Shown here: piece after piece, positions 1 through 64,000 of the stretch | Numbering within the stretch: position 1 is the first letter of the stretch | Layout of the letters: each line of letters begins with the position of its first letter | NCBI GenBank assembly: GCA_041659685.1 | Contig: JBAZXV010000003.1 | Coordinates: 66,040-130,039 of the forward strand | Direction: 5' to 3' | Origin: Parcubacteria group bacterium | Lineage (GTDB): Bacteria > Patescibacteriota > Minisyncoccia > Moranbacterales > UBA11712 | DNA length: 64,000 nt | Position numbers and translations under genes: made by a program | The notes under the pieces: model-generated | The model's input: the letters and a program-made list of their open reading frames with translations, nothing else | What the model was told of the DNA's origin: nothing | The model's database searches: none

Positions 1-4
1 CACT

Positions 5-742
5 TTGGATGTGTACAAATACACAAACGGATCTTGGGAAGAAAAGAACTGTGCCCTCGATACTTCCGCCAACACTCTCACTTGTTCTCTCGGCAGTTTT
101 TCCGTCTATGGGGTGCTCGGACAGCCTGTTTCAAACAACAATGATGACAACAGTATTAACAGCGACGAAGAAACCAGCGACTTCTCCCCTCCTCTTATCG
201 CCATCGGGAATCATCAAACAAAAAGTCTTTCCGCAAATGAATCAATGACTTTGAAGTCCAAAAGATTCACTTTCCGGGGAAATGTCCCTGACATGAAAAA
301 GGGAGATGTCGTCCAGATTATGAAAGACGGAGAACTTCTCAAAAACATAAAAATAAACAGTCGAAAAAAGTGGAATTACCGCGCAAAACAAGTGCGAAAC
401 ACAATCAACACTTATCAATTCCGCTATTTAGACAGAAACACTTCAGAAACCGTCCGAACGACTTCCGAATACCGGATTATGATTGACAAAACCAGACCAC
501 GATTCCGCAACTTCCAAAAGAAAGCAAGCGCGAGCGCCGGAGAATATGTCTCCTGGACCGCGACCGACAACGACCAAATCAAATTCTACCAGGTGAAATT
601 CCACGGGAAAAAATACAATCTGGATGAATCCCGTTTTCAAATACCTGCAAATGCTAAAAAAGGCGTCTCCCGTCTTACGGTGCGCGCTTTCGATCGCGCG
701 GAAAACAGCGCGGCCAAAAAAATGCGCGTGCGGGTGAAATAA
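5..742 (+). CDS. C-terminal fragment of a secreted/surface protein; the frame is open from the window edge, so the gene starts upstream of position 1
   Basis: Open frame runs from the window edge to a stop at 742. Ser/Asn/Lys-rich composition with no recognisable catalytic motif. Confidence 0.4.
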   Translation: MDVYKYTNGSWEEKNCALDTSANTLTCSLGSFSVYGVLGQPVSNNNDDNSINSDEETSDFSPPLIAIGNHQTKSLSANESMTLKSKRFTFRGNVPDMKKGDVVQIMKDGELLKNIKINSRKKWNYRAKQVRNTINTYQFRYLDRNTSETVRTTSEYRIMIDKTRPRFRNFQKKASASAGEYVSWTATDNDQIKFYQVKFHGKKYNLDESRFQIPANAKKGVSRLTVRAFDRAENSAAKKMRVRVK

Positions 743-930
743 GAACGCAGCGCAGAGAAACATATACCAATCTACATTACCCGGTACGTCACCCTCTCCA
801 TGAGTAAACAAAAATCGCCAGGAGGCGTTTTTTTCATTTTTTTCATTTCTCCCCAACACAGCTTTTTCCCACGGCCGTATCAAAATGCTGTGTTGGTTTT
901 TTTGATACGGATCAACCTTAGTAATATTTA

Positions 931-1116
931 CTATTTATTTCGATGATCTCGGACGACAAGACCGCCTTTGATTCTTGAAATAGTTAGATTTTGACGTTCC
1001 CGCCAGCCCAAGTCGCGGATGCGTTCTTTCGAAGGCACGACATACATGCTCCCCCGTCCCGTTTTGGTGAGTTTTCTCACGATTTTTTCTTTTTTTTCCA
1101 TAGTTTTGATAGTCAA
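931..1116 (-). CDS. AbrB/MazE/SpoVT-like swapped-hairpin DNA-binding mini-protein (61 aa)
   Basis: The motif IVRKLTKTGRGSMYVVPSKERIRDLGW fits the AbrB/MazE pattern V(R/K)K-x-G-x-S-x-x-V-x-IPK-x-x-R-x-x-LG. It is divergent from typA and no cognate toxin gene is visible. Confidence 0.4.
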   Translation of the reverse strand: MTIKTMEKKEKIVRKLTKTGRGSMYVVPSKERIRDLGWRERQNLTISRIKGGLVVRDHRNK

Positions 1117-1150
1117 TAGCGCTACCGGATGGTGTTAACTCTACAAACAG

Positions 1151-1179
1151 TTGCCAATTGGCATCCTTTATGCTATCAT
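1151..1179 (+). promoter_or_regulatory. Sigma70-like promoter for typA (TTGCCA, 17-nt spacer, TATCAT); predicts a near-leaderless transcript
   Basis: TTGCCA at 1151-1156 and TATCAT at 1174-1179. The ATG codons at 1182 and 1188 lie 3-9 nt downstream and no Shine-Dalgarno sequence is present. Confidence 0.4.
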
Positions 1180-1181
1180 CA

Positions 1182-2975
1182 ATGAATATGGAAATAAGAA
1201 ACATCGCCATCATCGCCCATGTCGATCACGGCAAAACCACAATTACCGACGCTATCATGCGGCAAACCGGAATGGCTAAAGACGAAAGCGCCACGATGGA
1301 TTCAAACGCTCTTGAAAAAGAGCGCGGTATTACAATCTATTCAAAAAACACTTCCGTTTTTTATAAGGAATCGAAAATCAACATCGTCGACACGCCCGGG
1401 CATGCCGATTTCGGATCGGAAGTGGAACGCGTGCTCCGCTCGATCGACAGCGTTCTTTTGGTTGTGGATGCGCAGGAGGGTCCGATGCCCCAAACCCGTT
1501 TCGTCCTTAAAAAATCTCTCGAACTTGGCCTCAGACCCATTGTCGTAATCAATAAAATCGACAAGCCGGCCGCCGATCCGGAGATTGCCCAGGAGAAAGT
1601 CTTTGAATTATTCCTTGATCTGGGGGCAAACGACGAACAATTGGATTTTGAAACTGTTTATGCGATCGGCCGGGACGGAATCGCCAAAATGCATCTTGAA
1701 GACGAATCAAAAGATTTAACCCCCCTGCTCGATACAATTCTCCAAAAAGTAGCGCCGGCCCCTCAGGATCTGGACGCGCCTTTTCGTTTTCAGCCTTTCA
1801 GTCTCGGATATGACAATTTTCTCGGAAGAATGGCGATCGGAAGAGTATATGAAGGAAAGATCAAAAACGGAGAAGTTTCCATCAAAAAACCCGGGGGCGA
1901 GATCCGAAAAGGAAAAATAATCAAGATGTTCACCTTTGAAGGACTTGAAAAAAAGGAAGTTGCCGAGGCCCTTGCAGGAGACATTGTTATGGTGGCCGGC
2001 ATGGCCGATATTGATATCGGAGAAACCATTTGCGAAAGACCAGAACAAGATCCGCTTCCCGCCATCCAAATTGACGAACCAACGATTTCTTTGAATTTTT
2101 TTGTTAACGATTCCCCTTTTGCGGGGCGCGAAGGAAAATTCGTAACCACAAAACAGATCCGGGAGCGGCTTGAAAAAGAACTCGAAGTGAATGTCGGACT
2201 CAAAATAGATTTTTCAAGTTCCGAATATTACAAAGTTTACGGCCGGGGAGAACTTCACATCGCTATTCTGCTTGAGAATATGCGCCGGGAAGGGTACGAG
2301 CTTCAAGTTTCCCAGCCGCAGGTCATCATCAAGGAAGAGGAAGGAAAAAAGATGGAACCCTTTGAAGAAGCGACGATCGACGTACCGGAAAAATCTTCAG
2401 GCGCCGTAATTGAAACTCTGGGAAGAAGGAAAGGCATTATGACTCAAATGGAACAGCGGAACGGACAGGTTCGGATGGTTTTCGAAGTGCCCACCCGCGG
2501 AATTCTGGGATACCGCGGCCAGTTCATGGTTGATACCCGCGGCGAAGGAATATTCTCGAGCCGTTTTTTGGAGTTTCGGCCGTTTGCAGGCGAAATTTCA
2601 AAACGGGACACCGGATCGATGATTTCAATGGTTTCAGGAAAAGCACTCGGATTTTCGCTTGCCAATCTTCAGGATCGCGGAGCTTTATATATCGAGCCGA
2701 CTACGGAAGTTTATGAGGGAATGGTCATCGGAAACACAGCCAAAGGAAACGATATGGCCGTGAACCCCATTAAAGGAAAACAACTTACCAACATGCGCTC
2801 TTCCGGCGCCGACGAGGCCATTCATCTCACTCCGCCGCTGAAACTCACAATCGAACGGGGACTTGAAACTATGGGCGGAGACGAATATCTAGAGATTACT
2901 CCGGAAAGCGTGCGCCTGCGCAAAAAATATCTGACAGAAAACGACAGAAAAAAATATTCAAGAAAAAAATCCTAG
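1182..2975 (+). CDS. typA: Translational GTPase TypA/BipA
   Basis: N-terminal [14 protein letters not shown]1 motif, DTPGHADF G3 motif and NKIDK G4 motif. The ~600-aa EF-G-like architecture is typical of BipA. The ORF-track start at 1158 is probably too far upstream. Confidence 0.9.
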
Positions 2976-3040
2976 AATTTTCCGACGTGAGATTTTCACG
3001 CCCTTTCCTGCAGTCGGACTTAATGAAAATATGATTTTGA

Positions 3041-3066
3041 AAAGCCTCGTCAAAGAGGCTTTTTGT
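3041..3066 (+). terminator. Rho-independent terminator after typA
   Basis: aaagcctc-gtcaaa-gaggcttt hairpin followed by TTTTG. Confidence 0.6.
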
Positions 3067-3086
3067 CATCTAAAAATGAACTGGCA

Positions 3087-4040
3087 TCATCCAGGCGATC
3101 TTTCTCCGCTCTGCCTCGGACTCAATATTTTTTCAAGCATCTCTTTTCTTAGCCAAAGACGGGAAGTCGATCCAAAACGGTCCGCAAATTTGATGCCAAG
3201 GGTGTTTTCCAGCATTGCTTCTATCTCTTTGCTCCCGGCATAGAGATAATTTTTTCCTTCGCTGATGCTCGGCAGGGTAAAAAACCAATCGGAAGTTTTA
3301 AAACTCGACATTGCCTTAATGATTTCTTTTTCGTGTCCCTTGATAAAATCTTTTCCGCGCCACAATTCCATCTGCCCGATTGCAATCCTTATCCCCGAAT
3401 TCGGAATTTCCTGAACAAAAGCATCTCCCTTTATCGCCGCTTCGATATTTTTATATATCGCCGATTCCCGCTCAGTGAAATATTTTTCTATCCAGTCATT
3501 CTCAAAACCGGCAAAGGACTTCAGATCGCGAAATGCCGTTCGGTCCCTTTCGGTTGTGATGCTTGCCCTAAAATTAAGAGTATTTGAGACGATAGCCGCC
3601 GCCATTAGCCCCGCGTTAAGGGAAGTAATCTTTTTAGCGAAACCTCTTTTTTTGTATTCTTCCCAGATAAGCGTCGCGCAAGCTCCGACTTTTTCGATTC
3701 TGGCCTTCTTCCCTATTCTATTTTTCCAAATTTTTTCAAATCCCGCCCGGTGATCATAAAGTTCAACCACTTTCCCAATATCCACAAAATGCGGAAAACG
3801 GACCGGGTTCGATGTATCAACAATGGCAAAATCAACGTTTTCGTTCGGTTCCGAAAACTTCTCCGTATATCGAAATTCCTCATTTTTCAGCGATTCTGTC
3901 ACGCTGTGATCCGGTTTTCCTTCAAGCACGACTTCAACTTCCTTATTTTCCATCTTCAGCAGGTCCCCTAAAGCCAAGGCCGAAGAAAGCCCGTCGATGT
4001 CAAAGTTTTCTTTATTGGTCGTTGCTATTATTTTATTCAC
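3087..4040 (-). CDS. DHH-family phosphoesterase (NrnA-like)
   Basis: N-terminal DIDGLSSALALGDLL resembles the NrnA DxDGxxSxLAL motif. A DHR segment sits in the DHH motif position. C-terminal DHHA1 motifs are not clear. Confidence 0.5.
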   Translation of the reverse strand: MNKIIATTNKENFDIDGLSSALALGDLLKMENKEVEVVLEGKPDHSVTESLKNEEFRYTEKFSEPNENVDFAIVDTSNPVRFPHFVDIGKVVELYDHRAGFEKIWKNRIGKKARIEKVGACATLIWEEYKKRGFAKKITSLNAGLMAAAIVSNTLNFRASITTERDRTAFRDLKSFAGFENDWIEKYFTERESAIYKNIEAAIKGDAFVQEIPNSGIRIAIGQMELWRGKDFIKGHEKEIIKAMSSFKTSDWFFTLPSISEGKNYLYAGSKEIEAMLENTLGIKFADRFGSTSRLWLRKEMLEKILSPRQSGERSPG

Positions 4041-4245
4041 GGCTTCAGTCTATCGAAAAATTAGGAATTTGCAAATAATTGCGCTGTCTCGGAAAAAATT
4101 ATTTTTCGAATCCCAAGGCAGTCCCTCCCAAAAGACGGGCTATTGAGTCCGCCTTTTGGCATCCCCTCTTTTATGATAAACTTACGATTCCGGTTCGCCT
4201 GCGAAGTGAAGATAAGCTACCGGCGCCGGAAAAGCGTATTAATAA

Positions 4246-5463
4246 TTGCGTCTTGATCGCAAATTTATGTTTATCGTCGACGTTAAAGGAAAAAGAAAAA
4301 AAGTTCTGCTTTTTCTGCTCTTGATCGCAACTGTCGCGCTGGCTTCAGGAATTTTTTTCCTGGCCAGAAAAAACCGGACAAAATCAAACTATGCGGAACC
4401 GCCGCTTTCTCCGGGGCCGGAATCCCGTCCCTCCCCAAACGAAGAAATTTCCATCCCGCCCTTGCCGGGAACTGAAAAAATGAAACTTCCTCCGCCTCCA
4501 ATTTCCATGGACCGGCTGAAAACTCAGGGTTGTGTTGCCGACGGCCTGCTTACGGAATACAATCCGGAAAATGATAAATTCATTGAACTCATAAACCGTT
4601 CCAACTGCTACTATCTCCATCGGGCGATCGAGACCTGGCGCAACCCTCCCGATTTTGAAACTGTCGAAAGGGTTATGGACCGAATCGACAAACCTGACGT
4701 TGCCTACGGAATGTTCATTGCTGAGGCCATCAGCACAAACGAAGATTACGAAAACAAAAATGACGGCCATTATTTCCATTTCCGCAAAATGTGCCACCAG
4801 GATTCAATCAACCATTGGGGAGAACACACTTGCGTACCCACTTTTTCAAGCTCCGAATACCGCGACTACATAAAATATATCACGAGAAGGGCAATCGATA
4901 TGGGAGTCCAAAGCTTTACTTTCGGGCAAATTTACATGCAGGAAAGCGGAAAAAGAAATTACGCCCCGCGCATCGTGAAAGATATTCGATCATACGCCGA
5001 AAAGAAAGGCGTTGACGTCGTGATCGGCGCCCAAACCGGATCCATTGCCGATAAAAAATATTTGAAGCTCTTTGATTATATCGAAGGCGGTGTCGGAATC
5101 GACGCAAACGGAAGCATCGAGGATGGTCCGTGTCTTTCAAAAAGAGGCTCCTGCTGGGCGCTTCTTTGGCACAAAAATTTCGCAGGTAACGCAAAAAACG
5201 TTCTTCTCCATCTCGATTGGACCGGCATTAAATCCGACGACCTTGATATTTTCTCCAGGATGAGTCCGGCGAAAAGAGCCGAAACACTCGATAAACTTTA
5301 CAAAAAATTCACTTCGAAAAACATGGGATTTCTGATGCCTTTTTTCGGAGTGCTTGATAAAGACAACGGCGGCTGCCACGGTCCCAAAAAAAGATTTTAT
5401 TCACCGGACAATTCTTACGATTGCCGGGACGAAGGCGTGATAAACAAAATAATGGAAAGATAG
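4246..5463 (+). CDS. Hypothetical membrane-anchored protein with a Pro-rich linker
   Basis: N-terminal transmembrane helix LLFLLLIATVALASGIFFLA, then a Pro-rich spacer. The ~300-aa globular part has no motif I recognise. Confidence 0.5.
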   Translation: MRLDRKFMFIVDVKGKRKKVLLFLLLIATVALASGIFFLARKNRTKSNYAEPPLSPGPESRPSPNEEISIPPLPGTEKMKLPPPPISMDRLKTQGCVADGLLTEYNPENDKFIELINRSNCYYLHRAIETWRNPPDFETVERVMDRIDKPDVAYGMFIAEAISTNEDYENKNDGHYFHFRKMCHQDSINHWGEHTCVPTFSSSEYRDYIKYITRRAIDMGVQSFTFGQIYMQESGKRNYAPRIVKDIRSYAEKKGVDVVIGAQTGSIADKKYLKLFDYIEGGVGIDANGSIEDGPCLSKRGSCWALLWHKNFAGNAKNVLLHLDWTGIKSDDLDIFSRMSPAKRAETLDKLYKKFTSKNMGFLMPFFGVLDKDNGGCHGPKKRFYSPDNSYDCRDEGVINKIMER

Positions 5464-5528
5464 CAATATCTGAAATATATATGGCCTTTTTCAAGTAATA
5501 TAACGTAATAAACATTAACTTCAAAAAC

Positions 5529-5714
5529 ATGAAGACTCTTTCCTGCAAGGACATGGGCATGAACGACGATTTTGTCGCCAGAGGCGCCAATGAAGAAGAG
5601 GTAATGGGCAAGATGATGGCACACGCCAAGGAAATGCATCGGGACGTGATGGAGGGAAAATCAGAGGATGATATGAAGGAGATGATGAAAATGAAGATGA
5701 AGGATGAAATGTAG
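5529..5714 (+). CDS. DUF1059 family small protein
   Basis: MKTLSCKDMGMNDDFVARGANEEEVMGKMMAHAKEMH matches the DUF1059 consensus of Cys near the N-terminus, a G..EEE(V/L) segment and paired His. Confidence 0.65.
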   Translation: MKTLSCKDMGMNDDFVARGANEEEVMGKMMAHAKEMHRDVMEGKSEDDMKEMMKMKMKDEM

Positions 5715-5726
5715 GACATCCAGACA

Positions 5727-5760
5727 AAAGCCCCCGTTCGTCAAAGGGGTTTTTGTTTTT
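5727..5760 (+). terminator. Rho-independent terminator after the DUF1059 gene
   Basis: aaagcccc...ggggtttt hairpin followed by a T-run. Confidence 0.55.
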
Positions 5761-5868
5761 GCGAATGATTTGACTTTTCGGGTTTCCGGAATCACCTTGG
5801 ATTTTTCCAATTCTTAAATTATTGCTTTCGGGATACAATAAAAATAAATATTATTATTCAATTTATTT

Positions 5869-6537
5869 ATGCGTTTATTTTTTCACGGCTTTTTAAGAAA
5901 TATAAAGAGTATTTTTTGGCGGCGCAATTTGGCATGGCATTTTTCGGCCATAGCCGTCACATATCTTTTGGCAATTTCCGGATTTGACTGGCGCTATTTC
6001 CTCTTAACGCGAAATCCCGCCCTGCTGTCTTTTTTTTGGCCGGCAGTGGAAATCGGCGCTTTCCTTCCGCTCTTTGGAATTCTGATTTTCTATGCCGTCA
6101 GCGCAGCCGGAAAAAATTCAAGGGCCGCCAATACTGCTCTGGCCCTTGGGCAAGCGGCGCTCCTGGGCCTCCTGGTTTCCGATTTTTATAAAATTTTCAC
6201 CGGGAGGCCGGGACCCCCGGGATTCCTGACTCAAGACTTTGCGACCGATATCAGCCACGTCTTTCGATTCGGATTTTTGCGGGGGGGAATTTTTTTTGGC
6301 TGGCCTTCTTCACATACCGCCGTTGCGTTCGCCATGGCATTTACTCTCCTTGCGCTTTTTCCAAAAAACAAATTAATCCGATATGCGGCGCTTATTTACG
6401 CTTTTTATATCGGCATCGGCGTTTCATTGACTATTCATTGGTTTTCTGATTTCGCGGCCGGCGCCATTATCGGAACAGTCGTCGGAACAGTCGTCGGAAA
6501 AAGTTTTCGAAAAAAAATGAAGGACAGTGAAAAATAA
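5869..6537 (+). CDS. PAP2-family phosphatase (membrane)
   Basis: Multi-transmembrane protein. WPSSHTA fits the PSGH motif and HWFSDFAAGAIIG fits the SRxxxxxHxxxD-like motif of PAP2 acid phosphatases. Confidence 0.7.
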   Translation: MRLFFHGFLRNIKSIFWRRNLAWHFSAIAVTYLLAISGFDWRYFLLTRNPALLSFFWPAVEIGAFLPLFGILIFYAVSAAGKNSRAANTALALGQAALLGLLVSDFYKIFTGRPGPPGFLTQDFATDISHVFRFGFLRGGIFFGWPSSHTAVAFAMAFTLLALFPKNKLIRYAALIYAFYIGIGVSLTIHWFSDFAAGAIIGTVVGTVVGKSFRKKMKDSEK

Positions 6538-6585
6538 TTCCAAGTGTTATTGTATCCATATGTAATGGCGGGATTAATCAATCTT

Positions 6586-7008
6586 ATGATCGAAAAAATC
6601 CGCAAAACCGAAGAAGAATGGAAAAAAATACTTTCGCCTGAGCAATTCCGGGTTATGCGTCAGCACGGAACGGAGGCGCCTTTTTCCTGTTCCTGGACCA
6701 AATTCGAAAACGGCGTTTATCATTGCGCCGCCTGCGACTTGCCGCTTTTTCTTCATGAGCATAAATTAGAGTCCGGCACAGGCTGGCCAAGCTATTTTGA
6801 ACCGATTGCTCCCGACAATCTGGAATACGTTAATGATGATTCCCATGGGATGATCCGAACAGAGGCCCGCTGCGCCCGCTGTGAATCGCATCTCGGACAC
6901 GTCTTCGATGACGGTCCGCCGCCAACGGGAAAAAGATATTGCATCAATTCGGTGGCGCTAAATTTTAAGCCTGATCCCGATGAAGAACCGGGAGGGAACG
7001 GGGAATAA
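6586..7008 (+). CDS. msrB: Peptide-methionine (R)-S-oxide reductase MsrB
   Basis: CAACDLPLF...GWPSYF...RCARCESHLGHVFDDGP with the CxxC Zn pair and catalytic Cys. The start was moved to the third in-frame Met (MIEKIRKTEEEW). Confidence 0.85.
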   Translation: MIEKIRKTEEEWKKILSPEQFRVMRQHGTEAPFSCSWTKFENGVYHCAACDLPLFLHEHKLESGTGWPSYFEPIAPDNLEYVNDDSHGMIRTEARCARCESHLGHVFDDGPPPTGKRYCINSVALNFKPDPDEEPGGNGE

Positions 7009-7558
7009 ATCACAATTTCAAGAGGCCGCGCTCGGAGGCGGATGCTTTTGGTGCATCGAGGCTTTTTTCCTGCGTCTTAAGGGCATCCATAAAGTTATCT
7101 CCGGTTACGCGGGAGGAAATCCGTCCTTCGACGGGAAAAAACCAACCTACGAAGAAGTCTGCTCGGGGAAAACGGGACATGCGGAAGTGGTGAAAGTAGA
7201 ATACGACCCCGGCGTTGTTTCCTATCAAGACCTTTTGAATGTTTTTTTCGCGATGCACGACCCGACAACATTAAACCGCCAGGGATCTGATACCGGGACG
7301 CAATACCGCTCAATCATACTTTATGGAAATGAAAACCAGAAAAAAGAAGCGGAAAAATTCATCGGGAATCTGGAAAAAGAAAAAATTTTCGAGAATCCGA
7401 TTGTGACGGAAATAAAACCGCTCAAAGAATTTCATCCCGCCGAAGAATACCACCAAAAATATTTTGAAAACAATGCCTTGAGACCTTACTGCCAAATTAA
7501 TATTTCCCCAAAAATCGCGAAGCTTCGGGGAAAATTCCAAGATCTTCTGAAAGATTGA
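6980..7558 (+). CDS. msrA: Peptide-methionine (S)-S-oxide reductase MsrA
   Basis: GGGCFWC active-site motif near the N-terminus and the segment GKxxHAEVVxVEYDP. It overlaps the msrB 3' end, so the start is uncertain. Confidence 0.85.
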   Translation: MKNREGTGNKSQFQEAALGGGCFWCIEAFFLRLKGIHKVISGYAGGNPSFDGKKPTYEEVCSGKTGHAEVVKVEYDPGVVSYQDLLNVFFAMHDPTTLNRQGSDTGTQYRSIILYGNENQKKEAEKFIGNLEKEKIFENPIVTEIKPLKEFHPAEEYHQKYFENNALRPYCQINISPKIAKLRGKFQDLLKD

Positions 7559-7635
7559 TCCTTATCCGAAAACGCTTTATGCGTCCCTTAAAATCTTCCG
7601 CTTAATTTTTTGCCTGAAATATTTCATTTTTCTGC

Positions 7636-8034
7636 TTGTACTCATATATTAATAAAGAGGCCAAATCACCGAAAAAAGGAGAGAGAATGGAAAAAAGCAT
7701 TCCCGTTTCAAAATTTTTGGAGATAGCGAAAACCATTGAACAGAATTCAAGGAATCAGGCTCGGGTTACCGAGCAGGAAGAAGAAAAAGAAAAAAGACAT
7801 TTTCTTGTGATCCAGGGAAAAAGGCTGGGGCAAAGCCTTGAAGAATACGCGCGTTCCAATCCGGACAGCGGCTTAATCAGGTTTCTCGCAGAAATTGTTA
7901 TGCCCCTTAAAGCAAAAGGATTGAGAAGCTGTTTTTCGGAAGCTTGTAAGATCCTTGAGCCCCTGGGAATGAATTACTTTTCCGGCGAATATCTCAGAGA
8001 CTGGCAAACTTTTTTCGAACTTCCCAAGAAATAG
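7636..8034 (+). CDS. Hypothetical protein
   Basis: ORF only. A downstream hairpin supports transcription. The start may instead be the internal Met at 7687. Confidence 0.4.
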   Translation: MYSYINKEAKSPKKGERMEKSIPVSKFLEIAKTIEQNSRNQARVTEQEEEKEKRHFLVIQGKRLGQSLEEYARSNPDSGLIRFLAEIVMPLKAKGLRSCFSEACKILEPLGMNYFSGEYLRDWQTFFELPKK

Positions 8035-8039
8035 AACCG

Positions 8040-8084
8040 GCTCCGGACGGCAATCCTGTCCGGAGCTGAAACACGCCTTTTTTT
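8040..8084 (+). terminator. Terminator-like hairpin
   Basis: gctccggac-ggcaatcct-gtccggagc stem-loop. The T7 run is displaced 11 nt from the stem. Confidence 0.4.
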
Positions 8085-8164
8085 CACTCATCTCTTAAGT
8101 CATTTCAAAAAAAGAGGCGTCATTGAATTGCCTTTTCGGGTTGGATTTGTTATTTTCACAGTAT

Positions 8165-8338
8165 ATGAGGAAAACATTCATCATGACGGGAATGGTCATC
8201 GGTTCGATTGCGGGAGGATATGTTCCCGTAATTTGGGGCGGAAGCATTTTCTCCATGTCTTCCGTTATTTTTACCGCCATTGGCGGATTTGCGGGAATCT
8301 GGATCGGAGTCAAGCTGGGATCGGGATTTGATTTTTAG
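8165..8338 (+). CDS. Small glycine-zipper membrane protein (YeaQ/YmgE-like, hypothetical)
   Basis: About 57 aa with two Gly-rich hydrophobic helices (GSIAGGYVPVIWGG and AIGGFAGIWIG). Confidence 0.4.
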   Translation: MRKTFIMTGMVIGSIAGGYVPVIWGGSIFSMSSVIFTAIGGFAGIWIGVKLGSGFDF

Positions 8339-8770
8339 GAGGCATTAATCACCAAGCATATGACAGCTTGTGAATTTGAAGACGGCGGAGAATTTGGAGA
8401 TCTGTAAAAAATGCCCCAGAGAAAGATTCGACCTGCCGATGCTGGGATAAACCGAAGCCAAAAAATATAAGCCGATAAAATAATTTGTTTACACATGGCC
8501 GCCCTTATATGTTCGCCAAAATTAAAAAAGAGGATTATTACGAAAATATGTATGACATCGAGGATCTCACACCTCAACAGAAAGAGTGGGAACAGAAAAT
8601 ACGAGAAGATACCTCCGCCAAAAGAGCTTTGATGAATCTCAAAAATTTCATCTTTCCTTGACAAAAGCGACTGCCGTTGTTATTTTTATTTATCAGTTTT
8701 GCCACAAATTCAATTCCGTTTTGGTCTTGAATACATAACATATATCCAATTGCTGAATCAGGGGGGATTG

Positions 8771-9082
8771 ATGAGTAAATCTGCTAAAGATAAGGGCATA
8801 TGCGAACATTGTGCCCAACTGATTAATGTCGAGGAATACGGAGTACGTACCCCGTGTCCTAACTGCGGAAAAATAAATATTTTTCAGCCGGATATTGTCC
8901 TGCCAATTCGAACACCATTCGGCAGTATCCAAGTAGGCATGCCCCCGGCTTTTATTGAAGCCATCGGAGAATCTGTCGCAAGAAACCTGATTCTCATGGG
9001 AGCCAGCCCCGACAGTATCGCTCTCATAGGGAGAGGCTTGATTGGAGCAGTCCGGGACGCATTTTTTTCTAGGGAAAAATAG
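8771..9082 (+). CDS. Hypothetical protein with an N-terminal zinc ribbon
   Basis: CEHC-x17-CPNC Cys4 ribbon. Strong Shine-Dalgarno aGGGGGGa 5 nt upstream of the ATG at 8771. Confidence 0.5.
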   Translation: MSKSAKDKGICEHCAQLINVEEYGVRTPCPNCGKINIFQPDIVLPIRTPFGSIQVGMPPAFIEAIGESVARNLILMGASPDSIALIGRGLIGAVRDAFFSREK

Positions 9083-9314
9083 CTCTTTAGGCAATTAAAA
9101 ATCTCGAAACAACTCTCCCGAGGTTCGCCGCGGGAGTTTTAAATTCCAAATTTTCAAGCTGTCTTTCTAAATAAGGCCCTATGATCTTAAGATCCGGTTA
9201 TATTATATAATTTAACTAATGAAGAAAATTATCGTGATGGACTCGTACGAGAAAGAAAAATCCACCCTCGCCGAAAAATTGCATGAGCAGCTTAATTCGG
9301 ATTTAATTATTTTC

Positions 9315-9350
9315 GCAAAATGAAAAGGTGGGTCGAAACGGAACCCACCT
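9315..9350 (-). terminator. Rho-independent terminator for the minus-strand gene at 9395-9631
   Basis: ggtgggt/acccacc stem. On the minus strand it is followed by TTTTCATTTT. Confidence 0.55.
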
Positions 9351-9394
9351 GTCTAAATAAGCAATGCAAGCGAAGGGCCATGTCAATATTTTGA

Positions 9395-9631
9395 CTAAGC
9401 TTCATAGTTCATGATCTCGCTTAATTGCCGACTGACATTCTCGGGATCGAGTTGCAGCCTCATTGCAACCCCCAAGACCGATTGATCCGATTCGATCTCG
9501 ATTTTGATTCCCAAATGCCGAAGGAATCTGCGAAATTTGGCGATATTGCCTTCCGTTTCGCCCGCTATAGTTATGGCGAGCACTCCCGACGAATCAACGG
9601 CATTCCTAGATCGAATATCGATGTTTCTCAT
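9395..9631 (-). CDS. Hypothetical small protein (78 aa)
   Basis: ORF with a downstream terminator. No recognised motif. Confidence 0.4.
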   Translation of the reverse strand: MRNIDIRSRNAVDSSGVLAITIAGETEGNIAKFRRFLRHLGIKIEIESDQSVLGVAMRLQLDPENVSRQLSEIMNYEA

Positions 9632-9814
9632 GATAGGAGCTCTCCCTCGGCGTCAGAATGTTAACGTCTTATTGCAAGAATAGCGATAAAACATGAAAAA
9701 TGTCAACTTTTGCTGAAGAGAGCATGTCGCCTTCGGAGGATTGTTTCTCTTAGTAATTATCCGACTGGCAGAGCCGCCGCCCTCATAAGTAATCCGCCAG
9801 GTCTTTTCACAAAC

Positions 9815-9838
9815 AAAAAGCTCTAAAAAGAGCTTTTT
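9815..9838. terminator. Perfect 10-bp inverted repeat hairpin, likely a terminator for the SPW gene
   Basis: aaaaagctct-aaaa-agagcttttt. T-runs are present on both strands. Confidence 0.6.
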
Positions 9839-9879
9839 GTTATCCCCCCATTGCCGGTGATCCAGAAAGGTATTGCCAG

Positions 9880-10230
9880 CTACGCCGACATCGGGCGCTG
9901 AATCGTGCTTGAGCTTGCGCTCCAGGCTGCAAGTACGGCAACGATTACACCCAATATTATATTGTTCCAGAGGGCGGCCACACCGATATAGCCCAAGAAA
10001 AAGGGTGAAAGAAGTATCCATATGCCGAAAATCATGTTGATCCAACTCACCCACGGCGCCTCTTCAGGCGCGCTGACGCGAATTAAGGCCAGAATCGCAA
10101 TAATTATACCAAAAACAATATCGCTGGTTCTCAGGGCACCGGTAAAGCCAAGCAGAAAAGGGGCTATAATCAGCCAAATTCCAGCTACAATATTTATTCC
10201 GCTGGCAGTTTTTACTGTCGTGTTATCCAT
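9880..10230 (-). CDS. SPW-repeat-like small integral membrane protein
   Basis: Four transmembrane helices with repeated (S/A)PW and SPFFLG motifs. Shine-Dalgarno aGGGGGtga upstream of the ATG at 10230. The ORF-track start at 10263 is less likely. Confidence 0.55.
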   Translation of the reverse strand: MDNTTVKTASGINIVAGIWLIIAPFLLGFTGALRTSDIVFGIIIAILALIRVSAPEEAPWVSWINMIFGIWILLSPFFLGYIGVAALWNNIILGVIVAVLAAWSASSSTIQRPMSA

Positions 10231-10345
10231 TGTTCTCACCCCCTTTCTAATTTTCAAATTCAACTAAAAATTAAAACTGTTCCCATAAAGAATATTACGC
10301 GAATTCGAAAATTTTATTCCGAAAACAAATCGAATAAATGCTTTT

Positions 10346-13300
10346 TTATTTCTGCGGTTTCTTCTTTGTTTTTACTAAAGACACATAAAGCGTCGGAACA
10401 ACAAAAAGAGTGAAAAACGAAGAAATAGACAGTCCGAAAATTATGGCGCTCCCGAGCGAACGCCAGAGTTCGTTGGAAAGGGTGATTGGAATAATGCCGG
10501 CAATTGTGCAAAAGGAGGTGATGAAAATAGCCTCCAATCTTGATTTTCCGGCATCAATGGCCGCTTCTTCAAAAGGAATCCCGAATCGGATATTGAGATT
10601 AATCTTATCAATAAGAATTATCGCGTTTTTCACCACAATCCCGAAAAGAGCCAGAATGCCGATAAGCCCGGGAAAACTCAGGTTAACGCCGAAAATTGCC
10701 ATGCCGATAAAAACTCCAATGAGCGCGAGCGGCAAAGTGACAAGAACTATCATCGCTTCAATGAATGAATCAAACTGAATGACCAGGGTAACAATAATAA
10801 GAGCCGCCGCAATTGCCATGGCGCGAATAATGGAAAGCACCGATTCCGTGTTCTGCTCATTTTCCCCTCCGTAAGTAATCGAATAACCGGCCGGTAATTT
10901 GTATTCCCTTGCGGCGTTATCCTGAAACTCCTTGACGACCTGCGTCGAACTGGTTTTCCCAGAAACTCCCGCCGTGAGAAGCACGGTCCGCTTCTGATTA
11001 ATCCGGGTTATCGTATCAACTGACGGAACAAGCTGGATTTCAGCGACGTCCTTAATATAAACGGGCTGCCGGGAAGTGTTCAAAATTTCCAGATTTTGAA
11101 TCGCATCGAGCGAAGGTATTTTTTTGTTTTCAAATTTAGCCACCACATCAATAGTCTTGTTTCCGGAAATAACGTTTGTCACGGTTGTCCCGGAAATGGC
11201 CGTCCGGAGAGTATTCCCCACAAGAGCGGCATTGAGCCCGTAAAGTTCCATTCGGGCCGGATCGAGATGAAAAGTATATTCAGCCGGAGAATTTTTGAGG
11301 GAAATGTCGCTGTTCACCGTTCCGGGAATGGAATCGAGAATGGGTTTCAAATCCCGCGCAATTTTATCGAGCGTCTGAAGATCATCGCCGGATATTTGAG
11401 CCTGGAATGCCGATCCTGAAGGCGGACCTCCGCTTGGAGCGCTCACGGATATTGTTGCTCCTTGAATATCGGCAAAATCGCTTCTCATCTTTTGGGCCAG
11501 ATCATAGGATGTAATGGACCTTTTCGACGTATCGGTCAGTTTGATTGTGAACGAAGCGGTGTTGGAAGTATTTTGCGAAACCGATATCCCTTCTCCCTGC
11601 GAACCGGGGTTTCCGACTATGGTCGAAAAATTAACAATTTCCGGATACCCCAGCAATCTTTCGTCTATTTTTTCGGCAATCAGATTTGTTTCGGAAAGAT
11701 CAAGGCCCGGCGGCCCTTCAACAGAAATGAAAAGCGTGTCTGAGTTTTGCGGAGGAAAAAATTCAGATTTTACGATGCCAAAAATGGGAAGGGCGACGGC
11801 GGCGAGAAAAAGAACGGTCGTAGCGGCAATTGTCGCAATGCGCCTTTTTCTTGTTCCCATAATTTTCCTCAGATATTTTTCATAAACCGGAAGCACCCGG
11901 TCGAAATGGACGATTCCGTGGATAATTTTTCCCCCCAGCGACGCTTCCTCCCGAATCCCCTGCTTTCGCAATTTTTCTTTTATTAATTCATCACTGTCCC
12001 ATTCCCTTTCCATCAGGAGTTTGTTTTGATTTAAAATATTTTTTCCGCTTCCGAAATACCACGCAAACATCCAGGCGATAATGAAAAAAGCCACTGCTGA
12101 AATTCCATAACCCGGTATATTATGCTGGAGCGCGCCGAATGATCCGGCGGCAAGCAGCAGAAAGACGATAATTATGTAAAACCTTTTCGTAAACCGGATT
12201 CGCTCCAGGATCGCCGCCAGGGGATGATTTATCATAAGAGCGACAAACAGCGAGGCAACCAGGGTTACCGAGACCGTAATGGGAATGGATTTTATAAATT
12301 CGCCGATAATTCCCGTCGAAAGAAGAAGCGGAAGAAAGGCCCAGACGGTGGCAAGAGTCGTCGTGGTGAGAACAATTTTAAAATCATGAAGAACAAGAAG
12401 CACGGCCTCCTCCGGAGTATATTTCCCCGTTTTCATATATTGCTTCGTGGCCGAGACAACGACAATCGCGTCGTCCACCAGAAGGCCAAGCGAAAGAAGA
12501 AGGGAGAATATCGAGAGGAAATTCAGCGACGTTCCGGTCATTTGCATAACACCGAAAGTTATGAAAAAAACGAGGGGGATGGCCAGCCCGGCAACCAGCG
12601 CTTCTTTGAGACCTACGATAAGAAACAGGATTATCATAACAAGCGCAAGTGTCAGAAAAAAGTCATGCTGGAGCTGGGTAAAGTCTTTATTTATCTCGTC
12701 GGCCATATCAAGCGTGGATTGGTATTCGATTCCCGGAGGAAAAGTTTTCAGAAGGGTTTCTATGGTCTGATTGGCCTGGTTGACCGTATCCAGAATATTT
12801 CCTCCCGCCCTTTTGACCACCTGAATTGTTACCGCGCTTTGCGGCTGTCCGCCCTCGATTGAAAACCGGGAAAGAACCGTTTTTTCAATCGCGGTTTCCT
12901 GAACGCTGGCAATATCCTTAAGATATACAATCGCCCCGGAATCCGCATGGAGAACCGGAACGTTTCCGAGAGCCACTGCGTCAAAAAAACGCGCGTCAGC
13001 CCGAACAGGATAGTCAAATTCTTTCCCTTTAAAATTGCCGGCCGGAATAGCATGATTCGTCGCGGCAACAGCCTGATTGGCCTGATCAACCGAAATACCG
13101 TAAAAAGTAAGTTTTTGCGGATCATATGCAATATCGAACTCATTCTGATCTCCCCCGTCGACGTCTACCTGGCGTATGCCGGGGATTTTTTCGAGTTCGT
13201 CTTGGATTGTTTCCGCGTAACCGCGCATTTCAAACCCGTTATAGGGGCCGACGAGCGCGAATGTGACAATGGGAGTGTCATCAAAAGATATTTCAATTAC

Positions 13301-13882
13301 CTGGGGATCCTGGGCGTCGTCGGGAATATCGCGCCGGATGTTCGGCAATTGGTCCCGAAGGCTTCTGATGGCATCTGTCAGATTCTGATTGGAATCAAAT
13401 TCAACCGTGACGGAAGAAAAAGAGTTGGTTGAGTTCGAAGTGATTTTATCGACACCGGCCACTCCGGAAATATCCGTTTCGATTTTTTTTGTGACCAGCT
13501 CCTCAACATCCGAAGGAGACGCACCCGGATAAGCATCGGTGATAACAGCAATAGGAATTTTTACTTCCGGGTTCGATTCTCGCGGAAGGCGAAAAAAGGA
13601 GTACAGCCCCCATGCCGAAATCACGACGACAAGCAAAGCGACTACCCGAAAACGAGTAACAAAAAAATTGAGCCACGTCTTGCGAAGCTCCGGGCGAAAT
13701 TCAAGTTTTTCAAGATAGGCCGAATCAGTTGAAGTAAAATTTTTTCCTTTCTCGGAATCCTGCGGCCCCGAAGCGGCAACATCTCCAGATTTATTGGCAT
13801 TGCCCTGATGATTCGCATCGCCAGTGGAACTTTTACGGTTCGGGTCGAAATCCGGCTTTTCTTTTTCCTGAAAATTATTCAT
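10346..13882 (-). CDS. Efflux RND transporter permease (AcrB/HAE1-like)
   Basis: 1178 aa. 12 transmembrane helices with two large periplasmic loops. Transmembrane segments are AcrB-like. Confidence 0.85.
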   Translation of the reverse strand: MNNFQEKEKPDFDPNRKSSTGDANHQGNANKSGDVAASGPQDSEKGKNFTSTDSAYLEKLEFRPELRKTWLNFFVTRFRVVALLVVVISAWGLYSFFRLPRESNPEVKIPIAVITDAYPGASPSDVEELVTKKIETDISGVAGVDKITSNSTNSFSSVTVEFDSNQNLTDAIRSLRDQLPNIRRDIPDDAQDPQVIEISFDDTPIVTFALVGPYNGFEMRGYAETIQDELEKIPGIRQVDVDGGDQNEFDIAYDPQKLTFYGISVDQANQAVAATNHAIPAGNFKGKEFDYPVRADARFFDAVALGNVPVLHADSGAIVYLKDIASVQETAIEKTVLSRFSIEGGQPQSAVTIQVVKRAGGNILDTVNQANQTIETLLKTFPPGIEYQSTLDMADEINKDFTQLQHDFFLTLALVMIILFLIVGLKEALVAGLAIPLVFFITFGVMQMTGTSLNFLSIFSLLLSLGLLVDDAIVVVSATKQYMKTGKYTPEEAVLLVLHDFKIVLTTTTLATVWAFLPLLLSTGIIGEFIKSIPITVSVTLVASLFVALMINHPLAAILERIRFTKRFYIIIVFLLLAAGSFGALQHNIPGYGISAVAFFIIAWMFAWYFGSGKNILNQNKLLMEREWDSDELIKEKLRKQGIREEASLGGKIIHGIVHFDRVLPVYEKYLRKIMGTRKRRIATIAATTVLFLAAVALPIFGIVKSEFFPPQNSDTLFISVEGPPGLDLSETNLIAEKIDERLLGYPEIVNFSTIVGNPGSQGEGISVSQNTSNTASFTIKLTDTSKRSITSYDLAQKMRSDFADIQGATISVSAPSGGPPSGSAFQAQISGDDLQTLDKIARDLKPILDSIPGTVNSDISLKNSPAEYTFHLDPARMELYGLNAALVGNTLRTAISGTTVTNVISGNKTIDVVAKFENKKIPSLDAIQNLEILNTSRQPVYIKDVAEIQLVPSVDTITRINQKRTVLLTAGVSGKTSSTQVVKEFQDNAAREYKLPAGYSITYGGENEQNTESVLSIIRAMAIAAALIIVTLVIQFDSFIEAMIVLVTLPLALIGVFIGMAIFGVNLSFPGLIGILALFGIVVKNAIILIDKINLNIRFGIPFEEAAIDAGKSRLEAIFITSFCTIAGIIPITLSNELWRSLGSAIIFGLSISSFFTLFVVPTLYVSLVKTKKKPQK

Positions 13883-13888
13883 GAGAAA

Positions 13889-15049
13889 TTACTGCGTGAT
13901 GCTTATTTCCTGTCCGTCTTGCACAAGCTTGCTCCCTTGGATTATTACCTCCGAATCAGGCGGGAGGTCGGCTTTTATATCGGCTGTTTCCCCTGTCACA
14001 TTGAGAATGTCGACATTAATTTTTTTTGCTTTTCCGTTTTCAGCGATAAAAATATAGTTTTCATTTTGCCCGACATTGATCGCAGAGAGAGGGAGAATGA
14101 GCGCTCCGGATTCGCCGGGGGTTTTTTCGACTGAAAAAGAAACACTGACAACGGTCCCGGAAAGAAGATCCGAATTACCCGGCTGCTTCGGATAGGCTTC
14201 GATTAAAAATCTTTTTGTCGCGCTGTCAGCCTGCGGAGAAATATTCCGCACAATAAAAGGAATTTCGCTTCCTTTATTGTCAGTCAAAGCAATCTCGAGA
14301 CCCCTTGAAACAGAAGACAGCTGGTTTTCATCGACATAAAATTGGACTTTCACATTCGCCGTTTTACTGACTTTGAAAAGAGACTGGCCGACAGAAATCG
14401 AATCTCCCGTTTCGACCATTTTTTGAGTGACATATCCGCTGATCGGACTTGTGATGAGATGGTCGTCAAGCGAGCCTTTATATCCCACCTTGGCGTTTTT
14501 GAGCTGGATTTCAGCCAGATCAACGGCCTCTTTGGCGGCATCTTTTTGCGTCTTCGTCACAGTCTTTTCAAGTGTCGGATTTTTTTTCTCGTAATCATAT
14601 TGGTCTTTGAGGTTATTATAGGTTTTTTTATCGAGTTCGAGTTGCTCCTTGGCCTGTTCGACGGATAATTGGGACTGCTGAACATCGGCGCTTTTAAATC
14701 CGCTTTCTCCGACTTTTTGCTTGTTTCCCGAATCGTCTATTCTTACAAGAAGCGAGCCGGCTCCGACGCGGCTTCCCAAGGAATAATTGACGACTGCGGC
14801 CGTTCCGGAAGATTTTGATGTTATCTCAATTTCCTGGTCGCCCGCTATTATAGCGGGATATTGGATGGTTTCAGCAAAAGACTGGCTATTCGCAACTGAC
14901 TGAACGGAAACATCCTGCGGAAACCTTGGCGGCTCTCCGGTGACGGGAGCCTGTTTTCTCGAAGAGCGAGCGAGAAAAATAAAAAGGGCCGCCACAGCGA
15001 CAATCAGGAAAAAAAGTATAATTCTCTGTTTAGATAAGCGTTTTTTCAT
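13889..15049 (-). CDS. Efflux RND periplasmic adaptor (membrane-fusion protein)
   Basis: N-terminal transmembrane anchor, coiled-coil segment and beta-rich C-terminus. Lies 7 nt upstream of the RND permease on the same strand. Confidence 0.65.
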   Translation of the reverse strand: MKKRLSKQRIILFFLIVAVAALFIFLARSSRKQAPVTGEPPRFPQDVSVQSVANSQSFAETIQYPAIIAGDQEIEITSKSSGTAAVVNYSLGSRVGAGSLLVRIDDSGNKQKVGESGFKSADVQQSQLSVEQAKEQLELDKKTYNNLKDQYDYEKKNPTLEKTVTKTQKDAAKEAVDLAEIQLKNAKVGYKGSLDDHLITSPISGYVTQKMVETGDSISVGQSLFKVSKTANVKVQFYVDENQLSSVSRGLEIALTDNKGSEIPFIVRNISPQADSATKRFLIEAYPKQPGNSDLLSGTVVSVSFSVEKTPGESGALILPLSAINVGQNENYIFIAENGKAKKINVDILNVTGETADIKADLPPDSEVIIQGSKLVQDGQEISITQ

Positions 15050-15095
15050 ATTTTAGCCATGAACGGATAATGCGTTAATCGTCTAACAAAAAAAT

Positions 15096-15109
15096 GTGAT
15101 TTAAATCAC
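15096..15109. promoter_or_regulatory. Perfect 14-bp palindrome GTGATTTAAATCAC in the divergent promoter region between the efflux operon and the GGDEF gene
   Basis: Read directly from the sequence. It lies ~47 nt upstream of the adaptor gene start. Confidence 0.35.
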
Positions 15110-15378
15110 GTTTCCAGTTTCTAAATTTATATTATTCTGCGCGGCGTGTCAAGCAGATCCGACTTTAAGCGGCAACATTAATAATGAATTTAAATTAAAT
15201 CAGGATCTATGCCATCGGGATTATCTTCTATAAGTCTTTTTTATCCCAAGATTTTTATGAAAGATTTTTTACGAAATACTTTACAAAAAGGCTTTTGTGT
15301 GCTTTAATTTGTCACAAGAAAGAATAAAAACTCCAGGCTTGGAGTGTTCTTTTTTATAAAATCAAGGGGGGTGAAAAG

Positions 15379-16281
15379 GTGTCCCAAATCGCAATTCGCT
15401 GGCTAAACCTGATCCGAGCGTTCTTTTTTCGGATAAAGTACAAAGCGTTCGATTATTTCGGCGATGCGGTTTTTGTCGCCGATTCCCGCGGAGCTATTCT
15501 TTACTGCAACCCCGTTATGGCAATTGCAATTAACATGCCGGCGGAAAAAATTATTGGCCTGCAATACGGGGAAATTGCCCATGAAACCGATTATCCTGCC
15601 GAAGATTGTCTGCACGCAAAAATGCAGACTTCTCTCCAAAGAGAGAAAACGACAGCGTCCATGAACGGACGCTGGTTCGAAATAATTTGCGATCCGGTTG
15701 TGAAACGGCACAGGTTGGCGGCGGTGATTCACACCGTCGTTGACATAACCTGGTATGTCGACCAAAAGGAAACGTTGAGGCAACTTGCCATAAACGATCC
15801 CCTCACCGGACTTTTTAACCGGCGTTACATGGAAGATTCCCTGAAAAAGGTTATCCAGCGATCCGAAATGGGCCGCACTCCCGTAGGATTCGTAATGCTG
15901 GATCTCGACCATTTCAAGAGATTTAACGATGATTTTGGCCACGATGCCGGCGATGTCTTGCTGGCAAGACTAGGCAAACTTCTAATGGACAGCGTCCGTC
16001 CGGGAGACATTGCCTGTCGCTATGGAGGCGAGGAGTTCCTTCTTATTTTGCCCGGCGCATCCAAAGAAGCTGCTTGGAGGCGGGCGGAAAAAATTTTAGA
16101 GGCAGTCAAAAAAATCGATCTAAACCATCGAGGAAACCGCCTTGGCGAAGTTACCATATCCGCCGGGGTGGCAATTTTCCCGGAACACGGAAAAACCGCC
16201 AGTGATGTAATCCATGCCGCTGACCAGGCCCTTTACCGAGCCAAGCGCGAAGGCCGCAATCGGGTAGCCGCCGCGGAATAA
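15379..16281 (+). CDS. PAS-domain diguanylate cyclase (GGDEF)
   Basis: RYGGEEF active site with an upstream RxxD-like I-site region and an N-terminal PAS-like segment. GTG start with Shine-Dalgarno aaGGGGGtg. Confidence 0.85.
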   Translation: MSQIAIRWLNLIRAFFFRIKYKAFDYFGDAVFVADSRGAILYCNPVMAIAINMPAEKIIGLQYGEIAHETDYPAEDCLHAKMQTSLQREKTTASMNGRWFEIICDPVVKRHRLAAVIHTVVDITWYVDQKETLRQLAINDPLTGLFNRRYMEDSLKKVIQRSEMGRTPVGFVMLDLDHFKRFNDDFGHDAGDVLLARLGKLLMDSVRPGDIACRYGGEEFLLILPGASKEAAWRRAEKILEAVKKIDLNHRGNRLGEVTISAGVAIFPEHGKTASDVIHAADQALYRAKREGRNRVAAAE

Positions 16282-16407
16282 GTATCGCAACACGATAATC
16301 CCAAGGGGACATTCTGATGAGTGTCCCCTTGTTCTTTTCTATGTGATATAATTTAAGCAGTCGATTCGTATTATTTATTAATAAATGTTTAATTTCTAGA
16401 ATAAGCC

Positions 16408-17388
16408 ATGCCAAAAGTATATTTCTCAAAAAAAATTGAGAAAATAATCGAGAATATAGATTTTTCCCGCCTCGGAAATAACGTGGCCATCAAAGTCCAC
16501 TTCGGAGAAAAAGGATGCGTAACCTACCTCAGACCCGAGTTGGTTCGCGGAGTTTACGAAAAAATAACGAGCCTCGGGAAAAAGGCGTCCCTTATTGAAT
16601 GCAATGTTCTTTATAAGGGAAGCCGGACCAGCAGAGCGGAACACTTGAAAACCGCAAGAGACCACGGATTCGACATGCCGATTGATATTCTGGACGGAGA
16701 AGACGGAAGCGAATTTTCGGAAATTCAGGGTTGTAAAATCGGCAAGGGTATAGAAAAATACGATTCCCTGGTGGTTTTCAGCCACTTTAAGGGCCATCAG
16801 GCCGCCGGCTTTGGCGGAGCTCTCAAAAACATCGGGATGGGCCTTGGCAGCCGCGCCGGAAAACTCGACATGCATTCCAATGTGAATCCGTCCGTAGATC
16901 CCAATACCTGCGTCGGATGCGGAGTCTGCGTCGAAAATTGCAACGCTCAGGCAATCTCGCTCTCAAGCGGAAAAGCAAAGATCGACCAGGGAAAATGCGA
17001 GGGATGCGCCATGTGCATCGCCGTATGCGCAAATGGAGCGGTTCAAGTTCCCTGGCGGGGGAGAACCGCGGCGGATCTTCAGAAAAGGATTGCTGAATAT
17101 TCCTCGGCTGTCCTAAGCTTATTCCCGAACGCGATCTTCATCAGCGCTCTCGCGAATATCACAAAAGAGTGCGACTGCATGGGAATATCCCAAAAACCGA
17201 TAATGGAAGACATTGGATTTCTTTATTCAGATGATATCGTTGCCGTCGACAAGGCGGGTCTCGATCTTGCGGAAAAATATTCAGGCGGAAAATTTTCAAA
17301 AATTAACCCTGTCGATAAGGAAAAACAAGTTGAATTCGCCGAAAACCTGGGCCTCGGAAACAGCAAATATGAGCTTGTTGAGATTTAG
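16408..17388 (+). CDS. DUF362 domain protein with an inserted 2x[4Fe-4S] ferredoxin domain
   Basis: CVGCGVCVENC and CEGCAMCIAVC clusters within a ~330-aa DUF362-type scaffold. Confidence 0.55.
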   Translation: MPKVYFSKKIEKIIENIDFSRLGNNVAIKVHFGEKGCVTYLRPELVRGVYEKITSLGKKASLIECNVLYKGSRTSRAEHLKTARDHGFDMPIDILDGEDGSEFSEIQGCKIGKGIEKYDSLVVFSHFKGHQAAGFGGALKNIGMGLGSRAGKLDMHSNVNPSVDPNTCVGCGVCVENCNAQAISLSSGKAKIDQGKCEGCAMCIAVCANGAVQVPWRGRTAADLQKRIAEYSSAVLSLFPNAIFISALANITKECDCMGISQKPIMEDIGFLYSDDIVAVDKAGLDLAEKYSGGKFSKINPVDKEKQVEFAENLGLGNSKYELVEI

Positions 17389-17502
17389 AGCGAATGAAAT
17401 TTCTCCGGAAAGAAAATATGTGCTATAGTTTTAGCGACAATACATCTAAATCATTGGGGAATTAAAATTTTCTCCAAAAATTTTGATTTCTAGCATCTTT
17501 TA

Positions 17503-17532
17503 TAAATCCTCCCCGAGGGATTTATTATTTTT
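17503..17532 (+). terminator. Rho-independent terminator after the DUF362 gene
   Basis: taaatcc...ggattta stem followed by TTATTTTTTG. Confidence 0.5.
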
Positions 17533-17628
17533 TGCGCCCGGATCGTATTATGATCTAGAAACTTTCGTCTCGCGGCAACCTCCCGGAAAAACATTGACGA
17601 AAATTATCGGTCTGCCGCAAAGATCGTT

Positions 17629-17901
17629 TTGCAGTTTGGAGCAGTAATCAGTAATAACTTTAAAATGTCCGCTTTATTAATTTTCGCCATAGTCTTAATC
17701 GCAATTTTTTTAATCGTGACAATTGCCATGCTCAGCCTGTGGCAATTTTACAAAGAGGAAAACATGATTGGCGGCCTTGCGTTAATGTGGCTTATTATCG
17801 CAATTTTTCTTTTAGTGGTTTTTTTTGCAAAAAACAATCAGAACCCGGCCGGCCCGCCGGCAACATCCCCCGGCGAAAGCGAAACGCAAAAAAATCCGTG
17901 A
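17629..17901 (+). CDS. Small two-transmembrane membrane protein (hypothetical)
   Basis: Two hydrophobic helices then a Pro/Ala tail. The start may be Met at 17665. Confidence 0.35.
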   Translation: MQFGAVISNNFKMSALLIFAIVLIAIFLIVTIAMLSLWQFYKEENMIGGLALMWLIIAIFLLVVFFAKNNQNPAGPPATSPGESETQKNP

Positions 17902-18063
17902 AAGCCAAAAAGGCATTCCGCAACAGATTGTTTCCCGGCCGGCCCCTTTAGGGTCGGCTGTTTAAATTCCCGGCCGTATTTATACTCCGTTTTTTATTGT
18001 GCTAAAATGAAACAGTGGCGCTTTTTCGAAAAAACCCGCCAGCTATAATCTTCTCCGCCAAAA

Positions 18064-19629
18064 ATGAAAAAACCGGATAAATTTACAATTGCTTTCCTGC
18101 TGCTTCTCAGCGTTTTTCTTATCTTCAATTTATCCGTAATGGACAATTACGGGATGACATGGGACGAAGCGGCTCAGCAGCACATTGGAAAAGCGGCATC
18201 TGATTATGTGCGCGGAAACTCCGGCAAGATGGAATTTCTACGGGAGGATCTTGTTTATTACGGACCCTTTTTTGAGATAATGAACCAGGATTTCGGGACA
18301 TCAATGCTTGAATCGTTCCGGATGAATTATGTGAGCGCTTTTCATGTCCTCATTATAATTGCGGCCGCGGCGGGTCTCTTTTTTTTCTTCCGGCTGGTAT
18401 CGATGATGTTCGACGGGCAAACGGCCCTGCTGTCTTCCGCTTTCCTTGCGCTCTGGCCGATTTTTGCCGCCCATTCGCAGTATAATACCAAGGATATTCC
18501 CCTTTTTGCCGGATTCACCGCCGCGCTGTATTTTCTGTACGCCGGTTTCCGAAAAAGAATATTTTGGAAATTATTTGTCGCAGGCGCCATTTTTGGACTC
18601 GCTCTTTCAGTCCGCATCGATGCTCTTCTCCTTATTCCCGTTTTCTTTCTGCCTTACGCGGGATACCTCTTTTTCGGCCTCAGAAAAGAATCTGAAAAAG
18701 AATTCCCAAAGCGGTTTGGGACGGATTTTTTGTATGCTTTTGTTTTTATCGCAACCGGCGCCCTTTTTGCATATTTTTCCTGGCCGACTCTCTGGAAAAA
18801 TCCTTTTTTCTTTTTCCAGGCGCTCGGATATTTCCTCCATCACGGCTGGCCTGGACAAGTTCTTTATTTCGGAAAAATTTATACAGGATCCAACCTGCCT
18901 TGGCATTATGTCCCCTTTTATTTTCTGATCTCCATTTCCGTTTTGATCTTGATTTTGGCGGCATTCGGAACAATCATCGCGATAAGAAAGATGCGGGGAA
19001 GGGAAAAAATGCTTGAATATTCCCTTATTCTTGCCTGGCTTTTCCTTCGTCTCGCCGCAGGAATTTTTCCCGGCTCGGTGAAATACGACGGCATCCGGCA
19101 TTTCATAGTCATAGCGCCGGCGATAATGGTTCTGGCCGCGCTCGGGTTTGGAAAGTTTTTGGAAATAGTGCCGGAATATTTCCCGAAATCGGACAGTTTA
19201 AAAATAAAAGCCTGGCTAATCGCCGCTTTATTTTTATGGCTCGTTATTGATTTTTTTTGGATATTTCCCTTTGGAGGATCATATATCAACGAGCCGGCCA
19301 GAACTTTCATCCCAAAACCGATCGAAAAAAGATTTGATTTCGAATATTGGGGAGCGAGCTACCGCCAAGGTGTTGACTGGCTGAATAAGAATGCGCAATT
19401 AAATACTGGTTTTTGCGTTCCAATCGCCGGTCATCTTCTTCAATTTTATCCGATTCGCCCCGATCTCAAATTTGACTGCTCCGAAAACACTGATTATCTT
19501 ATATTTATAACCCGCTGGGCCTATCTCCCCTCCAATCTCGAAGAAAATTTCCATTTTTCGAACAAATCGCCCGCTTTCACTGTTTCCCGGTACGGCTCGG
19601 ATCTGCTTGAAATATATAAACTCAAATAA
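18064..19629 (+). CDS. Glycosyltransferase family 39/83-like (PMT/ArnT-type) integral membrane protein
   Basis: About 11 transmembrane helices. The first loop carries a WDE motif (the DE motif of GT-C mannosyltransferases). Confidence 0.6.
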   Translation: MKKPDKFTIAFLLLLSVFLIFNLSVMDNYGMTWDEAAQQHIGKAASDYVRGNSGKMEFLREDLVYYGPFFEIMNQDFGTSMLESFRMNYVSAFHVLIIIAAAAGLFFFFRLVSMMFDGQTALLSSAFLALWPIFAAHSQYNTKDIPLFAGFTAALYFLYAGFRKRIFWKLFVAGAIFGLALSVRIDALLLIPVFFLPYAGYLFFGLRKESEKEFPKRFGTDFLYAFVFIATGALFAYFSWPTLWKNPFFFFQALGYFLHHGWPGQVLYFGKIYTGSNLPWHYVPFYFLISISVLILILAAFGTIIAIRKMRGREKMLEYSLILAWLFLRLAAGIFPGSVKYDGIRHFIVIAPAIMVLAALGFGKFLEIVPEYFPKSDSLKIKAWLIAALFLWLVIDFFWIFPFGGSYINEPARTFIPKPIEKRFDFEYWGASYRQGVDWLNKNAQLNTGFCVPIAGHLLQFYPIRPDLKFDCSENTDYLIFITRWAYLPSNLEENFHFSNKSPAFTVSRYGSDLLEIYKLK

Positions 19630-19640
19630 CCATTAAATTT

Positions 19641-20444
19641 ATGAAACTAAAAATGAAAAAGGCGGGAAAAATATTTTTTGGAGGGACTGCAATTTTAGGC
19701 GCACTTTTTTTATCAGGTTGTTTTTATTCCAATCAGCAGCAAAATAGCGTCCTCAGAGGCACCGAGAGTTATGATATTAAAAAGTATGACGAGCGCCAGA
19801 CAGCCGACCCGGATTTAGGGGAAAAGCTGACAGTCAATCCCCCGTCTCCTGCTCCATCCTCAGATACTCCGCCTGCTTCCGCTCAAAGCCAGCAGCAGGA
19901 AATGCCGCCTCAGCCTGAAAAAACGGAAGAAAAAACCAAAGAGGCCCCCGCCATGCAAATTGATGAAACAAAGACATATTCCGCCGTTCTCAAGACGGGC
20001 GAAGGAGAAATTACAATCGATCTCGACGCCAAAAAAACTCCCAAGACAGTTAACAATTTTATTTCGCTCGCGCGGGATGGATTTTATGGCGGCACGACGT
20101 TTCACCGCGTCATCAAAAACTTTATGATCCAGGGCGGAGACCCGAACGGTGACGGATCCGGCGGGCCGGGATACAAGTTCGACGACGAAAATCTCGAAGG
20201 TGAATACAAACGCGGCACAGTCGCCATGGCCAACTCGGGCCCCAATACAAACGGCAGCCAATTCTTCATCATCCACAAGGACTACGATCTCCCAAAGCAG
20301 TATGTCGTTTTCGGACATGTTTCAAAGGGGATGGACGTTGTCGACAAAATCGCCGAAGCGGAGGTGACTGTGAACAAGTCGATGGAAAAATCGAAACCCG
20401 TGAATCCCGTGAAAATCGACTCGGTGGAGATAAAGGAAAAGTAA
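19641..20444 (+). CDS. ppiB: Cyclophilin-type peptidyl-prolyl cis-trans isomerase (lipoprotein)
   Basis: FHRVIKNFMIQGGDP...MANSGPNTNGSQFFI. Lipobox LSGCF. Pro/Gln-rich linker. Confidence 0.85.
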   Translation: MKLKMKKAGKIFFGGTAILGALFLSGCFYSNQQQNSVLRGTESYDIKKYDERQTADPDLGEKLTVNPPSPAPSSDTPPASAQSQQQEMPPQPEKTEEKTKEAPAMQIDETKTYSAVLKTGEGEITIDLDAKKTPKTVNNFISLARDGFYGGTTFHRVIKNFMIQGGDPNGDGSGGPGYKFDDENLEGEYKRGTVAMANSGPNTNGSQFFIIHKDYDLPKQYVVFGHVSKGMDVVDKIAEAEVTVNKSMEKSKPVNPVKIDSVEIKEK

Positions 20445-20467
20445 AAGCTTTCTAATATTTTGAGTGG

Positions 20468-20518
20468 AAAATTGAAAAAAGAAGAAACCTTCCGGACCCC
20501 GTAGGATCGGAAGGTTTC
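20468..20518 (-). terminator. Terminator (minus strand), possibly bidirectional
   Basis: 11-bp stem gaaaccttccg/cggaaggtttc. On the minus strand it is followed by TTCTTTTTTCAATTTT. Confidence 0.55.
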
Positions 20519-20547
20519 GCGAGGGGCGCCGCAACGCCGTGAAAGGC

Positions 20548-20907
20548 TCAGTAGATTTCTACCGCCACCAGAAGATGCAGGTTAACCGCATCGCAGGGAA
20601 TGTTTTCAGGCGGCCACGCTACGCGTTGTGGGATGGGCCGGCCACGCTTGCTCTTGGATAAGTCGGTCAAATGGAAGATGGAGTGTCCTCCGGGCTTGTC
20701 GGGATGCATCAAGACGTGATTGCGCACCACGACATTTTCAAGGATAAAGGACTCGCCCAGAGTACTTTTCCCTATAACCCTGACCTTTGGCCTATCCCCG
20801 AAATCCATCTTCATTTGCCGCAACAGTTCCTGCAGCGCCAGCGGTCCATCAAAACGTTGAATGCGCCGATTGCTCATGCGTATCCTCCTCGCACAAAATG
20901 GTTGCAT
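20548..20907 (-). CDS. Hypothetical protein (possible metallophosphoesterase-like fragment)
   Basis: ORF plus terminator. The start may instead be the internal Met at 20877. Confidence 0.35.
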   Translation of the reverse strand: MQPFCARRIRMSNRRIQRFDGPLALQELLRQMKMDFGDRPKVRVIGKSTLGESFILENVVVRNHVLMHPDKPGGHSIFHLTDLSKSKRGRPIPQRVAWPPENIPCDAVNLHLLVAVEIY

Positions 20908-21034
20908 TGCCTATAGATTAATAGGCCTGGTGATTCCAGTCAACAGAAGAAATTTATCCTAAAAAAATTCGAGGCCGGGGCGCTCCTCCGAAGCACCACC
21001 GGCCTTTTGAATATTATCGAGCAGAAATTCAGCT

Positions 21035-21355
21035 CTATATTCTGGTGTTTACGATATTGACCACGGCATCGTCACCGAAGTTATCGGTAAAATATTCCTT
21101 GATAGCCGCTTTCAATTTTTCCCCTTGATTCTCTATGAACCCTAACCACCAGATCTCGCAGGAGGGATTCCTTTCCTCAGCCAGGAGATCCTGAGGGAAA
21201 GAAAAATTGATGCCAAAATCTTGGACGTTGACTATGCTGTAGATCAAAGAAGAAAGCTCGTCTCTAATCCTCTTGATGACAGCCGTATCCTTCCCGTCCA
21301 GCCCACTGACTCGACATACCAGATTTTCCGTACACTTAAATCTTTTCCCGACCAT
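21035..21355 (-). CDS. Hypothetical protein
   Basis: ORF only. Confidence 0.35.
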   Translation of the reverse strand: MVGKRFKCTENLVCRVSGLDGKDTAVIKRIRDELSSLIYSIVNVQDFGINFSFPQDLLAEERNPSCEIWWLGFIENQGEKLKAAIKEYFTDNFGDDAVVNIVNTRI

Positions 21356-21422
21356 GGTAAGTCACTCTCCTTCCTCTATATTTTTTTCTTACCCCCAACC
21401 TAGCACGCCCTGCGAGGAAAAA

Positions 21423-22058
21423 TCAAGTTCTTTTCAGAACTTCACTATTCAAAGTATCAAAAATAATATCGGCTCTTTGAATGTGCGGGAGCAGTAAATT
21501 TCGATAATTCACGATGCTGATTTCCTCAAAATGCTTTCGAAGCGCTTTTCTGTTTTTGAAAACCGTCTTGAATCCCCCGCGCTTCACAACCCGGTTAATC
21601 AAAACATCTTCCGGCGCCCAGGTGAAGATGATGAAATCGGCCACTTCGCTGAAATCAAGCGTCCCTTCGACAATGATATTTTCCTCGGGAACAATTTTTT
21701 CTTTTTCTTTTTTTATACTTTGGGTTTTATAGCTGAAAACGGGCTTCAAAATGTTTTCTCCTTGTCTTAATTTTTCCATTTGCCGCAAGAACAAACTTTT
21801 CTTTCTCGAATTCCAATCATATCCAGAAATCCTTTCTCGCATCCGGGTGACAAGATCACAGGCAAAATAATCGTCAATGTTAACCATTGTCACGGCGCGC
21901 GGCAAAAGCCGCTTCAGATTTTTCCCGAGAGTCGTTTTTCCGCTTCCGGCCGCGCCCGCGATCGCTATGATTCTGTGGACATCGGCATTAATGATCCCGG
22001 CAATATATTCCTCGGGAGATCGCCGCAGACTGGATTTCTTAAACCCGGAAAATTTCAT
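21423..22058 (-). CDS. P-loop nucleoside kinase (uridine kinase/phosphoribulokinase family)
   Basis: Walker A IAIAGAAGSGKTT followed by IDDYF, as in Udk. Confidence 0.55.
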   Translation of the reverse strand: MKFSGFKKSSLRRSPEEYIAGIINADVHRIIAIAGAAGSGKTTLGKNLKRLLPRAVTMVNIDDYFACDLVTRMRERISGYDWNSRKKSLFLRQMEKLRQGENILKPVFSYKTQSIKKEKEKIVPEENIIVEGTLDFSEVADFIIFTWAPEDVLINRVVKRGGFKTVFKNRKALRKHFEEISIVNYRNLLLPHIQRADIIFDTLNSEVLKRT

Positions 22059-22254
22059 GGGACGAATCGCATAATATTTATGAAGCTCCCTGATCTTACC
22101 TGCCTTGCCGGCAGACGGGCGCTCGTGATTTTTTTGCGAAGAGAGATAAATTTATCTGAAATTTAGCAAATAATGGCCCGATAATCAAACCGAGGGGATT
22201 TGATTTTATTATTTCTTTCAGGTAAATTTTAGGCAATGGGTAACAGAAAAAAGA

Positions 22255-22620
22255 ATGAAGAAAATATTTTATCGAAAACTTATCCGCGACAATATTCCCA
22301 AAGAGATGTTAAGGGCCGGAGCAAAATTTGAAGTCCGAAAACTGGGGAAAAAGGATTTCGAAAAAGAGCTTCTCAAAAAAGTCGGGGAGGAAGCCAGCGG
22401 ACTTCTGGCGGCAAAAAACAAAAAAGAGATCATCGAAGAGCTGGCGGACGTCTTGGATGTGACCGAAGAAATCAGGCGGTATTGGAAAATAAATCCGGCG
22501 CGGATCAGAGAAAAGCAAAAGGAAAATGCCCGCAGAAAAGGCGGATTTAAAGAAAAGACTTATCTCGTCTGGTCGGAAGATACGGGATACAGGACGAATG
22601 AGAAAAAATATAATAAATGA
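22255..22620 (+). CDS. MazG-like nucleoside triphosphate pyrophosphohydrolase (small all-alpha, COG4997-like)
   Basis: KLIRDNIP...EELADVLDV pattern typical of short house-cleaning NTP pyrophosphatases. Confidence 0.5.
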   Translation: MKKIFYRKLIRDNIPKEMLRAGAKFEVRKLGKKDFEKELLKKVGEEASGLLAAKNKKEIIEELADVLDVTEEIRRYWKINPARIREKQKENARRKGGFKEKTYLVWSEDTGYRTNEKKYNK

Positions 22621-22664
22621 TTTTCCCATAGCTATCGCAGTGATAATATTTCAGAATACCTAAT

Positions 22665-23423
22665 ATGCAAGTGAAATTCATTTGCCTCAACTTATGGCTC
22701 GGCGGAAAAATTTTTGATCCGATCCTGGAATTTCTTGAAAAAGAAAGTCCGGATGTTTTGGTTTTGCAGGAGGTTTATGACGGAAAAGATTCCGGATTAG
22801 AGAAAAGACTGCGATCATTTGAATTTATCAGGCAACAACTGAATTACAATCACTCCTTCTTTTCTCCGGCTGTTATTGACATTCATAAGGAAGGGAAAAT
22901 AGAACAAGGCAATGCGATTTTATCCAAATTGCCGATTGTCAAAACAAAAACCGTCTTCTATGATATTCCCATTCGGGAAAGAAAAATAATCGAAGGTCCC
23001 GGAGATTTTTCTTTAACACCCCGCAATCTGCAGCATGTCGAAATAGAAGCTGGAGACAGGAGCATAAACATATTCAACACCCAAGGAATCTGGGGAAAAG
23101 ACGGAGAAGACAACGAGAGGCGCCTCAAAATGAGCGAAATTATAGTTCGCGAAATTGAAGGCAAAGGAAATGTAATTTTGGCAGGGGATTTTAACACCTA
23201 CCCAAAAACAGAAACCGTCGCAATGATAGAAAAAAAACTAAAAAACATATTTAAAGACAAACTTGCGACCACTTTCAATATGAAACGGAAAAATAATCCC
23301 CTGTTTATTCCCAATGTTGTCGATTTTGTTTTTGCGAGCGAAAACATAAAAGTGGTTGACCGTTATTGCCCTGATGTCGATATTTCTGACCATCTTCCCC
23401 TCGTTTGCGTTTTTGAAATATGA
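22665..23423 (+). CDS. Endonuclease/exonuclease/phosphatase (EEP) family protein
   Basis: LQEV near the N-terminus, GDFNTYP, and the C-terminal SDHLPLV catalytic His motif. Confidence 0.75.
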   Translation: MQVKFICLNLWLGGKIFDPILEFLEKESPDVLVLQEVYDGKDSGLEKRLRSFEFIRQQLNYNHSFFSPAVIDIHKEGKIEQGNAILSKLPIVKTKTVFYDIPIRERKIIEGPGDFSLTPRNLQHVEIEAGDRSINIFNTQGIWGKDGEDNERRLKMSEIIVREIEGKGNVILAGDFNTYPKTETVAMIEKKLKNIFKDKLATTFNMKRKNNPLFIPNVVDFVFASENIKVVDRYCPDVDISDHLPLVCVFEI

Positions 23424-23470
23424 AGAAAGCGCCCGCCGAAGTCCGGAGGGCGCTTTATCTGCTAGGGCCT

Positions 23471-24304
23471 TCATTCATACCCGATGTCCGTAACCGTGAC
23501 GGAATTGGGTCCGCGGCGCAAAAAAATGGATATTTTTCCGGAAGCGACACGGATTTTCTTTTTGGAAAATATTCCCGAAAATAGCGCCTGCAGATCGATC
23601 ACACTGTCGATATCAGTTTCGGAAAGACGGATCAATCTGTCTTTCATGACATGAAAGCGATCGATATTCCCCTTTCTGATCCGCAGAATGCTTTTCTTTG
23701 CCTTGTCTTCATAATCAAGGGGAATCGACCTGCCGCCGGCGCGGATCACTTCCGGAATCCCCAACGAATCAAAGTCTATTTCCCCGGCTTTCTCTTCCCG
23801 GTATCCTGGCGGCGTGAAGACGCGTTTTTTAGAAGCTTCACCGCTTTTTCTTTTCCTGCGGCGAACAGGAATTTTCCGCATCGCCTCGTCCTTTGCGGGT
23901 TTCCTCAATGGCTTTCTCCTCTTCGAAACCCAAAAGTTATTTAAGTCCTTGAAATCAGCAATACCTGCGCTTATCAGGCAACGGATGATAAGGTGCCTGA
24001 CATTAATCCTTTCCTCTCCAAAGCAAAGCGCGCCGCTTGCGGCTGATTTTTTTCCGGTAGCCAAAAAGTCCAGGGCTTTTTTGAAACTGGCGACGTATTC
24101 TTTCAGAGACTTTGGAATGATTTGCTGCTTCCCGCAGATCACTTCCAATTTTTGTTCGTCAAGTTTAAGCTTCATGGTCCGCTTGCTATAGGTAGCGTAG
24201 TGTGTGACCAGTCTCAAATTTTCCATTATACGGTCGCTTATTCCAAGAATGGCTTTGCATTCTTCCGCGACAAGCATCAATTTCATCAGTTCCAAGTTGG
24301 ACAT
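23471..24304 (-). CDS. Hypothetical basic protein
   Basis: 277 aa. Lys/Arg-rich centre (RRRKRK). No confident family assignment. Confidence 0.4.
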   Translation of the reverse strand: MSNLELMKLMLVAEECKAILGISDRIMENLRLVTHYATYSKRTMKLKLDEQKLEVICGKQQIIPKSLKEYVASFKKALDFLATGKKSAASGALCFGEERINVRHLIIRCLISAGIADFKDLNNFWVSKRRKPLRKPAKDEAMRKIPVRRRKRKSGEASKKRVFTPPGYREEKAGEIDFDSLGIPEVIRAGGRSIPLDYEDKAKKSILRIRKGNIDRFHVMKDRLIRLSETDIDSVIDLQALFSGIFSKKKIRVASGKISIFLRRGPNSVTVTDIGYE

Positions 24305-24491
24305 TTCACACCCCGCTGAATTTTTAAATAAGCAAGGCCCGAAGAGCCTCTAGACTGATACGGCGATTGACATTGGCAAATTTCAGAAACGGGTTTGACC
24401 ATTACCCGTTTTTTTCATATTATTCAATTAAGGCCTGCTGCGTGGCATCATACGCAGTTATTTTTTAAATATAATATCCACCCAAGCAATT

Positions 24492-25211
24492 ATGAAAAAG
24501 AAACCGAAGTACAAGCGAATTCTTTTGAAGCTCTCAGGCGAAGCAATGCGGGGAAAGCGGGAGTTTGGAATCGATCCGGAGTTTATTTCGTATCTCGCTT
24601 CTGAAATCGCCGGCGCGCACAAACTTGGCGTTCAGATCGCTGTTGTCACCGGCGGCGGAAATATTTTCCGCGGCGTGGCCGGATCGAAGCGGGGCATGGA
24701 CGAAGCCACCGCCCACTATATGGGAATGCTTGCCACCATCTTTAACGCCATGGCTCTCCAGGATGCCCTTGAAAATAAAGGGCTGGTCGTCCGGATGCAA
24801 ACCGCCATTGAAATGAAGCAAATAGCCGAAAATTTCATCCGCAAAAAAGCCATCCGCCACATGGAAAAGGGGCGGGTCGTGGTCTTGGGCGGCGGAACAG
24901 GGCTTCCTTTCATCACCACCGACACCGGCGCGGCAATGCGGGCGCTTGAACTCGGATGCGACGCGGTTTTCAAGGCGACAAAAGTGGACGGAGTTTATTC
25001 CGACGATCCCGTTAAAAATCCGCGGGCGAAAAAATTTGATAAGCTTTCTTTCGAAGAAGCTTTTAAGAACGACCGGATAAAAATAATGGACAAGGCGGCC
25101 GTCGAGCTCTGCATGCGGAACAACATGAAAATTGTCGTCTTTAACACCTACAAAAAAGGCGCCCTTCAGAAAGCGCTCCTCGGAGAAAAAGTGGGAACGG
25201 TCATTGAGTAG
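24492..25211 (+). CDS. pyrH: UMP kinase
   Basis: ILLKLSGEA, VVTGGGNIFRG and TTDTGAA motifs. 239 aa. Confidence 0.9.
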   Translation: MKKKPKYKRILLKLSGEAMRGKREFGIDPEFISYLASEIAGAHKLGVQIAVVTGGGNIFRGVAGSKRGMDEATAHYMGMLATIFNAMALQDALENKGLVVRMQTAIEMKQIAENFIRKKAIRHMEKGRVVVLGGGTGLPFITTDTGAAMRALELGCDAVFKATKVDGVYSDDPVKNPRAKKFDKLSFEEAFKNDRIKIMDKAAVELCMRNNMKIVVFNTYKKGALQKALLGEKVGTVIE

Positions 25212-25291
25212 CAAGACGAAGTTAAAACGTCCATTTCAATGGGCGTTTTTCGTTGATATGGTATAATGACTAAAACAAATAAAACAATAAG

Positions 25292-26266
25292 ATGAGAAAA
25301 AAGATAAGCAAATTTCTGAGACGTCTGGGAAACCGGCACAACATCACCGCTATCGGAAATATTTTAGCTGTTTGCGGTATTTCTTTTGCCTTGGCGTTGG
25401 TGACAGCCAGCTTCTCCCGTTATCGAGGCGCCCAACTCCAAAAGGAGAAGCGCCAGTCCGCTTATTCGGATGAGTTGAAAAAATTATCCGGCATAACCAC
25501 TGATCTCAAACAGGTTTCTGATCCGACTGCCGATTGGAAAACCTACGAAAACAAAAATCATCATCTTTCGCTTAAATATCCCCCGGCCTGGCAAGATGCG
25601 CGGGAGAACTTTGCCAATAAGGGGGAAAATTATCTCCTCAGGATATCTTTCGATGAAAAGGGATTAATGGGCGGGAACGGCGTAAAGGGATTCGATGTTT
25701 TCATTTACAGCGCCGCGAAATTCCCCGGGCCCATAGGAACGGATGATTTGAAGAAAAAAGCTGAAAATATTTTACTTGAAGACTGTCCGCATCTTGACGA
25801 CATTACACTGGGAGAAAAAGGCTACCCGGCCAAAGAGGTAAACGTTTCGCGGGACAACCCGTGCTTCGAAGAAACTTTTTTCTACAGCCTCACAGAAAAC
25901 GGATATACATTTAACATAATTCCCCGACAGGAAAAAAATAAAATTATTTTTGAATACGGGAAAAAAATTGACACCTTGGGAAATTTTTCAGAATTCTATG
26001 ACATTGTTTCCACTCTCGATTTTGCACAGCAAGAAAGCATTATTCAAATCCCCAAGAAAATCATCCGAAGGGTGGCCAGTCCCGCACAAGTCAGGTATAC
26101 TTCCGGAGCGCGCTGCGCTGAAAAAAACGACCATCCGAGAAACAGCAAGACCAAAGGCAAGCATATGGACGAAGATTGCTGTCCTGATCCAGACGAATGG
26201 CCGAATCCCCATTGCGCTTATTCCAGCAGCGCACTGAACCTGATGAGAGCCAGGCCAAAAAAATAA
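25292..26266 (+). CDS. Hypothetical membrane-anchored protein
   Basis: N-terminal transmembrane helix. Cys-rich C-terminal tail DCCPDPDEWPNPHC. Confidence 0.45.
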   Translation: MRKKISKFLRRLGNRHNITAIGNILAVCGISFALALVTASFSRYRGAQLQKEKRQSAYSDELKKLSGITTDLKQVSDPTADWKTYENKNHHLSLKYPPAWQDARENFANKGENYLLRISFDEKGLMGGNGVKGFDVFIYSAAKFPGPIGTDDLKKKAENILLEDCPHLDDITLGEKGYPAKEVNVSRDNPCFEETFFYSLTENGYTFNIIPRQEKNKIIFEYGKKIDTLGNFSEFYDIVSTLDFAQQESIIQIPKKIIRRVASPAQVRYTSGARCAEKNDHPRNSKTKGKHMDEDCCPDPDEWPNPHCAYSSSALNLMRARPKK

Positions 26267-26518
26267 TATTTGCTTCTAAATATAAATTTTCGCAGAAATT
26301 GTTGCTTGGAAAATTTACTTTTGTCGAAAAAATACATAGCAGATCCGCGTCCGAATTTTTTTCGCGACAAAAATAAACCTCGAGTTCAATTTCAATAAAA
26401 TTTATATTAGAAGTTAACCGCTTATGGGAAAATTAACCAAAGAATAAAAAATCAACCCCGCACCAATTCATTATTCTTTTAGCGTGTGGTTTTTTAAAGA
26501 AAATATTTAAAATAAACG

Positions 26519-27166
26519 ATGGTGGAACCATTAGAAAAACCGAAAAATGGTGCCGGGGTAAACATATTTATCCTCTCCAGTTCCCTTTACGTCTCTTTCC
26601 AAATTTTCGCCAATATCCTTTCGACTAAAATCGCTTTCTTGCCGATTATCAATCTGGCAATCGACGGCGGAACGATAATTTATCCGCTGACGTTTACGCT
26701 GCGCGATTTCGTCCACAAGACTCATGGGAAAAAAGACGCGCGGCAGGTGATTATCGTAGCGGCCCTTCTCAACGCCGTCATGTTCGGCCTTTTCTGGCTG
26801 GTCGGAAAGTTGCCGGCTGACTCTTCCTGGGGATACCAGGAGGCGTACAATCAAATCCTTCTCCCTGTGGGAAGAATTGTCCTCGCCAGTATCATTGCCC
26901 AGGTCATATCGGAGCTTATTGACACAGAGATATTCAGCATAGTATACAAAAAGACGAGCGACATCCGGGCCGTTTTCTCCTCAAATTTAGTAGCACTCGT
27001 CTTTGACAGCTTCATTTTCGGATTCATCGCCTTTCTCGGAGCTTTGCCGTTTTCAACCGTAATGCAAATTGTCCTTGCCAACATCTTAATTAAACTCGTC
27101 ATCAGCACCCTGAGCGTCCCGACAATCAAGCTGGTTCCCCGCACGGCAAAATTTGAAGATATATAA
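26519..27166 (+). CDS. Queuosine-precursor transporter (YhhQ/VUT, DUF165)
   Basis: Six transmembrane helices. IYPLTFTLRDFVHKTHG and the C-terminal ANILIKLVISTLSVPT parallel E. coli YhhQ segments. Confidence 0.6.
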   Translation: MVEPLEKPKNGAGVNIFILSSSLYVSFQIFANILSTKIAFLPIINLAIDGGTIIYPLTFTLRDFVHKTHGKKDARQVIIVAALLNAVMFGLFWLVGKLPADSSWGYQEAYNQILLPVGRIVLASIIAQVISELIDTEIFSIVYKKTSDIRAVFSSNLVALVFDSFIFGFIAFLGALPFSTVMQIVLANILIKLVISTLSVPTIKLVPRTAKFEDI

Positions 27167-27192
27167 GAATATAATAAATACTATATAAAAAA

Positions 27193-27834
27193 ATGGACTA
27201 CCAAAAAGAAATTGCGAGGGCTCTTCTTGAAATCGGCGCGGTTGGTTTTAAACCCGAAAAGCCTCTCACCTTCAAGTCGGGAATAATTTCCCCCGTTTAT
27301 GTGGACAACCGCATTTTTCCGTGCCATCCGGAAAAACTTAAAATCGTCATTGAAGGATTCAGAGCTTTGGTTAAGGAAAAAAATATTGATTTTGATATGG
27401 TCGCCGGAATTGCGGTAGGGGGAATTCCTTACAGCGCTGTTTTGGGGTACGTCATGCAAAAGCCGTCCGTTTTTGTCAGAAAAGAATCGAAGGGATACGG
27501 AAAAAACAAACGGGTTGAGGGGGGAGACGTAAACGGGAAAAAAATACTGCTCGTCGAAGATCTGGTTTCAACCGGAAGCAGCAGCCTCTCCGGGGTCGAC
27601 GCTTTGCGGTCCGAGGGCGCGATTATTGATGATTGCCTTATTATTGTCAGCTATGAATTTAAAGAAGCGGAAGATAATTTCAAAAAAGAAAAAGTCAATC
27701 TGCATGCCTTAACTTCTTTTCCGGTTATTTTTCAAGAAGCTGTGGAAATGAAAATTATTACCGAGGATGTGAAAAAAATAGTTGAAGACTGGCTCTCTGA
27801 TCCCCACGGCTGGGCAGGAAGGCACGGATTTTAG
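27193..27834 (+). CDS. pyrE: Orotate phosphoribosyltransferase
   Basis: PRPP-binding motif KILLVEDLVSTGSS. N-terminal OPRTase-like hood. Confidence 0.75.
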   Translation: MDYQKEIARALLEIGAVGFKPEKPLTFKSGIISPVYVDNRIFPCHPEKLKIVIEGFRALVKEKNIDFDMVAGIAVGGIPYSAVLGYVMQKPSVFVRKESKGYGKNKRVEGGDVNGKKILLVEDLVSTGSSSLSGVDALRSEGAIIDDCLIIVSYEFKEAEDNFKKEKVNLHALTSFPVIFQEAVEMKIITEDVKKIVEDWLSDPHGWAGRHGF

Positions 27835-27858
27835 GTCGCGTAACGATTAGCGCAAAAC

Positions 27859-28491
27859 ATGGAGCAAACTATGGAAAAATTAAAAAACGAATACATCAAC
27901 GCTATTTATGCGGAGAAAGCATTTCTGGTGAAAGAAAAACCTCTTAGGCTCCACCATGGCGGAGAAAGCCATCTTTATCTCAATCATCGGGAATTTTTGT
28001 CGAAATACAAATACCTTGATCTCCTGTCCAATATCTATATTGAACTTATTCCAAAAGGACTGGAAAACTTCAAACTGGGCGCGCTTGATTCGCAGATGAG
28101 TCCGGTGCTTTGCGGATTGATTTCAGCCAAGTTGGAAAAAGATATTGTGATTGTGAAGGAGAATATCACTCCTTACGGCCTCGAGCAAAAGATTTATGGA
28201 AACCCAAGCGGCGAGATTGTGCTGATTGACGATATGACATCGACCGGAACAATGCCGATCAACGCGGCAAAAGCGCTCCGCGAAAAAGGCGCAACCGTAA
28301 AAAATCTCATTGTTTCCGCCTGCCGCGATCTCTCGGCAGTTGAAAATACGGCCAAGGAAGATATCAAGACTCTTTATGCCGCGACTTTTGAGGAAATTTT
28401 GAAAACTCTTTGGGAAAAGTTGAGTGATTCGGAAAAAAATACTGTTCGCAAAGAAATAGGAGAGAAAAAGTATAACTGGGAATTGAGATGA
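27859..28491 (+). CDS. Second type-I phosphoribosyltransferase (OPRTase-like paralog)
   Basis: IVLIDDMTSTGTM PRPP loop. Divergent from the neighbouring pyrE. Confidence 0.55.
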   Translation: MEQTMEKLKNEYINAIYAEKAFLVKEKPLRLHHGGESHLYLNHREFLSKYKYLDLLSNIYIELIPKGLENFKLGALDSQMSPVLCGLISAKLEKDIVIVKENITPYGLEQKIYGNPSGEIVLIDDMTSTGTMPINAAKALREKGATVKNLIVSACRDLSAVENTAKEDIKTLYAATFEEILKTLWEKLSDSEKNTVRKEIGEKKYNWELR

Positions 28492-28561
28492 AGATTGTTA
28501 CAGTATACTAGTATACTGTAACAAATATAATTTACACAGTATAATAATTCACAAAAATCGT

Positions 28562-29359
28562 ATGCCAATTATCGAAAAATACAACAAACGCGCGGAGAGG
28601 GTGAATTCCCTTGCCTGCGTCGGGCTTGATTCGGAACTTGAGAAAATTCCGGAGCGATTCAAAAAACAGGAAAATCCGCAATTTGAGTTCAATAAGTGGA
28701 TTATTGACCAAACCCATGAATTTGTGGCGGCTTTCAAGGCCAATATCGCCTTCTATGACCAGCGCGGGGATCAGGGAATTCGGGAACTCAAGATGACCGA
28801 GGATTATCTCAAGGAAAATCATCCGGATATTTTCCGGATTTGCGATTCAAAGAGAGGCGACATTGGAAATACAAATAAGGGATACGTCGAGGAACTTTTC
28901 GACTGGTTTGATTTTGACGCAATCACCCTGCACCCTTATATGGGAAAAGAGTCGCTTCAGCCGTTTCTCGAAAGAAGCGACAAGGGATGCATAATCCTGT
29001 GCCGCACCTCAAATCCCGGCGCGGGAGAGCTTCAAGATCTTCTTGTCGGCGATAAGCCGGTCTGGCAAATTGTCGCGGAAAAAGTGCGGGACAACTGGAA
29101 CAAAAATAATAATTGTATGCTGGTTGTCGGCGTAACCGTTCCCGAAGAAGCAAAAAAAATCAGAGAAATCGTTGGAGATATGACGTTTCTTATGCCCGGA
29201 GCCGGCGCCCAGGGCGGTGATATTGAAGCTACTGTTAAGGCCTCTCTCAATTCAGAAAAGAAAGGCTTTATTTTGAATTCCTCCCGCGGCGTGATATTTT
29301 CGGAAAACCCGGCGGAAGAAGCCCGAAAACTTCGGGATGAAATAAATAAATATCGATAA
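28562..29359 (+). CDS. pyrF: Orotidine-5'-phosphate decarboxylase (long type-2 form)
   Basis: N-terminal LACVGLDSELEKIP and DSKRGDIGNT with catalytic Lys. 265 aa. Confidence 0.75.
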   Translation: MPIIEKYNKRAERVNSLACVGLDSELEKIPERFKKQENPQFEFNKWIIDQTHEFVAAFKANIAFYDQRGDQGIRELKMTEDYLKENHPDIFRICDSKRGDIGNTNKGYVEELFDWFDFDAITLHPYMGKESLQPFLERSDKGCIILCRTSNPGAGELQDLLVGDKPVWQIVAEKVRDNWNKNNNCMLVVGVTVPEEAKKIREIVGDMTFLMPGAGAQGGDIEATVKASLNSEKKGFILNSSRGVIFSENPAEEARKLRDEINKYR

Positions 29360-29444
29360 AGGTATCAATCATTAAAGGTATCTTCAAAAAGATGCATTTT
29401 AAAAAAATTGTTTTCAGGATTTTAAATGGCTGAAAAACATATAG

Positions 29445-30026
29445 ATGCGCCGAATATTAAAAACAGGCGGGATAATTATTGTTCTTCTGACGGTGTTATT
29501 GGTCGCGGCGGCAGCCTGGAATATTTCCGGCAACCGAAAAAAATACGATCCAAAAAATATAGTAATCAATAAATCTGACGCAATGAAGATTTCAAGTCCG
29601 GCATTTGAAAACAATGGAAATATTCCTGAAAAATACACTTGTGACGGACACAGCGTAAATCCGCCTTTGGAAATTACGGATGTTCCCGAAGGCACTGAAA
29701 GCTTGGCGTTCATCATGCATGACCCTGATGCGATTATTTCGGGAGGATTCGTCCACTGGGTGCTATATAATTTCAGCCCGGATACGAAAGAAATACCGGA
29801 GAACGGCAAACCGACAGACGCAACAGAAGGAAATAGCAGTTCCCATGAAACAGGGTACGTCGGCCCGTGTCCTCCTTTCGGGACACACCACTACCATTTT
29901 AAGGTTTTTGCACTTGATACGAAATTGGACCTTGATAGCGGAGAAACAAGGGATGATTTATTAAAAGCGATGGAAGGCCATATTATTGACAATGCGGAAT
30001 TGGTCGCCTTATATGAAAAACAATAA
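29445..30026 (+). CDS. YbhB/YbcL-family PEBP protein
   Basis: DPDA...GGFVHWVLYN...GPCPPFGTHHYHFKVFALD matches YbhB. N-terminal transmembrane or signal segment. Confidence 0.8.
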   Translation: MRRILKTGGIIIVLLTVLLVAAAAWNISGNRKKYDPKNIVINKSDAMKISSPAFENNGNIPEKYTCDGHSVNPPLEITDVPEGTESLAFIMHDPDAIISGGFVHWVLYNFSPDTKEIPENGKPTDATEGNSSSHETGYVGPCPPFGTHHYHFKVFALDTKLDLDSGETRDDLLKAMEGHIIDNAELVALYEKQ

Positions 30027-30029
30027 AAT

Positions 30030-30497
30030 ATGCACGAATTATTCAAAAAAAGAAAATCCGTCCGCAAATTTAAAGACCAGGCGGTCGAACCGGCAAAAAT
30101 AGACGAGATTCTGGAAGCGGCCAATTCCGCCCCTTCCGCCGGAAACCTCAAAGCAAGAAAAATTATTGTTGTTTGGGAAAAAGAAATCAGAGAAAAAATA
30201 TCCGAAGCCGCTTTCGGACAAGACTCCGTAATTAAGGCCCCTGTCGCTTTGGTATTTATCGCTCTTCCCAGGATATCTGCCCGGAAATACAGCTCTCGCG
30301 GAGAAAATCTTTACGCCATTCAGGATGCTACTATTGCGGCCAGTTTTGCCTGGATCGAAGCTGTTAATCTCGGCCTTTCGAGCTGCTGGGTCGGAGGATT
30401 CGAAGAAAATGACATCAAGGAAATCCTTGGACTCGGAACAGATGAAAAACCAGTCGCCATTTTGCCTATCGGATACGGAAAAGGAATTTTCAAATAA
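30030..30497 (+). CDS. Nitroreductase family protein
   Basis: RKSVRKF FMN-binding motif near the N-terminus. 155-aa small nitroreductase fold. Confidence 0.7.
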   Translation: MHELFKKRKSVRKFKDQAVEPAKIDEILEAANSAPSAGNLKARKIIVVWEKEIREKISEAAFGQDSVIKAPVALVFIALPRISARKYSSRGENLYAIQDATIAASFAWIEAVNLGLSSCWVGGFEENDIKEILGLGTDEKPVAILPIGYGKGIFK

Positions 30498-30509
30498 AAA
30501 GGAAAAACA

Positions 30510-31337
30510 ATGAAATATTTTCTCATTTTATTGGGCTTGCCGCTTATTTTTTTCGGGTGCAGCCTTCAAAAAAAATCTGTTTCCCCCAACAGCCAGGTTG
30601 CTCAAGCGCCGAATGACAATGCCGGTAATCCCGAGAAAAACGGGCTGCCGAAAATAAATCAGGAAAATACAGATACTGAAACAAAAATACCAATTCTAAT
30701 GTTTCATTATGTAAGAGTTGCGGACAAATCTAAAGATCCGCTTGGCTATAATTTATCCGTCGATCCGGAAACTTTCGGAAAAGAACTGGCCTGGCTCAAG
30801 AAAAATGGTTATACAACAATTCCGATAAGAGGCATCGAAGACGGAAAAGTTCCCGAAAAATCAGTGGTTCTTTCTTTCGATGACGGATACGAAGATTTTT
30901 ATAGCGCGGCCCTTCCCCTGCTTCAGAAATACGAATTCGGCGCATCCGTAGGAATTATTACCAGTAAAATAAATCAGGCCGGTTATCTTTCGGATTCGCA
31001 AATTATGGATTTAATAACAAATAATATCGAGGTCGTTTCGCACAGCGAATCCCACCCCGACCTCACAAAAATTTCCCCGGATAAGGCGCAAAAAGAAATC
31101 AGGGAGAGCAAGAATTTTCTTGAAAATAAATTGGGCATAAGCATTGGTTCATTCGTTTACCCGTCAGGAGAATACAATGGGGAAATAGAAAAAATAGTGA
31201 AGGATTCGGGATATCTTACCGCCTTGACAACTCAGCCGGGAATGGCCGACGCAAAAGGCAATTTGCTCGAACTAAAGAGAATCCGCATCGACAACCGGGA
31301 CGGATTCGAAGGCTTTAAAAAGAAAATAACAAACTGA
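30510..31337 (+). CDS. Polysaccharide deacetylase (NodB homology) lipoprotein
   Basis: Lipobox FFGCS. Motifs SFDDGYEDFY, HSESHPDL and YPSGEYN. Confidence 0.8.
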   Translation: MKYFLILLGLPLIFFGCSLQKKSVSPNSQVAQAPNDNAGNPEKNGLPKINQENTDTETKIPILMFHYVRVADKSKDPLGYNLSVDPETFGKELAWLKKNGYTTIPIRGIEDGKVPEKSVVLSFDDGYEDFYSAALPLLQKYEFGASVGIITSKINQAGYLSDSQIMDLITNNIEVVSHSESHPDLTKISPDKAQKEIRESKNFLENKLGISIGSFVYPSGEYNGEIEKIVKDSGYLTALTTQPGMADAKGNLLELKRIRIDNRDGFEGFKKKITN

Positions 31338-31341
31338 GAAA

Positions 31342-31620
31342 ATGGCGCGAAAATTTCTAACAATGAAAATTTACGGGAAAGTCCAAGGCGTGGGTTTTCG
31401 GTTTGAAGCGGCAAGAAAGGCGAAAGAACTGAATATCACCGGATTTGCGAGAAATGAGGCCGACCATACCGTCTATATCGAAGCCCAGGGAGACCGCGAA
31501 AACCTCGATAAATTCCTGCATTGGTGCGAGTTCCACGCCCCGTCCCTTGCCAAAGTCACAAGAATTGAGTCAAAATTTTCAAACGATCTTGAAAATTATC
31601 AAACCTTTAAGATATTTTAA
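31342..31620 (+). CDS. acyP: Acylphosphatase
   Basis: VQGVGFR signature and GFARN motif. 92 aa. Confidence 0.85.
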   Translation: MARKFLTMKIYGKVQGVGFRFEAARKAKELNITGFARNEADHTVYIEAQGDRENLDKFLHWCEFHAPSLAKVTRIESKFSNDLENYQTFKIF

Positions 31621-31677
31621 TGAAAAGTATCATTAAAAAGAGACAGCCGGCGGCCGCCTCTTCATTCATTTTAAATT

Positions 31678-33045
31678 TTACTCTTCCCCGTCAAATTCTT
31701 CCATTTTAAATCTTCGGATCATGTAGGCAATTGGATTCTTTTTTGCAAGAATATTGAGAGCGAAATCAACCGCGTTCGAATCTTTCTCAATCGTTCCCAT
31801 GGGAAGGTCCGAAGGCATCCGAAGACTGCTCCATGCATCGCCCGGAAATGTTTTTATCGTAGCTGGCACAGAGATTACCGGCCAATGCGTGTGGGCCGCA
31901 AGTATCGGACCCAGCCCGTTGCTCATGCCGACTTTGGCGATGATCACTCCTCCGGCAGGAAATTCCCTTTCCAATCTTTTAAGTTCTTCAAGGCAAAGGG
32001 CGGTTTTTTTGTGACCGGAAATTATCTTTTCCACTACTTTCACACCCGGAATTTTGGGAACTTCAGGCATTTCGTCTTTTTCTGAACCGGTCCACAAAAC
32101 TAATGCCTGGTCGGATATTTTTGGAAAATCTTGCGTCAGATCGGCCACAAGCTGATATTTTGGTTCGATCATTTCCAGGTCTTCTCCGTCGCGGAAAGCC
32201 TGCTTGGAAAATTCTTTCCATTCGGGATCCCGCAAACGCCAGGAATCATTGTCAATTACATCGGCCACGACAAGCTCTCCGTCCTCGGTTATCCCGAATT
32301 CAATCTTGAGGTCGAGTATCCTGAAGTTTCTTTGCATAAACGCCCCTTCAAGAACCAAAAATGTTTTCTTCATGATTTCGTCCATTTTTTCAAGCCTGCC
32401 TGACTCTCCCAAAAGCACTTTCTTGCGCGATATTGTCCTCTTGAGATCGGATTTTTCATCCCAAACCGGTTTCCAGGCGAAAAGCGGCTTCCAGTTTTCC
32501 TCTTTCGGGTTAAGTATCACGGGATCATCCTGCTCTGAAGTAAGACCTTCAATTAATTTTTCACCGTCGATGACAACGCCCCCTTTAGTGGTCTTCAGAA
32601 AATATTCATTCGCGATGCGGGAAAAATAGTGAGGCGGCTCTCCCGCAGGAACTGTCATATGGGGATTTCTTTTGAGATAGCTTCCGAATGCATAGCGGCG
32701 CGGCACAGCCTCAACCAAAATCATTCGGCAAGGCTTGGCAACAAATTCCACTTCAGAAATTTGCCGCACAAAATGCGTGGGAATGCCGGCCTTTTTCAAA
32801 AGCTCAAAAACCCGGCAAGTCGTGAGATTGGAATTCCGGCCTTTACTTTTGAACTTTTTGGTATATTTAGGATCATTAAATGCGGTTATATCGTCCTTAT
32901 ACTCGACGATCACCGTTTTGGGATCATTTTTATTTTCCCAAATTTTTTTCGTTTTTCCCTCCGCGATAAGTTTCCCTTTTTGATGGCCAGGCATGGTGAT
33001 ATGGTTTATTAAATTAGAAAAAGGATTAAAATTTTCGAAAGGCAT
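31678..33045 (-). CDS. Bifunctional SAICAR synthetase (PurC) / PurE-type AIR carboxylase-mutase fusion (PAICS-like)
   Basis: N-terminal ~300 aa carry the PurC motifs EGKTKKIWE, LVEAVPRRYAFGS, LDLKIEFG and DVIDNDSWRLRD. C-terminal ~150 aa carry the PurE motifs LVLWTGSEKD and GLGPILAAHTHWPVISVP. Single uninterrupted 455-aa ORF. Confidence 0.75.
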   Translation of the reverse strand: MPFENFNPFSNLINHITMPGHQKGKLIAEGKTKKIWENKNDPKTVIVEYKDDITAFNDPKYTKKFKSKGRNSNLTTCRVFELLKKAGIPTHFVRQISEVEFVAKPCRMILVEAVPRRYAFGSYLKRNPHMTVPAGEPPHYFSRIANEYFLKTTKGGVVIDGEKLIEGLTSEQDDPVILNPKEENWKPLFAWKPVWDEKSDLKRTISRKKVLLGESGRLEKMDEIMKKTFLVLEGAFMQRNFRILDLKIEFGITEDGELVVADVIDNDSWRLRDPEWKEFSKQAFRDGEDLEMIEPKYQLVADLTQDFPKISDQALVLWTGSEKDEMPEVPKIPGVKVVEKIISGHKKTALCLEELKRLEREFPAGGVIIAKVGMSNGLGPILAAHTHWPVISVPATIKTFPGDAWSSLRMPSDLPMGTIEKDSNAVDFALNILAKKNPIAYMIRRFKMEEFDGEE

Positions 33046-33164
33046 ATTGCTTGGGAATCCAAATTTATCTGAAAATTTTCATTTTTGATTTGCATATGAG
33101 GAAATTTTCGGCTGTCAAATTTGAGATCAGAGTTTTATTTTGAAAAAATCTTTTATTCTTCTGC

Positions 33165-34469
33165 CTATCTTTTCTCAAAAACCCTTTTGAATATATAATC
33201 GACGTGCCGGAGCTTCTTTTCAAGGTCAAAACACCCGTCCAAATCTTCCCTGCTCAAATATTTCATCACTTTTTTGTCACGAATGAGCGCTTCCCGAAAA
33301 TCCTCCTTGCTTTCCCAGCAATTTTGGGCGATATCCCGGACAATCTTATAAGCCTCTTCACGGGGAAGGTTGCTTTTTTTCGCAAGAAGCGTCTGGACAT
33401 CCTGGGAGAAAACCAATCCCCTGGTAAGGAAAATATTTTCCCTCATCTTTTCAGGATAAATTATCCACTTTTCCAGGATGCCTGACAAACGGCTCAGCAT
33501 ATAATCAAGAAGAATCGACGCATCAGGAAGAAAAATTCTTTCCTGGCCGGAGTTTGAAAGATCCCGTTCATCCCAGCTGCTAATCGTCGCCAGGGCCGCT
33601 GCCGCATAACATCGCATCATATTCGCCATTCCGGAAACATTTTCGGCCGCAATAGGATTTCTCTTATGGGGCATAGCTGAAGATCCCCGCTGTTTTTCGG
33701 GATCGAAATATTCCTGGGCCTCAAGAATTTCCGTCCTTTGAAGAGTGCGGATGTTCACTCCGATCTTCTCGACTGTCCCGGCAACAATGGCCAGAACGGA
33801 AACATATTCAGCGCTGATGTCCCGCGAAATTATTTGCGAGGCGATAATGGGCCTCAGTCCTAAAATTTCGCAAGTTGCTTCCTCCACCCCGGGATCGAGC
33901 GTGTACATCCCCACCGCTCCGGAAATCTTCCCCACTGCGACTTGTTTTTCCAGTCTTTCCAGCCTGCTGTCTTGCCGGTTGAATTCGTCGTACCACCTGG
34001 CCAGTTTTGCGCCAAAAGTGATCGGCTCGGCATGAACCCCGTGTGTTCTTCCGATTTGAGGCGTATTTTTATATTTCAAGGCTTTTTCCTTGAGCGCTTC
34101 CTTTATTTTGTCGATCCGAATCCGAAGAAGTTTAATGCTTTCGATAAACTGAAGGCTGAGCGCCGTGTCTTGAGTGTCATAGGAAGTCATTCCGGCGTGC
34201 CAATAAGGACGAATTTCTTCCGGAAGCTGAGGCGAAGTATGCATCAGAAAAGCGATAACATCATGCCTCGTAATCTCTTTTTCAATCCGGTTTATTTCTC
34301 CGGGATCGATCCTTAGCGATTCAACCAAGTTTTTTGGAATTTTTACATCAAGAATCCCCAGGTTGACTTTGGCCGTAAGAACCGCCTCTTCAACCCTTGC
34401 CCAATTGCGAAATTTTGATTCTTCGCTCCAAATTCCATCCATTTCTTTGGTCGAATATCTCGATATCAT
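33165..34469 (-). CDS. purB: Adenylosuccinate lyase
   Basis: GSSAMPHKRNP signature. N-terminal MIxRYSxxEM typical of PurB. 434 aa. Confidence 0.9.
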   Translation of the reverse strand: MISRYSTKEMDGIWSEESKFRNWARVEEAVLTAKVNLGILDVKIPKNLVESLRIDPGEINRIEKEITRHDVIAFLMHTSPQLPEEIRPYWHAGMTSYDTQDTALSLQFIESIKLLRIRIDKIKEALKEKALKYKNTPQIGRTHGVHAEPITFGAKLARWYDEFNRQDSRLERLEKQVAVGKISGAVGMYTLDPGVEEATCEILGLRPIIASQIISRDISAEYVSVLAIVAGTVEKIGVNIRTLQRTEILEAQEYFDPEKQRGSSAMPHKRNPIAAENVSGMANMMRCYAAAALATISSWDERDLSNSGQERIFLPDASILLDYMLSRLSGILEKWIIYPEKMRENIFLTRGLVFSQDVQTLLAKKSNLPREEAYKIVRDIAQNCWESKEDFREALIRDKKVMKYLSREDLDGCFDLEKKLRHVDYIFKRVFEKR

Positions 34470-34941
34470 GCTTTATATATCAATAATAATTAGATTATCT
34501 CTTCTGTTTGTATTCTATAAGATTTGGATTTAATTGTCCAAATAAAACTGGCCAGCCCCGGAGGACTGGCCCAAAATGAAAAAGATGAAGCTAAGCGGGA
34601 ATAGGTCTTACGACACTTTTTGAGGTCAATTCTTGCGAAGGGCATCTCTCCGGCTGTCTGGTATTTCTTGACGGCGGCGACCACTTCCTCCCGAAATTTT
34701 TCCTGAACTTCGGCGGCCTCTGCAAATATCCCATTTTCCCTCCTCCGCTTTCGACCATGACTTTCTCTTCCGCAGGATATAAGTTAAAAACTTCATAACT
34801 CACTCAATGGGAATTATCAATGTTTGCGGGGCGAACTGTTTTATCCAAAATAGTATCCGATGACTATGTTTTCGCGTTTATGCTGTTTTTATGCTAATAT
34901 TTAATCAGAAATTAAAATACAAATTAGCGAGGAGGTGACTT

Positions 34942-35373
34942 ATGGATCCGACATATAACTATAATTACCAATACTCCGGCAATATGCCTCCGGAATCCGG
35001 CGCCGCCGCATTTGCTTTCGCCGGAGGAATGTTTATTTTTGTCCTGCTCGTTATTCTCGTGGTTTACATCCTTGTTGCGCTCTCCCTTATGAAAATTGCC
35101 GAGCGGACAAACACGCCTAACGCCTGGTTCGCCTGGATTCCGATTCTCAACCTCATCTTGATGCTTCAGATCGCCAATCGCCCGATGTGGTGGCTCATTT
35201 TCTGGCTTGTCCCGATCCTGAATATAGCGGGGATCGTCCTTAATTTCGTTATTTGGGTTGATATCGCCAAAAGACTGGGAAAATCGGCTGTCATGGGAGT
35301 ATTAGCGGTCATAATACCGATTATTTTCATGCCTTATCTCGCCTTTTCAAAAAGCGACATTCAGGCGCAATAG
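34942..35373 (+). CDS. Small integral membrane protein (hypothetical, DUF5684-like)
   Basis: Three or four transmembrane helices after a Tyr/Asn-rich N-terminus. Shine-Dalgarno GAGGAGGTGA upstream. Confidence 0.45.
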   Translation: MDPTYNYNYQYSGNMPPESGAAAFAFAGGMFIFVLLVILVVYILVALSLMKIAERTNTPNAWFAWIPILNLILMLQIANRPMWWLIFWLVPILNIAGIVLNFVIWVDIAKRLGKSAVMGVLAVIIPIIFMPYLAFSKSDIQAQ

Positions 35374-35460
35374 CAAAAAAAAATCATATAGCTTAGCGTA
35401 TAAATATAGTCAAACTTCCGTTTGGCTATATTTTTTGCCCATTGTTGCTATAATAATATT

Positions 35461-36579
35461 ATGGCCTCAAAGAAAATTACAATTATTGCTTCATCAATCA
35501 TTTCCATCGCTGCTGTAGCGGGATTGGGATATTTTATCATTGCTCCGAGTCCTGCAAAAACAACCGGAAATGCACCTACTCAAAACCAAATAACCCCTGA
35601 ACTTGAGTCTTTTCAGGGTGTTTTGGCCGGTGTCTTGGAAGGCATCGAAGAAAATACCGGAAAAATCCCTGAAGTGCTTTCTAATCCTTTTGCCAAAAAA
35701 GAGGGAGCCGCGGCATCACCCGCGCCTTCTTCCGGTGAGAATAATTTTACTTTCGCTATCCTCGGTGACACGCAGCGGTTTACCGCCGGAAATAAACAAG
35801 GCAATTTCCAAAAGGCGACCGCTAACATTAAAAAACAAAATCCGAATATGATCATCGCCGTCGGCGACCTCGTCAGCAACTGCAAGGGAAAAAGCGACGA
35901 CGCTCAAAACTACGACGATTGGAAAAATATTTTAGGCGCGCTAACAAGCAAAACCTATGCCGTGCAGGGAAATCATGACCGAGTGGAAAATTTGGACAAG
36001 TGCGACCGGATTTGGCAGGATACTTTCAATTTCCCGACCAACGGACCAAGCGGTTTTTCAGAACTTACCTATTCCCTGGATTTCAAAAATTCCCATTTCG
36101 TTTTTCTGGACAGCAACAAACCGGACGCGCACCAAGTCAACGATGCGCAGAGAGATTGGCTGGAACAAGACCTGACCAAAAACAAAAAAGAAAATACTTT
36201 CGTTATTTTTCACGAACCGGCTTATCCGACCGGATATAAATCGGGGGAAAGCCTTGACGTCGAACCGTCGCAAAGAAACGCGCTTTGGGAAATTTTGGAC
36301 AGGCATAACGTTACGGCTGTTTTTAACGGCCATGAGCACATCGCAAGCCGCCGAAAAATCGACAGCCAGGTTTCTTCCGCCGCGAAAAACAGCATTTATC
36401 AATTCGTTTTCGGAAATACCGATTCTTTTGATCATACCCTTCCTGCTCCCGGTATCGCCGAATACGCTAATCAAGGCCAGGGGCGTTACGGAATCGTAAA
36501 AGTAAGCGGCAAAGAAATTACGGTTGAAACCCGCGGACCAAACGGAGAAATTCTCGACACGTTCGCCTTCTCGAAATAA
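35461..36579 (+). CDS. Calcineurin-like metallophosphoesterase (secreted or anchored)
   Basis: GDTQ, GDLVSN, GNHD and GHEH metal-ligand motifs in order. N-terminal transmembrane helix. TATAAT -10 box just upstream of the ATG at 35461. Confidence 0.75.
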   Translation: MASKKITIIASSIISIAAVAGLGYFIIAPSPAKTTGNAPTQNQITPELESFQGVLAGVLEGIEENTGKIPEVLSNPFAKKEGAAASPAPSSGENNFTFAILGDTQRFTAGNKQGNFQKATANIKKQNPNMIIAVGDLVSNCKGKSDDAQNYDDWKNILGALTSKTYAVQGNHDRVENLDKCDRIWQDTFNFPTNGPSGFSELTYSLDFKNSHFVFLDSNKPDAHQVNDAQRDWLEQDLTKNKKENTFVIFHEPAYPTGYKSGESLDVEPSQRNALWEILDRHNVTAVFNGHEHIASRRKIDSQVSSAAKNSIYQFVFGNTDSFDHTLPAPGIAEYANQGQGRYGIVKVSGKEITVETRGPNGEILDTFAFSK

Positions 36580-36656
36580 TTAAGGGAGAAAAAAGGTATT
36601 ATTTAATATGATTTTCAAGTAGCCTTTAAATATTTTTTATTATTAATTCGAAAAAC

Positions 36657-37127
36657 ATGGAAGAAGAAACAAAAAAAGAAAACGAATCCGCGCCGAAAAA
36701 AAGAAACCTATCCGTTTGGATAGCCGCCGCCCTGATAATCATAATAATCGGCATTTTTTATGTGACTCGCGGACGATCCATGTATACAGCGCCTCCCGCT
36801 CAAACTCCGGCCGCGAAGACGCCAAATGAATTATCAGCGTCGGATATTCAGAATATGAGGGTCTTTGAGATATCCGGAAAACCGTTTGAATTCTCGGTGA
36901 AGGAAATAAAAGTGAAAAAAGGAGACAAGGTAAGAATTAATTTTTCTTCCACACAGGGCATGCACGATTGGGTCGTGGATGAATTTAACGCAAAAACAAA
37001 AATCGTCCAAGCGGGTCAAAGCGATTCCATCGAGTTCGTCGCCGACAAAACCGGAATATTTGAATATTACTGCAGCGTGCCGACCCATCGCCAGCAGGGA
37101 ATGGTTGGAAAATTGATCGTGGAATAA
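36657..37127 (+). CDS. Cupredoxin-domain (blue-copper-like) protein, membrane anchored
   Basis: N-terminal transmembrane helix. Putative copper ligands GMHDW and YYCSVPTHRQQGM (C-x4-H-x4-M). Confidence 0.6.
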   Translation: MEEETKKENESAPKKRNLSVWIAAALIIIIIGIFYVTRGRSMYTAPPAQTPAAKTPNELSASDIQNMRVFEISGKPFEFSVKEIKVKKGDKVRINFSSTQGMHDWVVDEFNAKTKIVQAGQSDSIEFVADKTGIFEYYCSVPTHRQQGMVGKLIVE

Positions 37128-37145
37128 AAATAATAAAAAAATAAA

Positions 37146-37370
37146 ATGATTTCTTCATTGGCTTATCACCTCATTGCCGGGTTGCCGCTGGTCGCCTACT
37201 TAGGGATGGCAACTTTAATTTTGCTTTTTTCCACAGCTACGGTTGGTTTCCTTAATTACCGGGGCAATACAAAAATTCCCTTCCGATGGCATCCGCGCCT
37301 TGCCGCGGCTACTCTTGCCGTCGCCGCCGTCCATGCCGTTTTTGCCTTGTCGGCATATATCGGATTTTAA
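37146..37370 (+). CDS. Small membrane protein (hypothetical)
   Basis: 74 aa with two transmembrane helices. Lies 19 nt downstream of the cupredoxin gene. Confidence 0.4.
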   Translation: MISSLAYHLIAGLPLVAYLGMATLILLFSTATVGFLNYRGNTKIPFRWHPRLAAATLAVAAVHAVFALSAYIGF

Positions 37371-37388
37371 AAATTAATTTTCAATTTT

Positions 37389-37619
37389 ATGCCAAAAGTG
37401 CCCGATAACCAGGAAAACGCGAATAAATGTTTTTGCGTCAGATGCCCGACTTTTATCCAAACGGAATGCCCGAAAGAAAAGACGGAAATTCTCTATTGCG
37501 CCAAAGGAAAAACCGACTGTGAACTTTCGAAGAAAGGATGCCTTTGCGGAGCCTGCCCCGTTCACGAAGAATATAATCTTGAAGGCGGATATTTTTGCCT
37601 GCGCGGCGCGGAAAAATGA
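37389..37619 (+). CDS. Cys-rich small protein (DUF2769-like / zf-like domain)
   Basis: KCFCVRCPTF...ECP...LYCAKGKTDCE...GCLCGACPVHEEY. Its two CxCxxCP half-motifs are repeated in the N-terminus of the neighbouring glutamate-synthase-like protein. Confidence 0.55.
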   Translation: MPKVPDNQENANKCFCVRCPTFIQTECPKEKTEILYCAKGKTDCELSKKGCLCGACPVHEEYNLEGGYFCLRGAEK

Positions 37620-37694
37620 GAGAACGCTTGAAAGATAAAAACAAATCAGCATGCCAATCTGCTGATTTATTTTTTATGGAATATTTCTATAATT

Positions 37695-39185
37695 TTAATT
37701 TCCTCCCGCCCACTTCACCTCGCAAATTTCCGCCAAATTTCTGTTCACGGCAACCAGATTTTTCCCCGACAGTGCGTTTACGTCATTCTCTCCGACAATC
37801 CGGGCAAGTTCCGCGATCTCTTCTGTGGATATTTTAATAAAATTCTTGAGCTTGCGAACGCCTTCATCGACATCGAGTTGTTTTGTGAGTTCCGGCTTAT
37901 GCGTCGTTATGCCTGTGGGGCAAAGCCCCGTGTGACAAATCCGGTATTGCCGGCAATTGATGGCAATAAGCGCCGCCGTGCCAATATAGACTGCGTCTGC
38001 TCCGAGCGCAAGGCATTTAGCAAAATCAGCCGAAAAGCGCAGCCCTCCGCCGGCAATCAATGTTATTTTATCTCTTAACCTGAGCTCGCTAAGAATTTTA
38101 TTCGCCCTTGGTATCGCCGTCCAAATCGGAATTCCGACATTGTCCTTCACATACGCGTCCGTGGCGCCGGTTCCTCCTCCAAATCCGTCGACTGCAATGT
38201 AATCAATTCCCGCCTCGGCCAAAATTTTTATATCCTCCTCAATGTTCCCGCAGCCAATTTTCGCGCCGATCGGAATTCCGCCGGTGATTCCCCGCAGCCA
38301 TTTCACTTTTTTCGAAATTTCCGCAGGCGTCTTCATATCGTGATGATGGGCGGGGGAATAAGCCGGCTCTCCGGTCTTGAGCCCGCGAAGCTTTGAGACT
38401 TCCTCCGTCATTTTTTTGGCCGGAAGATAACTGCCCTTTCCCGGATAAGCCCCCTGGCCGAAACGGATTTCAACCGCCGCCACTTTCTTGAGGACGTCTT
38501 CGTTTATGCCGTATCTCCCCGTAGCGTATTGTCCGATCAAAAATTCTTTGGATTCATAAGCTTCCTCGATTATCCCCCCTTCTCCCGAATTAAAAGCTAT
38601 TTTCAATTCTTTTGCGGCGCGGGAAATAACAAGATGCACATTTTTCGAAGTTGCTCCGAAACTCATTCCGGAAATCATAATCGGAGAAGAAACCCGCAAA
38701 GGTTTTTTTGCCGCCGGACCGATGATTGTTTCCGTATTGACTTTTTCTTCTCGGTTTAAGGGTATTTTTGATATTTGAGCGGGAACGAAATGGAGGCCAT
38801 CAAACGAAAAATCGCAACCGGGATTCCTGAGAGATCCCATCGAGTTCACGATGCTCCTGCCCGTTTCCGCCAAAGTCTTGATATCAACGACCTTCCGATA
38901 AAATTCTTCGCTCTCAAGCGCTTTCTTTTTCCGCATAACCGCTTTTCCGCCTTTGGCGGACGCTAATCCAACTTCGTCCCGATTGCAATAATAAATTTCC
39001 TTAAGATTATTCTCGCTCCAAACTTCGCAACCCGGACAGAGGCATCCTTTAGCATCGATATCGCATCGGCTATGTCCGACTTCCTCAGAACAGTACAAGA
39101 TTTCACCCCGGCAATCATGCGGGTAACTGGGACAATTCGGACAAAGGCATTTCTCCCGGTTTTCCTTTGAATTTTGGACTGGCAT
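37695..39185 (-). CDS. Glutamate-synthase-family FMN-binding domain protein (GltB domain-2-like) with N-terminal Cys-rich DUF2769-like module
   Basis: VSSPIMISGMSFGATS...SGEGG and the GGTGA and IAGGGLR segments match the GltS FMN domain. The N-terminal 70 aa (CLCPNCP...GCLCPGCEVW) parallel the 76-aa neighbour. Confidence 0.7.
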   Translation of the reverse strand: MPVQNSKENREKCLCPNCPSYPHDCRGEILYCSEEVGHSRCDIDAKGCLCPGCEVWSENNLKEIYYCNRDEVGLASAKGGKAVMRKKKALESEEFYRKVVDIKTLAETGRSIVNSMGSLRNPGCDFSFDGLHFVPAQISKIPLNREEKVNTETIIGPAAKKPLRVSSPIMISGMSFGATSKNVHLVISRAAKELKIAFNSGEGGIIEEAYESKEFLIGQYATGRYGINEDVLKKVAAVEIRFGQGAYPGKGSYLPAKKMTEEVSKLRGLKTGEPAYSPAHHHDMKTPAEISKKVKWLRGITGGIPIGAKIGCGNIEEDIKILAEAGIDYIAVDGFGGGTGATDAYVKDNVGIPIWTAIPRANKILSELRLRDKITLIAGGGLRFSADFAKCLALGADAVYIGTAALIAINCRQYRICHTGLCPTGITTHKPELTKQLDVDEGVRKLKNFIKISTEEIAELARIVGENDVNALSGKNLVAVNRNLAEICEVKWAGGN

Positions 39186-39487
39186 ACTAATTGAGAAGTA
39201 TTTGTTTATCGCTAATTACTAATACTATACCTAATATCTTTCTTATTTGCCATAACCGGAAAATTTCGCGTAAGCAATAAATCGGTATTTACCCCAGGGC
39301 AAGCCCTGGACCTTATCGGACTGCGCCCCAATATCAAATCGGGGCGGGGCATTAACCGCTTTGATGTCGTCACTCGCCCGGAAATGATCCTGCTAAGCGG
39401 GACCATTTCCCTCGCTTCGTTCGACAATAAAAAGAATTACGCAACGAGTTACGTAATTCCAACACCTTTTATGCCTGCCTCATCTAA

Positions 39488-39784
39488 CTATTCAGATTTT
39501 TGTCCCGGCAGAAGTTCTCGAAAATTTTCGCCCTCTTCCTCTTTAACCAGTAAGTACACCGGACACATGTGGCAGGTTTCCCTCTTTTGCGCAAAAACTC
39601 CCTGGACTTTTTCTCCGCAGAGTGTCCCTGCAATTGCCCAACAGATCCTTCCTCCGTTTTTTCCTTCATTTAGGAGGTCGCTTTCTGAATTTTTATTAAC
39701 CGGACAAACACCCAGCTCGGAAACTTTATCCCCGCCAACTTCGCGTCCGCATTGCAGAAGCTCCCAACAATTGTACTTTTTCAT
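39488..39784 (-). CDS. Two-CW-like Cys-rich domain protein
   Basis: Paired motifs NCWELLQCG...CPV and ICWAIAGTLCG...CHMCPV. Confidence 0.5.
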   Translation of the reverse strand: MKKYNCWELLQCGREVGGDKVSELGVCPVNKNSESDLLNEGKNGGRICWAIAGTLCGEKVQGVFAQKRETCHMCPVYLLVKEEEGENFRELLPGQKSE

Positions 39785-39885
39785 TTTTTGAAAATTACTA
39801 TCTTAAACTATATCGACAGTTTGATTATATAAAAATTAAAAAGATTAGTCACGAGATCATTTCCTTCCTTTCTCCTCTTCGGCTG

Positions 39886-40491
39886 CTAAAGAAAATTCAA
39901 ATAATCCAGCCCGAGGTATCCCACCTCAACGTCCGTCATCCGGCCGCTCCGAAGGAGACTGCGAAATTCTTCAAGTGAAAACAACACGGGTTCGGTTATT
40001 TCCGAGGAAGTATTCTGCGGCTCTGCCACTTTTTCGCAATTAACAGCCACAAAACAATATCTTCGCATGGTCGAATAGGCGCAATCCAAAGCCTCCCCAA
40101 TGAATTTTATTTCGCCTTTGTATCCGGTTTCTTCCAGAAGCTCCCTTTCCGCGACCCGCTCAGGCGTTTCTCCTTCTTCCGCTCTCCCGCCCGGAAGCTC
40201 AAGAAGAATTTCATCGGGTCCGGGACGGAACTGCCTGGCCAGAACCACCTTATTGTTTTTGGTCAGCGCCAAAATACAGACGGCCGACCCTTCTTCCTTG
40301 ATATAGAAATCGCTCTCTTCTCCTCCCGGAAGTTCAAACATGACTTTTTCGACTTTCCTGCCATATTTTTGAAATACAATTTCGCGGGATAATTCTTTCC
40401 ATTTTGTCACTTTGTCATTCATAAGATCAACTATTATTTTTTTGCTTATCATAAACTCCGCCATCGAAATCCGCCCCGGGAGAACGAACAA
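39886..40491 (-). CDS. NUDIX hydrolase
   Basis: Nudix box GGRAEEGETPERVAERELLEETG. Confidence 0.8.
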   Translation of the reverse strand: MFVLPGRISMAEFMISKKIIVDLMNDKVTKWKELSREIVFQKYGRKVEKVMFELPGGEESDFYIKEEGSAVCILALTKNNKVVLARQFRPGPDEILLELPGGRAEEGETPERVAERELLEETGYKGEIKFIGEALDCAYSTMRRYCFVAVNCEKVAEPQNTSSEITEPVLFSLEEFRSLLRSGRMTDVEVGYLGLDYLNFL

Positions 40492-40520
40492 GACAGAAAA
40501 TTATTTTCCGGCGGGAAAAA

Positions 40521-41327
40521 TCAACCAGCCGAATGGATAATCCTTTGCAATTCCCGATGAAGCTTTGGCGCGCCACAGCAGAAAGTGAATTTTTCATCCG
40601 CCCTTTCCATGTGATTTGAATAATCCGTCGGCTTTCCCCAAAAATCGGTATAAATTCCGCCTGCTTCCTCCACAATAATTTGCTGGGCGACGCTGTCCCA
40701 AATTTTTCCGGGCTGATTAAGGCAGGCTCCGAATTTTCCGTTCGCTACCAGCATCACGTCATAAACGCTGTTTGTAATGCGGAGATTTCTGATGCCAAGA
40801 ATTATCTCTCCCATGATTTTGACTTCTTCTCTCGTCTTTTCGGGATGCTCTGCGTTTCCGTCAATTTGATAAACGACAAGGGAAGAAAGCAATCTCTCCT
40901 CGGAAGACACTTTTATCGGCATTCCGTTGCAAAAAGCGCCTTTCCCTTTTTCCGCGAGATATAATTCATCAAAGGATGGCAGTGAAACACCGCCGGAGAA
41001 AGGCTGGTTGTCCTTGATGAGCCCGAGCATAACGCCGTATGTCACCACACCGCTTGCGAAATTGCTTGTTCCGTCGATGGGATCAACGACCCAGGTAAAA
41101 TTAGAATTATTATTTATGACTCCGGCTTCCTCGTCGATAATATTGTGCCCGGGGTAAACCTCTTTTATTTTTCCGATAAGACACTCGCTGATTTTAAGGT
41201 CTGTTTCCGTGAGAACTTGATTGTTGTCCTCGGGCTTAATCCGGCCGGCCACTTTTCCGAATCCATTAAGGGCTATTTTCGAAGCTTCTTCCAGCGACTC
41301 TTTGATAAAATCTTGAAATTCCATAAT
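40521..41327 (-). CDS. Inositol monophosphatase family protein
   Basis: WVVDPIDGT and the C-terminal WD motif. The start was placed at MEFQDF because the longer ORF would overlap the SET gene. Confidence 0.75.
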   Translation of the reverse strand: MMEFQDFIKESLEEASKIALNGFGKVAGRIKPEDNNQVLTETDLKISECLIGKIKEVYPGHNIIDEEAGVINNNSNFTWVVDPIDGTSNFASGVVTYGVMLGLIKDNQPFSGGVSLPSFDELYLAEKGKGAFCNGMPIKVSSEERLLSSLVVYQIDGNAEHPEKTREEVKIMGEIILGIRNLRITNSVYDVMLVANGKFGACLNQPGKIWDSVAQQIIVEEAGGIYTDFWGKPTDYSNHMERADEKFTFCCGAPKLHRELQRIIHSAG

Positions 41328-41385
41328 GTTATGTAAAAATTTATTTACTTTCCAGCTCGCCAAACCTGCCTGAATTTTTTCGGGT

Positions 41386-41757
41386 TCAGGCTTTTCTTTT
41401 GCATCCCTTACTGCCGCACTTGCACTTAAAATCAAATTGCCCGCTCTTTCCGTAGTCAGTTGTTATCTCTTCCCCCTTTCTTATGTCTCTCGCGGCAATA
41501 TCGCTGCCTCCTTTTGCAAGGGTATTTGCTTCGCAGGAATGATTAACGAATTTTTCGGGAGACTGCATCAGATAATACTTATTATTTCCTGCCCGATAAA
41601 CATAATTTTCCTGATCTTTTCCCAGCTTTTCCATCTCGGATTTCTTAAGAACCCGGGGGTTCCACCTCAAAACTGTTTCGCCCTTTCTGAAATCTCTTGA
41701 GGCAAACACCCCTTTCTTGTCGATCTTAGATTTTCTGATAGTGATGCTTTTATTCAT
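41386..41757 (-). CDS. SET-domain protein (putative lysine methyltransferase)
   Basis: NHSCEAN, EEITTDY and the post-SET CKCGSKGC cluster. Confidence 0.75.
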   Translation of the reverse strand: MNKSITIRKSKIDKKGVFASRDFRKGETVLRWNPRVLKKSEMEKLGKDQENYVYRAGNNKYYLMQSPEKFVNHSCEANTLAKGGSDIAARDIRKGEEITTDYGKSGQFDFKCKCGSKGCKRKA

Positions 41758-41824
41758 TTCCTTGAATTATTCTTCCTCCCTGAAAATCGCGAAGGAAGAA
41801 ACGTTTGCGCGGCAAATAACTTGT

Positions 41825-42391
41825 TCAAAAAAATATCAGCTTGTCCGCAGCCTCTTTCACGTTTTTATTCCAGTCATGCCCGGCTTCAACCTCAATGAGC
41901 CGGATATTTTTTCTTTTAATTATCTTAGCAGACTCTTCGTCGCAAAAAAACCGGTCGTTTTTTCCCCTTAAGACTATCAGATTCCCTTTGGGAATTTTTT
42001 CCATCTCCGCCAGGACATCAATTTTAAGCAGTTTCCAAATTTTCCCAAATCCGGAAATCCAGTTTCTGACGGGCACTATTCTTATCCATTCAATCCTTTC
42101 CTCAAGCAGAAAGCGCATCCAGCGAAAAATGAGATCCAATATATTTCTCTTTTTAATCAGCGGATTAAATAATATGAATTTGCTTTCGGGGTTGCCTTCG
42201 AAATAGGAAAGCGCCGAACTTGCGCCGATGCTGTGTCCGATAAAATAATCGGCCTTCGCTTCGGTGCCAAGGCAGTTTTCCCGGAGCCAACTGTCCGGGC
42301 CATCGTATCCGCCGTAATTTCTCACAAACTGAAAGCCCCCTGGAAAAAGAAGAGTCTTTTTGTCTAAATTATTTTTGTCCACAAATATCAA
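41825..42391 (-). CDS. Alpha/beta hydrolase
   Basis: GHSIGAS nucleophile elbow. C-terminal GHDWN catalytic His region. Confidence 0.55.
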   Translation of the reverse strand: MIFVDKNNLDKKTLLFPGGFQFVRNYGGYDGPDSWLRENCLGTEAKADYFIGHSIGASSALSYFEGNPESKFILFNPLIKKRNILDLIFRWMRFLLEERIEWIRIVPVRNWISGFGKIWKLLKIDVLAEMEKIPKGNLIVLRGKNDRFFCDEESAKIIKRKNIRLIEVEAGHDWNKNVKEAADKLIFF

Positions 42392-42616
42392 GGTGTTTTA
42401 ATAATATTATTCTTTGTTATTTTCCAAGTCAAAACCTTAGAAATTATTTACCAGTCAGAAACCAGATAAACTTTTCCGCATTTTCATCTAAAATTAGAAA
42501 ATTCTTACTTCGTAAATAATCGTTTCGAGTGCGGTATCGGTTTCCTTCGTCTCATATCCTGCCTCAAAAAACGGAATGGCAGTCCTGGGATCGGACAGGC
42601 AAGCCATACCTAAATA

Positions 42617-43096
42617 TTAATTTTCCTTGGCAAAACAATTGAAGAGCTTGATATAATTTTCAAGAAGAAAGCGAAGCTCCTCTTTGGTTTTTGGATTCGC
42701 CTGCTCCAGCGATGACAGGCTGTAGTCATTAGGATCAAGCGGCGGAAATAAAACTTCAGCCGCCTTCCAAAACTCCGGATCATTAACCAGATCTTCGAGG
42801 GTATTTATCAAATCCGGCATAACTTCCCGGGGAATTGGCAGAAGTGGCAGATCTTTTTTTTCGAAATAGGCGTCCATGACATATCCCATATTTTCGAGCA
42901 ATTTGAAAAGCTTTTTGTTTAATCCATCCGGAATCACCGCCCCGTTTCTCTCCATCCGCTCCAAGAGATCTTTTATATGAAAACATACCTCAATCGGATC
43001 CTTATGGAAGCGATCATTTATTGTCCTTGGATCGCGCATTTCTGATTTTTTTGTAAGATCAGAAAATATTTGCGGCTCCTTGTCTATTTTTGGCAT
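42617..43096 (-). CDS. Hypothetical protein
   Basis: ORF only. Acidic and helical. Confidence 0.4.
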   Translation of the reverse strand: MPKIDKEPQIFSDLTKKSEMRDPRTINDRFHKDPIEVCFHIKDLLERMERNGAVIPDGLNKKLFKLLENMGYVMDAYFEKKDLPLLPIPREVMPDLINTLEDLVNDPEFWKAAEVLFPPLDPNDYSLSSLEQANPKTKEELRFLLENYIKLFNCFAKEN

Positions 43097-43173
43097 TGCT
43101 TTCTTATTAAAAAATGCACCTGTCCCCGCCGAAACCCGCTGAAATTAAATCTTCGGCCGCCGGAAATCAGCCG

Positions 43174-43839
43174 CTAAAGAAGGTTGACCTTTAATTTCTT
43201 AACAAACCTGTGCATATTAACGTCAAAATTATTTATCGGCATCGAGAGTATGCTGTCAAAACTTAGCCATCGGTATCCGCTAAATTCTCTCACGAATTCT
43301 TCGCTTTTGTCATTTATCTTTTTTTTCGAATCGCCTTCAAACACGTACCATAAATCCACGTCCGTATGCCCCGCAGTCAGCCCGACCGTTTCGATTTGAG
43401 AGACAAATGCGGGAACATCCGGATTATCAAACATCGGTTTTGGCTCAACTCCGAGTTCTTCAACGAGTTCCCGTTTCGCGGTATCAAAAGGCAATTCGTT
43501 TTTTTCAAGATGTCCGCCGCTGGGAAGAAGCAGTAATGCTTTCCGGTGATTAAGAAGCAGGATTTCATTTTCCTTCGGATCGACCAGCACGGAAAAACTG
43601 ACCAGATGCTTCGGGGGAACATCAGGGCTTTTTATCTTGAAAATTTCCGCACCGCTGGAAATCCAATCCAGCGCATCGCTTATATGCCCGCTCTCGATTT
43701 GATCGAATGGATCCACCCGCCCGATCAAGCCCGTAATTTTTTTTCTTATCTCTGGCATTGCGCTTATCAGCATTCCAGTATTCCCTCCTTTCCCCCTTGG
43801 AAGAAAGAACCCGGAAATGTTATTTGTTAACTTTTCCAT
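43174..43839 (-). CDS. NUDIX hydrolase
   Basis: Nudix box GGHLEKNELPFDTAKRELVEELG. Confidence 0.65.
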   Translation of the reverse strand: MEKLTNNISGFFLPRGKGGNTGMLISAMPEIRKKITGLIGRVDPFDQIESGHISDALDWISSGAEIFKIKSPDVPPKHLVSFSVLVDPKENEILLLNHRKALLLLPSGGHLEKNELPFDTAKRELVEELGVEPKPMFDNPDVPAFVSQIETVGLTAGHTDVDLWYVFEGDSKKKINDKSEEFVREFSGYRWLSFDSILSMPINNFDVNMHRFVKKLKVNLL

Positions 43840-44112
43840 TGACCGGCAAATAATTTCCGCCGCTAAAATATAAAAATCGGAAATATAACTGTGGATATTA
43901 TAAGCCCAGGAGCAGCTTCAGCGCCAAACCTTAAAATCCCTGCATCGATTGAAGAGTCACTAACAGGCAAATTCAATAAATTTGCTCTCACCATCTTGTT
44001 TTCCTAATTCAGCATATGAAACAGCAACTTTATTTTCATATTTTTCGCCAAATTTTTCCGACATATATCTTAAATTATTCCCGCCGAAACCCACGGGGGC
44101 TAATTAGCTGGG

Positions 44113-44763
44113 TTATTTCGTGCATATAAACCCTGATTCGGTTCCTATATTGGACTTGAATTTTATGAAAAAGAAATATGCCAAAGTCAGATACGTCCAA
44201 TTTTTCACTGTCTTGAATCCATTTTTTTCCAGAAGTTTCAACAAATTTTTGCGCGGAAAAAGACTGATATGATGTTCTTTCCCGTCTGCATAACTGAAAA
44301 ATTTTTTTCTCAAAAAATTGAGGTTCGGGCTGTTAATATAGCATATGCCTCCCTTTTTCAACACCTTAAAGATATTTCCCAAAGCCTTTTCCGGGTATTC
44401 CAGGTGTTCCAGGAGGTCGTTGCATAAGATGATATCAAAGTTTTTTTCGGGAAACGGCAGTTCGTTTTCCGCATTTACTACAATCAATTTCGCCTCCGGC
44501 AGTCTTTTCCCCGCCTCTTTGATTGCGTATTCCGAAACGTCGACTCCGAACTTCTCGAATGAATCAGGAAACCTTTTCAGCATCAAGCCGAAAGCGCACC
44601 CAACGTCTAGCGCTTTTCCTTTTCCAATTTTTTCAATAAAGGGCTTGAGCGGCTTGAAAAGATTATCGAAATAGAATCTGGCAAAATTCCCGTAGCCCAG
44701 CTTATAGAAGAATGAATTCCGCCCGTCGAAATAATCTTTGTTGTATATTTTCCGATAATCCAT
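44113..44763 (-). CDS. Class I SAM-dependent methyltransferase
   Basis: Motif I ALDVGCAFG, and ILCNDLLEH as post-I/II motifs. Confidence 0.8.
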   Translation of the reverse strand: MDYRKIYNKDYFDGRNSFFYKLGYGNFARFYFDNLFKPLKPFIEKIGKGKALDVGCAFGLMLKRFPDSFEKFGVDVSEYAIKEAGKRLPEAKLIVVNAENELPFPEKNFDIILCNDLLEHLEYPEKALGNIFKVLKKGGICYINSPNLNFLRKKFFSYADGKEHHISLFPRKNLLKLLEKNGFKTVKNWTYLTLAYFFFIKFKSNIGTESGFICTK

Positions 44764-44806
44764 GGTCTATTTATCTTACCCCCGCCGAAATCCGCGGGAG
44801 ATATAA

Positions 44807-45373
44807 TTATCGAGTTTTCAAGATGATGAATTCAGTTTCGGGAATTGTGTATGTTTTGAGATTTTCCATATGGTTTTTGAGTCTTTCAACGTTTTTCTTG
44901 TCGCTTTTGTAATGAGCATAAATTTTTATCGGCAAAATACCAAAACCGGATTCTATTTTTTTTGTGTCAATTGAATAAAAATACTTTGACAAAAGATCCG
45001 CTCCGGCTGATGACCCGGCAATCGTTTTTCCGGAAAAAAGTCTCGGGAGGTTATTCTTTGTCTTCCTCAATTTTCTTTGGAGAAGCCAGTCTTTGCCGCC
45101 CCGGATATAAACTGATTTCACACCTGACAATTGTTTTTTGAAAATATCTGGATTATCTGATGCCAAAATCAACTCGAATGATTTCTTCCCCGCAATCCTC
45201 TTGAATTTTTCTTTGTCTTCTTTGAACATTCCCGGCCAGCGATATTTATATTTCGCGAAATACACAACAAGAATTTGACCATTCTTTGCCGCAAAAAGCA
45301 TCTTTCTGACAAAGTTTCTGTTGTGAATCGAAGGTTTCCTTGTTTCCCCGCCGTGGAGAATGTATGTGGTCAT
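44807..45373 (-). CDS. Peptidase S51 (dipeptidase E)-like / class-I glutamine amidotransferase-like protein
   Basis: LHGGE near the N-terminus. GSSAGA nucleophile-elbow-like motif. Confidence 0.45.
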   Translation of the reverse strand: MTTYILHGGETRKPSIHNRNFVRKMLFAAKNGQILVVYFAKYKYRWPGMFKEDKEKFKRIAGKKSFELILASDNPDIFKKQLSGVKSVYIRGGKDWLLQRKLRKTKNNLPRLFSGKTIAGSSAGADLLSKYFYSIDTKKIESGFGILPIKIYAHYKSDKKNVERLKNHMENLKTYTIPETEFIILKTR

Positions 45374-45520
45374 TTTTTTTGATTATTCTCCCCCGCCGGA
45401 ATCCGCAGAGGAAGCTAATAATATTTTCCCCTATCCTATCCCAAAACAGCTGTTTTATCAAGAAAAAAGAGCGGGGCGATCGCTCGCTCCGCTCTGTTTC
45501 CGAATATAATCCAATAAGAC

Positions 45521-46054
45521 TTATGGATTGACAACAGACCAAACACCGCCGAAATTTTGTCCATTGGTGTCGCCGGCTTTTTTGTCCTGGCTGTAAAAAT
45601 ACAACGGAGATCCGTTATATGTAACTTGCATTGTGCCATCCGGCCGGGTGATTTTGGCGACTGTTCCCGCAACGCCCGAATTTACTTTGAACGCATCTGA
45701 CGGCGAGACAGCATAGGGAGGCCAAATTACAGCGCACTGTCCTGTGCAATTGCTTACTCCGGGCGTGTCACTCGCAAATTTATACAATGTCATCCCGTTT
45801 TCCCCGACAAGATACGTGCCGAGACTTGGGTTTGATGCCGTACTGAGGACAAATGAGTTGCTTTGCAGCGGATCCTGCGGCATATTTTGGTTTTTCGGCA
45901 AATTGGCATCCTGACCCGGATTATTTCCGGACATGCCCTGGTCCGGAACCGGAATAGGAGCATAGGCGCTCCTTGAAGGTTTTTGTGGAAACGCATAAAA
46001 GACTCCGGCGGCCAAAATTATTGCGATGGCAATGACTAATATCGTTTTTCTCAT
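45521..46054 (-). CDS. Secreted COG4315-type repeat protein (Y-x-F/Y-x-x-D motif lipoprotein family)
   Basis: Signal or transmembrane segment. LYKFASD and LYFYSQD repeats. Confidence 0.5.
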   Translation of the reverse strand: MRKTILVIAIAIILAAGVFYAFPQKPSRSAYAPIPVPDQGMSGNNPGQDANLPKNQNMPQDPLQSNSFVLSTASNPSLGTYLVGENGMTLYKFASDTPGVSNCTGQCAVIWPPYAVSPSDAFKVNSGVAGTVAKITRPDGTMQVTYNGSPLYFYSQDKKAGDTNGQNFGGVWSVVNP

Positions 46055-46186
46055 TATTTTTAAATTAAAAATCAGGCCTTAACACCTATTACAAAAAACT
46101 TCTCCCCAAATTTCAAATGGAAGAAGCTGTTTGCTCCGCTGCGGAGCAAATTATTTTCGGCCAAAATCCATGAAAAGCAAGACGGA

Positions 46187-46765
46187 TTATTCCGCAATTT
46201 GATTTGTGATATCCTTGAGTTCTTTTTCTATTAATCTCCAGATCCTATCAATGCTTTTGTTCCCTAGTTTTTCAAGGGCGGCATTCGGATAGCTTAGCAT
46301 ATGTTCCCCGATTTCTTCTTTGCACCAATATTCCGGACCCGAATTAAGATGCTGGATTTGAGTTTCTATCTTGTCGAGCGCCTTAGCCAATTTCGCTTCC
46401 GCCGTTTTCCCCTCCTCAAATTCAATAATCAAATCAAGATATTCCTGATTCCGGGGCGCCGGCAACAGATCAAAGACCTCCCTGGCATTTTCAATTTCCT
46501 TTTCATAGTGATGGCTTTTTTTCTCAAATCCCGGCACATCCCCGTCGATAACCTCGGGAATATCGTGAATCGCCATCATTTTGACCATCTTGAGAGAATC
46601 TATTTCTTCGATTTTCAACAGGTCTTTTATGAGAAAAAAGAAAATAATCATGCGCCAGCTATGCTCAGCCACGCTTTCCTGCCGGCCAGTTACCGTCCAA
46701 TTATGGCGCAGAGTATATTTCAGCTTCTCAACGACATTCATAAATCTGATAATTTTTTCTTCCAT
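46187..46765 (-). CDS. HD-domain phosphohydrolase (YfbR-like 5'-deoxynucleotidase family)
   Basis: ESVAEHSWRM...AIHDIPEVIDGD. The start was chosen at MEEKII with Shine-Dalgarno aGGAAGG. Confidence 0.65.
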   Translation of the reverse strand: MEEKIIRFMNVVEKLKYTLRHNWTVTGRQESVAEHSWRMIIFFFLIKDLLKIEEIDSLKMVKMMAIHDIPEVIDGDVPGFEKKSHHYEKEIENAREVFDLLPAPRNQEYLDLIIEFEEGKTAEAKLAKALDKIETQIQHLNSGPEYWCKEEIGEHMLSYPNAALEKLGNKSIDRIWRLIEKELKDITNQIAE

Positions 46766-46782
46766 GATATTTGATTTATCCT

Positions 46783-46801
46783 TCCTAACATTAAATGTTA
46801 G
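46783..46801. promoter_or_regulatory. Perfect 19-nt palindrome CCTAACATTAAATGTTAGG immediately upstream of the HD gene ribosome-binding site
   Basis: Read from the sequence. No flanking T-run, so operator-like rather than terminator. Confidence 0.35.
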
Positions 46802-47104
46802 GAAAATACTCACATTCCGCAAGCGCACCCGCCGTCTTGTCGCAGAAGTCGCAACTATCATCCTTATCAACGGCGGTCGAATAGCTGATTTGCAAAGCCT
46901 TAACAGCGCCGGAAAGAAGCCATCTTCTCCAAAAGCGCAGATCCTTGACCTTGTAAAGATTCGGCATCATTACCTCCTTAATAACCTGTTCCTTTATTAA
47001 AATCAAAACGCTAAGTGTTGCTTAGCGATGCGTAAAGATAACATTCAAAATGCCGGCAGTCAAGGGAACAAACTCTTTAAGATTATTTCCGATTCCACTC
47101 CCCG

Positions 47105-49381
47105 TTACTTCCGATAAATCCTCAAACTGTTCGCCACCACCGAAACGGAGCTTGCCGCCATGGCTCCCGCGGCGATAATCGGATTAAGAAGCCCTGCCAT
47201 GGCCAGTGGAATAGCGACGATGTTATAGCCGAAAGCCCAAAAAAGATTTTGCCTGATTGTCCTGAAAGTAAGTTTGGATACGGAAATCGCTTCGGGAACT
47301 TTTTTGAGATTGTTTTGCACCAGAATTATCTGCCCCGCTTCTTTTGCGATATCCTGAGCCGAACCCATCGCAATTCCGAGATCCGCCTGCACAAGGCTTG
47401 GCGCGTCATTGATGCCATCGCCCACAAAAACGACTTTTTCCCCCTTTTGCTGGAGTTTTTTCACTTCCGCCGCCTTATCCTGCGGCAGAACTTCCGCGAG
47501 AACATTTTTAATCCCCAGTTCTTTCGCGATATGTTGCGCTACTTTTTGATTATCCCCCGTAATCATTGCCATTTTAAGTCCCATTTCCCGGAACATTTTA
47601 ATAACTTCTTTTGTTTCGTTCCGCAATTCGTCGGCAATGACAATCGCACCCAGCGCATCATTTCCGTGAACGACAAACAGCTTTGTTCCGGATTTGTATT
47701 CATCCGAATCCAGAATCTTTTGAGCCCAGTCCGTGCTGATATTTTTGTCTTTCAAAAGCTGGATGTTTCCCAGAAGAAGCTGCGTTTGATGCTCCCGGCA
47801 AACCGCGGAAATTCCTCTGCCTCTTTCCTCCTTAATATTTTCCACTTCCGCAAATTCAATATTTTTTCTCCGCGCATAATTTGCGACGGCCTTTGATAAA
47901 GGATGTTCCGAATGCCTTGCAAGGCTTCCGGCAATCTTCATAATCTTTTCTTCCGCAATTTTTGATTTGTTGTTCCTGATTATTGATAATATTTCCGGCC
48001 TTCCTTTTGTGAGGGTCCCTGTTTTATCGAAAACGACCATAGAGATGTCTTTTGCCCGCTCAAAACTTTCCCCGCTTTTGAAAAGGATGCCGCTTTTTGC
48101 CCCTCTTCCGGTCCCCACCATAATGGCCGCCGGAGTCGCCAGACCCAAAGCACAGGGACAGGCAATTACCAGAACCGCCACGGCGTTGATCATTGCCAAA
48201 GTGAAATCACCGCGCAAAAAATACCAGCCGGCGAAAGTCAGAATGGCAAGAAATATCACTGTCGGCACGAAAATCTCCGCGATCTTGTCCGCTAATTTTT
48301 GAATCGGAGCTTTCGAACCCTGCGCTTCCTCCACGGTCCTGATAATCTGCGCAAGCACCGTCTCTTCTCCCACCTTCGTCACTTTTATTATGAGGACTCC
48401 GTCTTGGTTTATCGTCGCGCCAAAAACCGGAGAATTCTTTTTCTTTTCAACCGGCAAGGATTCGCCCGTGAGCATCGACTCATCAACGTTTGATTCCCCT
48501 TCCGCCACAATTCCGTCCAGGGGAATCTTTTCCCCCGGCAAGACGCGCAAACTGTCTCCCGTCTTCACTTCATCAATGTTTATTTCTTCCTCCCGATTGC
48601 TTCCCCGGATCACGCGCGCCTTTTTCACTCCGAGCTCAAGGAGTTTGCGCATCGCTTCGCCCGCCTGTCCGGTGCTTTTGGCTTCGAAATATTTTCCGAG
48701 AAGTATGAGCGTGATGATGATCGCCGCAGTTTCGAAATAAGCTTCTTTTCCGAAAAACACGGCCCAAAGACTATAAAAATAGGCGGCTAGCGTTCCAAGT
48801 GACACCAGCGTGTCCATATTCGCCCGAAATTTTTTGGCCTGGAAAAACGCCATGCGATGAAATCGGAAACCGAACCAAAAAACAACAACTGTTGCGAGCG
48901 CGAGATGCAGCCACATTACGAGATCGATTCCCAAAAGCAGTTTTCCCGACCTAAGTTTCACAAACATCTCAATAAGCAGGGGGAAGCTGAAAACAGCCGA
49001 CCAGAAAAAAGCTTGCAGTTTTTCTTTAGTATCCCAGCTCTCATGGCGGTGATCGCCGTCCGTATGCATTAAGGCCTGGCCCTGAGGAATTCCGGCGGCT
49101 TGTTCGCCGGAAGGGAAAGATTGAACTTTGAAATTTGAGTGGATATCATCATGCTTCGGAATGCCCGATTCTTCCACTATGTAGCCGTTGTCTATAACAA
49201 CCTGTTTCACATGCTCCTCCGTCAAAGCATCAGCGTCGTATTCAATATAGGCTTTTTTAGACGCAAAATTAACGGTCGCATCCAAAATCCCTTTTGTCTT
49301 CAAAAGTTCCTTTTCGTTCGACACGGCGCAGCTTGCGCAGGACATGCCTGAGATGGCTATTATAAGTTTCCTTTTCTGCAT
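47105..49381 (-). CDS. copA: Copper-translocating P1B-type ATPase
   Basis: [29 protein letters not shown] and TGD motifs. The alternative longer start at 49420 would overlap the upstream gene by 4 nt. Confidence 0.9.
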
Positions 49382-49416
49382 ATATAATATAGTTTTTTTC
49401 CCCCGGCTATTCACAT

Positions 49417-50553
49417 TCACTCAACGATAAATTTTCCGCGGACCATTCCCATCCAACAGCTGAACGGAATCGGGCCTGCCTTTGTCGGCGTGAATTCAAT
49501 TACATTATCCCCTTTTTTTATGTCCTCAGCAATGCCAAATCCAGGAATGACGATCTTACTGGTGCATCCCGTCGCTTCGTCGCCATTTATTGAAAACCGG
49601 ACGGGAATGTTATTTTTTACCCGCAAAACGCTCGGTTCAAATCCGCGGCTTGTGATTTTCATTTCAATGTTTTGGGCGGCGCCAAACGAAGAAGAATCAT
49701 TCACTCCTTTGCTCATTTTTTGATTGGGGACCGGAATTTTTTCGGGAACATCATTTTTCACGCTCCATATCGCAAACCCGGAACTGAATGTGTAAACCGC
49801 AAAAAGAATGACCATTATTCCGGCGGCCTTGCTGACAAAAGCCATCTTCTCAAGCTTTGCCAGCGAAGTGGCGGCGCCGAGAGCGAGAAGCACCGGCATT
49901 GTCCCCAACGCGAACGCAGACATGGCGAAAGCTCCCGCCAAAAAGCTTCCTGACGCCAGCGCAAATATTTGCATGCTCTGTGTAAACCCGCAAGGAAGAA
50001 AAAAAGTGATCCCTCCGAGAAAATACGGCGCCGTTTTGTGTTCCGATTCTTCCAGTTTTCCCCAGTACCTCACCAGAAATTTCGGCATTCTTATTCCCAA
50101 AGAGGAAATCGGCGGAACAAAGCCTAAAATATTAAGTCCCAGCCACGCCATGACAACCGCGATCAGTGTTGTATACGCCGAAATAAAATTGCCGCCCAGA
50201 TTCAGTTTTCCTCCAAAAAGGCCCAGGAGGCCGCCCAAAACAAAAAACGTCAGGATTCTTCCGACGTGAAATTTCAGGTTTGGCTGGAGTGCGCCGGACC
50301 AAACGCTATTTTTTTCGCTGCTTTTATATTTTTCCGAAAAAGCCACCACTATGCCTCCTGCGACCACAAGACATGAAGAAAACGAGGCGGCAATGCCGAT
50401 TAAAAACGAGATTCCAAGTGATATTCTGTCTCCGTATGCCCCAATGCCCCCAAACCATCCTGATAATTGGATGGCTCTATATAAAATTAGGACGGCAATG
50501 ACCGTTAAAAAGGCTTTCAGCCAATCCATCCGCCCGTTATTTGGGTTTTCCAT
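49417..50553 (-). CDS. Membrane protein (DsbD_2/TauE-like transmembrane domain) fused to a C-terminal cupredoxin-like domain
   Basis: Eight to nine transmembrane helices with SSCLV. C-terminal ~90-aa beta domain with C...CWMGM, as in small copper-binding cupredoxin-like proteins. Directly upstream of copA. Confidence 0.5.
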
Positions 50554-50617
50554 AAAATGATTATTCGTTTCATATTCATACGCATTTTTCCGGAATAATC
50601 ATTCTGTGGTCCATACT

Positions 50618-51313
50618 TTATTGTTGCGGCTCAAAGCATTTATTCGAATCGGGTAATTTTTCCGCCAGTCTGACTATCAGCTCCGAAACGCGTTCCGGCG
50701 GAATTCCGTCTCTCCGCCCGGTGACTTCAAGCTGCAAATCCGTGTCAACCGCCCCCGGGCAAACCGCGTAGACTTTAATGCCGAATTTCCGGAGCTCATC
50801 CGACATCGATTCTGAAAAACCCCTCACCGCAAATTTTGTCGCCGAGTAAGTCGAAAATTCCGCGATGCCGTATTCTCCCGCCTGGGACGACATATTGATT
50901 ATCACCCCCGATTTCTGCTTAAGCATATATTTCAGCGCCGCCTTCGTTCCAAAAAGCACTCCCTTCACGTTCGTGTCAACGATGTCATTTATTGATTTGA
51001 CTGCCTCATCGTGAAAATATCCCTCCCAGGCAATCCCCGCATTATTAATCATCACGTCTATCCGGCCGAATTTCTTTACGGCCGCCTCGACGAATTTTTC
51101 CATCTCCAAATGATTCCGCACATCCGCAATCATCGCAAAAAATTCTCCGCGTCCCTTTAGTTCTTTTTCGGCCTTCGACAAATTATTCTTATGGAGCGAA
51201 CAAATCGCAACTTTAGCTCCCTCCCTGAGAAAGGCCTTCGCGTCGGAAAAACCTATGCCGCGCGACCCGCCCGTTATCGCGACAACCTTTCCCACAATAT
51301 TTTTTTTCGGCAT
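50618..51313 (-). CDS. SDR-family oxidoreductase
   Basis: TGGSRGIG, NNAG and YSATK catalytic motifs. Confidence 0.85.
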   Translation of the reverse strand: MPKKNIVGKVVAITGGSRGIGFSDAKAFLREGAKVAICSLHKNNLSKAEKELKGRGEFFAMIADVRNHLEMEKFVEAAVKKFGRIDVMINNAGIAWEGYFHDEAVKSINDIVDTNVKGVLFGTKAALKYMLKQKSGVIINMSSQAGEYGIAEFSTYSATKFAVRGFSESMSDELRKFGIKVYAVCPGAVDTDLQLEVTGRRDGIPPERVSELIVRLAEKLPDSNKCFEPQQ

Positions 51314-51343
51314 GGTTTTCGGTTAATGACAAACAATCCTCCC

Positions 51344-51565
51344 CTATTTCCTGTGAAGCGGAAAATAAGACTCTTTGGCGCCGCTGCGAATTTTTTTGGG
51401 AAGTTTGATCGGCTTTTCCGCCTCCTCATGGATTTTTTCGGGCAAATCCGCTCCTTCCTCGCGCTCGATGTCCTCAAGCGGATCATATGAATGCGCCATT
51501 TCTTTGGGGCTTTCGGGAAAATATTTTTTCTTGCGTTTCATGAATATTATTACAAACGCCGGCAA
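51344..51565 (-). CDS. Hypothetical small protein
   Basis: ORF directly upstream of and co-oriented with the SDR gene. Confidence 0.3.
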   Translation of the reverse strand: MPAFVIIFMKRKKKYFPESPKEMAHSYDPLEDIEREEGADLPEKIHEEAEKPIKLPKKIRSGAKESYFPLHRK

Positions 51566-51686
51566 ATAATAATTGCGCCGGATGTCGTTTCTCGAAAAGG
51601 AATTTCCTGCAACAAAAAATTGGCTTTTATGTAATATTAATTACATCAACGGCAAACCGAATCGTGACTGCCTAAGGAAACAAAAA

Positions 51687-51983
51687 ATGAATAACATCGA
51701 AAGTGAAAAATCTTGGGGAGAAATAGGCCGGGGAATTATATCCAGTCTGATTAATCTTGCAGAGGGCTACGCCGATAACTTCATTAGGAGACAGCGGGAG
51801 AAAATGATTCGGAAAATATTTTCTTTCCTGTTATTTTTTTCAGCGGCGCTCTTTATCCTGAATGGGATTGCGATACTAATAAACGAAATTTTATGTCTGA
51901 GGCAATGGGCCGGTTATGTTCTCATCGGATTGGGCCTTCTTGTTGTCGGCCTTTTGATTCCGAAATCAGACAATTACGGATAA
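51687..51983 (+). CDS. YqjE-like (phage-holin-family, DUF1469-type) small membrane protein
   Basis: Two transmembrane helices after an amphipathic N-terminus. Paired with a DUF883 gene as in yqjD-yqjE loci. Confidence 0.4.
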   Translation: MNNIESEKSWGEIGRGIISSLINLAEGYADNFIRRQREKMIRKIFSFLLFFSAALFILNGIAILINEILCLRQWAGYVLIGLGLLVVGLLIPKSDNYG

Positions 51984-52006
51984 GTTTAACTATTTATTAT
52001 AATAAT

Positions 52007-52261
52007 ATGAATTATGTGGACACGGAAAAATTAAGAAGCGACATCGTTAACGGAGTGGACGCGGCTCTCGGCAAGCTGGAATACCAGTACGAAAAATTAA
52101 GCGAAAGAACAGCCGAGGCAAAAGAAAAAACACAAAGGTTCATCAGAGAAAACCCGGAAAAAGCCGTTCTGATTGCGGCCGGTGTCGGAGCCATAGCCGC
52201 CATTATCACACTGAAAATCATGAAAAGAAGAATGATGCGAATAGACAGTTCATGCTGCTAA
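52007..52261 (+). CDS. DUF883/ElaB/YqjD-family membrane-anchored protein
   Basis: Coiled-coil N-terminus followed by ENPEKAVLIAAGVGAIAAII, the characteristic DUF883 C-terminal anchor. Confidence 0.55.
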   Translation: MNYVDTEKLRSDIVNGVDAALGKLEYQYEKLSERTAEAKEKTQRFIRENPEKAVLIAAGVGAIAAIITLKIMKRRMMRIDSSCC

Positions 52262-52425
52262 TCTAAAGCACGGCGACATTTGCCCTAAAAAAAGGGCGTG
52301 TGCCCGAAAAACAATTCCATCTCAGTTTTCATTTTCAATAATTTTGAAGCTGTCCGACGGATAATGCGACATTTCAGGGCGCAATTGATATTTTCTTGAC
52401 AGTGAATGATGATAATAATAATGAA

Positions 52426-52512
52426 GAGCCTTAAGAAGCTCTGGTTTCGCCGCCTCGGCTGCCTGTGGGGGAGTTGGCTGGGCGCAAAAACCAAAATTTC
52501 TTCTTAAGGCTC
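52426..52512. repeat. 13-bp perfect inverted repeat (GAGCCTTAAGAAG / CTTCTTAAGGCTC) flanking a 61-nt GC-rich spacer
   Basis: Read from the sequence. Lies in the 446-nt intergenic region upstream of lgt. Confidence 0.5.
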
Positions 52513-52707
52513 GTATGGTGGGGCCAGGCTATGGAAGTTACCCCCGTTCCCCCCTAGCTTACTATCCATCAGCCGCTCGGCCGAAATTAAGCGTTTCTTG
52601 GCCCCGTGTACAATTGTTATACAATGCAAGCAATTATAAATTTCTTTTCTTTTTACGATAATATATGAATGCTAGAAGCCGGTCGTTTTATGGAGTATAC
52701 TTGACTC

Positions 52708-53532
52708 ATGGCATATTTTTGGCAGCATATTCCCGAACACCTCAATCCGGTTGCTTTCCTGGCCGGGCCGGTCCAAATTTCCTGGTACGGAATAATGTAC
52801 GCAGTCGCGTTTACTATCGTTTATTATTTGGTTCGCTACCGGATCCGAACGGAAAAATTATCCGTTTCCTTTGAGACTGTCCAGGATTTTTTTCCATGGG
52901 CAATCCTGGGAATGCTTTTGGGAGCGAGACTGGGGGATGTTTTTATTTATGATTGGAGTTATTTCTCTTCGCGCCCCCTCAATATTTTTCTCCCCTTTGA
53001 CGCATACGATCATTGGCAGTATATCGGGATTTACGGGATGTCCTATTTCGGAGGATTAATCGGTCTTGTTATAACTTTTTACTTTTTTTGCAGAATAAAA
53101 AGAATCAGTCTGCTGGAGTTTAGTGATTTATTCGCACCCGGCATCCCCCTTGCTTTCACTTTCGGCCGGCTGGGAAACTTCATCAACGGCGAACTTTGGG
53201 GACGCGCAACGACAAAATTTTGGGGAATGTATTTTCCAGCCGACTTCACCGGCGAACTCCGTCACCCGTCGCAGATTTACGAAGCGCTCCTGGAAGGATT
53301 ATTGCTTTTCTTTATTTTGTGGCCGCTCCGAAAAAAAAGATTTCAATCGGGATATCTTACCGCTTTCTATTTGACAGGTTATTCTGCCGCCCGCTTCACC
53401 ACCGAGTTTTTCCGCCAGCCTGACAATGACTGGTTCATCGGCCCGTTGACGATCGGCCAAATATTTTCCCTGCTGCTTCTTCTCGGAGCAGGCGTTATCC
53501 TGGTTTTGAAATATCATGGCAAGAGAAAATGA
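52708..53532 (+). CDS. lgt: Prolipoprotein diacylglyceryl transferase
   Basis: Lgt signature FTFGRLGNFINGELWGR. 274 aa. Multi-transmembrane. Confidence 0.9.
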   Translation: MAYFWQHIPEHLNPVAFLAGPVQISWYGIMYAVAFTIVYYLVRYRIRTEKLSVSFETVQDFFPWAILGMLLGARLGDVFIYDWSYFSSRPLNIFLPFDAYDHWQYIGIYGMSYFGGLIGLVITFYFFCRIKRISLLEFSDLFAPGIPLAFTFGRLGNFINGELWGRATTKFWGMYFPADFTGELRHPSQIYEALLEGLLLFFILWPLRKKRFQSGYLTAFYLTGYSAARFTTEFFRQPDNDWFIGPLTIGQIFSLLLLLGAGVILVLKYHGKRK

Positions 53533-53638
53533 AGCTCCCCGATCTTGCCTGCCTCGCCAGCAAACAGGCGCATAGGGTCTCCCTCCGCGCCTCCGAGCAA
53601 GCGAAATTACAAAAACAGAAAAGGATTTATTTTACCCA

Positions 53639-53666
53639 ATCCCGCCGAGGCGGGATGGTTTTTTGC
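53639..53666 (+). terminator. Rho-independent terminator
   Basis: atcccgcc-gag-ggcgggat stem followed by GGTTTTTTG. Confidence 0.65.
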
Positions 53667-54077
53667 AAAGGGAGATGAAATGGCATCATAAAATTATTCG
53701 CGCTGCGAAATATTCCGAACGCGGGCAGCCGACACGAAACAATTCTCCTCAAAAATAGCCAGTTTAAAGGGCTATTTTTTTATTCCGCCGATAATTTTTC
53801 GGCGGCTCTTTTTGAAATATATTGAAAAGTCGATTGTAACAGGTGTTAACAAAAGAAAAATCTTTACGTGTGGAGGGAAATTTCCGGTATGCGCGAAATA
53901 ATTCTGCTTATTGCGAACGATTTTTCTTGAGTTTCGAGAATGAATGTTCTCGGACAAAGCCGCAACAATCTCCTGATCGCAAATCGGGAATATCAAATGC
54001 ATGAACGGCTTTGGTTGAACATTAACAATTAATTGTCATCCGGCCGATCAGGCCGCTAATAGGGGGAGACGGCAATT

Positions 54078-54749
54078 ATGGCCTCAAAAAAAGAAATCCG
54101 GTTGCTACGGTCATTGCTTTTATTAATCGGAATAATTTTTACCGCGTCATCATGCGTCAGCATGAATAGCACCCCTCAACATCCGATCCAGCAGAGTATC
54201 CGCGTGGACGGGGATCTCCAGCCAAAGCAAGTCAAGATCTCAAACTTCGGAAATATTCAGGAAACTGGCGTGACTGCTTTTTCGAGCAACTATCGCCAAT
54301 TTTCCAGGAAAATCAAGAAAGGCAACAAAACTGAAGAAACAAACTACTGGGAGCCGATCAAATGGCAAGGCATGAACAATCTGGCTCCTGACACAAAAAA
54401 ACTGAAGTTCTCTCTTATTGTAGAAAATCCGTTTTTCAGGACTTATCGACTTGTCAAAATTATCGACATCGAGGGCCAAAAGCGGGAAGAGGAAGTTCTG
54501 ATATTTCCGAGCGGCCAGAAAGAAAGCTTCGCGGACATTCAGGAAATGTACAACATAGAGTGTCCGGTCGTAGCCGACAAGTCGATCAGGATTACCATCA
54601 GGTTGGACCTTCTGGAGGGCTCCGGAATACCGGGGATGAATAGTCTGACGGTTTCCGAACTCTCATACAGGATAGGTAGCGCTGGAAATCTCTCCGATCA
54701 GAGAATCTCCAAGAAAGCGCAAAAAGGGGGTGTTCACCCGGAAAACTGA
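54078..54749 (+). CDS. Hypothetical lipoprotein
   Basis: Signal peptide with lipobox TASSCVS. Confidence 0.5.
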   Translation: MASKKEIRLLRSLLLLIGIIFTASSCVSMNSTPQHPIQQSIRVDGDLQPKQVKISNFGNIQETGVTAFSSNYRQFSRKIKKGNKTEETNYWEPIKWQGMNNLAPDTKKLKFSLIVENPFFRTYRLVKIIDIEGQKREEEVLIFPSGQKESFADIQEMYNIECPVVADKSIRITIRLDLLEGSGIPGMNSLTVSELSYRIGSAGNLSDQRISKKAQKGGVHPEN

Positions 54750-54844
54750 AAAAGGAATTAGGGGTTTAAATGCGGGAAATCATCGGAGTTGATTACAAAC
54801 CACATTTCATTTAACACTTCGCTTCACATCTAAGGAGATCGAGT

Positions 54845-55465
54845 ATGAGACGGAAAGTTTTCGCGGCCTTCATGGCCCTGGCTATCGTGTTTGCCCTGAG
54901 TTCTTTGGCAATGGCCAATTGGGATCCGCCTGCGCCCGTTTATAACGACGGCACCGCCGACGTCAAGATTGACCAGGTTCAGGGCGCTGCGGGCGTGGCC
55001 GGTTTGGTGGTTGACGTCACGAGTGAAAAGGGCCATGTGTTCAAGACCACCGACTCCACTTCCGTTTCCGGCAGTGGCGCCTTTGGCCTGAACGACTTTA
55101 ACAGCGTCGACGGATCAAGCTGTTTCAGCAAAGATGGCTGCTTCAAGGAAGGCGTGGTCGGCGTTGGTCACTTTGACTTCAACTACGACAAAGTCCACAC
55201 CTGCGGCACTGTGTACGTTGACAATAAGACCATTGCCAACGTGTACCAGAACACCAGCTCCATGAACAGCAGCCTGATCGCCAGCGCTTCCGCCTGTCAG
55301 CTGCCGGTGACGGCCAATGCCAGCCAATCCCAGACCTTCACCCAGAACGTGGTGAACGCCGTGATCCCGAACCCGAATGCCGGTTGGGGCCAGCCTGCGA
55401 CCCTGGGCACCGTCAACAGCGGCTATGTCGGCAACACTGCCGCCAGCGTAAAGATCGGCAACTAA
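54845..55465 (+). CDS. Secreted hypothetical protein (in GC-rich island)
   Basis: Signal peptide ending ALSSLAMA. GC ~58% against a ~42% background. Gly/Asn/Val-rich. Confidence 0.55.
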   Translation: MRRKVFAAFMALAIVFALSSLAMANWDPPAPVYNDGTADVKIDQVQGAAGVAGLVVDVTSEKGHVFKTTDSTSVSGSGAFGLNDFNSVDGSSCFSKDGCFKEGVVGVGHFDFNYDKVHTCGTVYVDNKTIANVYQNTSSMNSSLIASASACQLPVTANASQSQTFTQNVVNAVIPNPNAGWGQPATLGTVNSGYVGNTAASVKIGN

Positions 55466-55578
55466 CAACATAGCTCCTGGAAGTATCTACAGGACTTAAT
55501 CAACCGGCCCGGTCGCGGAAAAAGAGGCACGTCCTCCGATCCGCTTCCGGGCCCGTTATATATTAGGAGATCGGACGC

Positions 55579-56634
55579 ATGAATAAAAAATCGGGTCTTA
55601 TCCCCATACTGCTGAGTGCGGTTCTGACGGTATTCCTGGCGTATTCTGCCCAAGCTCAGACTGTCCAAACCAATACCGCTTCTCAGAACACTAACCTCAA
55701 TCAAGTTGTTCTGCCCGGGGGCACCGGATACGGCGGAACAACAAACAACACTGCAACCGACCCCGCTGGAGGCACTGTCGCTTCCAATCCTCAGAAGTAT
55801 CCACGGACGTGGTTTAATCCGATGAACCTTCCAGGGGTTTCCGGTCCGATCTATTATGGCGGTCCGGTGCGATATGGAAAAGAACTTCTGGATGTTGGCA
55901 TCCTCATCCGTTTCAAACCGGTTTGGGATCCTGCCTTCTCTCAAAAATTCGCCGGCCGGCCGGGTAAGACGAATGTTTCTGAATCTATTCCGACGCCGAA
56001 AGACGCCCGATCCGGCACTTCAGTCACGATGACTCTGCATCAGCCGCAAAGCCCGAAGAAGCTCAGGGATTTCAATCGTTCCTTTGAGCTCGTCGACTGC
56101 TATTCAGTTGACGGGCAAGACGGCGCCGACAGTCCAAAGCTGCTGGGCATGGCGGCTGAAAAAGCGAGCAAGGTTAATGCCGACATTGGCATTGTCGTGA
56201 ACCAGGGGGCGAATTTTGAGCTCTCCGGCAAAGACAGCCAGCAAGTCATCGGATTTTCTCCGAGTCTCATGGGAGGAGGAGCCGGATCGGTTGCAGGAGG
56301 CGCGTTGGGGTTTGCCTTAGGTTGGGCTCAGCACAAGGCAAAGTACTTAACCCAACCATTCCTCGTGGTTTTGCTTTTTAAGAGCACGGGGGTTCCATAT
56401 GACTGGCGGGAGGAGGAGCAAAAAACTCAACCCAAACCGGTTCCTGCAGTGCCGCCTTCGTCCTACAATGGCGATAATAATAACCATGAGGCAGGCGCGG
56501 CGCAGGAGCCAGCAAACCAAGTGCATGGAGCGAAAACCGCGAAAGGGACAAAAGACGTCCCTCCTCCCAAAGGGGAGAAACTCCCCTACAAGAGACCGGC
56601 ACCCTCGCTTCTGATCGAGCAGCAGCCCAGGTGA
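55579..56634 (+). CDS. Secreted hypothetical protein (in GC-rich island)
   Basis: Signal peptide ending AYSAQA. GC-rich. Gly/Thr-rich N-terminus and a Pro/Lys-rich tail. Confidence 0.55.
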   Translation: MNKKSGLIPILLSAVLTVFLAYSAQAQTVQTNTASQNTNLNQVVLPGGTGYGGTTNNTATDPAGGTVASNPQKYPRTWFNPMNLPGVSGPIYYGGPVRYGKELLDVGILIRFKPVWDPAFSQKFAGRPGKTNVSESIPTPKDARSGTSVTMTLHQPQSPKKLRDFNRSFELVDCYSVDGQDGADSPKLLGMAAEKASKVNADIGIVVNQGANFELSGKDSQQVIGFSPSLMGGGAGSVAGGALGFALGWAQHKAKYLTQPFLVVLLFKSTGVPYDWREEEQKTQPKPVPAVPPSSYNGDNNNHEAGAAQEPANQVHGAKTAKGTKDVPPPKGEKLPYKRPAPSLLIEQQPR

Positions 56635-57067
56635 TCTCCAAAAAAAGAAAATCTGGACAAAGCTTGTGTCGGAAAGCAGTCCGGCCAGGCATACCACAGG
56701 AGGCGCAACCGCGAGTTACGCCTCCTTTTCCAATATAAACACAGAACTACTAATGTTTTTCAGCTTTAAAATACATCCGCTCAAACGGAATATTTTTCAT
56801 AAGATTGCGGAGGAGAACCAGAGAGTTGACTCGTCAATTCCAGAAATAATCTGGGAACTCGATTGTATTATTTGTCAAAGATACGCAAAAAAGCGCTTAG
56901 GCATAATTTATTCTCCATTATTTTTTACTTTTGCTTTGCCGACAGCCGCAGAAAGAATCGCCTGCTGTTCAGTAAAGCAAAGGTCGAAAAATTACTTCTT
57001 TCCGAAAATGTTTTCTGAAGGAGGGAAGGAAAGTTAATCCAGTGAATTTGAAAGGGGGTGAGAAAAC

Positions 57068-57631
57068 ATGAAAAAGATAATTGTATCGTCAATTGTTGGT
57101 TTAGCGCTTGTTGCGGCGATATCGCCGGCGATGGCCAGAGTCAATTTCCATACGCCTTCGATGCCGAACAATCATAATAATTGCTGCGCCAATAATGATC
57201 CATGCTGCCCGGAAGTGAAGATTGACAGCTATAACAACGCAATGATAAAAAATTCCGTTTTAGCGGTCAGCAACACGGGACTAAATGGAGTAATAGACCC
57301 GGAAGATAATGATTCTTATCACAACAATAATAATCATAATTCTTTCAACTGGCCCAATAGTTCGGACGATCCAGGGTCAATTACCACAAAAGACGCCACG
57401 GCAGTTAACGGAGTCGAGAACGACGTTAATTCGATCCACGAAATCGCCATGCCGACATCGGGAACTCTCGACATAAAGACTGTAAACTCTGCATACGTCG
57501 ACAATAAAGTCGGAGCGGTAGCAAATTCCGGCGCAAATCTAATCATTAAATCGGGCACCATAAGCACCGGCGGAGCTGGCGCCCAGAACTCAGTAGTAAA
57601 CATGGTCCAATCAGGAATCACGGTTTACTAG
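57068..57631 (+). CDS. Secreted Asn/His-rich protein carrying one copy of the N-x-A-x-A-x-x-G-x-N repeat shared with the downstream giant protein
   Basis: Signal peptide. CC...CC segment. C-terminal NSAYVDNKVGAVANSGANLIIKSGTISTGGAGAQNSVVNMV parallels the repeats of the 1069-aa protein. Confidence 0.55.
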   Translation: MKKIIVSSIVGLALVAAISPAMARVNFHTPSMPNNHNNCCANNDPCCPEVKIDSYNNAMIKNSVLAVSNTGLNGVIDPEDNDSYHNNNNHNSFNWPNSSDDPGSITTKDATAVNGVENDVNSIHEIAMPTSGTLDIKTVNSAYVDNKVGAVANSGANLIIKSGTISTGGAGAQNSVVNMVQSGITVY

Positions 57632-57742
57632 CCACTTTACGGAGAAAACTGGAGGGCAAAGCCTTCTTCAGAATGTTCCGAACAAGGACAGCCCTTCAGT
57701 TAATCCGTATAATTTGAAATTTTTACTTATAAATCCAAGATC

Positions 57743-60700
57743 GTGAAGATTATTTCCGGAAAAAATAAAGTTATAAAAATGAATTTGATTCGTTTTTTTA
57801 TTGCTTGCCTTCTGACTTTAGGACTGATTTTTAATAATATTGCCCTACCTATTTCGGTGGAAATTGCAATGGCGCAGTCTGATTCTGGTCAAGAAACGGA
57901 CACGAAAGAAAATATCGATAACCAAGAATCTAAAAACGCCAACGGCGGCGAAGAATCAGGAAAAGTTGATGGTCCATCAAGCGCTCAGGAAAGCAAGGAC
58001 ACCCAAAAGGAGGACGGACAAGACGATCCAATTTGGAAATCATGCGACTTTTCTAAAAAAGAAAATAAGCTTATTAAAAAAAACAAAGGCAAGGAATGCC
58101 GCAAAAAAGACAGCTGTAAAAAGATAAAAGAATGCCTTTCCGATTTCATCAGCATCAAAAACGAAGCGGACATAAAAAACGATTCCAATTCCTCCGCAAA
58201 TACCGGGGAAAATATTATCAGTCCTGACGAAGACAGCGCCGGGATAGATTATCCGATTGAAGAAACAGCGACCGAAGAAAATCCGAAAGAAAAAAATGAA
58301 TCAGAAGACGTTACTGAGATCAATCCTGAATCGGGGAATGAAGACGAATCCGGTGACAATATTTCTCCTCAAAATGAACCCCCCGGTGAACCGTCCGGAA
58401 TAAATGATCCGGATCCGGAAATATCCGGCGGAGAAGGAAAAGAAGCTTTTGAAGATACGGCTAAAAACGGGATTGATCCAAACAGCCAAAAAGAAGCATC
58501 GGACAGCGCCTCAACCGATCAAGCCGTATTAAAAGATGAAGCTTCTGAAGAAAAAGACAATATTTCGATAAATAGCGATCAAATAACAGAGAACGAAAAT
58601 AATCCTCTCGACAAAAAAACCGCGCAAAGCGTCCCAACGGTGACCGAGGAAAATGACCAGGAAATAGGAACATCGGCAACGGACAATGAAAAAAGCGCAC
58701 CAGTTGATAAAGAAATAAATTCTCCGGAAGAAGAAGATGAGAACATCGAAAGTATCCCGGCAGTGACCGAGGAAAATGATTCGGAAACAGAAACATCGGC
58801 ATCCGCCGAAAAAAGCGACGCGGAGAATGAAGATATGCCAAACAGCATCGAAACGGATGATGCCGCGGCAGAAAACAGTGTGTATAACGAAATAAACACA
58901 AATGTCGTCGGAGAAAATGTCGAAAAATTCGAACAGAATATCACGGGCATGTACAGCGGAGACATCAATCTTCTCGACGAATTCACAAATCTTCTTTCCA
59001 GTGCCGATACGGCAGATTCAAACGGCCTAACAGCCGCTCAGATTGCAATTGAGAATACTGCCGAAACTGAAAACAGCCTGGAATCCAGCGCGACAACGGG
59101 AGGCAATTCAATAGAGGGAGAAGACAGCCGGGCCGCAATCGAAACGGGTGATGCCATATCAGCGGCGAATATCGTGAATTTTATTAATGTCAATCTTATC
59201 GGAGAAAATTGGCTGTTTGCGACCATAAATGTTTTTGGTGACTGGGTGGGAGATTTGATTGTTCCGGGAGAAGGCCTCCTGAATGTTCCGGAGGCGAGTG
59301 CGCAGTCAAACGAGAATATTTCGATTGAAAATGACGCTACAATAATAAACACCGCTGATGCAAACGCATCGACCGGATCAAACACGATCAGCGGAGATAA
59401 CGGCACAGCCGCAATAGAAACGGGCAGCGCCGCTTCCAGTTCGGTTATCAAGAATGTGGTCAATACGACAATTATTAAAAATAGCTGGTTCTTTTTGACG
59501 ATAAATAATATGGGCAGCTGGATTGGAAAAGCAATCCATTGGGGAGAAGATAATAACGAAGAGATATACAGCTATGATTTTAATGAGGACGAAAGTTGGG
59601 AAGCAAACCTCACTAATTGGTTTTCAAGCATATTCATCAAAAACAGCGCGAATATCGAAAACAGCGCAGTTGCAAGCGCTTCGACCGGCAGTAATTCCAT
59701 TAAAGGAAATTATGGAGCGGCTAATATTCAAACCGGAAGCGCGTATGCCGCCTCCAACATATATAATTTTGTGAATACAAGCATCATCGGGAATAATTGG
59801 TTTTTCGCAACCGTAAATATATTCGGTACCTGGAAAGGAAACGTCAATTTCGCCTATCCCGACCTTTCCGTTTCGATTAATGACGGGAAGGGTTCAGCTA
59901 ACAGAGGTGAAAATCTGCATTATTCCGTTGAGATCGAGAATGAGGGAAAAGCAAGCGCCAGTAATGTCTATGTGCGGATTTCCCTCCCTGATTGCCTAAG
60001 CACCAGCGGCAACCCGAATACGGGGGACAAAAATGGATCCGGCAATGAAATTTCCTGGAATCTTTCGGGCCTCGGAGCGGGAGAGAAGAAAAGCTTTTCA
60101 ATTGACGCGGCGGTTCCAGAAAATATTTCCCCGGATGAATCAAAAATCCGAACATATGCGCAAGTACTGACCGAGACCAAAGAGACGGAACTCGATAATA
60201 ACACTTCGGCAGACGATACGCTGATTAATCCGTCAGTAGAAGATAATAATGAAATCAGCCCGCCTGAGATCATCACTTTGAATGACAACCCCAATAAAAT
60301 TCAGGGTTCCCAAGTCAATGATCCCCAAACTAATGACCCTCAAGCGCAATATTCGCTTTCGATAAGAAGAGAAATAAACAACAAAAAGGCAAAGCCGGGA
60401 GAGAAAATTAAGTACACCATCTATGTCAGCAATTCGGGCGATGGAGATCTGCATAAAGTGAAAGTGGAGGACAATCTGAAAAATAAGGATGGAGATCTGG
60501 GATCGTACGCATGGGACATTGGAAATCTCGGGAAAGGGAAAACAGCCAAAGTAACATACGGACTCCTGATCGGCGCTGATGCTCCGAAGGGAGATTATAA
60601 AAGTTCGGCTGTTGCCACTGGCTTCGATCCGAACGAGTCGGAAGTGAAGTCCTCTGAAGCAAAAGTGTCTTTTCATATGGAGAGCGTTAAATTAGCCGCC

Positions 60701-60952
60701 GCCCAACAGCAATATTATTACTATTACTACTTATATTCCCCCGCCTACAGCAGACAGGTGCAGCCATTTTCAATTATTGAAACGGCTTCCGCCGCCGAAA
60801 ATAACGAAGACACTCATCCGAGAGTTCTGGGCGCATGGACCAATCGCAAATCCGCCCTTCCTCTCACCTATTGGTTAATCGCAGCCCTTTCGTATTCTTA
60901 TCTCTTAAACAGCTTTCTTTTCCCTAAGAAAAAAACAAAACAACATACATGA
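57743..60952 (+). CDS. Giant acidic surface protein with three novel ~75-aa repeats, two DUF11-like domains, a poly-Tyr tract and a C-terminal sorting-signal-like anchor
   Basis: N-terminal signal or transmembrane segment. Asp/Glu-rich region with 120-nt tandem DNA repeats. Three repeats ...STGSNSI.G..GAA.I.TGSA.A.SNI.NFVNTSIIG.NWFFAT.N.FG.W. DUF11-like segments GENLHYSVEIENEGKASASNVYV and GEKIKYTIYVSNSGDGDLHKV. Terminal LPLTYW, then a hydrophobic stretch and KKKTKQHT. The alternative start is the ATG at 57779. Confidence 0.7.
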   Translation: MKIISGKNKVIKMNLIRFFIACLLTLGLIFNNIALPISVEIAMAQSDSGQETDTKENIDNQESKNANGGEESGKVDGPSSAQESKDTQKEDGQDDPIWKSCDFSKKENKLIKKNKGKECRKKDSCKKIKECLSDFISIKNEADIKNDSNSSANTGENIISPDEDSAGIDYPIEETATEENPKEKNESEDVTEINPESGNEDESGDNISPQNEPPGEPSGINDPDPEISGGEGKEAFEDTAKNGIDPNSQKEASDSASTDQAVLKDEASEEKDNISINSDQITENENNPLDKKTAQSVPTVTEENDQEIGTSATDNEKSAPVDKEINSPEEEDENIESIPAVTEENDSETETSASAEKSDAENEDMPNSIETDDAAAENSVYNEINTNVVGENVEKFEQNITGMYSGDINLLDEFTNLLSSADTADSNGLTAAQIAIENTAETENSLESSATTGGNSIEGEDSRAAIETGDAISAANIVNFINVNLIGENWLFATINVFGDWVGDLIVPGEGLLNVPEASAQSNENISIENDATIINTADANASTGSNTISGDNGTAAIETGSAASSSVIKNVVNTTIIKNSWFFLTINNMGSWIGKAIHWGEDNNEEIYSYDFNEDESWEANLTNWFSSIFIKNSANIENSAVASASTGSNSIKGNYGAANIQTGSAYAASNIYNFVNTSIIGNNWFFATVNIFGTWKGNVNFAYPDLSVSINDGKGSANRGENLHYSVEIENEGKASASNVYVRISLPDCLSTSGNPNTGDKNGSGNEISWNLSGLGAGEKKSFSIDAAVPENISPDESKIRTYAQVLTETKETELDNNTSADDTLINPSVEDNNEISPPEIITLNDNPNKIQGSQVNDPQTNDPQAQYSLSIRREINNKKAKPGEKIKYTIYVSNSGDGDLHKVKVEDNLKNKDGDLGSYAWDIGNLGKGKTAKVTYGLLIGADAPKGDYKSSAVATGFDPNESEVKSSEAKVSFHMESVKLAAAQQQYYYYYYLYSPAYSRQVQPFSIIETASAAENNEDTHPRVLGAWTNRKSALPLTYWLIAALSYSYLLNSFLFPKKKTKQHT
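58631..58870 (+). repeat. Two tandem ~120-nt near-repeats inside the acidic region of the giant gene
   Basis: ggtgaccgaggaaaatgaccaggaaataggaacatcggcaac aligns with cagtgaccgaggaaaatgattcggaaacagaaacatcggcatc. Both encode (V/I)P(T/A)VTEEND...TSA. Confidence 0.6.
59051..59857 (+). repeat. Three protein-level ~75-aa repeats (Asn/Gly/Ala-rich, ending NWFFAT.N.FG.W)
   Basis: Repeat starts at ~59051, ~59327 and ~59639. Aligned by eye. Confidence 0.55.
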
Positions 60953-61155
60953 AAAAAAGGGGACTTATAAGAAAATTCGTATTCCCTCTTACTGCAACGA
61001 TTCTCATAGTTTGGTTTTGGAATGTTAACCGCGGAGAAGAAGGATACTATTGGTTTTTGGGACTTGTCTTTTCGATTCTGCTTCTGCATTATCTGTTTCT
61101 GTCCGTTCGGTATATCAGAAAGCGCTTAAATTCCGGCCAGAGAACCCCTTTTTAA
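60949..61155 (+). CDS. Small two-transmembrane membrane protein (hypothetical)
   Basis: 68 aa. Overlaps the giant-gene stop by 4 nt. Confidence 0.3.
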   Translation: MKKRGLIRKFVFPLTATILIVWFWNVNRGEEGYYWFLGLVFSILLLHYLFLSVRYIRKRLNSGQRTPF

Positions 61156-61289
61156 GCCATATTTAAGGTTGCCGGTAAATTCAGGCCCTCGAATAAAAAT
61201 TGACAGCTAGAAATAACCTAATATAATAAATGCACCGAGGCAAAGACATTATAAACTTCGGAAAATCCTGCGGATGACCAAGGAGGAAG

Positions 61290-61800
61290 TCATGGACTAA
61301 GATTGTTTGATTTGTCTGGTGATTCCCTGTGCGCCCTGTCACAGACGGGCCGCACAAGCCATGAGCGCTGTTTCACTCATGAGTTCTACTCTACGGGGTA
61401 GCTGCTATGGGAACAAGGAGCCGTCTTAGCCATGAGCGCAAACGAAGGCTTCCGAATCTGCCGACGACTCTTTTAAAGAGAACTCGCGGAGAAGCCAAAT
61501 TCGTAGCGCACTGGCCGCGCCCCGGCAAACATGCCTCTTGAGGCAATGCCTTTCCGAACAGGAATAAATTCGAAAATTGAATAGTTCGAAAAGGCTCAGC
61601 CTGGTGCAGAGAGCGTCTGCCAAGTCGCAAAAGCGAGGGGCAAGCAATCGCCAACTGTGACTCCTATGATTCAGGCGATTCGGGCACTGGTCGGGATTGA
61701 TTTTGAAGGGAGAATCCCGGCAAAGAATATCCCTTCTAAGGAGGGTGGCGGCCATTTTGGCGCGCCACCTTTTTCACTTCTCCGGCCGGTTAAAGAATAA
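61290..61800. other. ORF-free, GC-elevated (~50-57%) block: candidate structured non-coding RNA of unknown class
   Basis: No ORF longer than ~100 aa on either strand across 61156-61871. Duplicated 12-mer AGCCATGAGCGC at ~61361 and ~61430. Local hairpins catgag...ctcatg and cgggatt...aatcccg. Confidence 0.25.
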
Positions 61801-61871
61801 AAATTATTAAACTCTCTGAGATCGATTTCCGGCTGATTCTTCCTAGGCGCAAGAAAATGACAGAAAAAAAT

Positions 61872-64000
61872 ATGAGTATCAAACAAAGAAGCTTTTACTG
61901 GATTCTGGCGCAAGGAATCGCAATTATGCTTTTGGTTTACTCGACAAGCTTCATCAGTTTCGCCCTCTTTCATTCCGTCTCCGAAATAGCGTCTATTGTC
62001 ATCTCCTTTGGAATATTCATTGTTGCCTGGAACTTTCAGAAATTCCGGGGAAACAATTTCGTCCTGATTATCGGAGTCTCTTACTTTTTCGTGGCCGCCC
62101 TAGATCTCCTTCATACTCTTTCTTTCAGCGGATTGTCTCTCTTTCAAAATGACTCGAACCTGCCGACCCAGCTCTGGATAGCGGCAAGATACATGGAAAG
62201 CCTCTCATTTATTGCGGCTTTCTTTTTTTTAAAGAGAAAAAAGATGCTTCGCGGAGATTCAGTTTTTCTTCTTTTCCTCGTTATTTCACTCGCGATCACG
62301 CTGTTTGTTTTTTACTGGAGAGTATTTCCTGACGCATTTATCGAGGGATCCGGTCTTACGGAATTTAAAATATCAAGCGAATACCTGATTTCGTTCTTCT
62401 TTTTGGTTTCATTCGGATTGCTTTATTCCAACCGCCGGCTGTTCGATCCCAGATTTGCGCAGTTCCTTATGCTTTCGCTCTCGGTAAAAATTGCGTCGGA
62501 AGTGTTTTTTTCCCATTATGCCAGTGTAACCGACCTTTCAATGCTGATGGGTCACCTTCTTAAGGTTTTATCCTTCTTTCTTCTCTATAAGGCCATTATT
62601 GAAATAGCACTGATTGATCCTTATAATGTTTTATTCCGTGATTTGAAACAATCGGAACAAAAGTACCGGGACTTGGTTGACAACTCATTGGTCGGAATCT
62701 ATAGAGCCGACCTCGAAGGAAATTACCTGTACGTTAATGAAGCCATGGCCGAAATGTTCGAGTTTGAAACGCCCGAAGCTATGATTCGCGAGGGCGGAAA
62801 AATGCGTTACGAAAAGGAAAGCGATAGAATGATTTTCCATGACCGACTCCAAAAAGAAGGGAGAATCGCCAACTACGAACTTGCGGGAAAAACCAAAACC
62901 GGCAAAAAAATAAACATCCTGTCCAATGCAATGATTGCCGGCAACGAAAGATCCGGGATGATTCTCAACATTACCCTCCGAAAAAAGCTTGAGAATTTAC
63001 TACAGAAAAACATCAGGGAACAGCAAATCATAATTGACTCGGTATCCGCAATGATATTTTTCAAAGACCGGGAAAACCGCCTGATCCGGGTAAATAAAGC
63101 GTTTGAAAAAACTATGGGAGTGCCGAAGAAAAGGCTAGAAGGACTATCCCTCAGCGAAATATATCCGGCATACCAGGCGGAGGCATTCCAAAAAAGTGAC
63201 CTCGAAGTTATTAAATCCGGAAAAGAAAAATTAGGAATAATCGAATATATGGATACATCAGTCGGCACCAGGCTGGTCCAAACAGATAAGGTCCCCTATT
63301 TTGACGAATCGGGAGAGATTGCAGGCATTATCGGTTTTTCAATCGACATTACCGAAAACAAAAAGGCCGAAGAAGCGCTTAGGGAAAGCGAAGCCAAATA
63401 TCGCCAGCTGTTTTCGAGCATGGCCAGTGGAGTTGCCTACCACGAAATAAAATATGACCGGAAAGGAAATCCGGTTGACTACGTATTTATCGAAGCCAAT
63501 GAATCCTATGAAAAAATGACCGGACTTAAAAGAGAAGAATTAATCGGAAAAAGCGCGCTGGACATCATTCCGAAAATGAAAGAGTACCCTTTTGACTGGA
63601 TCGGCGCTTATGGAAAAGTAGGCTGCGGAGGAGAGCCGCTCCGATTTGACCGATACTCTAATTTTCTCAAAAGATGGATATCAATATCCGTCTACAGCCC
63701 TAAAAAAAATTTTGTTATCTCTGTTTTCGAAGATGTGCATGAACGAAGAAAAGCGGAAGACGCGAAAGATGAGTTTCTTTCTCTGGCTTCCCATCAACTG
63801 AAAACACCGCTTTCAAGCATCGGCTTGTCCTCCGAACTTCTTCTCAGAGGAGTTTCCGGAAAACTTGAAAACGAACAGAGAGAATATCTTGAGGACATCA
63901 ATAAATCCGTAAAAAGGATGACTCTTCTTGTTAACAATCTTCTCGATGTTTCACGCCTTGACATAGGCAGTTTTGAATTCAAAAGAAGCCCTCTCAATTT
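61872..64000 (+). CDS. Sensor histidine kinase, 3'-truncated at the window end: N-terminal MASE-type (MASE3-like) membrane domain, three PAS domains and HisKA
   Basis: ATG at 61872 with an open frame to the window end, which is why it is missing from the ORF track. Six to seven transmembrane helices with HSVSEIASIVISFGIFIVAW. PAS-like segments. H-box LASHQLKTPLSSI. Confidence 0.8.
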   Translation, partial: MSIKQRSFYWILAQGIAIMLLVYSTSFISFALFHSVSEIASIVISFGIFIVAWNFQKFRGNNFVLIIGVSYFFVAALDLLHTLSFSGLSLFQNDSNLPTQLWIAARYMESLSFIAAFFFLKRKKMLRGDSVFLLFLVISLAITLFVFYWRVFPDAFIEGSGLTEFKISSEYLISFFFLVSFGLLYSNRRLFDPRFAQFLMLSLSVKIASEVFFSHYASVTDLSMLMGHLLKVLSFFLLYKAIIEIALIDPYNVLFRDLKQSEQKYRDLVDNSLVGIYRADLEGNYLYVNEAMAEMFEFETPEAMIREGGKMRYEKESDRMIFHDRLQKEGRIANYELAGKTKTGKKINILSNAMIAGNERSGMILNITLRKKLENLLQKNIREQQIIIDSVSAMIFFKDRENRLIRVNKAFEKTMGVPKKRLEGLSLSEIYPAYQAEAFQKSDLEVIKSGKEKLGIIEYMDTSVGTRLVQTDKVPYFDESGEIAGIIGFSIDITENKKAEEALRESEAKYRQLFSSMASGVAYHEIKYDRKGNPVDYVFIEANESYEKMTGLKREELIGKSALDIIPKMKEYPFDWIGAYGKVGCGGEPLRFDRYSNFLKRWISISVYSPKKNFVISVFEDVHERRKAEDAKDEFLSLASHQLKTPLSSIGLSSELLLRGVSGKLENEQREYLEDINKSVKRMTLLVNNLLDVSRLDIGSFEFKRSPLN

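Follow-up and report, generated by a model that had tools for sequence, protein, structure and literature searches.

A PAICS-type PurC-PurE fusion in a Parcubacteria group bacterium belongs to a large bacterial family

Reviews and mechanistic studies assign PAICS, in which SAICAR synthetase (PurC) and an AIR carboxylase of the PurE type form one protein, to animals or eukaryotes and describe PurE and PurC as separate proteins in bacteria (PMC9376930, PMC10484210, PMC10912719). Direct carboxylation of AIR is also presented as a trait of animals or eukaryotes and the pairing of PurK with class I PurE as the microbial route, and this contrast is the ground on which PurK and PurE have been proposed as antimicrobial targets (PMC10484210, PMC10912719, PMC9376930). 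A paper on archaeal curation likewise refers to fused PurCE as "common in eukaryotes" (PMC3261824). Our literature search found no paper on a bacterial PurC-PurE fusion; in that search the term "PurE" was drowned by the word "pure". In the E. coli type, PurC, class I PurE (an N5-CAIR mutase with the motifs SAHR and AGGAAHLPG) and the ATP-dependent PurK are encoded by separate genes, unlike the fusion described here. Treponema denticola PurE (3RG8) carries the class II signature of PAICS-type proteins (SAHK, GRSNAL) on a stand-alone protein of 159 aa. Fungal and plant Ade2 is a PurK-PurE fusion that also acts in purine synthesis, with PurK instead of PurC as the partner and a PurE of class I, an architecture unrelated to that of purCE.

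We analyzed a stretch of 64,000 nucleotides (hereafter the window) from a Parcubacteria group bacterium, one of the ultra-small CPR bacteria. A first-pass annotation had reported a PurC-PurE fusion in it. The open reading frame lies at 31678-33045 on the minus strand and, taken as the longest possible frame, encodes 455 aa followed by a stop codon, just as had been reported. PurC is N-terminal and PurE C-terminal, the domain order of animal PAICS, within one continuous protein. Pfam places SAICAR_synt (PF01259) at residues 27-287 (E=4.6e-40, 138 bits) and AIRC/PurE (PF00731) at residues 334-438 (E=3.8e-16, 59 bits). Both matches pass the curated cut-offs, and the C-terminal half does match PurE. 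By residue number in the frame, the SAICAR synthetase domain spans 18-285 (32191-32994, minus strand), an interdomain linker helix that aligns with the PAICS linker spans 286-316 (32098-32190, minus strand), and the class II PurE (AIR carboxylase) domain spans 317-455 (31681-32097, minus strand), the last being recognized from Pfam, trees and the motifs GSEKD, SGHK, GMSNGLGP and WSSLR.

Translation probably begins downstream of the first ATG. M18 (MPGHQKGK...) is the first residue in all close homologs, at 73-86% identity to the window protein. The actual product therefore probably has 438 aa, with a coding sequence at 31678-32994 (minus strand, stop included) that is placed by homology. Neither ATG of the frame has a clear Shine-Dalgarno sequence before it. 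The protein scored 92.8 bits against the NCBIfam purC equivalog TIGR00081 (cut-off 189.9), with the match split into two stretches by an insertion, and 60.6 bits against the purE equivalog TIGR01162 (cut-off 149.6). Scores below both cut-offs indicate that the window protein is divergent.

Comparisons of sequence and of fold both led to PAICS. The best PDB sequence matches covering both domains were Bombyx mori PAICS 4ja0 (8e-51) and human PAICS 2h31 (4.5e-49). The same preference was seen for each half alone, with the PurC half reaching 120 and 117 bits to PAICS versus 86 bits to the top-scoring stand-alone PurC, and the PurE half 48 and 47 bits to PAICS versus 32, 30, and 22 bits for stand-alone PurEs. 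The first Foldseek match was human PAICS 6yb8 (E=8e-34, TM 0.65/0.68), aligned at full length over ~450-455 columns, followed by 4ja0 (1e-30) and then by stand-alone PurCs and PurEs. Fold and predicted chemistry of the PurC half are those of PurC of the E. coli type (TMt ~0.9 to stand-alone PurCs), and the PurE fold is also shared. The 31 residues of the linker align to human PAICS without a gap, nine of them identical (29%), and linker residues K296, Y297, V300, and Q313 were invariant in 17 bacterial sequences.

The animal enzymes (human 2H31/6YB8, Bombyx mori 4JA0) and the window protein have in common their domain order, the class II signature, and catalytic residues at both sites, at 33-36% identity per domain. 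They differ in several respects. Animal PAICS has a long C-terminal helix extension that the window protein lacks, whereas the window protein has an insertion of 36-38 aa in PurC around the Mg-binding Asp, is five residues shorter at PurE helix 1, and is encoded in a putative bacterial operon with purB.

The insertion is specific to the subfamily of the window protein and corresponds to residues ~152-192 of the frame (32470-32592, minus strand), as placed by alignment to human PAICS and by an AlphaFold model. It brackets the Mg-binding residue D174, and the inserted residues flanking this Asp are modeled as a beta-hairpin and a loop (DSSP assignment, pLDDT 92-95). The spacing from FxK to KxEFG in the PurC half is 95 residues in the window protein, versus 59 in animals and 53 in a further set of bacterial fusions introduced below as group 3. 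The SAICAR synthetase half had been called eukaryote-length in the first-pass annotation; its motifs are indeed present, but the wording on length was loose, since the half comes to ~290 aa through an insertion that animal PAICS does not have. In the PurE half, the spacer from GSxxD to SxHK is 18 residues long, versus 23 in E. coli, T. denticola, human, and group 3, and the model passes from beta1 to beta2 of the PurE fold without a helix. This shortened helix-1 segment could affect catalysis or assembly of the predicted octamer.

The PurE half is, by its motifs and its place in trees, class II, the AIR carboxylase type predicted to need no PurK. Class I versus class II residues had been singled out as a point to check, and the answer was class II: SGHK (343-346) and GMSNGLGP (373-380) are both present and are invariant in the family alignment, where PAICS has SAHK and GRSNGLGP, and the class I motifs SAHR and AGGAAHLPG are absent from this half. 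[quoted passage not shown] Two such trees, which are distance trees of ~150 columns with a single stand-alone class II sequence, united T. denticola PurE, PAICS, and every fusion in a class II clade with 97% and 100% bootstrap support. T. denticola PurE nevertheless scores only 22 bits against the window PurE half. With 102 bits to T. denticola PurE and 47 bits to the window domain, human AIRc is much nearer to the former, which makes the CPR domain a divergent class II member. When E. coli PurK and PurE served as tblastn queries, purK (three loci) and class I purE were detected only in loci with a stand-alone PurC. Neither gene was detected within 10 kb of any fusion, and no purK was detected in the window.

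Active-site residues of human PAICS, as listed in PMC9376930, were mapped by alignment onto the window protein and onto 84 full-length fusions. The human reference sequence matched the published residue lists position by position, and its AIRc segment is exactly that of 2h31. Human SAICAR synthetase residues for ATP, Mg, CAIR, and Asp (G16-K19, T40, E97, K131, D137, K191, E193, D207, D212-R215, K228, and R232) all occur in the window protein, and each is present in at least 79 of the 84 fusions. In window numbering, the PurC half keeps the GKTK loop, E112, K151, D174, K247, E249, D262, D267-S-W-R270, K281, and R285, and the PurE half keeps S321, D324, S343, H345, K346, G373, S375, N376, and G377, all near-invariant in the same 84 proteins. 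Three human active-site residues are changed in the window protein, with R331 replaced by M374, S276 by K323, and D133 by T153. The human contact residues A41/G42/N43 and D133 are variable among the fusions. The purCE product is probably functional.

The gene directly upstream of purCE on the same strand is purB, as had been noted before. It encodes adenylosuccinate lyase (33165-34469, minus strand; TIGR00928, 410 bits versus a cut-off of 326), which would act on the purCE product. An AT-rich spacer (33046-33164, minus strand) separates the two genes by 119 bp to the first ATG, or 170 bp to M18. This is longer than in relatives, where the median gap is -4 bp on the same strand. Consensus matching identified a promoter-like site upstream of purB (TGGACA-17-TAGAAT, 10 of 12 matches; 34512-34540, minus strand) and, just upstream of that site, a terminator-like GC-rich hairpin (34550-34571, minus strand) that would form the upstream edge of a purB-purCE unit. 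No terminator-like site was found between purB and purCE. A promoter-like site before purB with no terminator-like site between the genes fits an operon, and purB and purCE are probably co-transcribed. A pair of elements picked out by eye in the spacer (TTGACA...TATGCA) was considered as an internal purCE promoter and was rejected when it failed the scanner criteria. RNA control by a riboswitch or similar element was also dropped as a candidate: Rfam gave nothing at the gathering threshold in the whole window and no match in the purB-purCE spacer, and a permissive scan of 31400-35000 returned only a snoRNA match at chance level (E=0.19). The window contains no tRNA genes. Nearby plus-strand genes encode two PRTase-like proteins, PyrF, a PEBP protein, a nitroreductase, a deacetylase, and an acylphosphatase.

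Gene neighborhoods of relatives were examined by calling ORFs in 80 GTDB loci, clustering them, and identifying the clusters by Pfam and PDB matches. The purB-to-purCE pair is kept in relatives at 52-84% identity: of 48 low-GC loci, 22 have purB immediately upstream of the fusion in the same orientation, as do loci L002, L006, and L007. Across the 48 low-GC loci, the neighbors were purB (22), purL (11), purM (10), purQ (7), and purH (6), with five further purM genes of the 3kiz type that Pfam had missed. Because purB, purL, purM, purQ, and purH are the commonest neighbors, the fusion family is, as gene context indicates, one that works in de novo purine synthesis. The fullest arrangement was found in locus L036, where purF, purN, a fused purD-purM, purL, purQ, and purCE follow one another on one strand as one operon.

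Three other explanations of the purCE gene deserve consideration. The fusion might be an artefact, with separate purC and purE genes joined through a frameshift, an overlooked stop codon, or chimeric assembly, and a false join had been named beforehand as an outcome that would overturn the finding. Origin of the DNA in a metagenome-assembled genome made this check necessary, and nothing spoke for an artefact. It fails on several counts. A Logan contig from an independent assembly encodes an identical 455-aa product, and the same protein is deposited at NCBI as MFA5925853.1 from a 150-kb contig of a Parcubacteria group bacterium MAG. PurC and PurE occur together in every one of the best 120 database relatives, which are 430-479 aa long and come from many projects. 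The PurC-PurE junction is gap-free in all 62 aligned homologs of a 63-sequence alignment, as it is against human PAICS, and the AlphaFold2 monomer model built from that alignment (mean pLDDT 92, pTM 0.92) is confident across the junction. We give an artefactual join practically no credence. The fusion might instead be real with only its PurC half catalytic, the PurE-like half serving as a degenerate scaffold or oligomerization domain. Replacement of human R331 by Met would fit such decay, but the same position is R, M, or L across apparently intact members of the family. Of the 148 positions of the Pfam model, the PurE half covers only 26-132, its helix-1 segment is shortened, and ~12 family representatives have a C-terminal half without the motifs altogether; against this, the residues of substrate contact and catalysis (S321, D324, S343, H345, K346, S375-N-G377) are all retained by the window protein and by most fusions. 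Moreover, neither purE nor purK turned up as a separate gene next to any fusion, so those operons would hold no other source of CAIR if the PurE half were inactive. We consider a degenerate PurE half very improbable.

An enzyme that is functional at both sites might still serve a truncated route that runs only from AIR through CAIR and SAICAR to AICAR, with intermediates or ribosides obtained from a host and no full de novo pathway. The first-pass annotation had stated that the rest of the de novo pathway is not visible in the window and had raised a partial or salvage-linked pathway from it. The observation stands: Pfam analysis of the 20 largest other ORFs revealed no pur genes besides purB and purCE in the 64 kb, and tblastn with purL, purM, purQ, and purH from related loci gave no match there, with purB the only gene matched. 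CPR genomes are also reduced. In one survey, a complete module from PRPP to IMP was reported in only 32% of CPR MAGs (PMC11608272). Some relatives carry the fusion alone amid unrelated genes, as in locus L004. The closest relatives with readable flanks point the other way, as purL and purQ lie within 2 kb in loci L007 (73% identity) and L009 (78%), beside purB-purCE, and L009 also has purM. At the level of the family, a partial or salvage-linked role finds no support: the fusion is placed with purB, purL, purQ, purM, and purH, and in L036 it stands behind purF, purN, and purD as well. No transporter or kinase for AIR-type intermediates is known in such bacteria, which also counts against a truncated route. 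Dispersal of genes would by itself suffice to explain the absence of other pur genes from one window, and the remaining pur genes would be expected elsewhere in this genome. Overall, a truncated route appears unlikely, though less so than a degenerate PurE half.

The bifunctional reading is the best explanation, and we conclude with good confidence that the gene encodes a bacterial PAICS-type enzyme, SAICAR synthetase joined to class II PurE, for steps 6 and 7 of the de novo purine pathway, with purB providing step 8. In the proposed mechanism, the class II PurE domain would convert AIR and CO2 directly to CAIR without PurK and without ATP, and the SAICAR synthetase domain would join CAIR to aspartate with ATP and Mg2+ to give SAICAR. 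PurB, from the upstream gene, would then split SAICAR into AICAR and fumarate, so that the activities of purCE and purB would make up steps 6, 7, and 8 of the ten-step animal-type pathway. Both the AIR carboxylase and the SAICAR synthetase activity of the window protein are predicted from its likeness to PAICS. By the same analogy, the protein may assemble as an octamer around a PurE core, and CAIR may be channeled between its two sites.

Proteins of this type are widely distributed. The first-pass annotation had implied that such a fusion is rare in bacteria, and this view could not be maintained. An exhaustive HMMER search of 1.84 billion cluster representatives returned 2080 matches at E<1e-3, 248 of them at E<1e-30, and a scan of GTDB species confirmed at least 546 loci encoding a relative. 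The 80 loci examined among these encode mostly full-length fusions and come from several phyla. Using motifs and indels, together with a second search that started from a Woykebacteria sequence, we recognized three groups. Group 1, which includes the window protein, is found in Patescibacteria only and is marked by the insertion of 36-38 aa, by SGHK...SNGLGP, and by the short helix-1 segment. In group 2 the insertion is ~28 aa long and the motifs read S[MVA]HK...SNGAGP; its hosts are Patescibacteria (Vogel-, Taylor-, and Staskawiczbacteria) and high-GC lineages, namely Verrucomicrobiota (including Chthoniobacter flavus), Xanthobacteraceae/Pseudolabrys, Tepidisphaerales, and Polyangiaceae. Group 3 consists of proteins of ~424 aa without the insertion from Armatimonadota, Eremiobacterota, Binatota, Acidobacteriota, and Woykebacteria, some of them encoded on Mb-scale contigs. 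In the first HMMER search, every named representative lacking the insertion was from an animal. Group 3 proteins are bacterial PurC-PurE fusions like the window protein, at 29-38% identity to it, but have a full-length helix-1 segment. They reach 40-44% identity to human PAICS over their full length, nearer to animals than the window protein is. PAICS-type fusions are thus common in many bacterial phyla, including Patescibacteria, Verrucomicrobiota, Alphaproteobacteria, Armatimonadota, and Eremiobacterota.

Phylogeny of each half, which had been suggested as a check, was carried out with neighbor-joining trees. Groups 1 and 2 formed one clade in both domain trees (75% for PurC, 99% for PurE), and in both the eukaryotes grouped with group 3, apart from the clade of the window protein. 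The position of the stand-alone class II PurE was less stable in the PurE trees of ~150 columns with one such sequence: T. denticola PurE fell outside the fusions at 67% in the first tree and among them after group 3 had been added. A single origin of all fusions was accordingly dropped as a firm claim, and a single fusion event common to bacteria and eukaryotes is no more than plausible. Stand-alone PurCs with the same insertion, from Saccharibacteria and Paceibacterota, nest in group 1 of the PurC tree with 89% bootstrap support and are encoded in clusters of purK, class I purE, purM, purC, and purB. This nesting, together with the purK and class I purE in the clusters, points to a loss of the PurE domain and its replacement in these lineages.

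Such results allow a broader and more tentative scenario, which we think somewhat less probable than its converse, in which PAICS is not an animal invention. Fused purC and class II purE would be old and widespread in bacteria, with at least three subfamilies in at least eight phyla, and the eukaryotic gene would share their single origin and have been acquired by transfer between domains, with a relative of the ~424-aa form of Armatimonadota, Eremiobacterota, and Woykebacteria as the likeliest donor. The CPR form with the insertion would be derived, and the stand-alone PurC genes, in lineages that re-acquired purK and class I purE, would have arisen from the CPR branch by loss of PurE. If this were true, many bacteria would run the PurK-free, ten-step "animal" pathway.

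The window purCE is unexceptional within a large bacterial PAICS-type family that is recognized by automated annotation and under-described in the literature. JGI names the exact window protein [quoted passage not shown], and the NCBI name covers the PurC half only. With such half-naming, and with equivalog models that miss the fusions, purE can look absent in pathway reconstructions of CPR bacteria. The bacterial spread of PAICS-type enzymes is more notable than their occurrence in this window. Since these fusions are common in uncultured and in some cultured bacterial lineages, the contrast between an animal and a microbial purine route is less clean than has been stated, and where animal PAICS came from can now be tested by phylogeny.

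Fusions of PurC and PurE without the PurC insertion were recovered as proteins of ~424 aa (P0298, P0332, P0301, P0302, P0312, P0319, and P0387) from Armatimonadota, Eremiobacterota, Binatota, and Acidobacteriota, on contigs that in some cases span 1.5–2.6 Mb. Human PAICS shares 40–44% full-length identity with these bacterial fusions. Relatives bearing a ~28 aa insertion (group 2) occur at high-GC loci (L046–L087) of Verrucomicrobiota, Xanthobacteraceae, Tepidisphaerales, and Polyangiaceae, including Chthoniobacter flavus (L073) and Pseudolabrys (L058). No pur gene adjoins the fusion at these loci, and a TctC-family solute receptor lies close to it in four of them. These large genomes may also hold canonical purC, purE, and purK, in which case the fusion could be an extra paralogue in such hosts.

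Several family representatives retain an intact PurC half joined to a C-terminal half without the GSxxD, SxHK, and SNG motifs (P0145, P0153, P0175, P0181, P0215, P0231, P0238, P0245, and P0253), indicating either a PurE domain that is degenerate or replaced, or frameshifted metagenomic gene calls. Stand-alone PurCs carrying the insertion of the window protein were found in Saccharibacteria and Paceibacterota (loci L035, L037, L038, L039, L043, and L052), within purL-purQ-(purK)-purE(class I)-purM-purC-purB clusters, and are nested in the fusion clade with 89% bootstrap support.

Within the window, a Vut_1 transporter-like gene, tandem PRTase-like genes (27193–27834 and 27859–28491), and an OMP decarboxylase gene (28562–29359) occupy 26519–29359 on the + strand; the second PRTase-like gene had no Pfam match in the Logan gene table. 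The last steps of pyrimidine synthesis are encoded here, 2.3 kb from the fusion gene, purCE, and transcribed toward it. A copper-handling set (47105–50553, − strand, and 36657–37127, + strand) comprises a P-type ATPase with an HMA domain, a DsbD_2-cupredoxin fusion, and a small cupredoxin-like protein encoded separately. In L006, a relative with 84% identity, the same set lies next to purB-purCE. An AcrB-type RND transporter (1178 aa) and a HlyD-type adaptor protein are also encoded in this Patescibacteria genome (10346–15049, − strand).

Several low-GC contigs with CPR-type fusions (L012, L017, L019, L023, L024, L027, L029, L032, and L036) are labelled as uncultured Gammaproteobacteria, Bdellovibrionales, or Hyphomicrobiales bacterium, labels that look unreliable. 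One of them, a low-GC MAG, encodes a purF-purN-[purD-purM]-purL-purQ-purCE operon on a single strand (L036:1638–11272, +), where the fused 841-aa GARS-AIRS protein is a second eukaryote-like fusion next to the PAICS-like one. A recurrent neighbour gene (L017:15712–16899, L009:11427–12599, and L002:18841–20028) encodes a ~395-aa PurM-type AIR synthetase, identified by its match to PDB 3kiz (E = 1e-48). This protein has no Pfam match, and an AIR synthetase of this type would go undetected in Pfam-based pathway surveys.

Follow-up and report, generated by a model that had tools for sequence, protein, structure and literature searches.

We suggest that DUF2769, a small cysteine-rich domain, may be a Cys-ligated electron-transfer module that connects a flavoenzyme in the cytoplasm with a blue-copper protein on the outer side of the membrane, and that the genes in which we find it may together encode a minimal transmembrane electron path. 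We give this reading a probability of roughly 0.45. It rests on a four-gene cassette at positions 36657-39185 of a 64,000-nucleotide stretch of DNA from a Parcubacteria group bacterium (contig JBAZXV010000003.1), the whole of which is called the window here. The cassette encodes a cupredoxin, a 74-aa protein with two transmembrane helices (2-TM), a free-standing 76-aa DUF2769 protein, and a fusion of DUF2769 to an oxidoreductase of the glutamate synthase (GltS) type (Table 1).

An earlier sequence-only reading of this DNA had gathered the 76-aa gene, the 496-aa fusion gene and a neighbouring 98-aa gene into a single cysteine-rich unit with a redox, sensing or electron-transfer role. The three open reading frames lie where it had placed them, and its family assignments are borne out by matches to PF10967, to PF10967 plus PF01645, and to NF045718, respectively; a match to PF04071, which it had also proposed, was found for none of the three proteins at E<=10. 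A redox or electron-transfer unit is still the most economical reading of the locus, but the membership of that unit has changed: the 98-aa two-CW gene falls outside it, and the cupredoxin and 2-TM partners had been missed.

Table 1. Features of the cassette and its flank, in window coordinates
Feature	Position	Strand	Basis
Type-1 copper cupredoxin, membrane-anchored, single-domain, 156 aa	36657..37127	+	Pfam matches; residues read off the sequence
Two-TM protein, 74 aa, family without annotation	37146..37370	+	Conserved His49/His63; motif IPFxWHPRxA
Free-standing DUF2769 protein, 76 aa, ten conserved Cys	37389..37619	+	PF10967, E=1.1e-14
Hairpin with T-tract, terminator-like, where the 76-aa and fusion genes converge	37643..37668	.	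Consensus scan only
DUF2769 + GltS-type FMN/[3Fe-4S] oxidoreductase (fusion), 496 aa	37695..39185	-	Pfam matches
DUF2769 domain of the fusion, residues 13-67	38985..39149	-	PF10967, E=8e-11
Glu_synthase FMN domain of the fusion, residues 132-465	37791..38792	-	PF01645, E=3.8e-112
GltS-type [3Fe-4S] Cys motif of the fusion, C411-x5-C417-x4-C422-P	37917..37955	-	Aligned to solved GltS structures
Spacer between the fusion and two-CW genes, 302 nt	39186..39487	-	Consensus scan; RNA fold
Two-CW protein, 98 aa, seven conserved Cys, two Trp	39488..39784	-	NF045718, E=4.4e-29

DUF2769 as a Partner Domain

Both copies of DUF2769 score well above the Pfam cutoff of 22.8 bits, the 76-aa protein at 55.1 bits and the N-terminus of the fusion at 42.8 bits, and the two are homologous (41% identity, E=1e-14). 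The sequence-only reading was thus right to see in the N-terminal extension of the fusion a second copy of the neighbouring module. The extension is not a ferredoxin, since no Fer4-type match was found in it at E<=10; its Cys spacing is CxCxxC and not CxxCxxCxxxCP. The sequence-only reading therefore withstands the refutation that it had set for itself. Ten cysteines make up the signature of the domain, CxCxxC...C...C...C...CxCxxC...C (residues 13, 15, 18, 25, 32, 41, 48, 50, 53 and 67 of the fusion), and they are invariant or nearly so both in 119 fusion proteins and in diverse free-standing members. Orthologues of the 76-aa protein in CPR relatives are 54-78% identical to it. No other Pfam family, including the Cys-rich ones, matched the DUF2769 domain even at E<=10, and neither the DUF2769 profile nor the two-CW profile matched anything among PDB sequences at E<=10. 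The AF2 model of the 76-aa protein alone is poor (pLDDT 54, pTM 0.41, from a 97-row alignment), and the Cys pattern of DUF2769 matches none of the known Fe-S motifs; both observations speak against an electron path.

The gene neighbours and fusions of DUF2769 are those expected of a module that acts as a partner or carrier. Across 666 representative clusters, the GltS-like FMN domain is its only recurrent fusion partner, and there is one further fusion, to a GSDH dehydrogenase. The pairing of the fusion with a free-standing copy, to which the sequence-only reading had drawn attention, recurs across phyla: at 33 of 80 GTDB loci the fusion gene has a free DUF2769 gene no more than 10 kb away, and at 26 of these the two are immediately adjacent, the free gene being upstream at 16, downstream at 6 and convergent at 4. 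The fusion itself had been thought unusual, and it is not: 205 or more GTDB species encode it, and methanogens and ANME archaea make up most of them. Paralogous flavoenzymes in these neighbourhoods carry a rubredoxin (Rd) at the equivalent N-terminal position, as in the Rd-FMN_dh protein of locus L001, and a gene for an Rd-ThDP enzyme lies upstream of the fusion gene at 26 of the 80 loci; this Methanobacterium synteny is lineage-specific and, like that of the CPR block, amounts to few independent events. Such rubredoxin- or ferredoxin-fused flavoenzymes have in common with the DUF2769 fusion a small N-terminal Cys-ligated metal domain, putative in the case of DUF2769, and the same neighbourhoods. 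The domains themselves differ, rubredoxin having CxxC...CxxC and DUF2769 ten cysteines in a CxCxxC...CxCxxC pattern.

Another possibility is that DUF2769 carries no electrons itself and serves as a Zn-Cys cluster of a structural or regulatory kind, such as a thiol redox switch or an adaptor between proteins, with the free copies regulating or assembling the flavoenzyme. Ten cysteines within about 55 residues, arranged as CxC...CxCxxC, resemble Zn3Cys9-type clusters (CXC/pre-SET). Furthermore, DUF2769 has no match to an Fe-S family, a confident model of the domain was obtained only when it was packed on the FMN domain, and in M. mazei heat stress was the only condition under which a small DUF2769 protein was detected (PMC12704099). 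However, all of the recurrent partners of DUF2769 are redox proteins (the FMN/[3Fe-4S] enzyme, GSDH, the cupredoxin with 2-TM, and FMN reductase), and a stand-alone GltS-type domain requires an electron entry point to its [3Fe-4S] cluster. The rubredoxins of the neighbouring paralogues argue in the same direction. We therefore consider a Zn-Cys cluster unlikely, and favour an electron-carrying role for the domain.

A Blue-Copper Protein and Its Membrane Partner

The cupredoxin matches Pfam Copper-bind (E=1.6e-11) and Cupredoxin_1 (E=1.3e-8), and both an N-terminal TM helix and the copper-ligand loop YYCSVPTHRQQGM (C-x4-H-x4-M) can be read off its sequence. From this fold match and ligand loop, the protein is predicted to belong to the type-1 copper electron-transfer class. 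The loop, in the form C-x(2-5)-H-x(2-6)-M, is kept in 44 of the 47 cupredoxins that partner 2-TM genes. Plastocyanin/amicyanin-type cupredoxins, including 'pcy' of Patescibacteriota (PMC12931201), likewise combine Copper-bind/Cupredoxin_1 matches with a type-1 loop and a membrane or lipoprotein anchor, but the cupredoxin of the cassette is tied genetically to 2-TM and DUF2769 and not to bc1/b6f.

The 2-TM protein has no match in Pfam or NCBIfam, even at E<=10 in the Pfam search. Among 62 unique sequences, the motif IPFxWHPRxA is 100% conserved, and so are two histidines of TM2, His49 and His63, with a spacing of 14 residues. Two His residues 14 apart on one TM helix are a feature that this protein shares with transmembrane carriers of haem held by paired His ligands (cytochrome b of bc1, cytochrome b561 and Ferric_reduct/MsrQ/NOX), which makes His49 and His63 candidate haem ligands. 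Like those carriers, 2-TM pairs with a cytoplasmic FNR-type flavoprotein, in that its gene overlaps an FNR/ferric-reductase-type flavoprotein gene at locus L156, and with extracytoplasmic redox proteins. Unlike them, it has only two TM helices in 74 aa, so that it would need to dimerise, and Pfam and NCBIfam similarity to them is absent.

The gene neighbours of 2-TM fall on two sides, with cupredoxins on one and DUF2769, FNR-like or FMN reductases on the other. Of 69 metagenome loci, 51 have a cupredoxin gene directly upstream of the 2-TM gene, and 23 have a small DUF2769 gene next to it. At L105 the 2-TM gene is followed by FMN_red and then by DUF2769, and genes for a secreted cytochrome b5, ApbE, Ferric_reduct and GSDH are found in the vicinity at L028 and L100.

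Copper handling offers a different account of these proteins: DUF2769 would be a cytoplasmic, Cys-rich Cu(I)-thiolate chaperone or sponge of the metallothionein kind, 2-TM with its His residues would conduct copper, and the cupredoxin would confer copper resistance in the manner of CopI, the adjacency of a flavoenzyme being incidental. Metallothioneins typically contain CxC and CxxC motifs. For the cupredoxin a weak CopI match was obtained (E=2.9e-8, far under the cutoff), a CopC-cupredoxin gene adjoins the 2-TM gene at L110, and the window carries CopA, a DsbD_2-cupredoxin and an RND/HlyD pump. What this account leaves unexplained is the fusion of DUF2769 to an FMN/[3Fe-4S] enzyme in so many species, mostly methanogens with copper genes absent nearby, as well as its fusion to GSDH and the pairing of 2-TM with FNR-like and FMN reductases and secreted cytochrome b5. 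The cupredoxins, moreover, retain the full type-1 electron-transfer site. We regard copper handling as quite unlikely to be the function of the cassette, and continue to prefer electron transfer.

Copper-homeostasis genes do accompany the block in related genomes. A CsoR-like repressor, an HMA-DsbD_2-cupredoxin and CopA flank it in L001, L007 and nv-MpvO7, and in the window such genes lie about 8 kb off, an arrangement that fits copper handling and weighs against an electron path.

A GltS-Like Flavoenzyme

The closest known counterparts of the fusion are domain 2 of GltB (1llw, 1ea0, 6s6s) and the archaeal stand-alone GltB domain-2 proteins, with which it shares an FMN TIM barrel and a [3Fe-4S] triad: C411, C417 and C422, invariant in 119 sequences, correspond in the alignment to the cysteines of the GltS motif C-x5-C-x4-C-P. 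The copies of CPR bacteria nest within the archaeal fusion family, and databases annotate the protein as 'glutamate synthase-related' or 'DUF2769 domain-containing'. Apart from its DUF2769 N-terminus, the fusion differs from GltB domain 2 in two extra invariant cysteines, at residues 312 and 391, and in its substrate loop, which reads QGAYPGKGSYLP where GltS has QGAKPGEGGQLP (alignment to 1llw and 2vdc). Tyr stands in the fusion at both positions aligned to K972 and Q978 of Fd-GltS (1llw), which we take to be catalytic residues in the loop of the 2-oxoglutarate/2-iminoglutarate site. Throughout 119 fusion-family sequences the first of these, Y247, is invariant, and the second, position 253, is Tyr or Phe.

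The partners that a glutamate synthase would call for were not found either. GATase_2 (domain 1, the amidotransferase) and GXGXG (domain 3) are absent from the fusion, from the conserved neighbour clusters of 83 loci and from the ~40 window ORFs scanned. Given these missing partners and the remodelled active-site loop, the protein is probably a GltS-family oxidoreductase and not a glutamate synthase, in agreement with the doubt that the sequence-only reading had cast on such a role.

One could still argue that the 496-aa protein makes glutamate from ammonia as a true, minimal glutamate synthase of the archaeal type, or that it is subunit C of N-methylglutamate synthase (MgsC), in which DUF2769 replaces the ferredoxin domain. 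The strength of the PF01645 match would fit this, as would the conservation of the Cys triad and of the residues aligned to E903, Q969 and R992, and sources do label such proteins 'glutamate synthase' or 'methylamine-glutamate N-methyltransferase subunit C', the latter being the JGI label for several homologues. However, the protein scores only 148 bits with the NCBIfam equivalog, for which the cutoff is 1047, and the two Tyr substitutions in the loop tell against the same idea. MgsC has in common with the fusion a stand-alone GltS-type FMN domain, but the fusion has a DUF2769 N-terminus, lacks neighbours of the MgsA (GATase_2) and MgsB (GXGXG) types, and occurs in methanogens and CPR bacteria, not in methylotrophs. 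A true glutamate synthase or MgsC thus seems to us very unlikely.

Linkage of the Four Genes

The cupredoxin, 2-TM and 76-aa DUF2769 genes form a tight operon in the window, with the cupredoxin gene first, the DUF2769 gene last and a gap of 18 bp between the first two genes. The fusion gene converges on this operon, an arrangement kept in all CPR relatives; the CPR loci form one clade. Every Moranbacteria locus has the 2-TM gene next to the fusion gene, as do L014, L028 and L061, and in L028, L098 and L100 the 2-TM gene is followed directly by the fusion gene. In L014, which belongs to a different sub-lineage, all four genes are co-directional and make up one tight operon. The cassette also behaves as a single indel: at L092 the two-CW and Metallophos genes are retained and all four cassette genes are absent together. 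On a wider scale, the fusion gene lies within 3 kb of the 2-TM gene in only 5 of the 69 metagenome loci, and in most genomes with the fusion, which are those of methanogens, the 2-TM and cupredoxin genes are absent nearby, so we treat the two halves of the cassette as separable modules; this counts against the electron path.

The idea that the 76-aa and fusion genes are functionally independent, and their convergence merely synteny inherited in one CPR lineage, would suit their opposite strands, the terminator-like hairpin between them, the single clade of CPR loci, and the frequency with which each half occurs without the other (the three-gene operon in most metagenome loci, the fusion in most archaea), but it is hard to reconcile with the operon of L014, the direct 2-TM-fusion order of three loci, the joint absence in L092 and the several arrangements in which a free DUF2769 gene flanks the fusion across archaeal phyla, and we hold it to be improbable.

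A Possible Electron Path

For the electron path that we favour, we infer an arrangement in which the cupredoxin would be anchored in the membrane and face outward, with type-1 copper, and the 2-TM protein would carry electrons across the membrane, possibly as a homodimer with one haem close to either membrane face. The free 76-aa DUF2769 protein, presumed to bind metal through its cysteines, would be a soluble cytoplasmic relay. The fusion would be the cytoplasmic enzyme, combining an N-terminal DUF2769 with a GltS-type FMN TIM barrel and the Cys triad for [3Fe-4S]. Electrons could then pass, in one direction or the other, between a putative substrate, FMN, [3Fe-4S], the fused DUF2769, the free DUF2769, 2-TM, the cupredoxin and an external partner, in that order, with DUF2769 taking the role held by ferredoxin or rubredoxin domains in related flavoenzymes. 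CPR bacteria usually lack haem biosynthesis, which counts against this path, as does the finding that none of the scanned window ORFs encodes a terminal reductase such as NirK.

The prevailing view of CPR/Patescibacteria is that they ferment and have no respiratory chain; many of them nevertheless encode a blue-copper protein, for which the literature knows no electron donor and acknowledges the electron source as a gap (PMC12931201). A conserved operon in which a cupredoxin is tied to a tiny membrane protein with two invariant His and to a cytoplasmic module rich in Cys, and in some genomes also to a dedicated flavoenzyme, is a concrete, testable candidate to fill it. If this is true, fermentative epibionts could dispose of or acquire electrons via cytoplasmic flavoenzymes such as the DUF2769-GltS-like oxidoreductase. 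In methanogens, the same enzyme hints at a redox reaction yet to be characterised. Its 'glutamate synthase' label is probably misleading across hundreds of methanogen and ANME genomes, and should be corrected if the GltS partners and loop are absent there. Should DUF2769 carry a metal cluster, it would be a new small electron-transfer domain beside ferredoxin and rubredoxin. The more far-reaching claim, that cupredoxin-2TM-DUF2769 is a previously unrecognised minimal transmembrane electron conduit and DUF2769 a new class of Cys-ligated electron-transfer metallodomain, we would put forward only tentatively, as rather unlikely.

The Two-CW Gene and the Spacer

The 98-aa protein is an ordinary full-length two-CW protein (NCBIfam NF045718, two_CW_domain; 100.7 bits against a cutoff of 35) with no Pfam match, and stand-alone homologues of ~100 aa are widespread in anaerobes. 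Across 43 sequences, C6/W7, C12, C27, C48/W49, C56, C71 and C74 do not vary. Its inclusion with the two DUF2769 genes in one cysteine-rich unit, as the sequence-only reading had it, does not hold up. The two-CW gene adjoins the fusion gene only in the window and in one close relative, is absent at 157 other loci (88 fusion loci and 69 2-TM loci), stands elsewhere in unrelated gene contexts, and has promoter-like and terminator-like sites of its own by consensus scan. The conservation of neighbourhood that had been proposed as a check is therefore found for the free DUF2769 gene but not for two-CW, which appears, from these sequence comparisons, to be a separately transcribed neighbour in the genomic backbone with no demonstrable link to the cassette. 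Two further possibilities were rejected: a relationship between two-CW and DUF2769 (hhalign probability 0.7%), and a role for two-CW as a functional stand-in for the DUF2769 gene found upstream in L001 and L006, given its absence elsewhere, its unrelated contexts and the arrangement at L092.

The spacer between the fusion and two-CW genes has no Rfam match and no conservation in the loci compared. Its origin as a decayed upstream DUF2769 gene was rejected, tblastn giving no signal. In the consensus scan, the two-CW gene is followed by a terminator-like hairpin (39460-39433) and the fusion gene is preceded by a promoter-like site (39253-39224); the spacer as a whole is strongly structured (RNA fold z=-3.8).

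Domain composition of the Cys-rich genes

The three Cys-rich open reading frames singled out by the sequence-only reading were found at exactly the claimed coordinates (see table). The 76-aa protein, described there as DUF2769-like, matches PF10967 (E=1.1e-14), and the N-terminus of the 496-aa fusion is, as proposed, a second copy of that domain (PF10967, residues 13-67, E=8e-11), with 41% identity to the 76-aa protein (E=1e-14). Residues 132-465 form the expected glutamate synthase (GltS)-family FMN domain (PF01645 Glu_synthase, E=3.8e-112). The supposedly two-CW-like 98-aa protein had no Pfam match; with the NCBIfam model NF045718 (two_CW_domain) it scored 100.7 bits, where the cutoff is 35 (E=4.4e-29). 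PF04071, which had also been suggested, gave no match even at E<=10, and at the same threshold the N-terminal extension of the fusion showed no ferredoxin-type match. Both DUF2769 copies carry the ten-Cys signature CxCxxC...C...C...C...CxCxxC...C, a pattern that varies little or not at all across 119 fusion homologues and a diverse set of free-standing DUF2769 proteins. The only database entry 100% identical to the fusion, P0001 (JGI), is a 413-aa gene call with a downstream start that lacks the whole DUF2769 domain; this call looks truncated, because homologues conserve the longer MPVQNS... start.

Coordinates of features in the window and in numbered comparison loci
Source	Feature	Coordinates	Strand	Remark
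Window	CopA-type P1B ATPase with HMA domain, DsbD_2-cupredoxin fusion, RND (AcrB/CusA-like) pump with HlyD adaptor	47105-50553; 10346-15049	-	
Window	DUF362 protein	16408-17388	+	inserted 2x[4Fe-4S] ferredoxin domain
Window	DUF5684, then Metallophos		+	precede cupredoxin
Window	Cupredoxin	36657-37127	+	
Window	2-TM protein	37146-37370	+	74 aa, two TM helices
Window	DUF2769 protein	37389-37619	+	76 aa
Window	Fusion	37695-39185	-	496 aa
Window	Promoter-like site		 	before fusion gene; consensus match only
Window	Spacer	39186-39487	-	302 nt, upstream of fusion gene
Window	Two-CW protein	39488-39784	-	98 aa
Window	Terminator-like hairpin			after two-CW gene; consensus match only
Window	SET-domain protein	41386-41757	-	123 aa; PF00856, E=1.4e-13
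L001	Ldh_1_C-type dehydrogenase and rubredoxin-fused FMN-dependent alpha-hydroxy-acid dehydrogenase genes	9579-12016		
L156	2-TM and FNR/ferric-reductase-type flavoprotein genes	4995-5893		4-bp overlap
L028; L100	NOX-like (Ferric_reduct+FAD+NAD), ApbE and Ferric_reduct genes	12076-13389; 1841-3494		near 2-TM/fusion pairs
L100	GSDH gene	7306-8463		within 2-TM/fusion operon
L048	Rubredoxin-ThDP enzyme (TPP_enzyme_N/M/C)	8129-9886		585 aa

The fusion is probably not a glutamate synthase

The fusion shares with GltS the FMN barrel and the C-x5-C-x4-C-P [3Fe-4S] motif (C411, C417, C422). The counterparts of the Synechocystis Fd-GltS residues E903, Q969 and R992 are conserved as well. However, the substrate-site loop, QGAKPGEGGQLP in solved GltS enzymes, reads QGAYPGKGSYLP in the fusion: across the fusion family (119 sequences) Tyr is invariant at position 972, and either Tyr or Phe occupies position 978; we take these two positions to be catalytic residues of GltS. 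The fusion scores only 148 bits against the NCBIfam GltS equivalog, whose cutoff is 1047, and no amidotransferase or GXGXG genes were seen among the conserved neighbours of 83 loci or among the approximately 40 window ORFs scanned. The doubt already voiced about a glutamate synthase role therefore appears justified, and the enzyme is probably not a GltS. Two further cysteines of the FMN domain, C312 and C391, are invariant in 119/119 family members and have no counterpart in the aligned solved GltS sequences; a fourth cluster ligand could possibly be among them.

Distribution and origin

The DUF2769-GltS-like architecture is common. Among the matches listed, the closest homologues (74-80% identity) belong to Candidatus Moranbacteria and other Patescibacteria (CPR), with many matches at 61-66% identity in Methanoperedens, Methanosarcinales and other archaea. 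PF10967 and PF01645 occur together in every full-length protein of the 120 best matches, two shorter gene calls among them missing the DUF2769 part. When GTDB was scanned with one genome per species, at least 205 species had a relative. The best 80 come mainly from Methanobacterium/Methanobacteriaceae (including the cultured Methanobacterium ferruginis NBRC 105197), Methanoperedens, ANME-1 and Methanomicrobiales, with scattered members from Moranbacteria/Paceibacterota, NC10, SEEP-SRB2, Aenigmatarchaeota and Archaeoglobaceae. In a rough neighbour-joining tree with a midpoint root (loci L009-L088), fusion proteins from CPR and unclassified bacteria form a single clade nested within methanogen, ANME and DPANN lineages, which suggests transfer of the gene between domains.

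The DUF2769 literature amounts to two passing mentions, and no solved structure is related to the domain by sequence. An exhaustive profile search returned 666 representative clusters, nearly all of them stand-alone proteins of 70-110 aa, and the GltS-like domain was the only recurrent fusion partner; in one further protein, P0324, DUF2769 sits at the C-terminus of a glucose/sorbosone dehydrogenase-type (GSDH) enzyme. The fusion has a free DUF2769 gene nearby in 33/80 GTDB loci: directly upstream in 16, directly downstream in 6, convergent with it in 4, and at some other place within 10 kb in 9. A rubredoxin-fused ThDP enzyme is encoded directly upstream in 26/80 loci, all of the Methanobacterium lineage; in L048 and the 25 others it lies on the same strand within 300 bp of the fusion, an uncharacterised gene pair of methanogens.

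A cupredoxin-2-TM-DUF2769 module

The three Cys-rich genes belong to families that are catalogued but uncharacterised, so the fusion as such is already known. The novelty lies in the cassette context (cupredoxin, 2-TM, free DUF2769 and fusion genes), in the case against GltS function and in the cupredoxin-2-TM-DUF2769 module. Gaps of 18 bp each separate the three genes of this block, which is convergent with the fusion gene in all CPR relatives. In L001 and in nv-MpvO7, a contig of JGI 3300075153 from a close CPR relative, the two dehydrogenase genes listed for L001 stand between the fusion and 76-aa genes; the rubredoxin-fused one adds to this island another flavoenzyme that carries a small Cys-metal domain.

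The 2-TM family matches no Pfam or NCBIfam model. The gene also adjoins the fusion in L014, L028 and L061, and L014 has a single co-directional operon of lipoprotein-cupredoxin, 2-TM, DUF2769 (84 aa) and fusion. A search of metagenome contigs for the family gave 69 loci. Cupredoxin was directly upstream of the 2-TM gene in 51 of these, a small DUF2769 gene adjoined it in 23 (13 of the 27 whose sequence extends 1.5 kb or more to each side), and the fusion lay within 3 kb in five. Every one of 62 unique 2-TM sequences has His49, His63 and the motif IPFxWHPRxA; the type-1 Cu loop is kept in 44/47 single-domain cupredoxins of these loci and the full Cys pattern in 22/23 small DUF2769 proteins. Loci that lack cupredoxin or DUF2769 have other redox proteins in its position: the overlapping flavoprotein in L156, FMN_red followed by DUF2769 in L105, four-domain cupredoxins in L097 and L103, CopC-cupredoxin in L110, a secreted cytochrome b5 near the 2-TM gene in L028, and ApbE, Ferric_reduct and GSDH in L100. 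The gene set of L156, L028 and L100 resembles extracytosolic electron-transfer loci.

A proposed electron relay

Electron transfer is the common denominator of all these gene contexts. DUF2769 occurs fused to dehydrogenase-type enzymes or as a gene next to theirs, rubredoxin takes the equivalent position in neighbouring paralogues, and the 2-TM gene always stands between those for an extracytoplasmic and a cytoplasmic redox protein. We therefore propose a relay of putative cofactors in which electrons would pass, in one direction or the other, along the FMN/[3Fe-4S] enzyme, DUF2769, the 2-TM protein (possibly a di-haem dimer) and cupredoxin. The inter-helix loop of the 2-TM protein is rich in Arg and Lys and should therefore be cytoplasmic by the positive-inside rule; we infer that His49 would be close to the cytoplasmic side of the membrane and His63 further in, toward the exterior. 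The main rival reading, that the cassette serves copper handling, draws on the genes for CsoR, CopA and DsbD_2-cupredoxin around the block (directly beside it in relatives), but this would leave unexplained both the flavoenzyme fusions of DUF2769 and the FNR and FMN-reductase partners. A 2025 survey (PMC12931201) noted that the single-domain cupredoxin of Patescibacteriota is thought to feed NirK, yet complex III is missing. For the gap around this cupredoxin's electron source, the 2-TM/DUF2769 pair offers a specific candidate; the window ORFs scanned included no NirK.

The two-CW gene and other window features

The observations of the sequence-only reading thus stood, and its interpretation was supported in part only, as the three Cys-rich genes do not form one unit: the two-CW gene is a bystander. 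In a search of 89 sources with an HMM derived from 120 members of the two-CW family it adjoined the fusion in the window only, it was found at 0/69 loci bearing the 2-TM gene, and it has no homology to DUF2769. The close relative nv-MpvO7 has the same two-CW-fusion arrangement as the window. Elsewhere two-CW genes have uvrB on one side and lexA/uvrA on the other, or chemotaxis or hydrogenase genes nearby. L092 encodes an 85% identical two-CW protein, and directly after its two-CW gene come Metallophos and DUF5684 in convergent orientation; none of the fusion, 76-aa, 2-TM and cupredoxin genes is present there.

The spacer showed no Rfam match, gene remnant or conservation among the loci compared; it has several GC-rich hairpins and a minimum free energy of -96.8 kcal/mol against a shuffled mean of -77.9 (z=-3.8), and the corresponding gap in nv-MpvO7 is of comparable length (278 bp). 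Elsewhere in the window, the mechanical ORF list shows a 50-bp overlap between the SET-domain ORF and the start of an inositol-monophosphatase ORF, and the DUF362 protein is another uncharacterised Fe-S protein.

Follow-up and report, generated by a model that had tools for sequence, protein, structure and literature searches.

A GC-rich island in a Moranbacteria-related CPR genome probably reflects the intrinsic composition of two genes in a rare operon

RESULTS

Extent of the island and layout of the operon

The GC-rich island described here is probably the A-B part of an Lp-A-B operon in a Moranbacteria-related bacterium of the candidate phyla radiation (CPR), with a GC content that is intrinsic to the genes and with gene A encoding an abundant secreted subunit. 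The island occupies positions 54830-56640 of the window, by which we mean the whole 64-kb stretch of DNA that was analyzed. A first-pass annotation had claimed a GC-rich island at this place, and our recomputation bore this out. GC content was not uniform: it was 55.4% in the island versus 44.3% in the rest of the window, a deviation in base composition of the kind expected of a genomic island. When compared with non-overlapping windows of 1811 nt (mean, 44.4%; sd, 1.9%; maximum, 48.8%), the island was the global maximum (z = 5.9), and it ranked highest among all windows of the same size. Background genes had a mean GC content of 0.453 ± 0.024 and a GC3 of 0.49 ± 0.04. At a finer scale (100-nt windows), GC content climbed near position 54851 and dropped near 56701, with values of 47 to 67% inside the island and 35 to 48% in the adjacent spacers. 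The island starts at the initiation codon of gene A and ends at the terminator downstream of gene B, taking in gene A, a hairpin in the A-B spacer, gene B, and the terminator.

All parts of the operon lie on the plus strand. Two terminator-like hairpins with T-runs follow lgt (53639-53656 and 53785-53805). These are consensus matches only, and they would bound the transcription unit on its 5' side. The first gene of the module, Lp (54078-54749), encodes a lipoprotein of 223 amino acids with the lipobox ...TASSC and a basic mature protein (pI 9.1). At 46% GC, Lp is host-like, and the protein belongs to no family in Pfam or NCBIfam. Gene A (54845-55465; 206 amino acids; 58% GC) is preceded by the Shine-Dalgarno sequence AAGGAGAT (54832-54839), whose GGAG is separated from the ATG by 7 nt. 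In the spacer between A and B, a GC-rich hairpin followed by a U-rich stretch (55495-55567) has a folding energy of -40.7 kcal/mol (z = -2.7) and a core stem, GGCCCGG...CCGGGCC, at approximately 55506-55553. Gene B (55579-56634; 351 amino acids; 54% GC) has its own Shine-Dalgarno sequence, TAGGAGAT (55564-55571), and the strong motif common to A and B constitutes repeat family D17 (ATCTAAGGAGATCG / ATATTAGGAGATCG). Downstream of B, at 56698-56729, there is an intrinsic-terminator-like hairpin (AGGAGGCG...CGCCUCCU) followed by UUU. The region is unusually stable (z = -4.2; 0 of 200 shuffles equally stable), and this putative terminator is where the operon is predicted to end and where the island closes on the right.

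Related loci in CPR and distant bacteria

We identified five orthologous CPR loci (L002, L004, L007, L094, and L096), which have locus backgrounds of 41 to 48% GC and represent three different genomic contexts. In each of them, the Lp orthologue is immediately 5' of A. Amino-acid identity among the CPR orthologues was 26 to 58% for A and 57 to 71% for B. When all three genes were compared over the same genome pairs, identity was 29 to 54% for A, 56 to 71% for B, and 55 to 67% for Lp, making A the fastest-evolving of the three. The faster evolution of A is typical of exposed subunits as opposed to assembly parts. The hairpin after A was also retained. A strong hairpin was present in 6 of 6 CPR loci, and in the five orthologous loci the equivalent structure occupied the same position with z values of -3.9 to -6.2 and with 0 of 200 shuffles equally stable. 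Compensatory changes affected 3 of the 12 consensus pairs among the six sequences, which is thin covariation support. As a separate observation on taxonomy, BipA was 80 to 86% identical to sequences from Moranbacteria MAGs, and protein B carries the NCBI label 'Parcubacteria group bacterium'.

More distant versions of the module occur at L091 (accession GCA_041299815.1), L092/L093, and L097. These loci carry two or three A paralogues in genomes of 52 to 59% GC. Gene product A is homologous to these A-like paralogues (hhalign probability, 97%; E = 1e-10). A distant Lp homologue at L091 (4683-5252) shares 27% identity, and L097 (823-1944) has an N-terminal lipoprotein region like that of Lp, as judged by eye. 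Overall, CPR proteins were approximately 22 to 35% identical to their non-CPR relatives. The B family comprised 19 cluster representatives among 1.84 billion, and a search of 185,579 species-representative genomes, which used two peptide patterns only, did not recover a CPR-type B. As judged from these sequence comparisons, Lp, A, and B are a rare, patchy, and conserved module.

The recurrence of the locus bears on how the contig was assembled. The source is a metagenome-assembled genome and composition changes sharply at both edges, as it would if a GC-rich fragment of another organism had been mis-joined into the contig. Nevertheless, such a chimera is extremely improbable. Logan contig L001 (SRR18595301), which may share reads with the source assembly, spans both edges (54078-58025) with 0 mismatches. 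In addition, the junction between a low-GC Lp and a GC-rich A recurs in the five loci, which come from other samples and assemblers. Finally, the edges fall at a start codon and a terminator and not at arbitrary break points.

Codon usage in gene A

The third positions of A had a GC3 of 0.754, with frequencies of 0.52 for C, 0.23 for G, 0.19 for T, and 0.05 for A, versus 0.27, 0.23, 0.26, and 0.24, respectively, in the background. Codon bias in A was strong and selection-like: C-ending codons were preferred, A-ending codons were avoided, and G-ending codons were not enriched. By codon, GCC, GGC, ACC, and AGC were enriched, while GCG, GGG, ACG, and TCG were depleted. The first-pass annotation had ascribed a GCC/GGC/CTG bias to both genes. 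This is accurate for A, where the three codons made up 67%, 80%, and 75% of their families, but not for B, where they made up 26%, 37%, and 37% and GC3 was 0.56.

To separate the contribution of amino-acid content from that of codon choice, we computed the composition expected from each protein's own amino acids under background codon usage. For A, the observed GC content was 0.580 versus 0.508 expected, and GC3 was 0.754 versus 0.527 expected. Of the excess of A over the mean gene, a little less than half was attributable to amino-acid content (Ala, Gly, Val, Thr, and Ser) and the larger part to codon bias. For B, the observed GC content of 0.542 was close to the expected 0.525, with nearly all of its excess coming from a Gly/Pro/Ala-rich amino-acid content.

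Translational selection classically shows itself as a preference for C over U at Phe, Tyr, Ile, and Asn codons. The log-odds for this preference was 1.20 in A (n = 39 codons), as is expected where codon usage is selected for high expression, and it was 0.58 to 1.84 in the five orthologues of A and 0.26 to 0.69 in B. The same four amino acids reportedly underlie the 2005 'S' index of Sharp et al., which is said to describe the selected codon bias of highly expressed bacterial genes. Gene A is like such genes in this preference and in the usual avoidance of A-ending codons at four-fold sites. It differs in that strong translational selection would not be expected in CPR bacteria: these are presumed to grow slowly, and selection of this kind is usually weak in slow-growing organisms. 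So strong a bias in A is thus somewhat surprising and could have a different origin, such as mRNA stability.

Such slow growth would favor a gene-intrinsic bias that is unrelated to expression. It could stem from mRNA folding or stability, from avoidance of A-rich nuclease sites, or from the coding of low-complexity Gly/Ala/Pro sequence, and A would not need to be abundant. The mostly amino-acid-driven excess of B fits such a reading. So does the codon usage of A-like genes in the GC-richer distant loci, which resembles that of their neighbors and shows no extra bias. Furthermore, the 64-kb window has no ribosomal-protein, EF-Tu, or chaperonin gene that could serve as a reference set for highly expressed genes. 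However, A favors C over U at exactly the four amino acids of the classic translational-selection signature, and it combines a consensus Shine-Dalgarno sequence with a hairpin of the kind common after abundant-subunit genes. Third-position divergence among orthologues was also no higher in A (0.49 to 0.69) than in B (0.62 to 0.67), despite the much faster evolution of the A protein, which fits constrained synonymous sites. On this evidence, we regard a bias unrelated to expression as unlikely, and we favor selected codon usage in a gene with an abundant product.

Composition and horizontal transfer

The first-pass annotation had taken the composition of the island as a sign of horizontally acquired secreted factors. 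In its recent form, this explanation would have A and B arriving from a GC-richer donor with a composition that has yet to drift to that of the host. There are reasons to consider it. The island is like a horizontally acquired genomic island in its atypical GC content, sharp edges, and rare, patchy gene content, the latter including the absence of CPR-type B from the representative genomes under the two patterns. In addition, distant homologues of the whole module reside in the genomes of 52 to 59% GC, and the context of the module differs among CPR genomes.

Despite these similarities, the inference from GC content to acquisition fails because orthologues that have diverged at approximately 50 to 65% of third positions all keep the excess over their own hosts of 41 to 48% GC. 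GC content in the CPR orthologues was 55 to 62% for A and 51 to 56% for B, with no elevation in the Lp gene. At the four-fold sites of six A orthologues, C frequencies were 0.42 to 0.59 and A frequencies were 0.02 to 0.11, versus 0.24 to 0.30 and 0.16 to 0.27, respectively, in the backgrounds. A GC-rich donor is also unlikely since the excess in A is confined to C-ending codons, with G3 flat and A3 depleted. An imprint of such a donor would shift G3 and C3 together, shift all genes, and decay; instead, C3 was 0.52, G3 was 0.23, and Lp was host-like. The donor reading finds no more support in B, where the excess is mainly a matter of amino-acid composition, or in Lp, which shares the operon and the divergence history and still has a host-like GC content. 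Moreover, any transfer between CPR and non-CPR bacteria must be ancient, given identities of only approximately 22 to 35%.

The locus is also unlike a typical genomic island in its surroundings, which adds to the case against a donor. A tRNA scan of the 64 kb returned 0 tRNAs, flanking repeats were limited to short ones at chance level, and there was no integrase or transposase gene near the island, where the neighbors are lgt and genes for secreted proteins. Searches of PHROGs and of plasmid, phage, and IMG/VR sequences found no relatives of the module. Taken together, recent acquisition is improbable. What stands from the first-pass reading is that the products look secreted and lack known domains, while the use of GC content as evidence for acquisition does not. 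Because the module is rare and patchy, occurs in three CPR contexts, and has distant relatives in GC-richer hosts, it has likely been transferred horizontally at some stage. Such movement between lineages probably took place in the distant past, and it probably does not explain the composition.

The A and B proteins

Signal peptides had been proposed for both products, along with an absence of recognizable domains, and we agree on both counts. By eye, each protein has a basic n-region, a hydrophobic core, and an AxA site (MRRKVFAAFMALAIVFALSSLAMA followed by NW in A; MNKKSGLIPILLSAVLTVFLAYSAQA followed by QT in B), and the pattern is kept in homologues. Sequence searches against Pfam, NCBIfam, PHROGs, and PDB gave nothing above threshold.

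Mature A has 181 amino acids and is acidic (pI 4.7) and low in charge. It contains four Cys and is rich in Val, Ala, Ser, Gly, Asn, and Thr. The C terminus, ...KIGN, has no sorting motif. We found no significant internal repeats, as the best self-match scored 24 and shuffled controls averaged the same (24 ± 4.6). A match to Pfam DUF7265 (PF23927) was rejected: its score of 20.1 bits (E = 7e-4) is under the gathering threshold of 24.6, and of 10 members of the A family only this one gave the match. Our literature search on DUF7265 found nothing. We also did not count in the module the secreted proteins of 187 and 1069 amino acids encoded downstream, with which A shares short motif-level matches only and which are both missing from the related loci.

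Protein B is basic (pI 9.3). Its signal peptide is followed by a Q/N/T-rich low-complexity N terminus, a strongly conserved core (approximately residues 76 to 276), and a Pro/Lys-rich tail that ends in KLPYKRPxPSLLxEQQ. The sole hydrophobic segment after the signal peptide (hydropathy, 1.22 over residues 229 to 247) carries a five-glycine zipper, G232-x3-G236-x3-G240-x3-G244-x3-G248. This is the repeated GxxxG arrangement of glycine-zipper membrane proteins, and the glycine-rich pattern is kept across an alignment of 25 sequences. In its five conserved glycines at i+4 spacing, B is like the Gly-zipper lipoproteins of the SlyB/Rick_17kDa type, but it is much larger, is not a lipoprotein, and has no match to the Pfam Gly-zipper families in this segment even at E ≤ 10. 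No relative of B was found in Pfam or PDB. Weak NCBIfam matches (malonate decarboxylase beta and WGxxGxxG) were far under their cut-offs, one of them on the signal peptide, and were set aside. AF2 models of B were poor, with pLDDT values of 37.5 (10-sequence alignment) and 44.0 (17-sequence alignment), and Foldseek searches with these poor models against PDB gave no match at E ≤ 0.001 (best probability, 0.11).

Two minus-strand open reading frames, at 55115-55471 (118 amino acids) and 55462-55944 (160 amino acids), overlap the island, and one might ask whether its composition reflects a hidden antisense gene or structured RNA. We consider this exceedingly doubtful. Divergence between B and its L004 orthologue by codon position was 0.26/0.17/0.65, which indicates purifying selection in the plus-strand frame. 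The antisense frames differ in position and size from one orthologue to the next, and what weak similarity they share follows conservation of the sense strand. An Rfam search over the locus and the whole window had no match at the gathering score or at E ≤ 0.1.

DISCUSSION

Our preferred explanation is that gene A has the codon usage of a gene whose product is made in quantity. We infer a role for A as a structural subunit that is secreted in abundance, with B and the lipoprotein as conserved partners close to the membrane. Under this model, A would be made in bulk and exported by Sec, and as an acidic, low-charge protein it would serve as the structural subunit of a surface layer or fiber. 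The conserved hairpin after A would terminate most transcripts or stabilize the A message, resulting in an excess of A over B; that is, we propose that it may be an attenuator or a 3' stabilizer. Protein B, which is basic, highly conserved, and equipped with a glycine zipper, would reside with the basic lipoprotein at the membrane, where the two may anchor or assemble A.

This arrangement has partial parallels in known systems. In fimbrial and pilus operons, such as pap and fim of Escherichia coli, an intercistronic hairpin downstream of the major-subunit gene determines the excess of the subunit. The Lp-A-B operon is alike in having a small, fast-evolving secreted protein with a strong Shine-Dalgarno sequence, a conserved hairpin next to it, and more conserved partners in the operon, as well as two or three subunit paralogues in the distant loci. 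It is unlike them in that it has no chaperone, usher, sortase, or pilin domains, and its partners are a lipoprotein of approximately 200 amino acids and a glycine-zipper protein of approximately 320 to 350 amino acids. An identity as chaperone-usher or sortase pili was rejected, since no such domains were found in the module or its neighbors at any locus and A has no LPXTG. The curli (type VIII secretion) system, with CsgA/B, CsgG, and CsgE/F, is similar in that genes for a lipoprotein, for small secreted subunits rich in Asn/Gln/Ser/Gly/Ala, and for an accessory secreted protein occur together. Here too, identity was rejected: there was no match to Curlin_rpt or CsgG, A, Lp, and B had no Pfam matches, and A had no repeats above shuffled controls. 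As a tentative suggestion that we would not rank as probable, Lp-A-B may be an undescribed three-component system for an abundant cell-surface layer or fiber, in which A polymerizes and B and Lp form a membrane platform for export or anchoring. Such a system would be found in a few CPR bacteria (Moranbacteria-like) and a few distant, probably diderm, bacteria.

For genome scanning, the locus is a clean case in which a GC "island" ought not to be attributed to horizontal transfer. Gene-intrinsic composition can be told from the signature of a donor by partitioning the excess between amino-acid content and codon choice and by comparing orthologues that have diverged. Beyond this, Lp-A-B is a rare conserved operon for three secreted proteins that are wholly uncharacterized and without Pfam or PDB relatives, and our literature search on CPR surface proteins and codon bias found nothing relevant. 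The cell envelopes and host-attachment structures of CPR bacteria are poorly known. The codon usage and the layout of the operon point to a surface product that may be very abundant in these episymbiotic, uncultured organisms. If A is indeed a major component of the envelope, it would make a useful marker and could be targeted by cryo-ET and proteomics.

Composition and boundaries of the GC-rich island

The first-pass annotation had flagged 54830-56640 as a GC-rich island, and recomputation upheld this: GC content was 55.4%, compared with 44.3% in the remainder of the window. Non-overlapping windows of the same size averaged 44.4% (SD = 1.9%, maximum = 48.8%), which places the island at z = 5.9, the top GC value in the 64-kb window. 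The island is made up of two plus-strand open reading frames, gene A (54845-55465; 206 aa) and gene B (55579-56634; 351 aa). A lipoprotein gene (54078-54749) is the first of the three same-strand genes of this module, and terminator-like hairpins (53639-53656 and 53785-53805) follow lgt.

In 100-nt steps, GC rose at ~54851 and fell at ~56701. An AT-rich spacer and a Shine-Dalgarno sequence (AAGGAGAT, 54832-54839) mark the left edge, and a terminator-like hairpin (56698-56726) followed by a U-run marks the right edge (region z = -4.2). We counted this match between edges and functional signals against both a mobile element and a mis-join. A mis-join also conflicts with a 3,948-bp contig of the same locus from a separate Logan assembly (L001; run SRR18595301), which is identical to 54078-58025 and covers both edges, although the two assemblies may have drawn on one set of reads. 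Moreover, all related loci show a low-GC lipoprotein gene joined to a GC-rich A, making an assembly error an unlikely cause of the island. A 123-aa "gene" called on L001 (2589-2960; 56666-57037 [+] in the window) is probably spurious, with a GTG start and a position mostly in the ~37% GC spacer past the B terminator.

Source of the GC excess

We calculated expected GC for each gene from its own amino acids and the average codon usage of the window. Background genes had a GC of 0.453 ± 0.024 and a third-position GC (GC3) of 0.49 ± 0.04. For A, observed GC was 0.580 versus an expected 0.508, and GC3 was 0.754 versus 0.527, so that part of the excess reflects amino acid content and a larger part synonymous codon choice. 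For B, the corresponding values were 0.542 versus 0.525 and 0.562 versus 0.518; its excess is almost wholly amino acid composition (Gly 11%, Pro 9%, Ala 9%). The GCC/GGC/CTG bias previously ascribed to both genes held for A (67%, 80%, and 75%) but not for B (26%, 37%, and 37%).

The first-pass annotation had read the GC-rich composition as suggesting horizontal acquisition. A GC-rich donor would have lifted G and C together at third positions. Those of A were 0.52 C, 0.23 G, 0.19 T, and 0.05 A, against 0.27, 0.23, 0.26, and 0.24 in the background. At four-fold codons, GCG, GGG, ACG, and TCG were depleted and C-ending codons enriched. The composition of A is thus a codon preference in which C is taken and A avoided, with no general GC shift. 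The same held for all six A genes compared, where four-fold sites were 0.42 to 0.59 C and 0.02 to 0.11 A, with G not raised, and the C-over-U log-odds at Phe, Tyr, Ile, and Asn were 0.58 to 1.84.

In every related locus, A had 55 to 62% GC (GC3 of 0.67 to 0.74) and B had 51 to 56%, against locus backgrounds of 41 to 48%; the lipoprotein gene reached only 43 to 49%. Amino acid identity among orthologs was 26 to 58% for A, 57 to 71% for B, and 55 to 67% for the lipoprotein, and about 50 to 69% of third positions differed. With divergence this large, any donor signature would long since have decayed, and the persistence of the GC excess argues that something intrinsic to the genes maintains it. 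Unequal GC among three genes with one history likewise argues against an imported composition.

Signs of mobility were also lacking. There was no tRNA gene in the window, no meaningful flanking repeat, no match to an Rfam family, and no relative on plasmid, phage, or IMG/VR contigs. Among features of a genomic island, the atypical composition was present, but mobility and a donor-like spectrum were absent. The evidence therefore does not support horizontal transfer as an explanation of the GC signal, and we regard a gene-intrinsic excess as very probable. Whether the module has moved between lineages is a separate question; given its rare and patchy distribution, it has likely spread horizontally at some point.

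Distribution of the module

Among 5.8 billion clustered proteins, we found ~10 close relatives of B and two of A. Five related loci from the candidate phyla radiation (CPR) share the gene order of lipoprotein (~200 to 230 aa), A, and B. Three unrelated sets of genes flank the module: in the window, lgt and genes for secreted proteins; in L002, L004, and L094, genes for an aminotransferase, a Mur ligase, dnaG, and dUTPase; and in L007 and L096, beta-propeller and ECF-sigma genes. Only 19 clusters of the B family, all of 260 to 374 aa, emerged when 1.84 billion representatives were searched in full with a HMMER profile. Two peptide patterns, the only ones used, failed to detect CPR-type B in any of 185,579 species-representative genomes, and JGI metagenomes added just three further loci.

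Three distant members, 22 to 26% identical to B, occur in a layout of lipoprotein, two or three A-like genes, and B (L091, GCA_041299815.1, 57% GC; L092/L093, 52% GC; L097, 59% GC). Profile-profile comparison connected A of the CPR loci with its distant A-like counterparts (probability of 97%, E = 1e-10, 175 columns), and the L091 lipoprotein was 27% identical to the CPR lipoproteins, with common invariant positions. In L092, tandem B paralogs (2057-3016 and 3085-4035) follow three A-like genes, and the adjoining ROS/MucR and OMP beta-barrel genes point to a diderm host for that version. The L097 lipoprotein homolog (823-1944; 373 aa) carries a long Lys/Pro-rich extension with a Cys-rich end (HLPGCRW...QPCIRCCP), a sequence that suggests an added metal-binding domain. 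The module is ancient, rare, and patchy.

Proteins and expression signals

As first described, A and B both appear to carry signal peptides, judged by eye from a basic n-region, hydrophobic core, and AxA site, and searches of Pfam, NCBIfam, PHROGs, and PDB sequences gave no above-threshold match for either protein. Mature A (181 aa) is acidic (pI 4.7), with 12% charged residues and four cysteines. Val, Ala, Ser, Gly, Asn, and Thr are abundant in it, and no internal repeat reaches significance. A is the fastest evolving of the three proteins and is multicopy in distant loci. DUF7265 was rejected for A, being a below-threshold match for one sequence only. B is basic (pI 9.3), with a Q/N/T-rich N terminus, dozens of invariant core residues, and a Pro/Lys-rich tail ending in a conserved KLPYKRPxPSLLxEQQ motif. 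Past the signal peptide, its sole hydrophobic stretch has glycine at five positions spaced i+4 (G232 to G248). Two AF2 runs on B (pLDDT of 37.5 and 44.0) gave a tentative helix-strand-helix-four-strand core, and Foldseek returned no credible match to the B model. The lipoprotein, also basic (pI 9.1), is well conserved.

The ribosome-binding motif is nearly identical before A and B. Their 113-nt spacer contains a strong GC-rich hairpin (55495-55567; -40.7 kcal/mol, z = -2.7), followed by a U-rich stretch and then the Shine-Dalgarno sequence of B. A strong hairpin occupies the matching spacer of all five CPR orthologous loci (z = -3.9 to -6.2; 0/200 shuffles as stable); the distant loci lack this hairpin. 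Four CPR hairpins have a GGCCCGG/CCGGGCC core in common, and two have a different stem. The consensus fold keeps 12 pairs, with compensatory changes in 3 of the 12, which is thin covariation support.

Downstream of the module, the window encodes secreted proteins of 187 aa (57068-57631 [+]) and 1,069 aa (57743-60952 [+]), both missing from other module loci. In the larger, the N-terminal half is acidic and of low complexity; it also has three ~100-aa modules in tandem, DUF11/CARDB/DUF7507 domains in the C-terminal part, a poly-Tyr run (QQQYYYYYYLY), and a hydrophobic anchor at the C terminus. Both proteins have N-x-A-x-I-x-N...A-S/N-T-G-x-N motifs in common. A 22-nt motif (AGTTAATCC...AATTTGAAA, 82% identical) lies just 5' of each gene (57032-57053 and 57698-57719); its second copy overlaps a promoter-like TATAAT, and the motif may act as a shared promoter or operator. 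Farther on, an open reading frame of 735 aa or more (~61790-64000 [+]), with an N-terminal membrane segment and a kinase-like C-terminal part, runs past the window end and accounts for an apparent 3-kb gene-free stretch.

Host

The NCBI entry for the identical B protein reads "MAG: Parcubacteria group bacterium" (WC831_03015, 150-kb contig), and BipA of the window is 80 to 86% identical to that of Candidatus Moranbacteria MAGs. Together these identify the host as a CPR bacterium of ~44% GC. The window also encodes an AcrB-family RND pump (1,178 aa, weak HMA-like match), an HlyD-type membrane-fusion protein, CopA, and a DsbD_2-cupredoxin fusion (10346-15049 [-] and 47105-50553 [-]). A tripartite-type RND and membrane-fusion pair is unexpected for a CPR host, a type of bacterium generally taken to have no outer membrane. 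Biosynthetic and signaling capacity also exceeds what reduced CPR genomes typically carry, with genes for a SAICAR synthetase/AIR carboxylase fusion, adenylosuccinate lyase, a protein with a glutamate-synthase domain, and a PAS-GGDEF diguanylate cyclase (31678-34469 [-], 37695-39185 [-], and 15379-16281 [+]).

Possible function

One classic signature of translational selection, reportedly described by Sharp and coworkers in 2005, is the choice of C rather than U in Phe, Tyr, Ile, and Asn codons. The codon pattern of A fits this signature and, with its consensus Shine-Dalgarno sequence, suggests very high production of A. The hairpin that follows would end most transcripts or protect the A message, leaving A in excess of B, an arrangement known from fimbrial operons. 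After Sec-dependent export, A would serve as a structural subunit of a surface layer or fiber, held or assembled at the membrane by the lipoprotein and the basic, conserved B. We offer this role tentatively, as one that may well prove wrong; taken together, the compositional and functional explanations are somewhat favored. The module resembles an operon encoding an abundant surface subunit, yet it belongs to none of the families that we tested. Unlike curli, it has no curlin repeats or CsgG; it lacks the parts of chaperone-usher and sortase systems; and B matches no Pfam glycine-zipper family.

Given their presumed slow growth, CPR bacteria would not be expected to show strong translational selection, and the codon bias of A, the middle gene, is unusually strong for a CPR genome. 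A GC island need not be foreign DNA. Here it belongs to a rare, conserved, and uncharacterized operon of three secreted proteins, which is a lead to an unknown envelope component.

Follow-up and report, generated by a model that had tools for sequence, protein, structure and literature searches.

A predicted stand-alone structured RNA with a strong ribosome-binding site and a mini-ORF, linked to a MASE3-PAS histidine kinase gene in a Parcubacteria group bacterium

Analysis of a 64,000-nucleotide stretch of contig JBAZXV010000003.1 from a Parcubacteria group bacterium (hereafter the window) points, with a probability of about one in two, to a stand-alone gene for a structured non-coding RNA of ~540 nt on the forward strand (61200-61774), which would represent a new, rare, ribosome-docking family coupled to a kinase. 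The RNA of the window appears to belong to an undescribed rare family of Parcubacteria/Moranbacteria-like (CPR) bacteria and seems to be inherited together with a MASE3-PAS histidine kinase gene as a two-gene module. It is probably a ribosome-engaging regulatory RNA, a role suggested by a perfect ribosome-binding site and by the mini-ORF of 2-16 codons that follows it. The predicted features of the locus are given in Table 1.

Table 1. Predicted features of the RNA locus and of the adjacent kinase gene (positions in the window)
Feature	Positions	Strand	Basis or remark
Sigma-70-type promoter TTGACA-16 nt-TATAAT (12/12)	61200..61227	+	Only 12/12 site in 60800-62200
5'-terminal hairpin P1 (CCGAGG ... 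CUUCGG)	61235..61261	+	MFE structures
Perfect Shine-Dalgarno (SD) sequence AAGGAGG	61280..61286	+	Only 7-mer common to 7/8 RNAs
Mini-ORF AUG GAC UAA (Met-Asp-stop)	61292..61300	+	5 nt after the SD
P4, 5' strand CUAAGAU, stop codon inside	61297..61303	+	Pairs with 61423-61429
P3, 5' strand UUCCC, within motif GUGnnnnCCCUG	61323..61327	+	Pairs with GGGAA 61409-61413
12-mer AGCCAUGAGCGC, copy 1, pairing as the 5' arm with CUCAUG in a local hairpin	61357..61368	+	MFE
P3, 3' strand, within motif UAUGGGAACAAGG	61409..61414	+	13-mer common to the window and L001
P4, 3' strand GUCUUAG (61423-61429), and 12-mer copy 2 (61428-61439)	61423..61439	+	MFE, pair probabilities
Motif GCGGAGAAGCC, common to the window and L024	61486..61496	+	17-nt block, 88% identical
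C-rich candidate antiterminator strand	61512..61526	+	Inverted repeat I3, 83% complementary to the terminator 5' arm
3' hairpin (CGGGAUU ... AAUCCCG), then CGGCAAA	61692..61724	+	MFE
Intrinsic terminator GGUGGCGGCC-AUUUU-GGCGCGCCACC, then UUUUU	61744..61774	+	The 45-50 nt preceding the U run, with a small 5-bp hairpin, fold at -21.1 kcal/mol
MASE3-PAS-HisKA sensor histidine kinase	61857..64000, runs off the window	+	MASE3 E=4e-75 (Pfam)

The block that contains the predicted gene (61156-61871) is flanked upstream by a 68-aa ORF (60949-61155), the next after a 1069-aa DUF11/CARDB surface protein, and downstream by the kinase start at 61857. An initial annotation had described it as free of credible ORFs, in a genome with few gaps larger than 300 nt, and had proposed a structured ncRNA. 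The first point holds, as none of the six short ORFs on both strands has a Pfam match, and the second is roughly right, with ~8 ORF gaps of at least 300 nt per 64 kb in a crude ORF map of the window. The longest ORF of the block (109 aa, minus strand) yielded one marginal match (E=4e-4) in an exhaustive HMMER search of 1.8 billion representative proteins. The GC content is raised, as had been claimed, with a smaller contrast than the ~50-57% against ~42% then given: the values are 51.9% in the predicted transcript and 48.2% in the entire block, against a window mean of 44.7%, and stay at or below 54% in every 200-nt window of the block. Since the transcript is at the 96th percentile of the window's 540-nt windows, and since ~20 other stretches, mostly coding, have at least 50% GC, GC alone is not diagnostic. 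The promoter/terminator pair, the ribosome-binding site with its mini-ORF and the kinase linkage did not figure in that annotation.

Transcription is predicted to start at ~61234-61236, giving an RNA of about 61235-61774. A perfect TTGACA -35 element is found at the equivalent place in 7/7 homologous loci, and all seven carry a terminator composed of a G+C-rich hairpin (-12.6 to -25.3 kcal/mol in 45-nt windows) and a T run. Most homologues have a 5' hairpin at the position of P1, the apical stem pairing of which is kept, as judged by eye, in L008 and L027 through U-A to C-G and G-C to G-U changes; near the 3' end, CGGCA(A/G)A is present in seven of the eight RNAs. The forward strand of the window folds more stably than its shuffles (z=-5.5 for 61234-61780; z=-3.8 for 61229-61785), the z values ranging from -2.4 to -5.7 across all eight RNAs, and all eight loci exceed the background in both GC and fold stability. 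The promoter and terminator, the lack of Rfam and protein matches and the presence of the unit at seven other loci support the ncRNA reading of the initial annotation.

At each of these seven loci, an orthologous gene for the MASE3-PAS histidine kinase directly follows the equivalent unit, in which a TTGACA promoter precedes a folded block of 290-650 nt that is free of ORFs, a terminator comes next, and the kinase starts 74-87 nt further on. The predicted RNA unit recurs, with little conservation of sequence, in a few uncultivated Parcubacteria/Moranbacteria-like genomes, upstream of the same kinase gene. On its other side, the unit (i) is downstream of lgt in L001 (a Parcubacteria MAG) and L024, (ii) is divergent from a response regulator in L008, L010, L027 and L028, and (iii) adjoins tRNAs in L009. 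In the window, ~7.6 kb of surface-protein genes part lgt (52708-53532) from the RNA, which indicates that the RNA has stayed with the kinase. The unit is absent upstream of the more distant MASE3 kinases (L025, L026, L029/30 and L033), and it is also absent beside the response-regulator pair where the MASE3 kinase is missing (L031). The regulator/HK342 pair is also found where the RNA is lacking, which led to the rejection of the response regulator as the true partner. As seven of the eight loci were found through the kinase, the association is partly an ascertainment effect. Searches for further members gave the following results: a metagenome scan with the pattern AAGTTGRTNGN{0,8}TCGTGCNNTCCTG returned 13 stretches (12 chance matches and one duplicate of L001), two viral-contig scans returned chance matches only, a protein search with the MASE3 profile found no further members of the clade (the score drops from 444 to 350 bits), and a look-up of the window's own kinase protein returned no record.

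The primary sequence of the unit is barely conserved. Indeed, an nhmmer profile of one subgroup misses the others and the window shares a 13-mer alone with L001 (E=1.6), so that homology across subgroups rests on synteny, shared architecture and short motifs. This very low conservation between subgroups and the variable length (290-650 nt) would suit non-functional DNA, namely a decayed gene or a fast-evolving spacer carrying only the kinase promoter region. Such an origin is highly improbable: protein similarity was found in no frame (Pfam, HMMER, three-frame comparison), and the promoter, the SD and start codon, the terminator and the constant spacing to the kinase persist in eight loci of compact genomes, all of them with the raised GC and fold stability reported above. 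Moreover, a perfect -35 element and a strong terminator aimed at the served gene are unexpected for a spacer. The decayed gene that the initial annotation had offered as an alternative is not borne out, no protein similarity covering the block having been found by Pfam, by HMMER or in the three-frame comparison.

The SD sequence, the start codon and the mini-ORF form the sole element conserved in all eight predicted RNAs. AGGAGG is present in 8/8 (enrichment z=7.5), no other k-mer than this single SD is strongly enriched in the eight RNAs, and in seven of them the predicted 5' end and AAGGAGG are 25-100 nt apart; over all members, the SD and start site is found 25-200 nt from this end. In every RNA, GGAGG is followed after 3-10 nt by AUG or GUG and by an ORF of 2-16 codons, an arrangement of SD, start and short ORF that occurs in shuffles at 0.06-0.19 per RNA (chance product 5e-8). 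In L027, AUA and not AUG comes after the first SD. In L024, which has GUG in place of AUG, the U of the proposed pairing partner is replaced by a C. The strong SD stands out in this genomic context, as the genes of the window almost never carry one: GGAGG is upstream of none of the 37 window ORFs of at least 200 aa, and the initiation regions of the kinase genes themselves have a weak SD or none.

The mini-ORF encodes MD, MD, MG and MAMG in four members, the window among them, and 9-16 residues with an in-frame F-P-G/D motif in L008, L027, L010 and L028, the FPG/FPD motif being repeated in frame in L008 and L027. With their canonical and strong initiation site, the RNAs could therefore be read as mRNAs for a small peptide, in which the 9-16-residue products would be functional, the remainder of the transcript would be a structured 3' UTR and the 2-4-codon versions, including that of the window, would be decayed copies. 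This is very unlikely, as the four members restricted to two to four codons have nevertheless lost neither the promoter, the SD and the start codon nor the folded body and the terminator. Furthermore, the UUCCCNGG repeats also form hairpins, so that an explanation at the RNA level is enough, and no other peptide is conserved: in a three-frame comparison of the eight homologous RNAs, no frame is conserved and no peptide is kept beyond the mini-ORF.

Within the RNA body, P3 and P4 are independently predicted, high-probability helices at equivalent sites of several members, and in the window P4 is predicted to close a folded P3/P4 domain, with the stop codon inside. The pair probability of P4 is 0.98 in the window and 0.98 and 0.85 at the equivalent sites of L001 and L009, and one of its columns reads A-U, U-A, G-C and C-G across homologues. 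For P3, the probabilities are 0.64 in the window, 0.94 in L024 and 0.84 in L009; its U-A/U-A pairs become C-G/G-C in L010/L028, and GGGAAC is also present in L009 and L027. P3 and P4 are not favoured thermodynamically in L010/L028. The duplicated 12-mer reported in the initial annotation (AGCCATGAGCGC) is indeed present, at 61357 and 61428, with ~0.015 such repeats expected per 716 nt. Its first copy, with the associated hairpin, is specific to the window and has no conservation in the homologues, and the CCAUGA of its second copy pairs with the start-codon region in the MFE structure. A further stem, P2 (start codon with GUG...), was chosen by RNAalifold for L001/L009; its thermodynamic probability is ~0 because it competes with P4, and it is kept only as a tentative pseudoknot stem.

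The subgroups could not be aligned to each other by MAFFT, by MAFFT with RNAalifold or by nhmmer, and the core was therefore aligned by hand. In this hand-curated alignment of seven sequences, from which bulges were removed and which includes two near-duplicate pairs in these blocks, 92.9% of the core is paired, double changes affect 8 of 18 pairs and the covariation score reaches 0.479, compared with 0.252 in shuffles (0/500), slid controls giving at most 0.14. Covariation, the lack of which the initial annotation would have counted against an ncRNA, is thus seen, in an alignment that is hand-made and limited to seven sequences.

The order of elements in 8/8 loci, with a promoter, an SD and short ORF, a structured RNA, a terminator and, 74-87 nt further, a kinase gene on the same strand, also matches the main rival explanation, a ribosome-mediated leader-peptide/start-stop transcription attenuator of the kinase gene. 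A long leader would then be transcribed from the strong upstream promoter, occupancy of the mini-ORF would determine whether the terminator or a C-rich antiterminator strand upstream of it prevails, and read-through would transcribe the kinase. Several observations agree with this mechanism: (i) in L010/L028, a C-rich segment just after the mini-ORF is, with a large lead, the top-ranked partner of the terminator 5' arm (-23.3 and -25.4 kcal/mol, rank 1), a pairing also chosen by RNAalifold, (ii) the window has a comparable C-rich segment, which is the best partner of the terminator 5' arm among all upstream windows (-19.9 kcal/mol), (iii) no sigma-70-like promoter was found in the window between the terminator and the kinase start, and (iv) the F-P-G/D motif is kept in frame in four mini-ORFs. 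An attenuator is nonetheless rather unlikely. The mini-ORF has just 2-4 codons in four members, which makes the sensing of an amino acid or of a nascent peptide impossible, and it is 200-480 nt away from the terminator. Complementarity between the conserved motif C (GUGC..CCUG) and the terminator 5' arm is not conserved in L009, L008 and L024 (ranks 0.15-0.5), where no segment stands out as an antiterminator; a universal GUGC..CCUG antiterminator was consequently rejected, the pairing holding in L010/L028 only. In addition, the terminators are uniformly strong, and the kinase has its own predicted promoter, given an extended -10 element (TGnTATAAA) between terminator and kinase in five of the eight loci and TACAAT in two more. 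Leader-peptide attenuators (trp/his/phe leaders, tnaC, erm/cat) share with the family the sequence of promoter, SD, short ORF, alternative structures, terminator and same-strand gene. They differ from it in that its ORFs go down to two codons and contain neither regulatory codons nor an arrest peptide (MD, MD, MG, MAMG, with F-P-G/D in the other four only), in the long interval before the terminator, in the antiterminator, which is not conserved here, and in the regulated gene, which would be a sensor kinase with its own promoter.

The RNA of the window matches no described RNA family. Rfam 15 gave no match at E<=1 inside the block and none at gathering level in the whole window, in line with the novel RNA that the initial annotation had envisaged; the sole match in 60500-62500 is to a snoRNA model, in the kinase gene (61952-62009, 19.5 bits against a threshold of 42). 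Among the homologues, Rfam gave no match at E<=5 in the relevant span of L001 and none at E<=0.1 in the RNA regions of six more, and the ARAGORN prediction for the window contains neither tRNA nor tmRNA genes. The RNase P P4 strand is GAGGAAAGUCC, which the window's GGAGGAAGUCAUGG superficially recalls, and CUCC-type stretches are present in the RNA. These resemblances could suggest a divergent housekeeping RNA (RNase P RNA, tmRNA, 6S or SRP RNA) or an antisense sRNA acting in trans on the kinase initiation region, an identity that is extremely improbable. Indeed, Rfam is silent for these families at E<=1 and ARAGORN is negative, the RNase-P-like string is not conserved in the homologues, and an essential RNA is not expected to be tied to one accessory kinase and to be missing from most of the relatives in which the response regulator occurs. 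RNase P, to which the string GGAGGAAGUC had pointed, was rejected for the same lack of conservation and for want of a CM match. An antisense role was rejected because cognate duplexes between the RNA and the kinase translation initiation region (mean -27.4 kcal/mol) are no better than non-cognate ones (-26.8 kcal/mol, sd 5.9). A sponge-type (CsrB/RsmZ) RNA was likewise rejected, as no repeated binding motif was found: over the eight RNAs there is no strong enrichment of a GGA-in-loop sponge motif, with 29 occurrences of AGGA for 19 expected.

Among systems with comparable features, SD-type 5' stabilisers (STAB-SD of Bacillus thuringiensis cryIIIA and Bacillus subtilis hbs) likewise have an SD near the 5' end, beside a 5' hairpin. 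In B. subtilis, an SD-bound ribosome blocks 5'-to-3' decay and the hbs mRNA is protected from RNase J1 (PMC5737220), and STAB-SD is cited in PMC3997798. As in STAB-SD, the window RNA has a strong SD of the kind that is complementary to the 16S rRNA 3' end, close to the predicted 5' end and without a long ORF. In these stabilisers, the SD holds a ribosome and yields no protein, the bound ribosome shielding the RNA downstream, and by analogy the SD of the window RNA is a candidate for the same role. Unlike theirs, it is followed by a start codon and a near-immediate stop, it is embedded in the conserved helix P4, and it belongs to a predicted stand-alone, terminated RNA instead of the leader of a long ORF. 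Start-stop and minimal ORFs (E. coli yecJ and hslR, plant NIP5;1 AUG-stop) are similar in having an initiation site followed by an immediate or nearly immediate stop. In E. coli, functional start-stop sites are known, those of yecJ and hslR being internal, and the effect of such elements is attributed to the occupying ribosome instead of a product (bioRxiv 10.1101/520783). They lie inside genes or in the 5' UTR of the regulated ORF, whereas the element of the window belongs to a structured RNA of its own, has been conserved between genomes and, with 2-16 codons in the family, is not strictly a start-stop.

Large structured RNAs such as OLE, GOLLD, ROOL and raiA resemble the family in their size, which is large for a bacterial ncRNA (290-650 nt here), a GC content above background, a restricted phylogenetic range, their own promoter and terminator, and a fixed gene neighbour, which is oapA for OLE RNA. 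The family differs from them by the absence of Rfam matches, far fewer conserved nucleotides, a variable and apparently modular body and the presence of a ribosome-binding site. A genetic association between an ncRNA and a two-component system is also found for RsmY/Z and CsrB (GacS/A, BarA/UvrY) and for Qrr (LuxO); these RNAs are unrelated in size and architecture, and the family, unlike them, lacks a repeated protein-binding motif and has an apparently constitutive promoter (consensus sigma-70). Finally, tmRNA is also a structured RNA with a short ORF flanked by a pseudoknot-like fold; in contrast to tmRNA, the window RNA has no tRNA-like domain, ends in an intrinsic terminator and possesses two elements missing from tmRNA, an SD and a start codon.

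For the stand-alone ribosome-docking RNA, the following mode of action can be proposed. A 30S or 70S ribosome would dock on the unusually strong initiation site and would leave the RNA body untranslated, because the mini-ORF ends almost at once. As with SD-type 5' stabilisers, the docked ribosome may shield the RNA at its 5' end, and docking would open P4, so that the downstream fold could be remodelled. In this way, the RNA would report ribosome availability or initiation status. Its output might most probably be exerted on the adjacent kinase module, either by read-through of the terminator into the kinase or in trans. The full form of this proposal, in which a stable folded RNA with a strong initiation site and an abortive ORF would capture ribosomes, their occupancy would open the pseudoknot-like domain containing the start and stop codons, and the translational status would be signalled to the MASE3-kinase module, is unlikely.

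The uncultivated CPR/Parcubacteria bacteria, whose tiny genomes can hardly accommodate non-functional DNA, have, to our knowledge, very few described regulatory RNAs. A 300-650-nt RNA gene kept with one sensor kinase through several rearrangements would point to an RNA component in a two-component module. If ribosome docking is true, the family would offer a natural, conserved bacterial start-stop-type element that acts from a stand-alone RNA; if the RNA is an attenuator instead, it would still be unusual, with a two-codon leader ORF controlling a kinase.

The block at 61156-61871 lies between a 68-aa ORF and the gene of a MASE3-PAS-HisKA sensor kinase. The initial annotation saw no credible ORF there, and indeed only short ORFs occur on either strand, none with a Pfam match; the longest (109 aa, minus strand) has a lone marginal match (E=4e-4) in a set of 1.8 billion representative proteins. 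A plus-strand transcription unit is predicted within the block, bounded by a sigma-70 promoter and a terminator, and the fold of the predicted RNA is more stable than those of dinucleotide shuffles (z=-5.5 or -3.8, varying with the exact ends). The reported elevation of GC (~50-57% against ~42%) is real and its size was overstated: the transcript has 51.9% and the block 48.2%, against a window mean of 44.7%, and about 20 equally GC-rich stretches, coding for the most part, are present elsewhere in the window. The suggested Rfam search (Rfam 15) left the block unmatched at E<=1, and ARAGORN predicted neither a tRNA nor a tmRNA for the RNA, nor any tRNA gene across the 64-kb window.

Features of the RNA locus and its surroundings in the window
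Feature	Position	Strand	Remarks
Candidate RNA upstream of lgt	52396-52620	+	ORF-free
lgt	52708-53532
68-aa ORF	60949-61155		directly before the block; follows a 1069-aa DUF11/CARDB surface protein
11-nt direct repeat GAATAAAAATT	61191-61201; 61795-61805		exact; immediately before the -35 box and immediately after the terminator
Promoter	61200-61227	+	TTGACA-16 nt-TATAAT, perfect 12/12
Predicted RNA	~61235-61774	+	between promoter and terminator
P4	61297-61303 with 61423-61429	+	CUAAGAU (stop-codon region) with GUCUUAG
P3	61323-61327 with 61409-61413	+	UUCCC with GGGAA, in the conserved GGGAAC motif
P2 (tentative)			start-codon region with GUCUgGUG/UCCACG/CUCGUG
12-mer AGCCATGAGCGC	61357; 61428		two copies
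Second AAGGAGG	61738-61744		touches the terminator 5' arm (AAGGAGG-GUGGCGGCC...)
Terminator	61744-61769	+	G+C-rich hairpin, then UUUUU; surrounding 45-50 nt, -21.1 kcal/mol
Kinase gene	start 61857		far side of the block

The 11-nt repeat on both sides of the RNA gene may have arisen by chance, the flanks being AT-rich, or be the trace of an insertion; none like it was seen by eye around the RNA of L001, a related locus from a Parcubacteria-group MAG. The second AAGGAGG is followed by no conserved start codon and was not seen in the homologues.

Related loci, found mainly by searching with the kinase, bring the total to eight, from at most seven distinct lineages. The kinase orthologues share 48-54% identity (for L001, L008 and L009, 63-67% over the MASE3 domain), and in front of each lies a gap of 460-1370 nt that is free of ORFs. 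In all seven related loci this gap comprises (i) a -35 box that is a perfect TTGACA and a reasonable -10 box, (ii) a block of 290-650 nt with a GC of 46-54% and a fold z of -2.4 to -5.7, (iii) a strong hairpin with a T run and (iv) a further 74-87 nt before the kinase begins. Rfam matches none of their RNA regions. The upstream gene is lgt in L001 and L024, a divergent 129-aa response regulator with a 340-aa kinase in L008, L010, L027 and L028, and three tRNA genes in L009. In the window, lgt and the RNA now lie ~7.6 kb apart, with hypothetical genes and surface-protein genes (including DUF11/CARDB) in between, so the partner that has been kept is the kinase and not lgt; the arrangement over 52708-61155 suggests an insertion that did not disrupt the RNA-kinase pair. 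The unit is absent beside more distant MASE3 kinases (control loci L025, L026, L029/L030 and L033) and from L031, a Moranbacteria contig with the response-regulator pair and without a MASE3 kinase. Since it accompanies the kinase whatever lies upstream and is missing in these controls, the behaviour of the RNA and the kinase is that of a two-gene module. The RNA family is a rare one: pattern scanning of metagenomes yielded solely a duplicate of L001, and a MASE3-profile search added no members to the kinase clade.

The stand-alone 129-aa response regulator adjoining the RNA is highly conserved (78-82% among L008, L010, L027 and L028), and about 90 proteins among the matches listed are at least 70% identical to it, several of them named Candidatus Moranbacteria. 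This regulator and the 340-aa kinase also occur without the RNA/MASE3 module, by tRNA and type IV pilus genes (L031, 4501-5918). The window ends within the kinase gene; downstream of the kinase in L024, L027 and L028 come an opposite-strand gene for an OmpR-type response regulator and an ECF-type sigma-70 gene, which suggests that a larger conserved signalling cluster surrounds the RNA. After the RNA-less distant MASE3 kinase of L025, a gene (3505-3780) encodes 23S_rRNA_IVP/bAvd domains, an accessory protein type of diversity-generating retroelements. Upstream of lgt in the window, the second candidate RNA has a promoter (TTGACA-17 nt-TAATAAT), after which come a perfect closing helix of 13 bp (GAGCCUUAAGAAG ... 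CUUCUUAAGGCUC) and a G/C-rich tail; it has no Rfam match at E<=1.

The primary sequence of the RNA is hardly conserved. The window and L001 have a single 13-mer in common (UAUGGGAACARGG), other pairs of members are joined by short shared blocks, and an nhmmer profile from one subgroup left the other subgroups undetected. The RNA subgroups are related to one another differently from the kinase MASE3 domains, a sign that the module may have recombined internally. The sole universal element is AAGGAGG (AGGAGG enrichment z=7.5), a Shine-Dalgarno (SD) sequence followed 3-10 nt after GGAGG by a start codon (AUG, but GUG in L024). This codon opens a mini-ORF encoding MD in the window and L024, MG in L009, MAMG in L001, MQFPGLFPG in L027, MGLFPDSPSEN in L010, MGLFPDATCEI in L028 and MLFPGVIMFPGVLFPG in L008. 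The combination arises in 6-19% of shuffles per RNA (product across the eight RNAs, 5e-8). Among the 37 window ORFs of at least 200 aa, none has GGAGG upstream and just six carry a 4-nt SD core in the 20 nt preceding the first ATG; the host genome thus appears to make very little use of SD-led initiation, and the initiation regions of the kinase genes themselves are weak or have no SD. Against this background, the retention of a perfect SD in a non-coding RNA stands out. A conserved small protein was looked for in the RNA sequences and found no support. The RNA looks modular: L027 (1818-2435) carries three SD sites, of which the first precedes AUA in place of AUG, the second opens MQFPGLFPG and the third opens an 81-codon frame not called as a gene, and L008 (960-1365) has an internal duplication (AAGUUGGUAGGUCGUGC versus AAGUUAGUCGGUGUCUGC).

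Around the mini-ORF, a core of two helices (P3 and P4) and a tentative third (P2) is proposed. With each whole RNA computed separately, the pair probability of P4 is 0.98 in the window and L001 and 0.85 in L009, and that of P3 is 0.64 in the window, 0.94 in L024, 0.84 in L009 and 0.40 in L027; both are unfavoured in L010/L028. P2, with a probability of about zero in nested folding, would form with P4 a pseudoknot enclosing the start and stop codons. In the core, aligned by hand with bulges removed from seven sequences, some of them close relatives, 92.9% of cells are paired and 8 of 18 pairs show double changes; the covariation score of this hand-fitted alignment is 0.479, versus 0.252 in shuffles (0/500) and at most 0.14 in slid controls. 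A single P4 column carries A-U, U-A, G-C and C-G, the central P4 pair changes from G-C to C-G in L010/L028, P3 pairs change from U-A/U-A to C-G/G-C, and the AUG to GUG change of L024 is accompanied by U to C in the P2 partner. The duplicated 12-mer noticed initially was confirmed, in the window only. Copy 2 overlaps the 3' strand of P4 and is paired with the start-codon region in the MFE structure, in which copy 1 forms a local hairpin; as modelled, both copies can compete for identical partners.

Under the main rival explanation of these parts, read-through into the kinase would be attenuated under ribosome control. Every part is present in the correct order, and the antiterminator candidate is very strong in L010/L028 (-23.3 and -25.4 kcal/mol, rank 1) and present in the window (61512-61526, -19.9 kcal/mol), but it is not kept in L009, L008 and L024, and 200-480 nt separate the ORF from the terminator. 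Moreover, between terminator and kinase, five of the eight loci share a conserved extended -10 promoter (TGnTATAAA), and two more have TACAAT, so the kinase is probably transcribed at least partly independently. This promoter speaks for a stand-alone RNA rather than a simple leader, and so does the discrete RNA unit, with its strong terminator and its strong promoter of constitutive appearance. Two other modes of action gained no support: antisense pairing to the kinase initiation region was equal for cognate and non-cognate combinations, and repeated motifs of a protein-sponge type were not found.

As the initiation site is conserved and, in half of the members, the ORF is too short for its product to count, ribosome occupancy is likely the relevant event. 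In Gram-positive bacteria, a strong 5'-proximal SD with a bound ribosome shields downstream RNA from 5'-to-3' decay (PMC5737220; PMC3997798), and functional start-stop sites of E. coli appear to act via occupancy (bioRxiv 10.1101/520783). By analogy, we propose a ribosome-docking RNA: a ribosome would dock at the conserved SD and start codon and stabilise the RNA, and its binding would remodel the fold by opening the P3/P4 domain, since the stop codon sits in P4.

In its proposed action, the RNA comes closest to an SD-type 5' stabiliser joined to a start-stop or mini-ORF; its part list is shared with leader-peptide attenuators, and its likeness to OLE, GOLLD and ROOL is limited to large size, lineage restriction and the tie to a neighbouring gene. 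It belongs to none of the described RNA families against which it could be checked, and we rate it as a putative new, rare family of bacterial regulatory or structured RNA.
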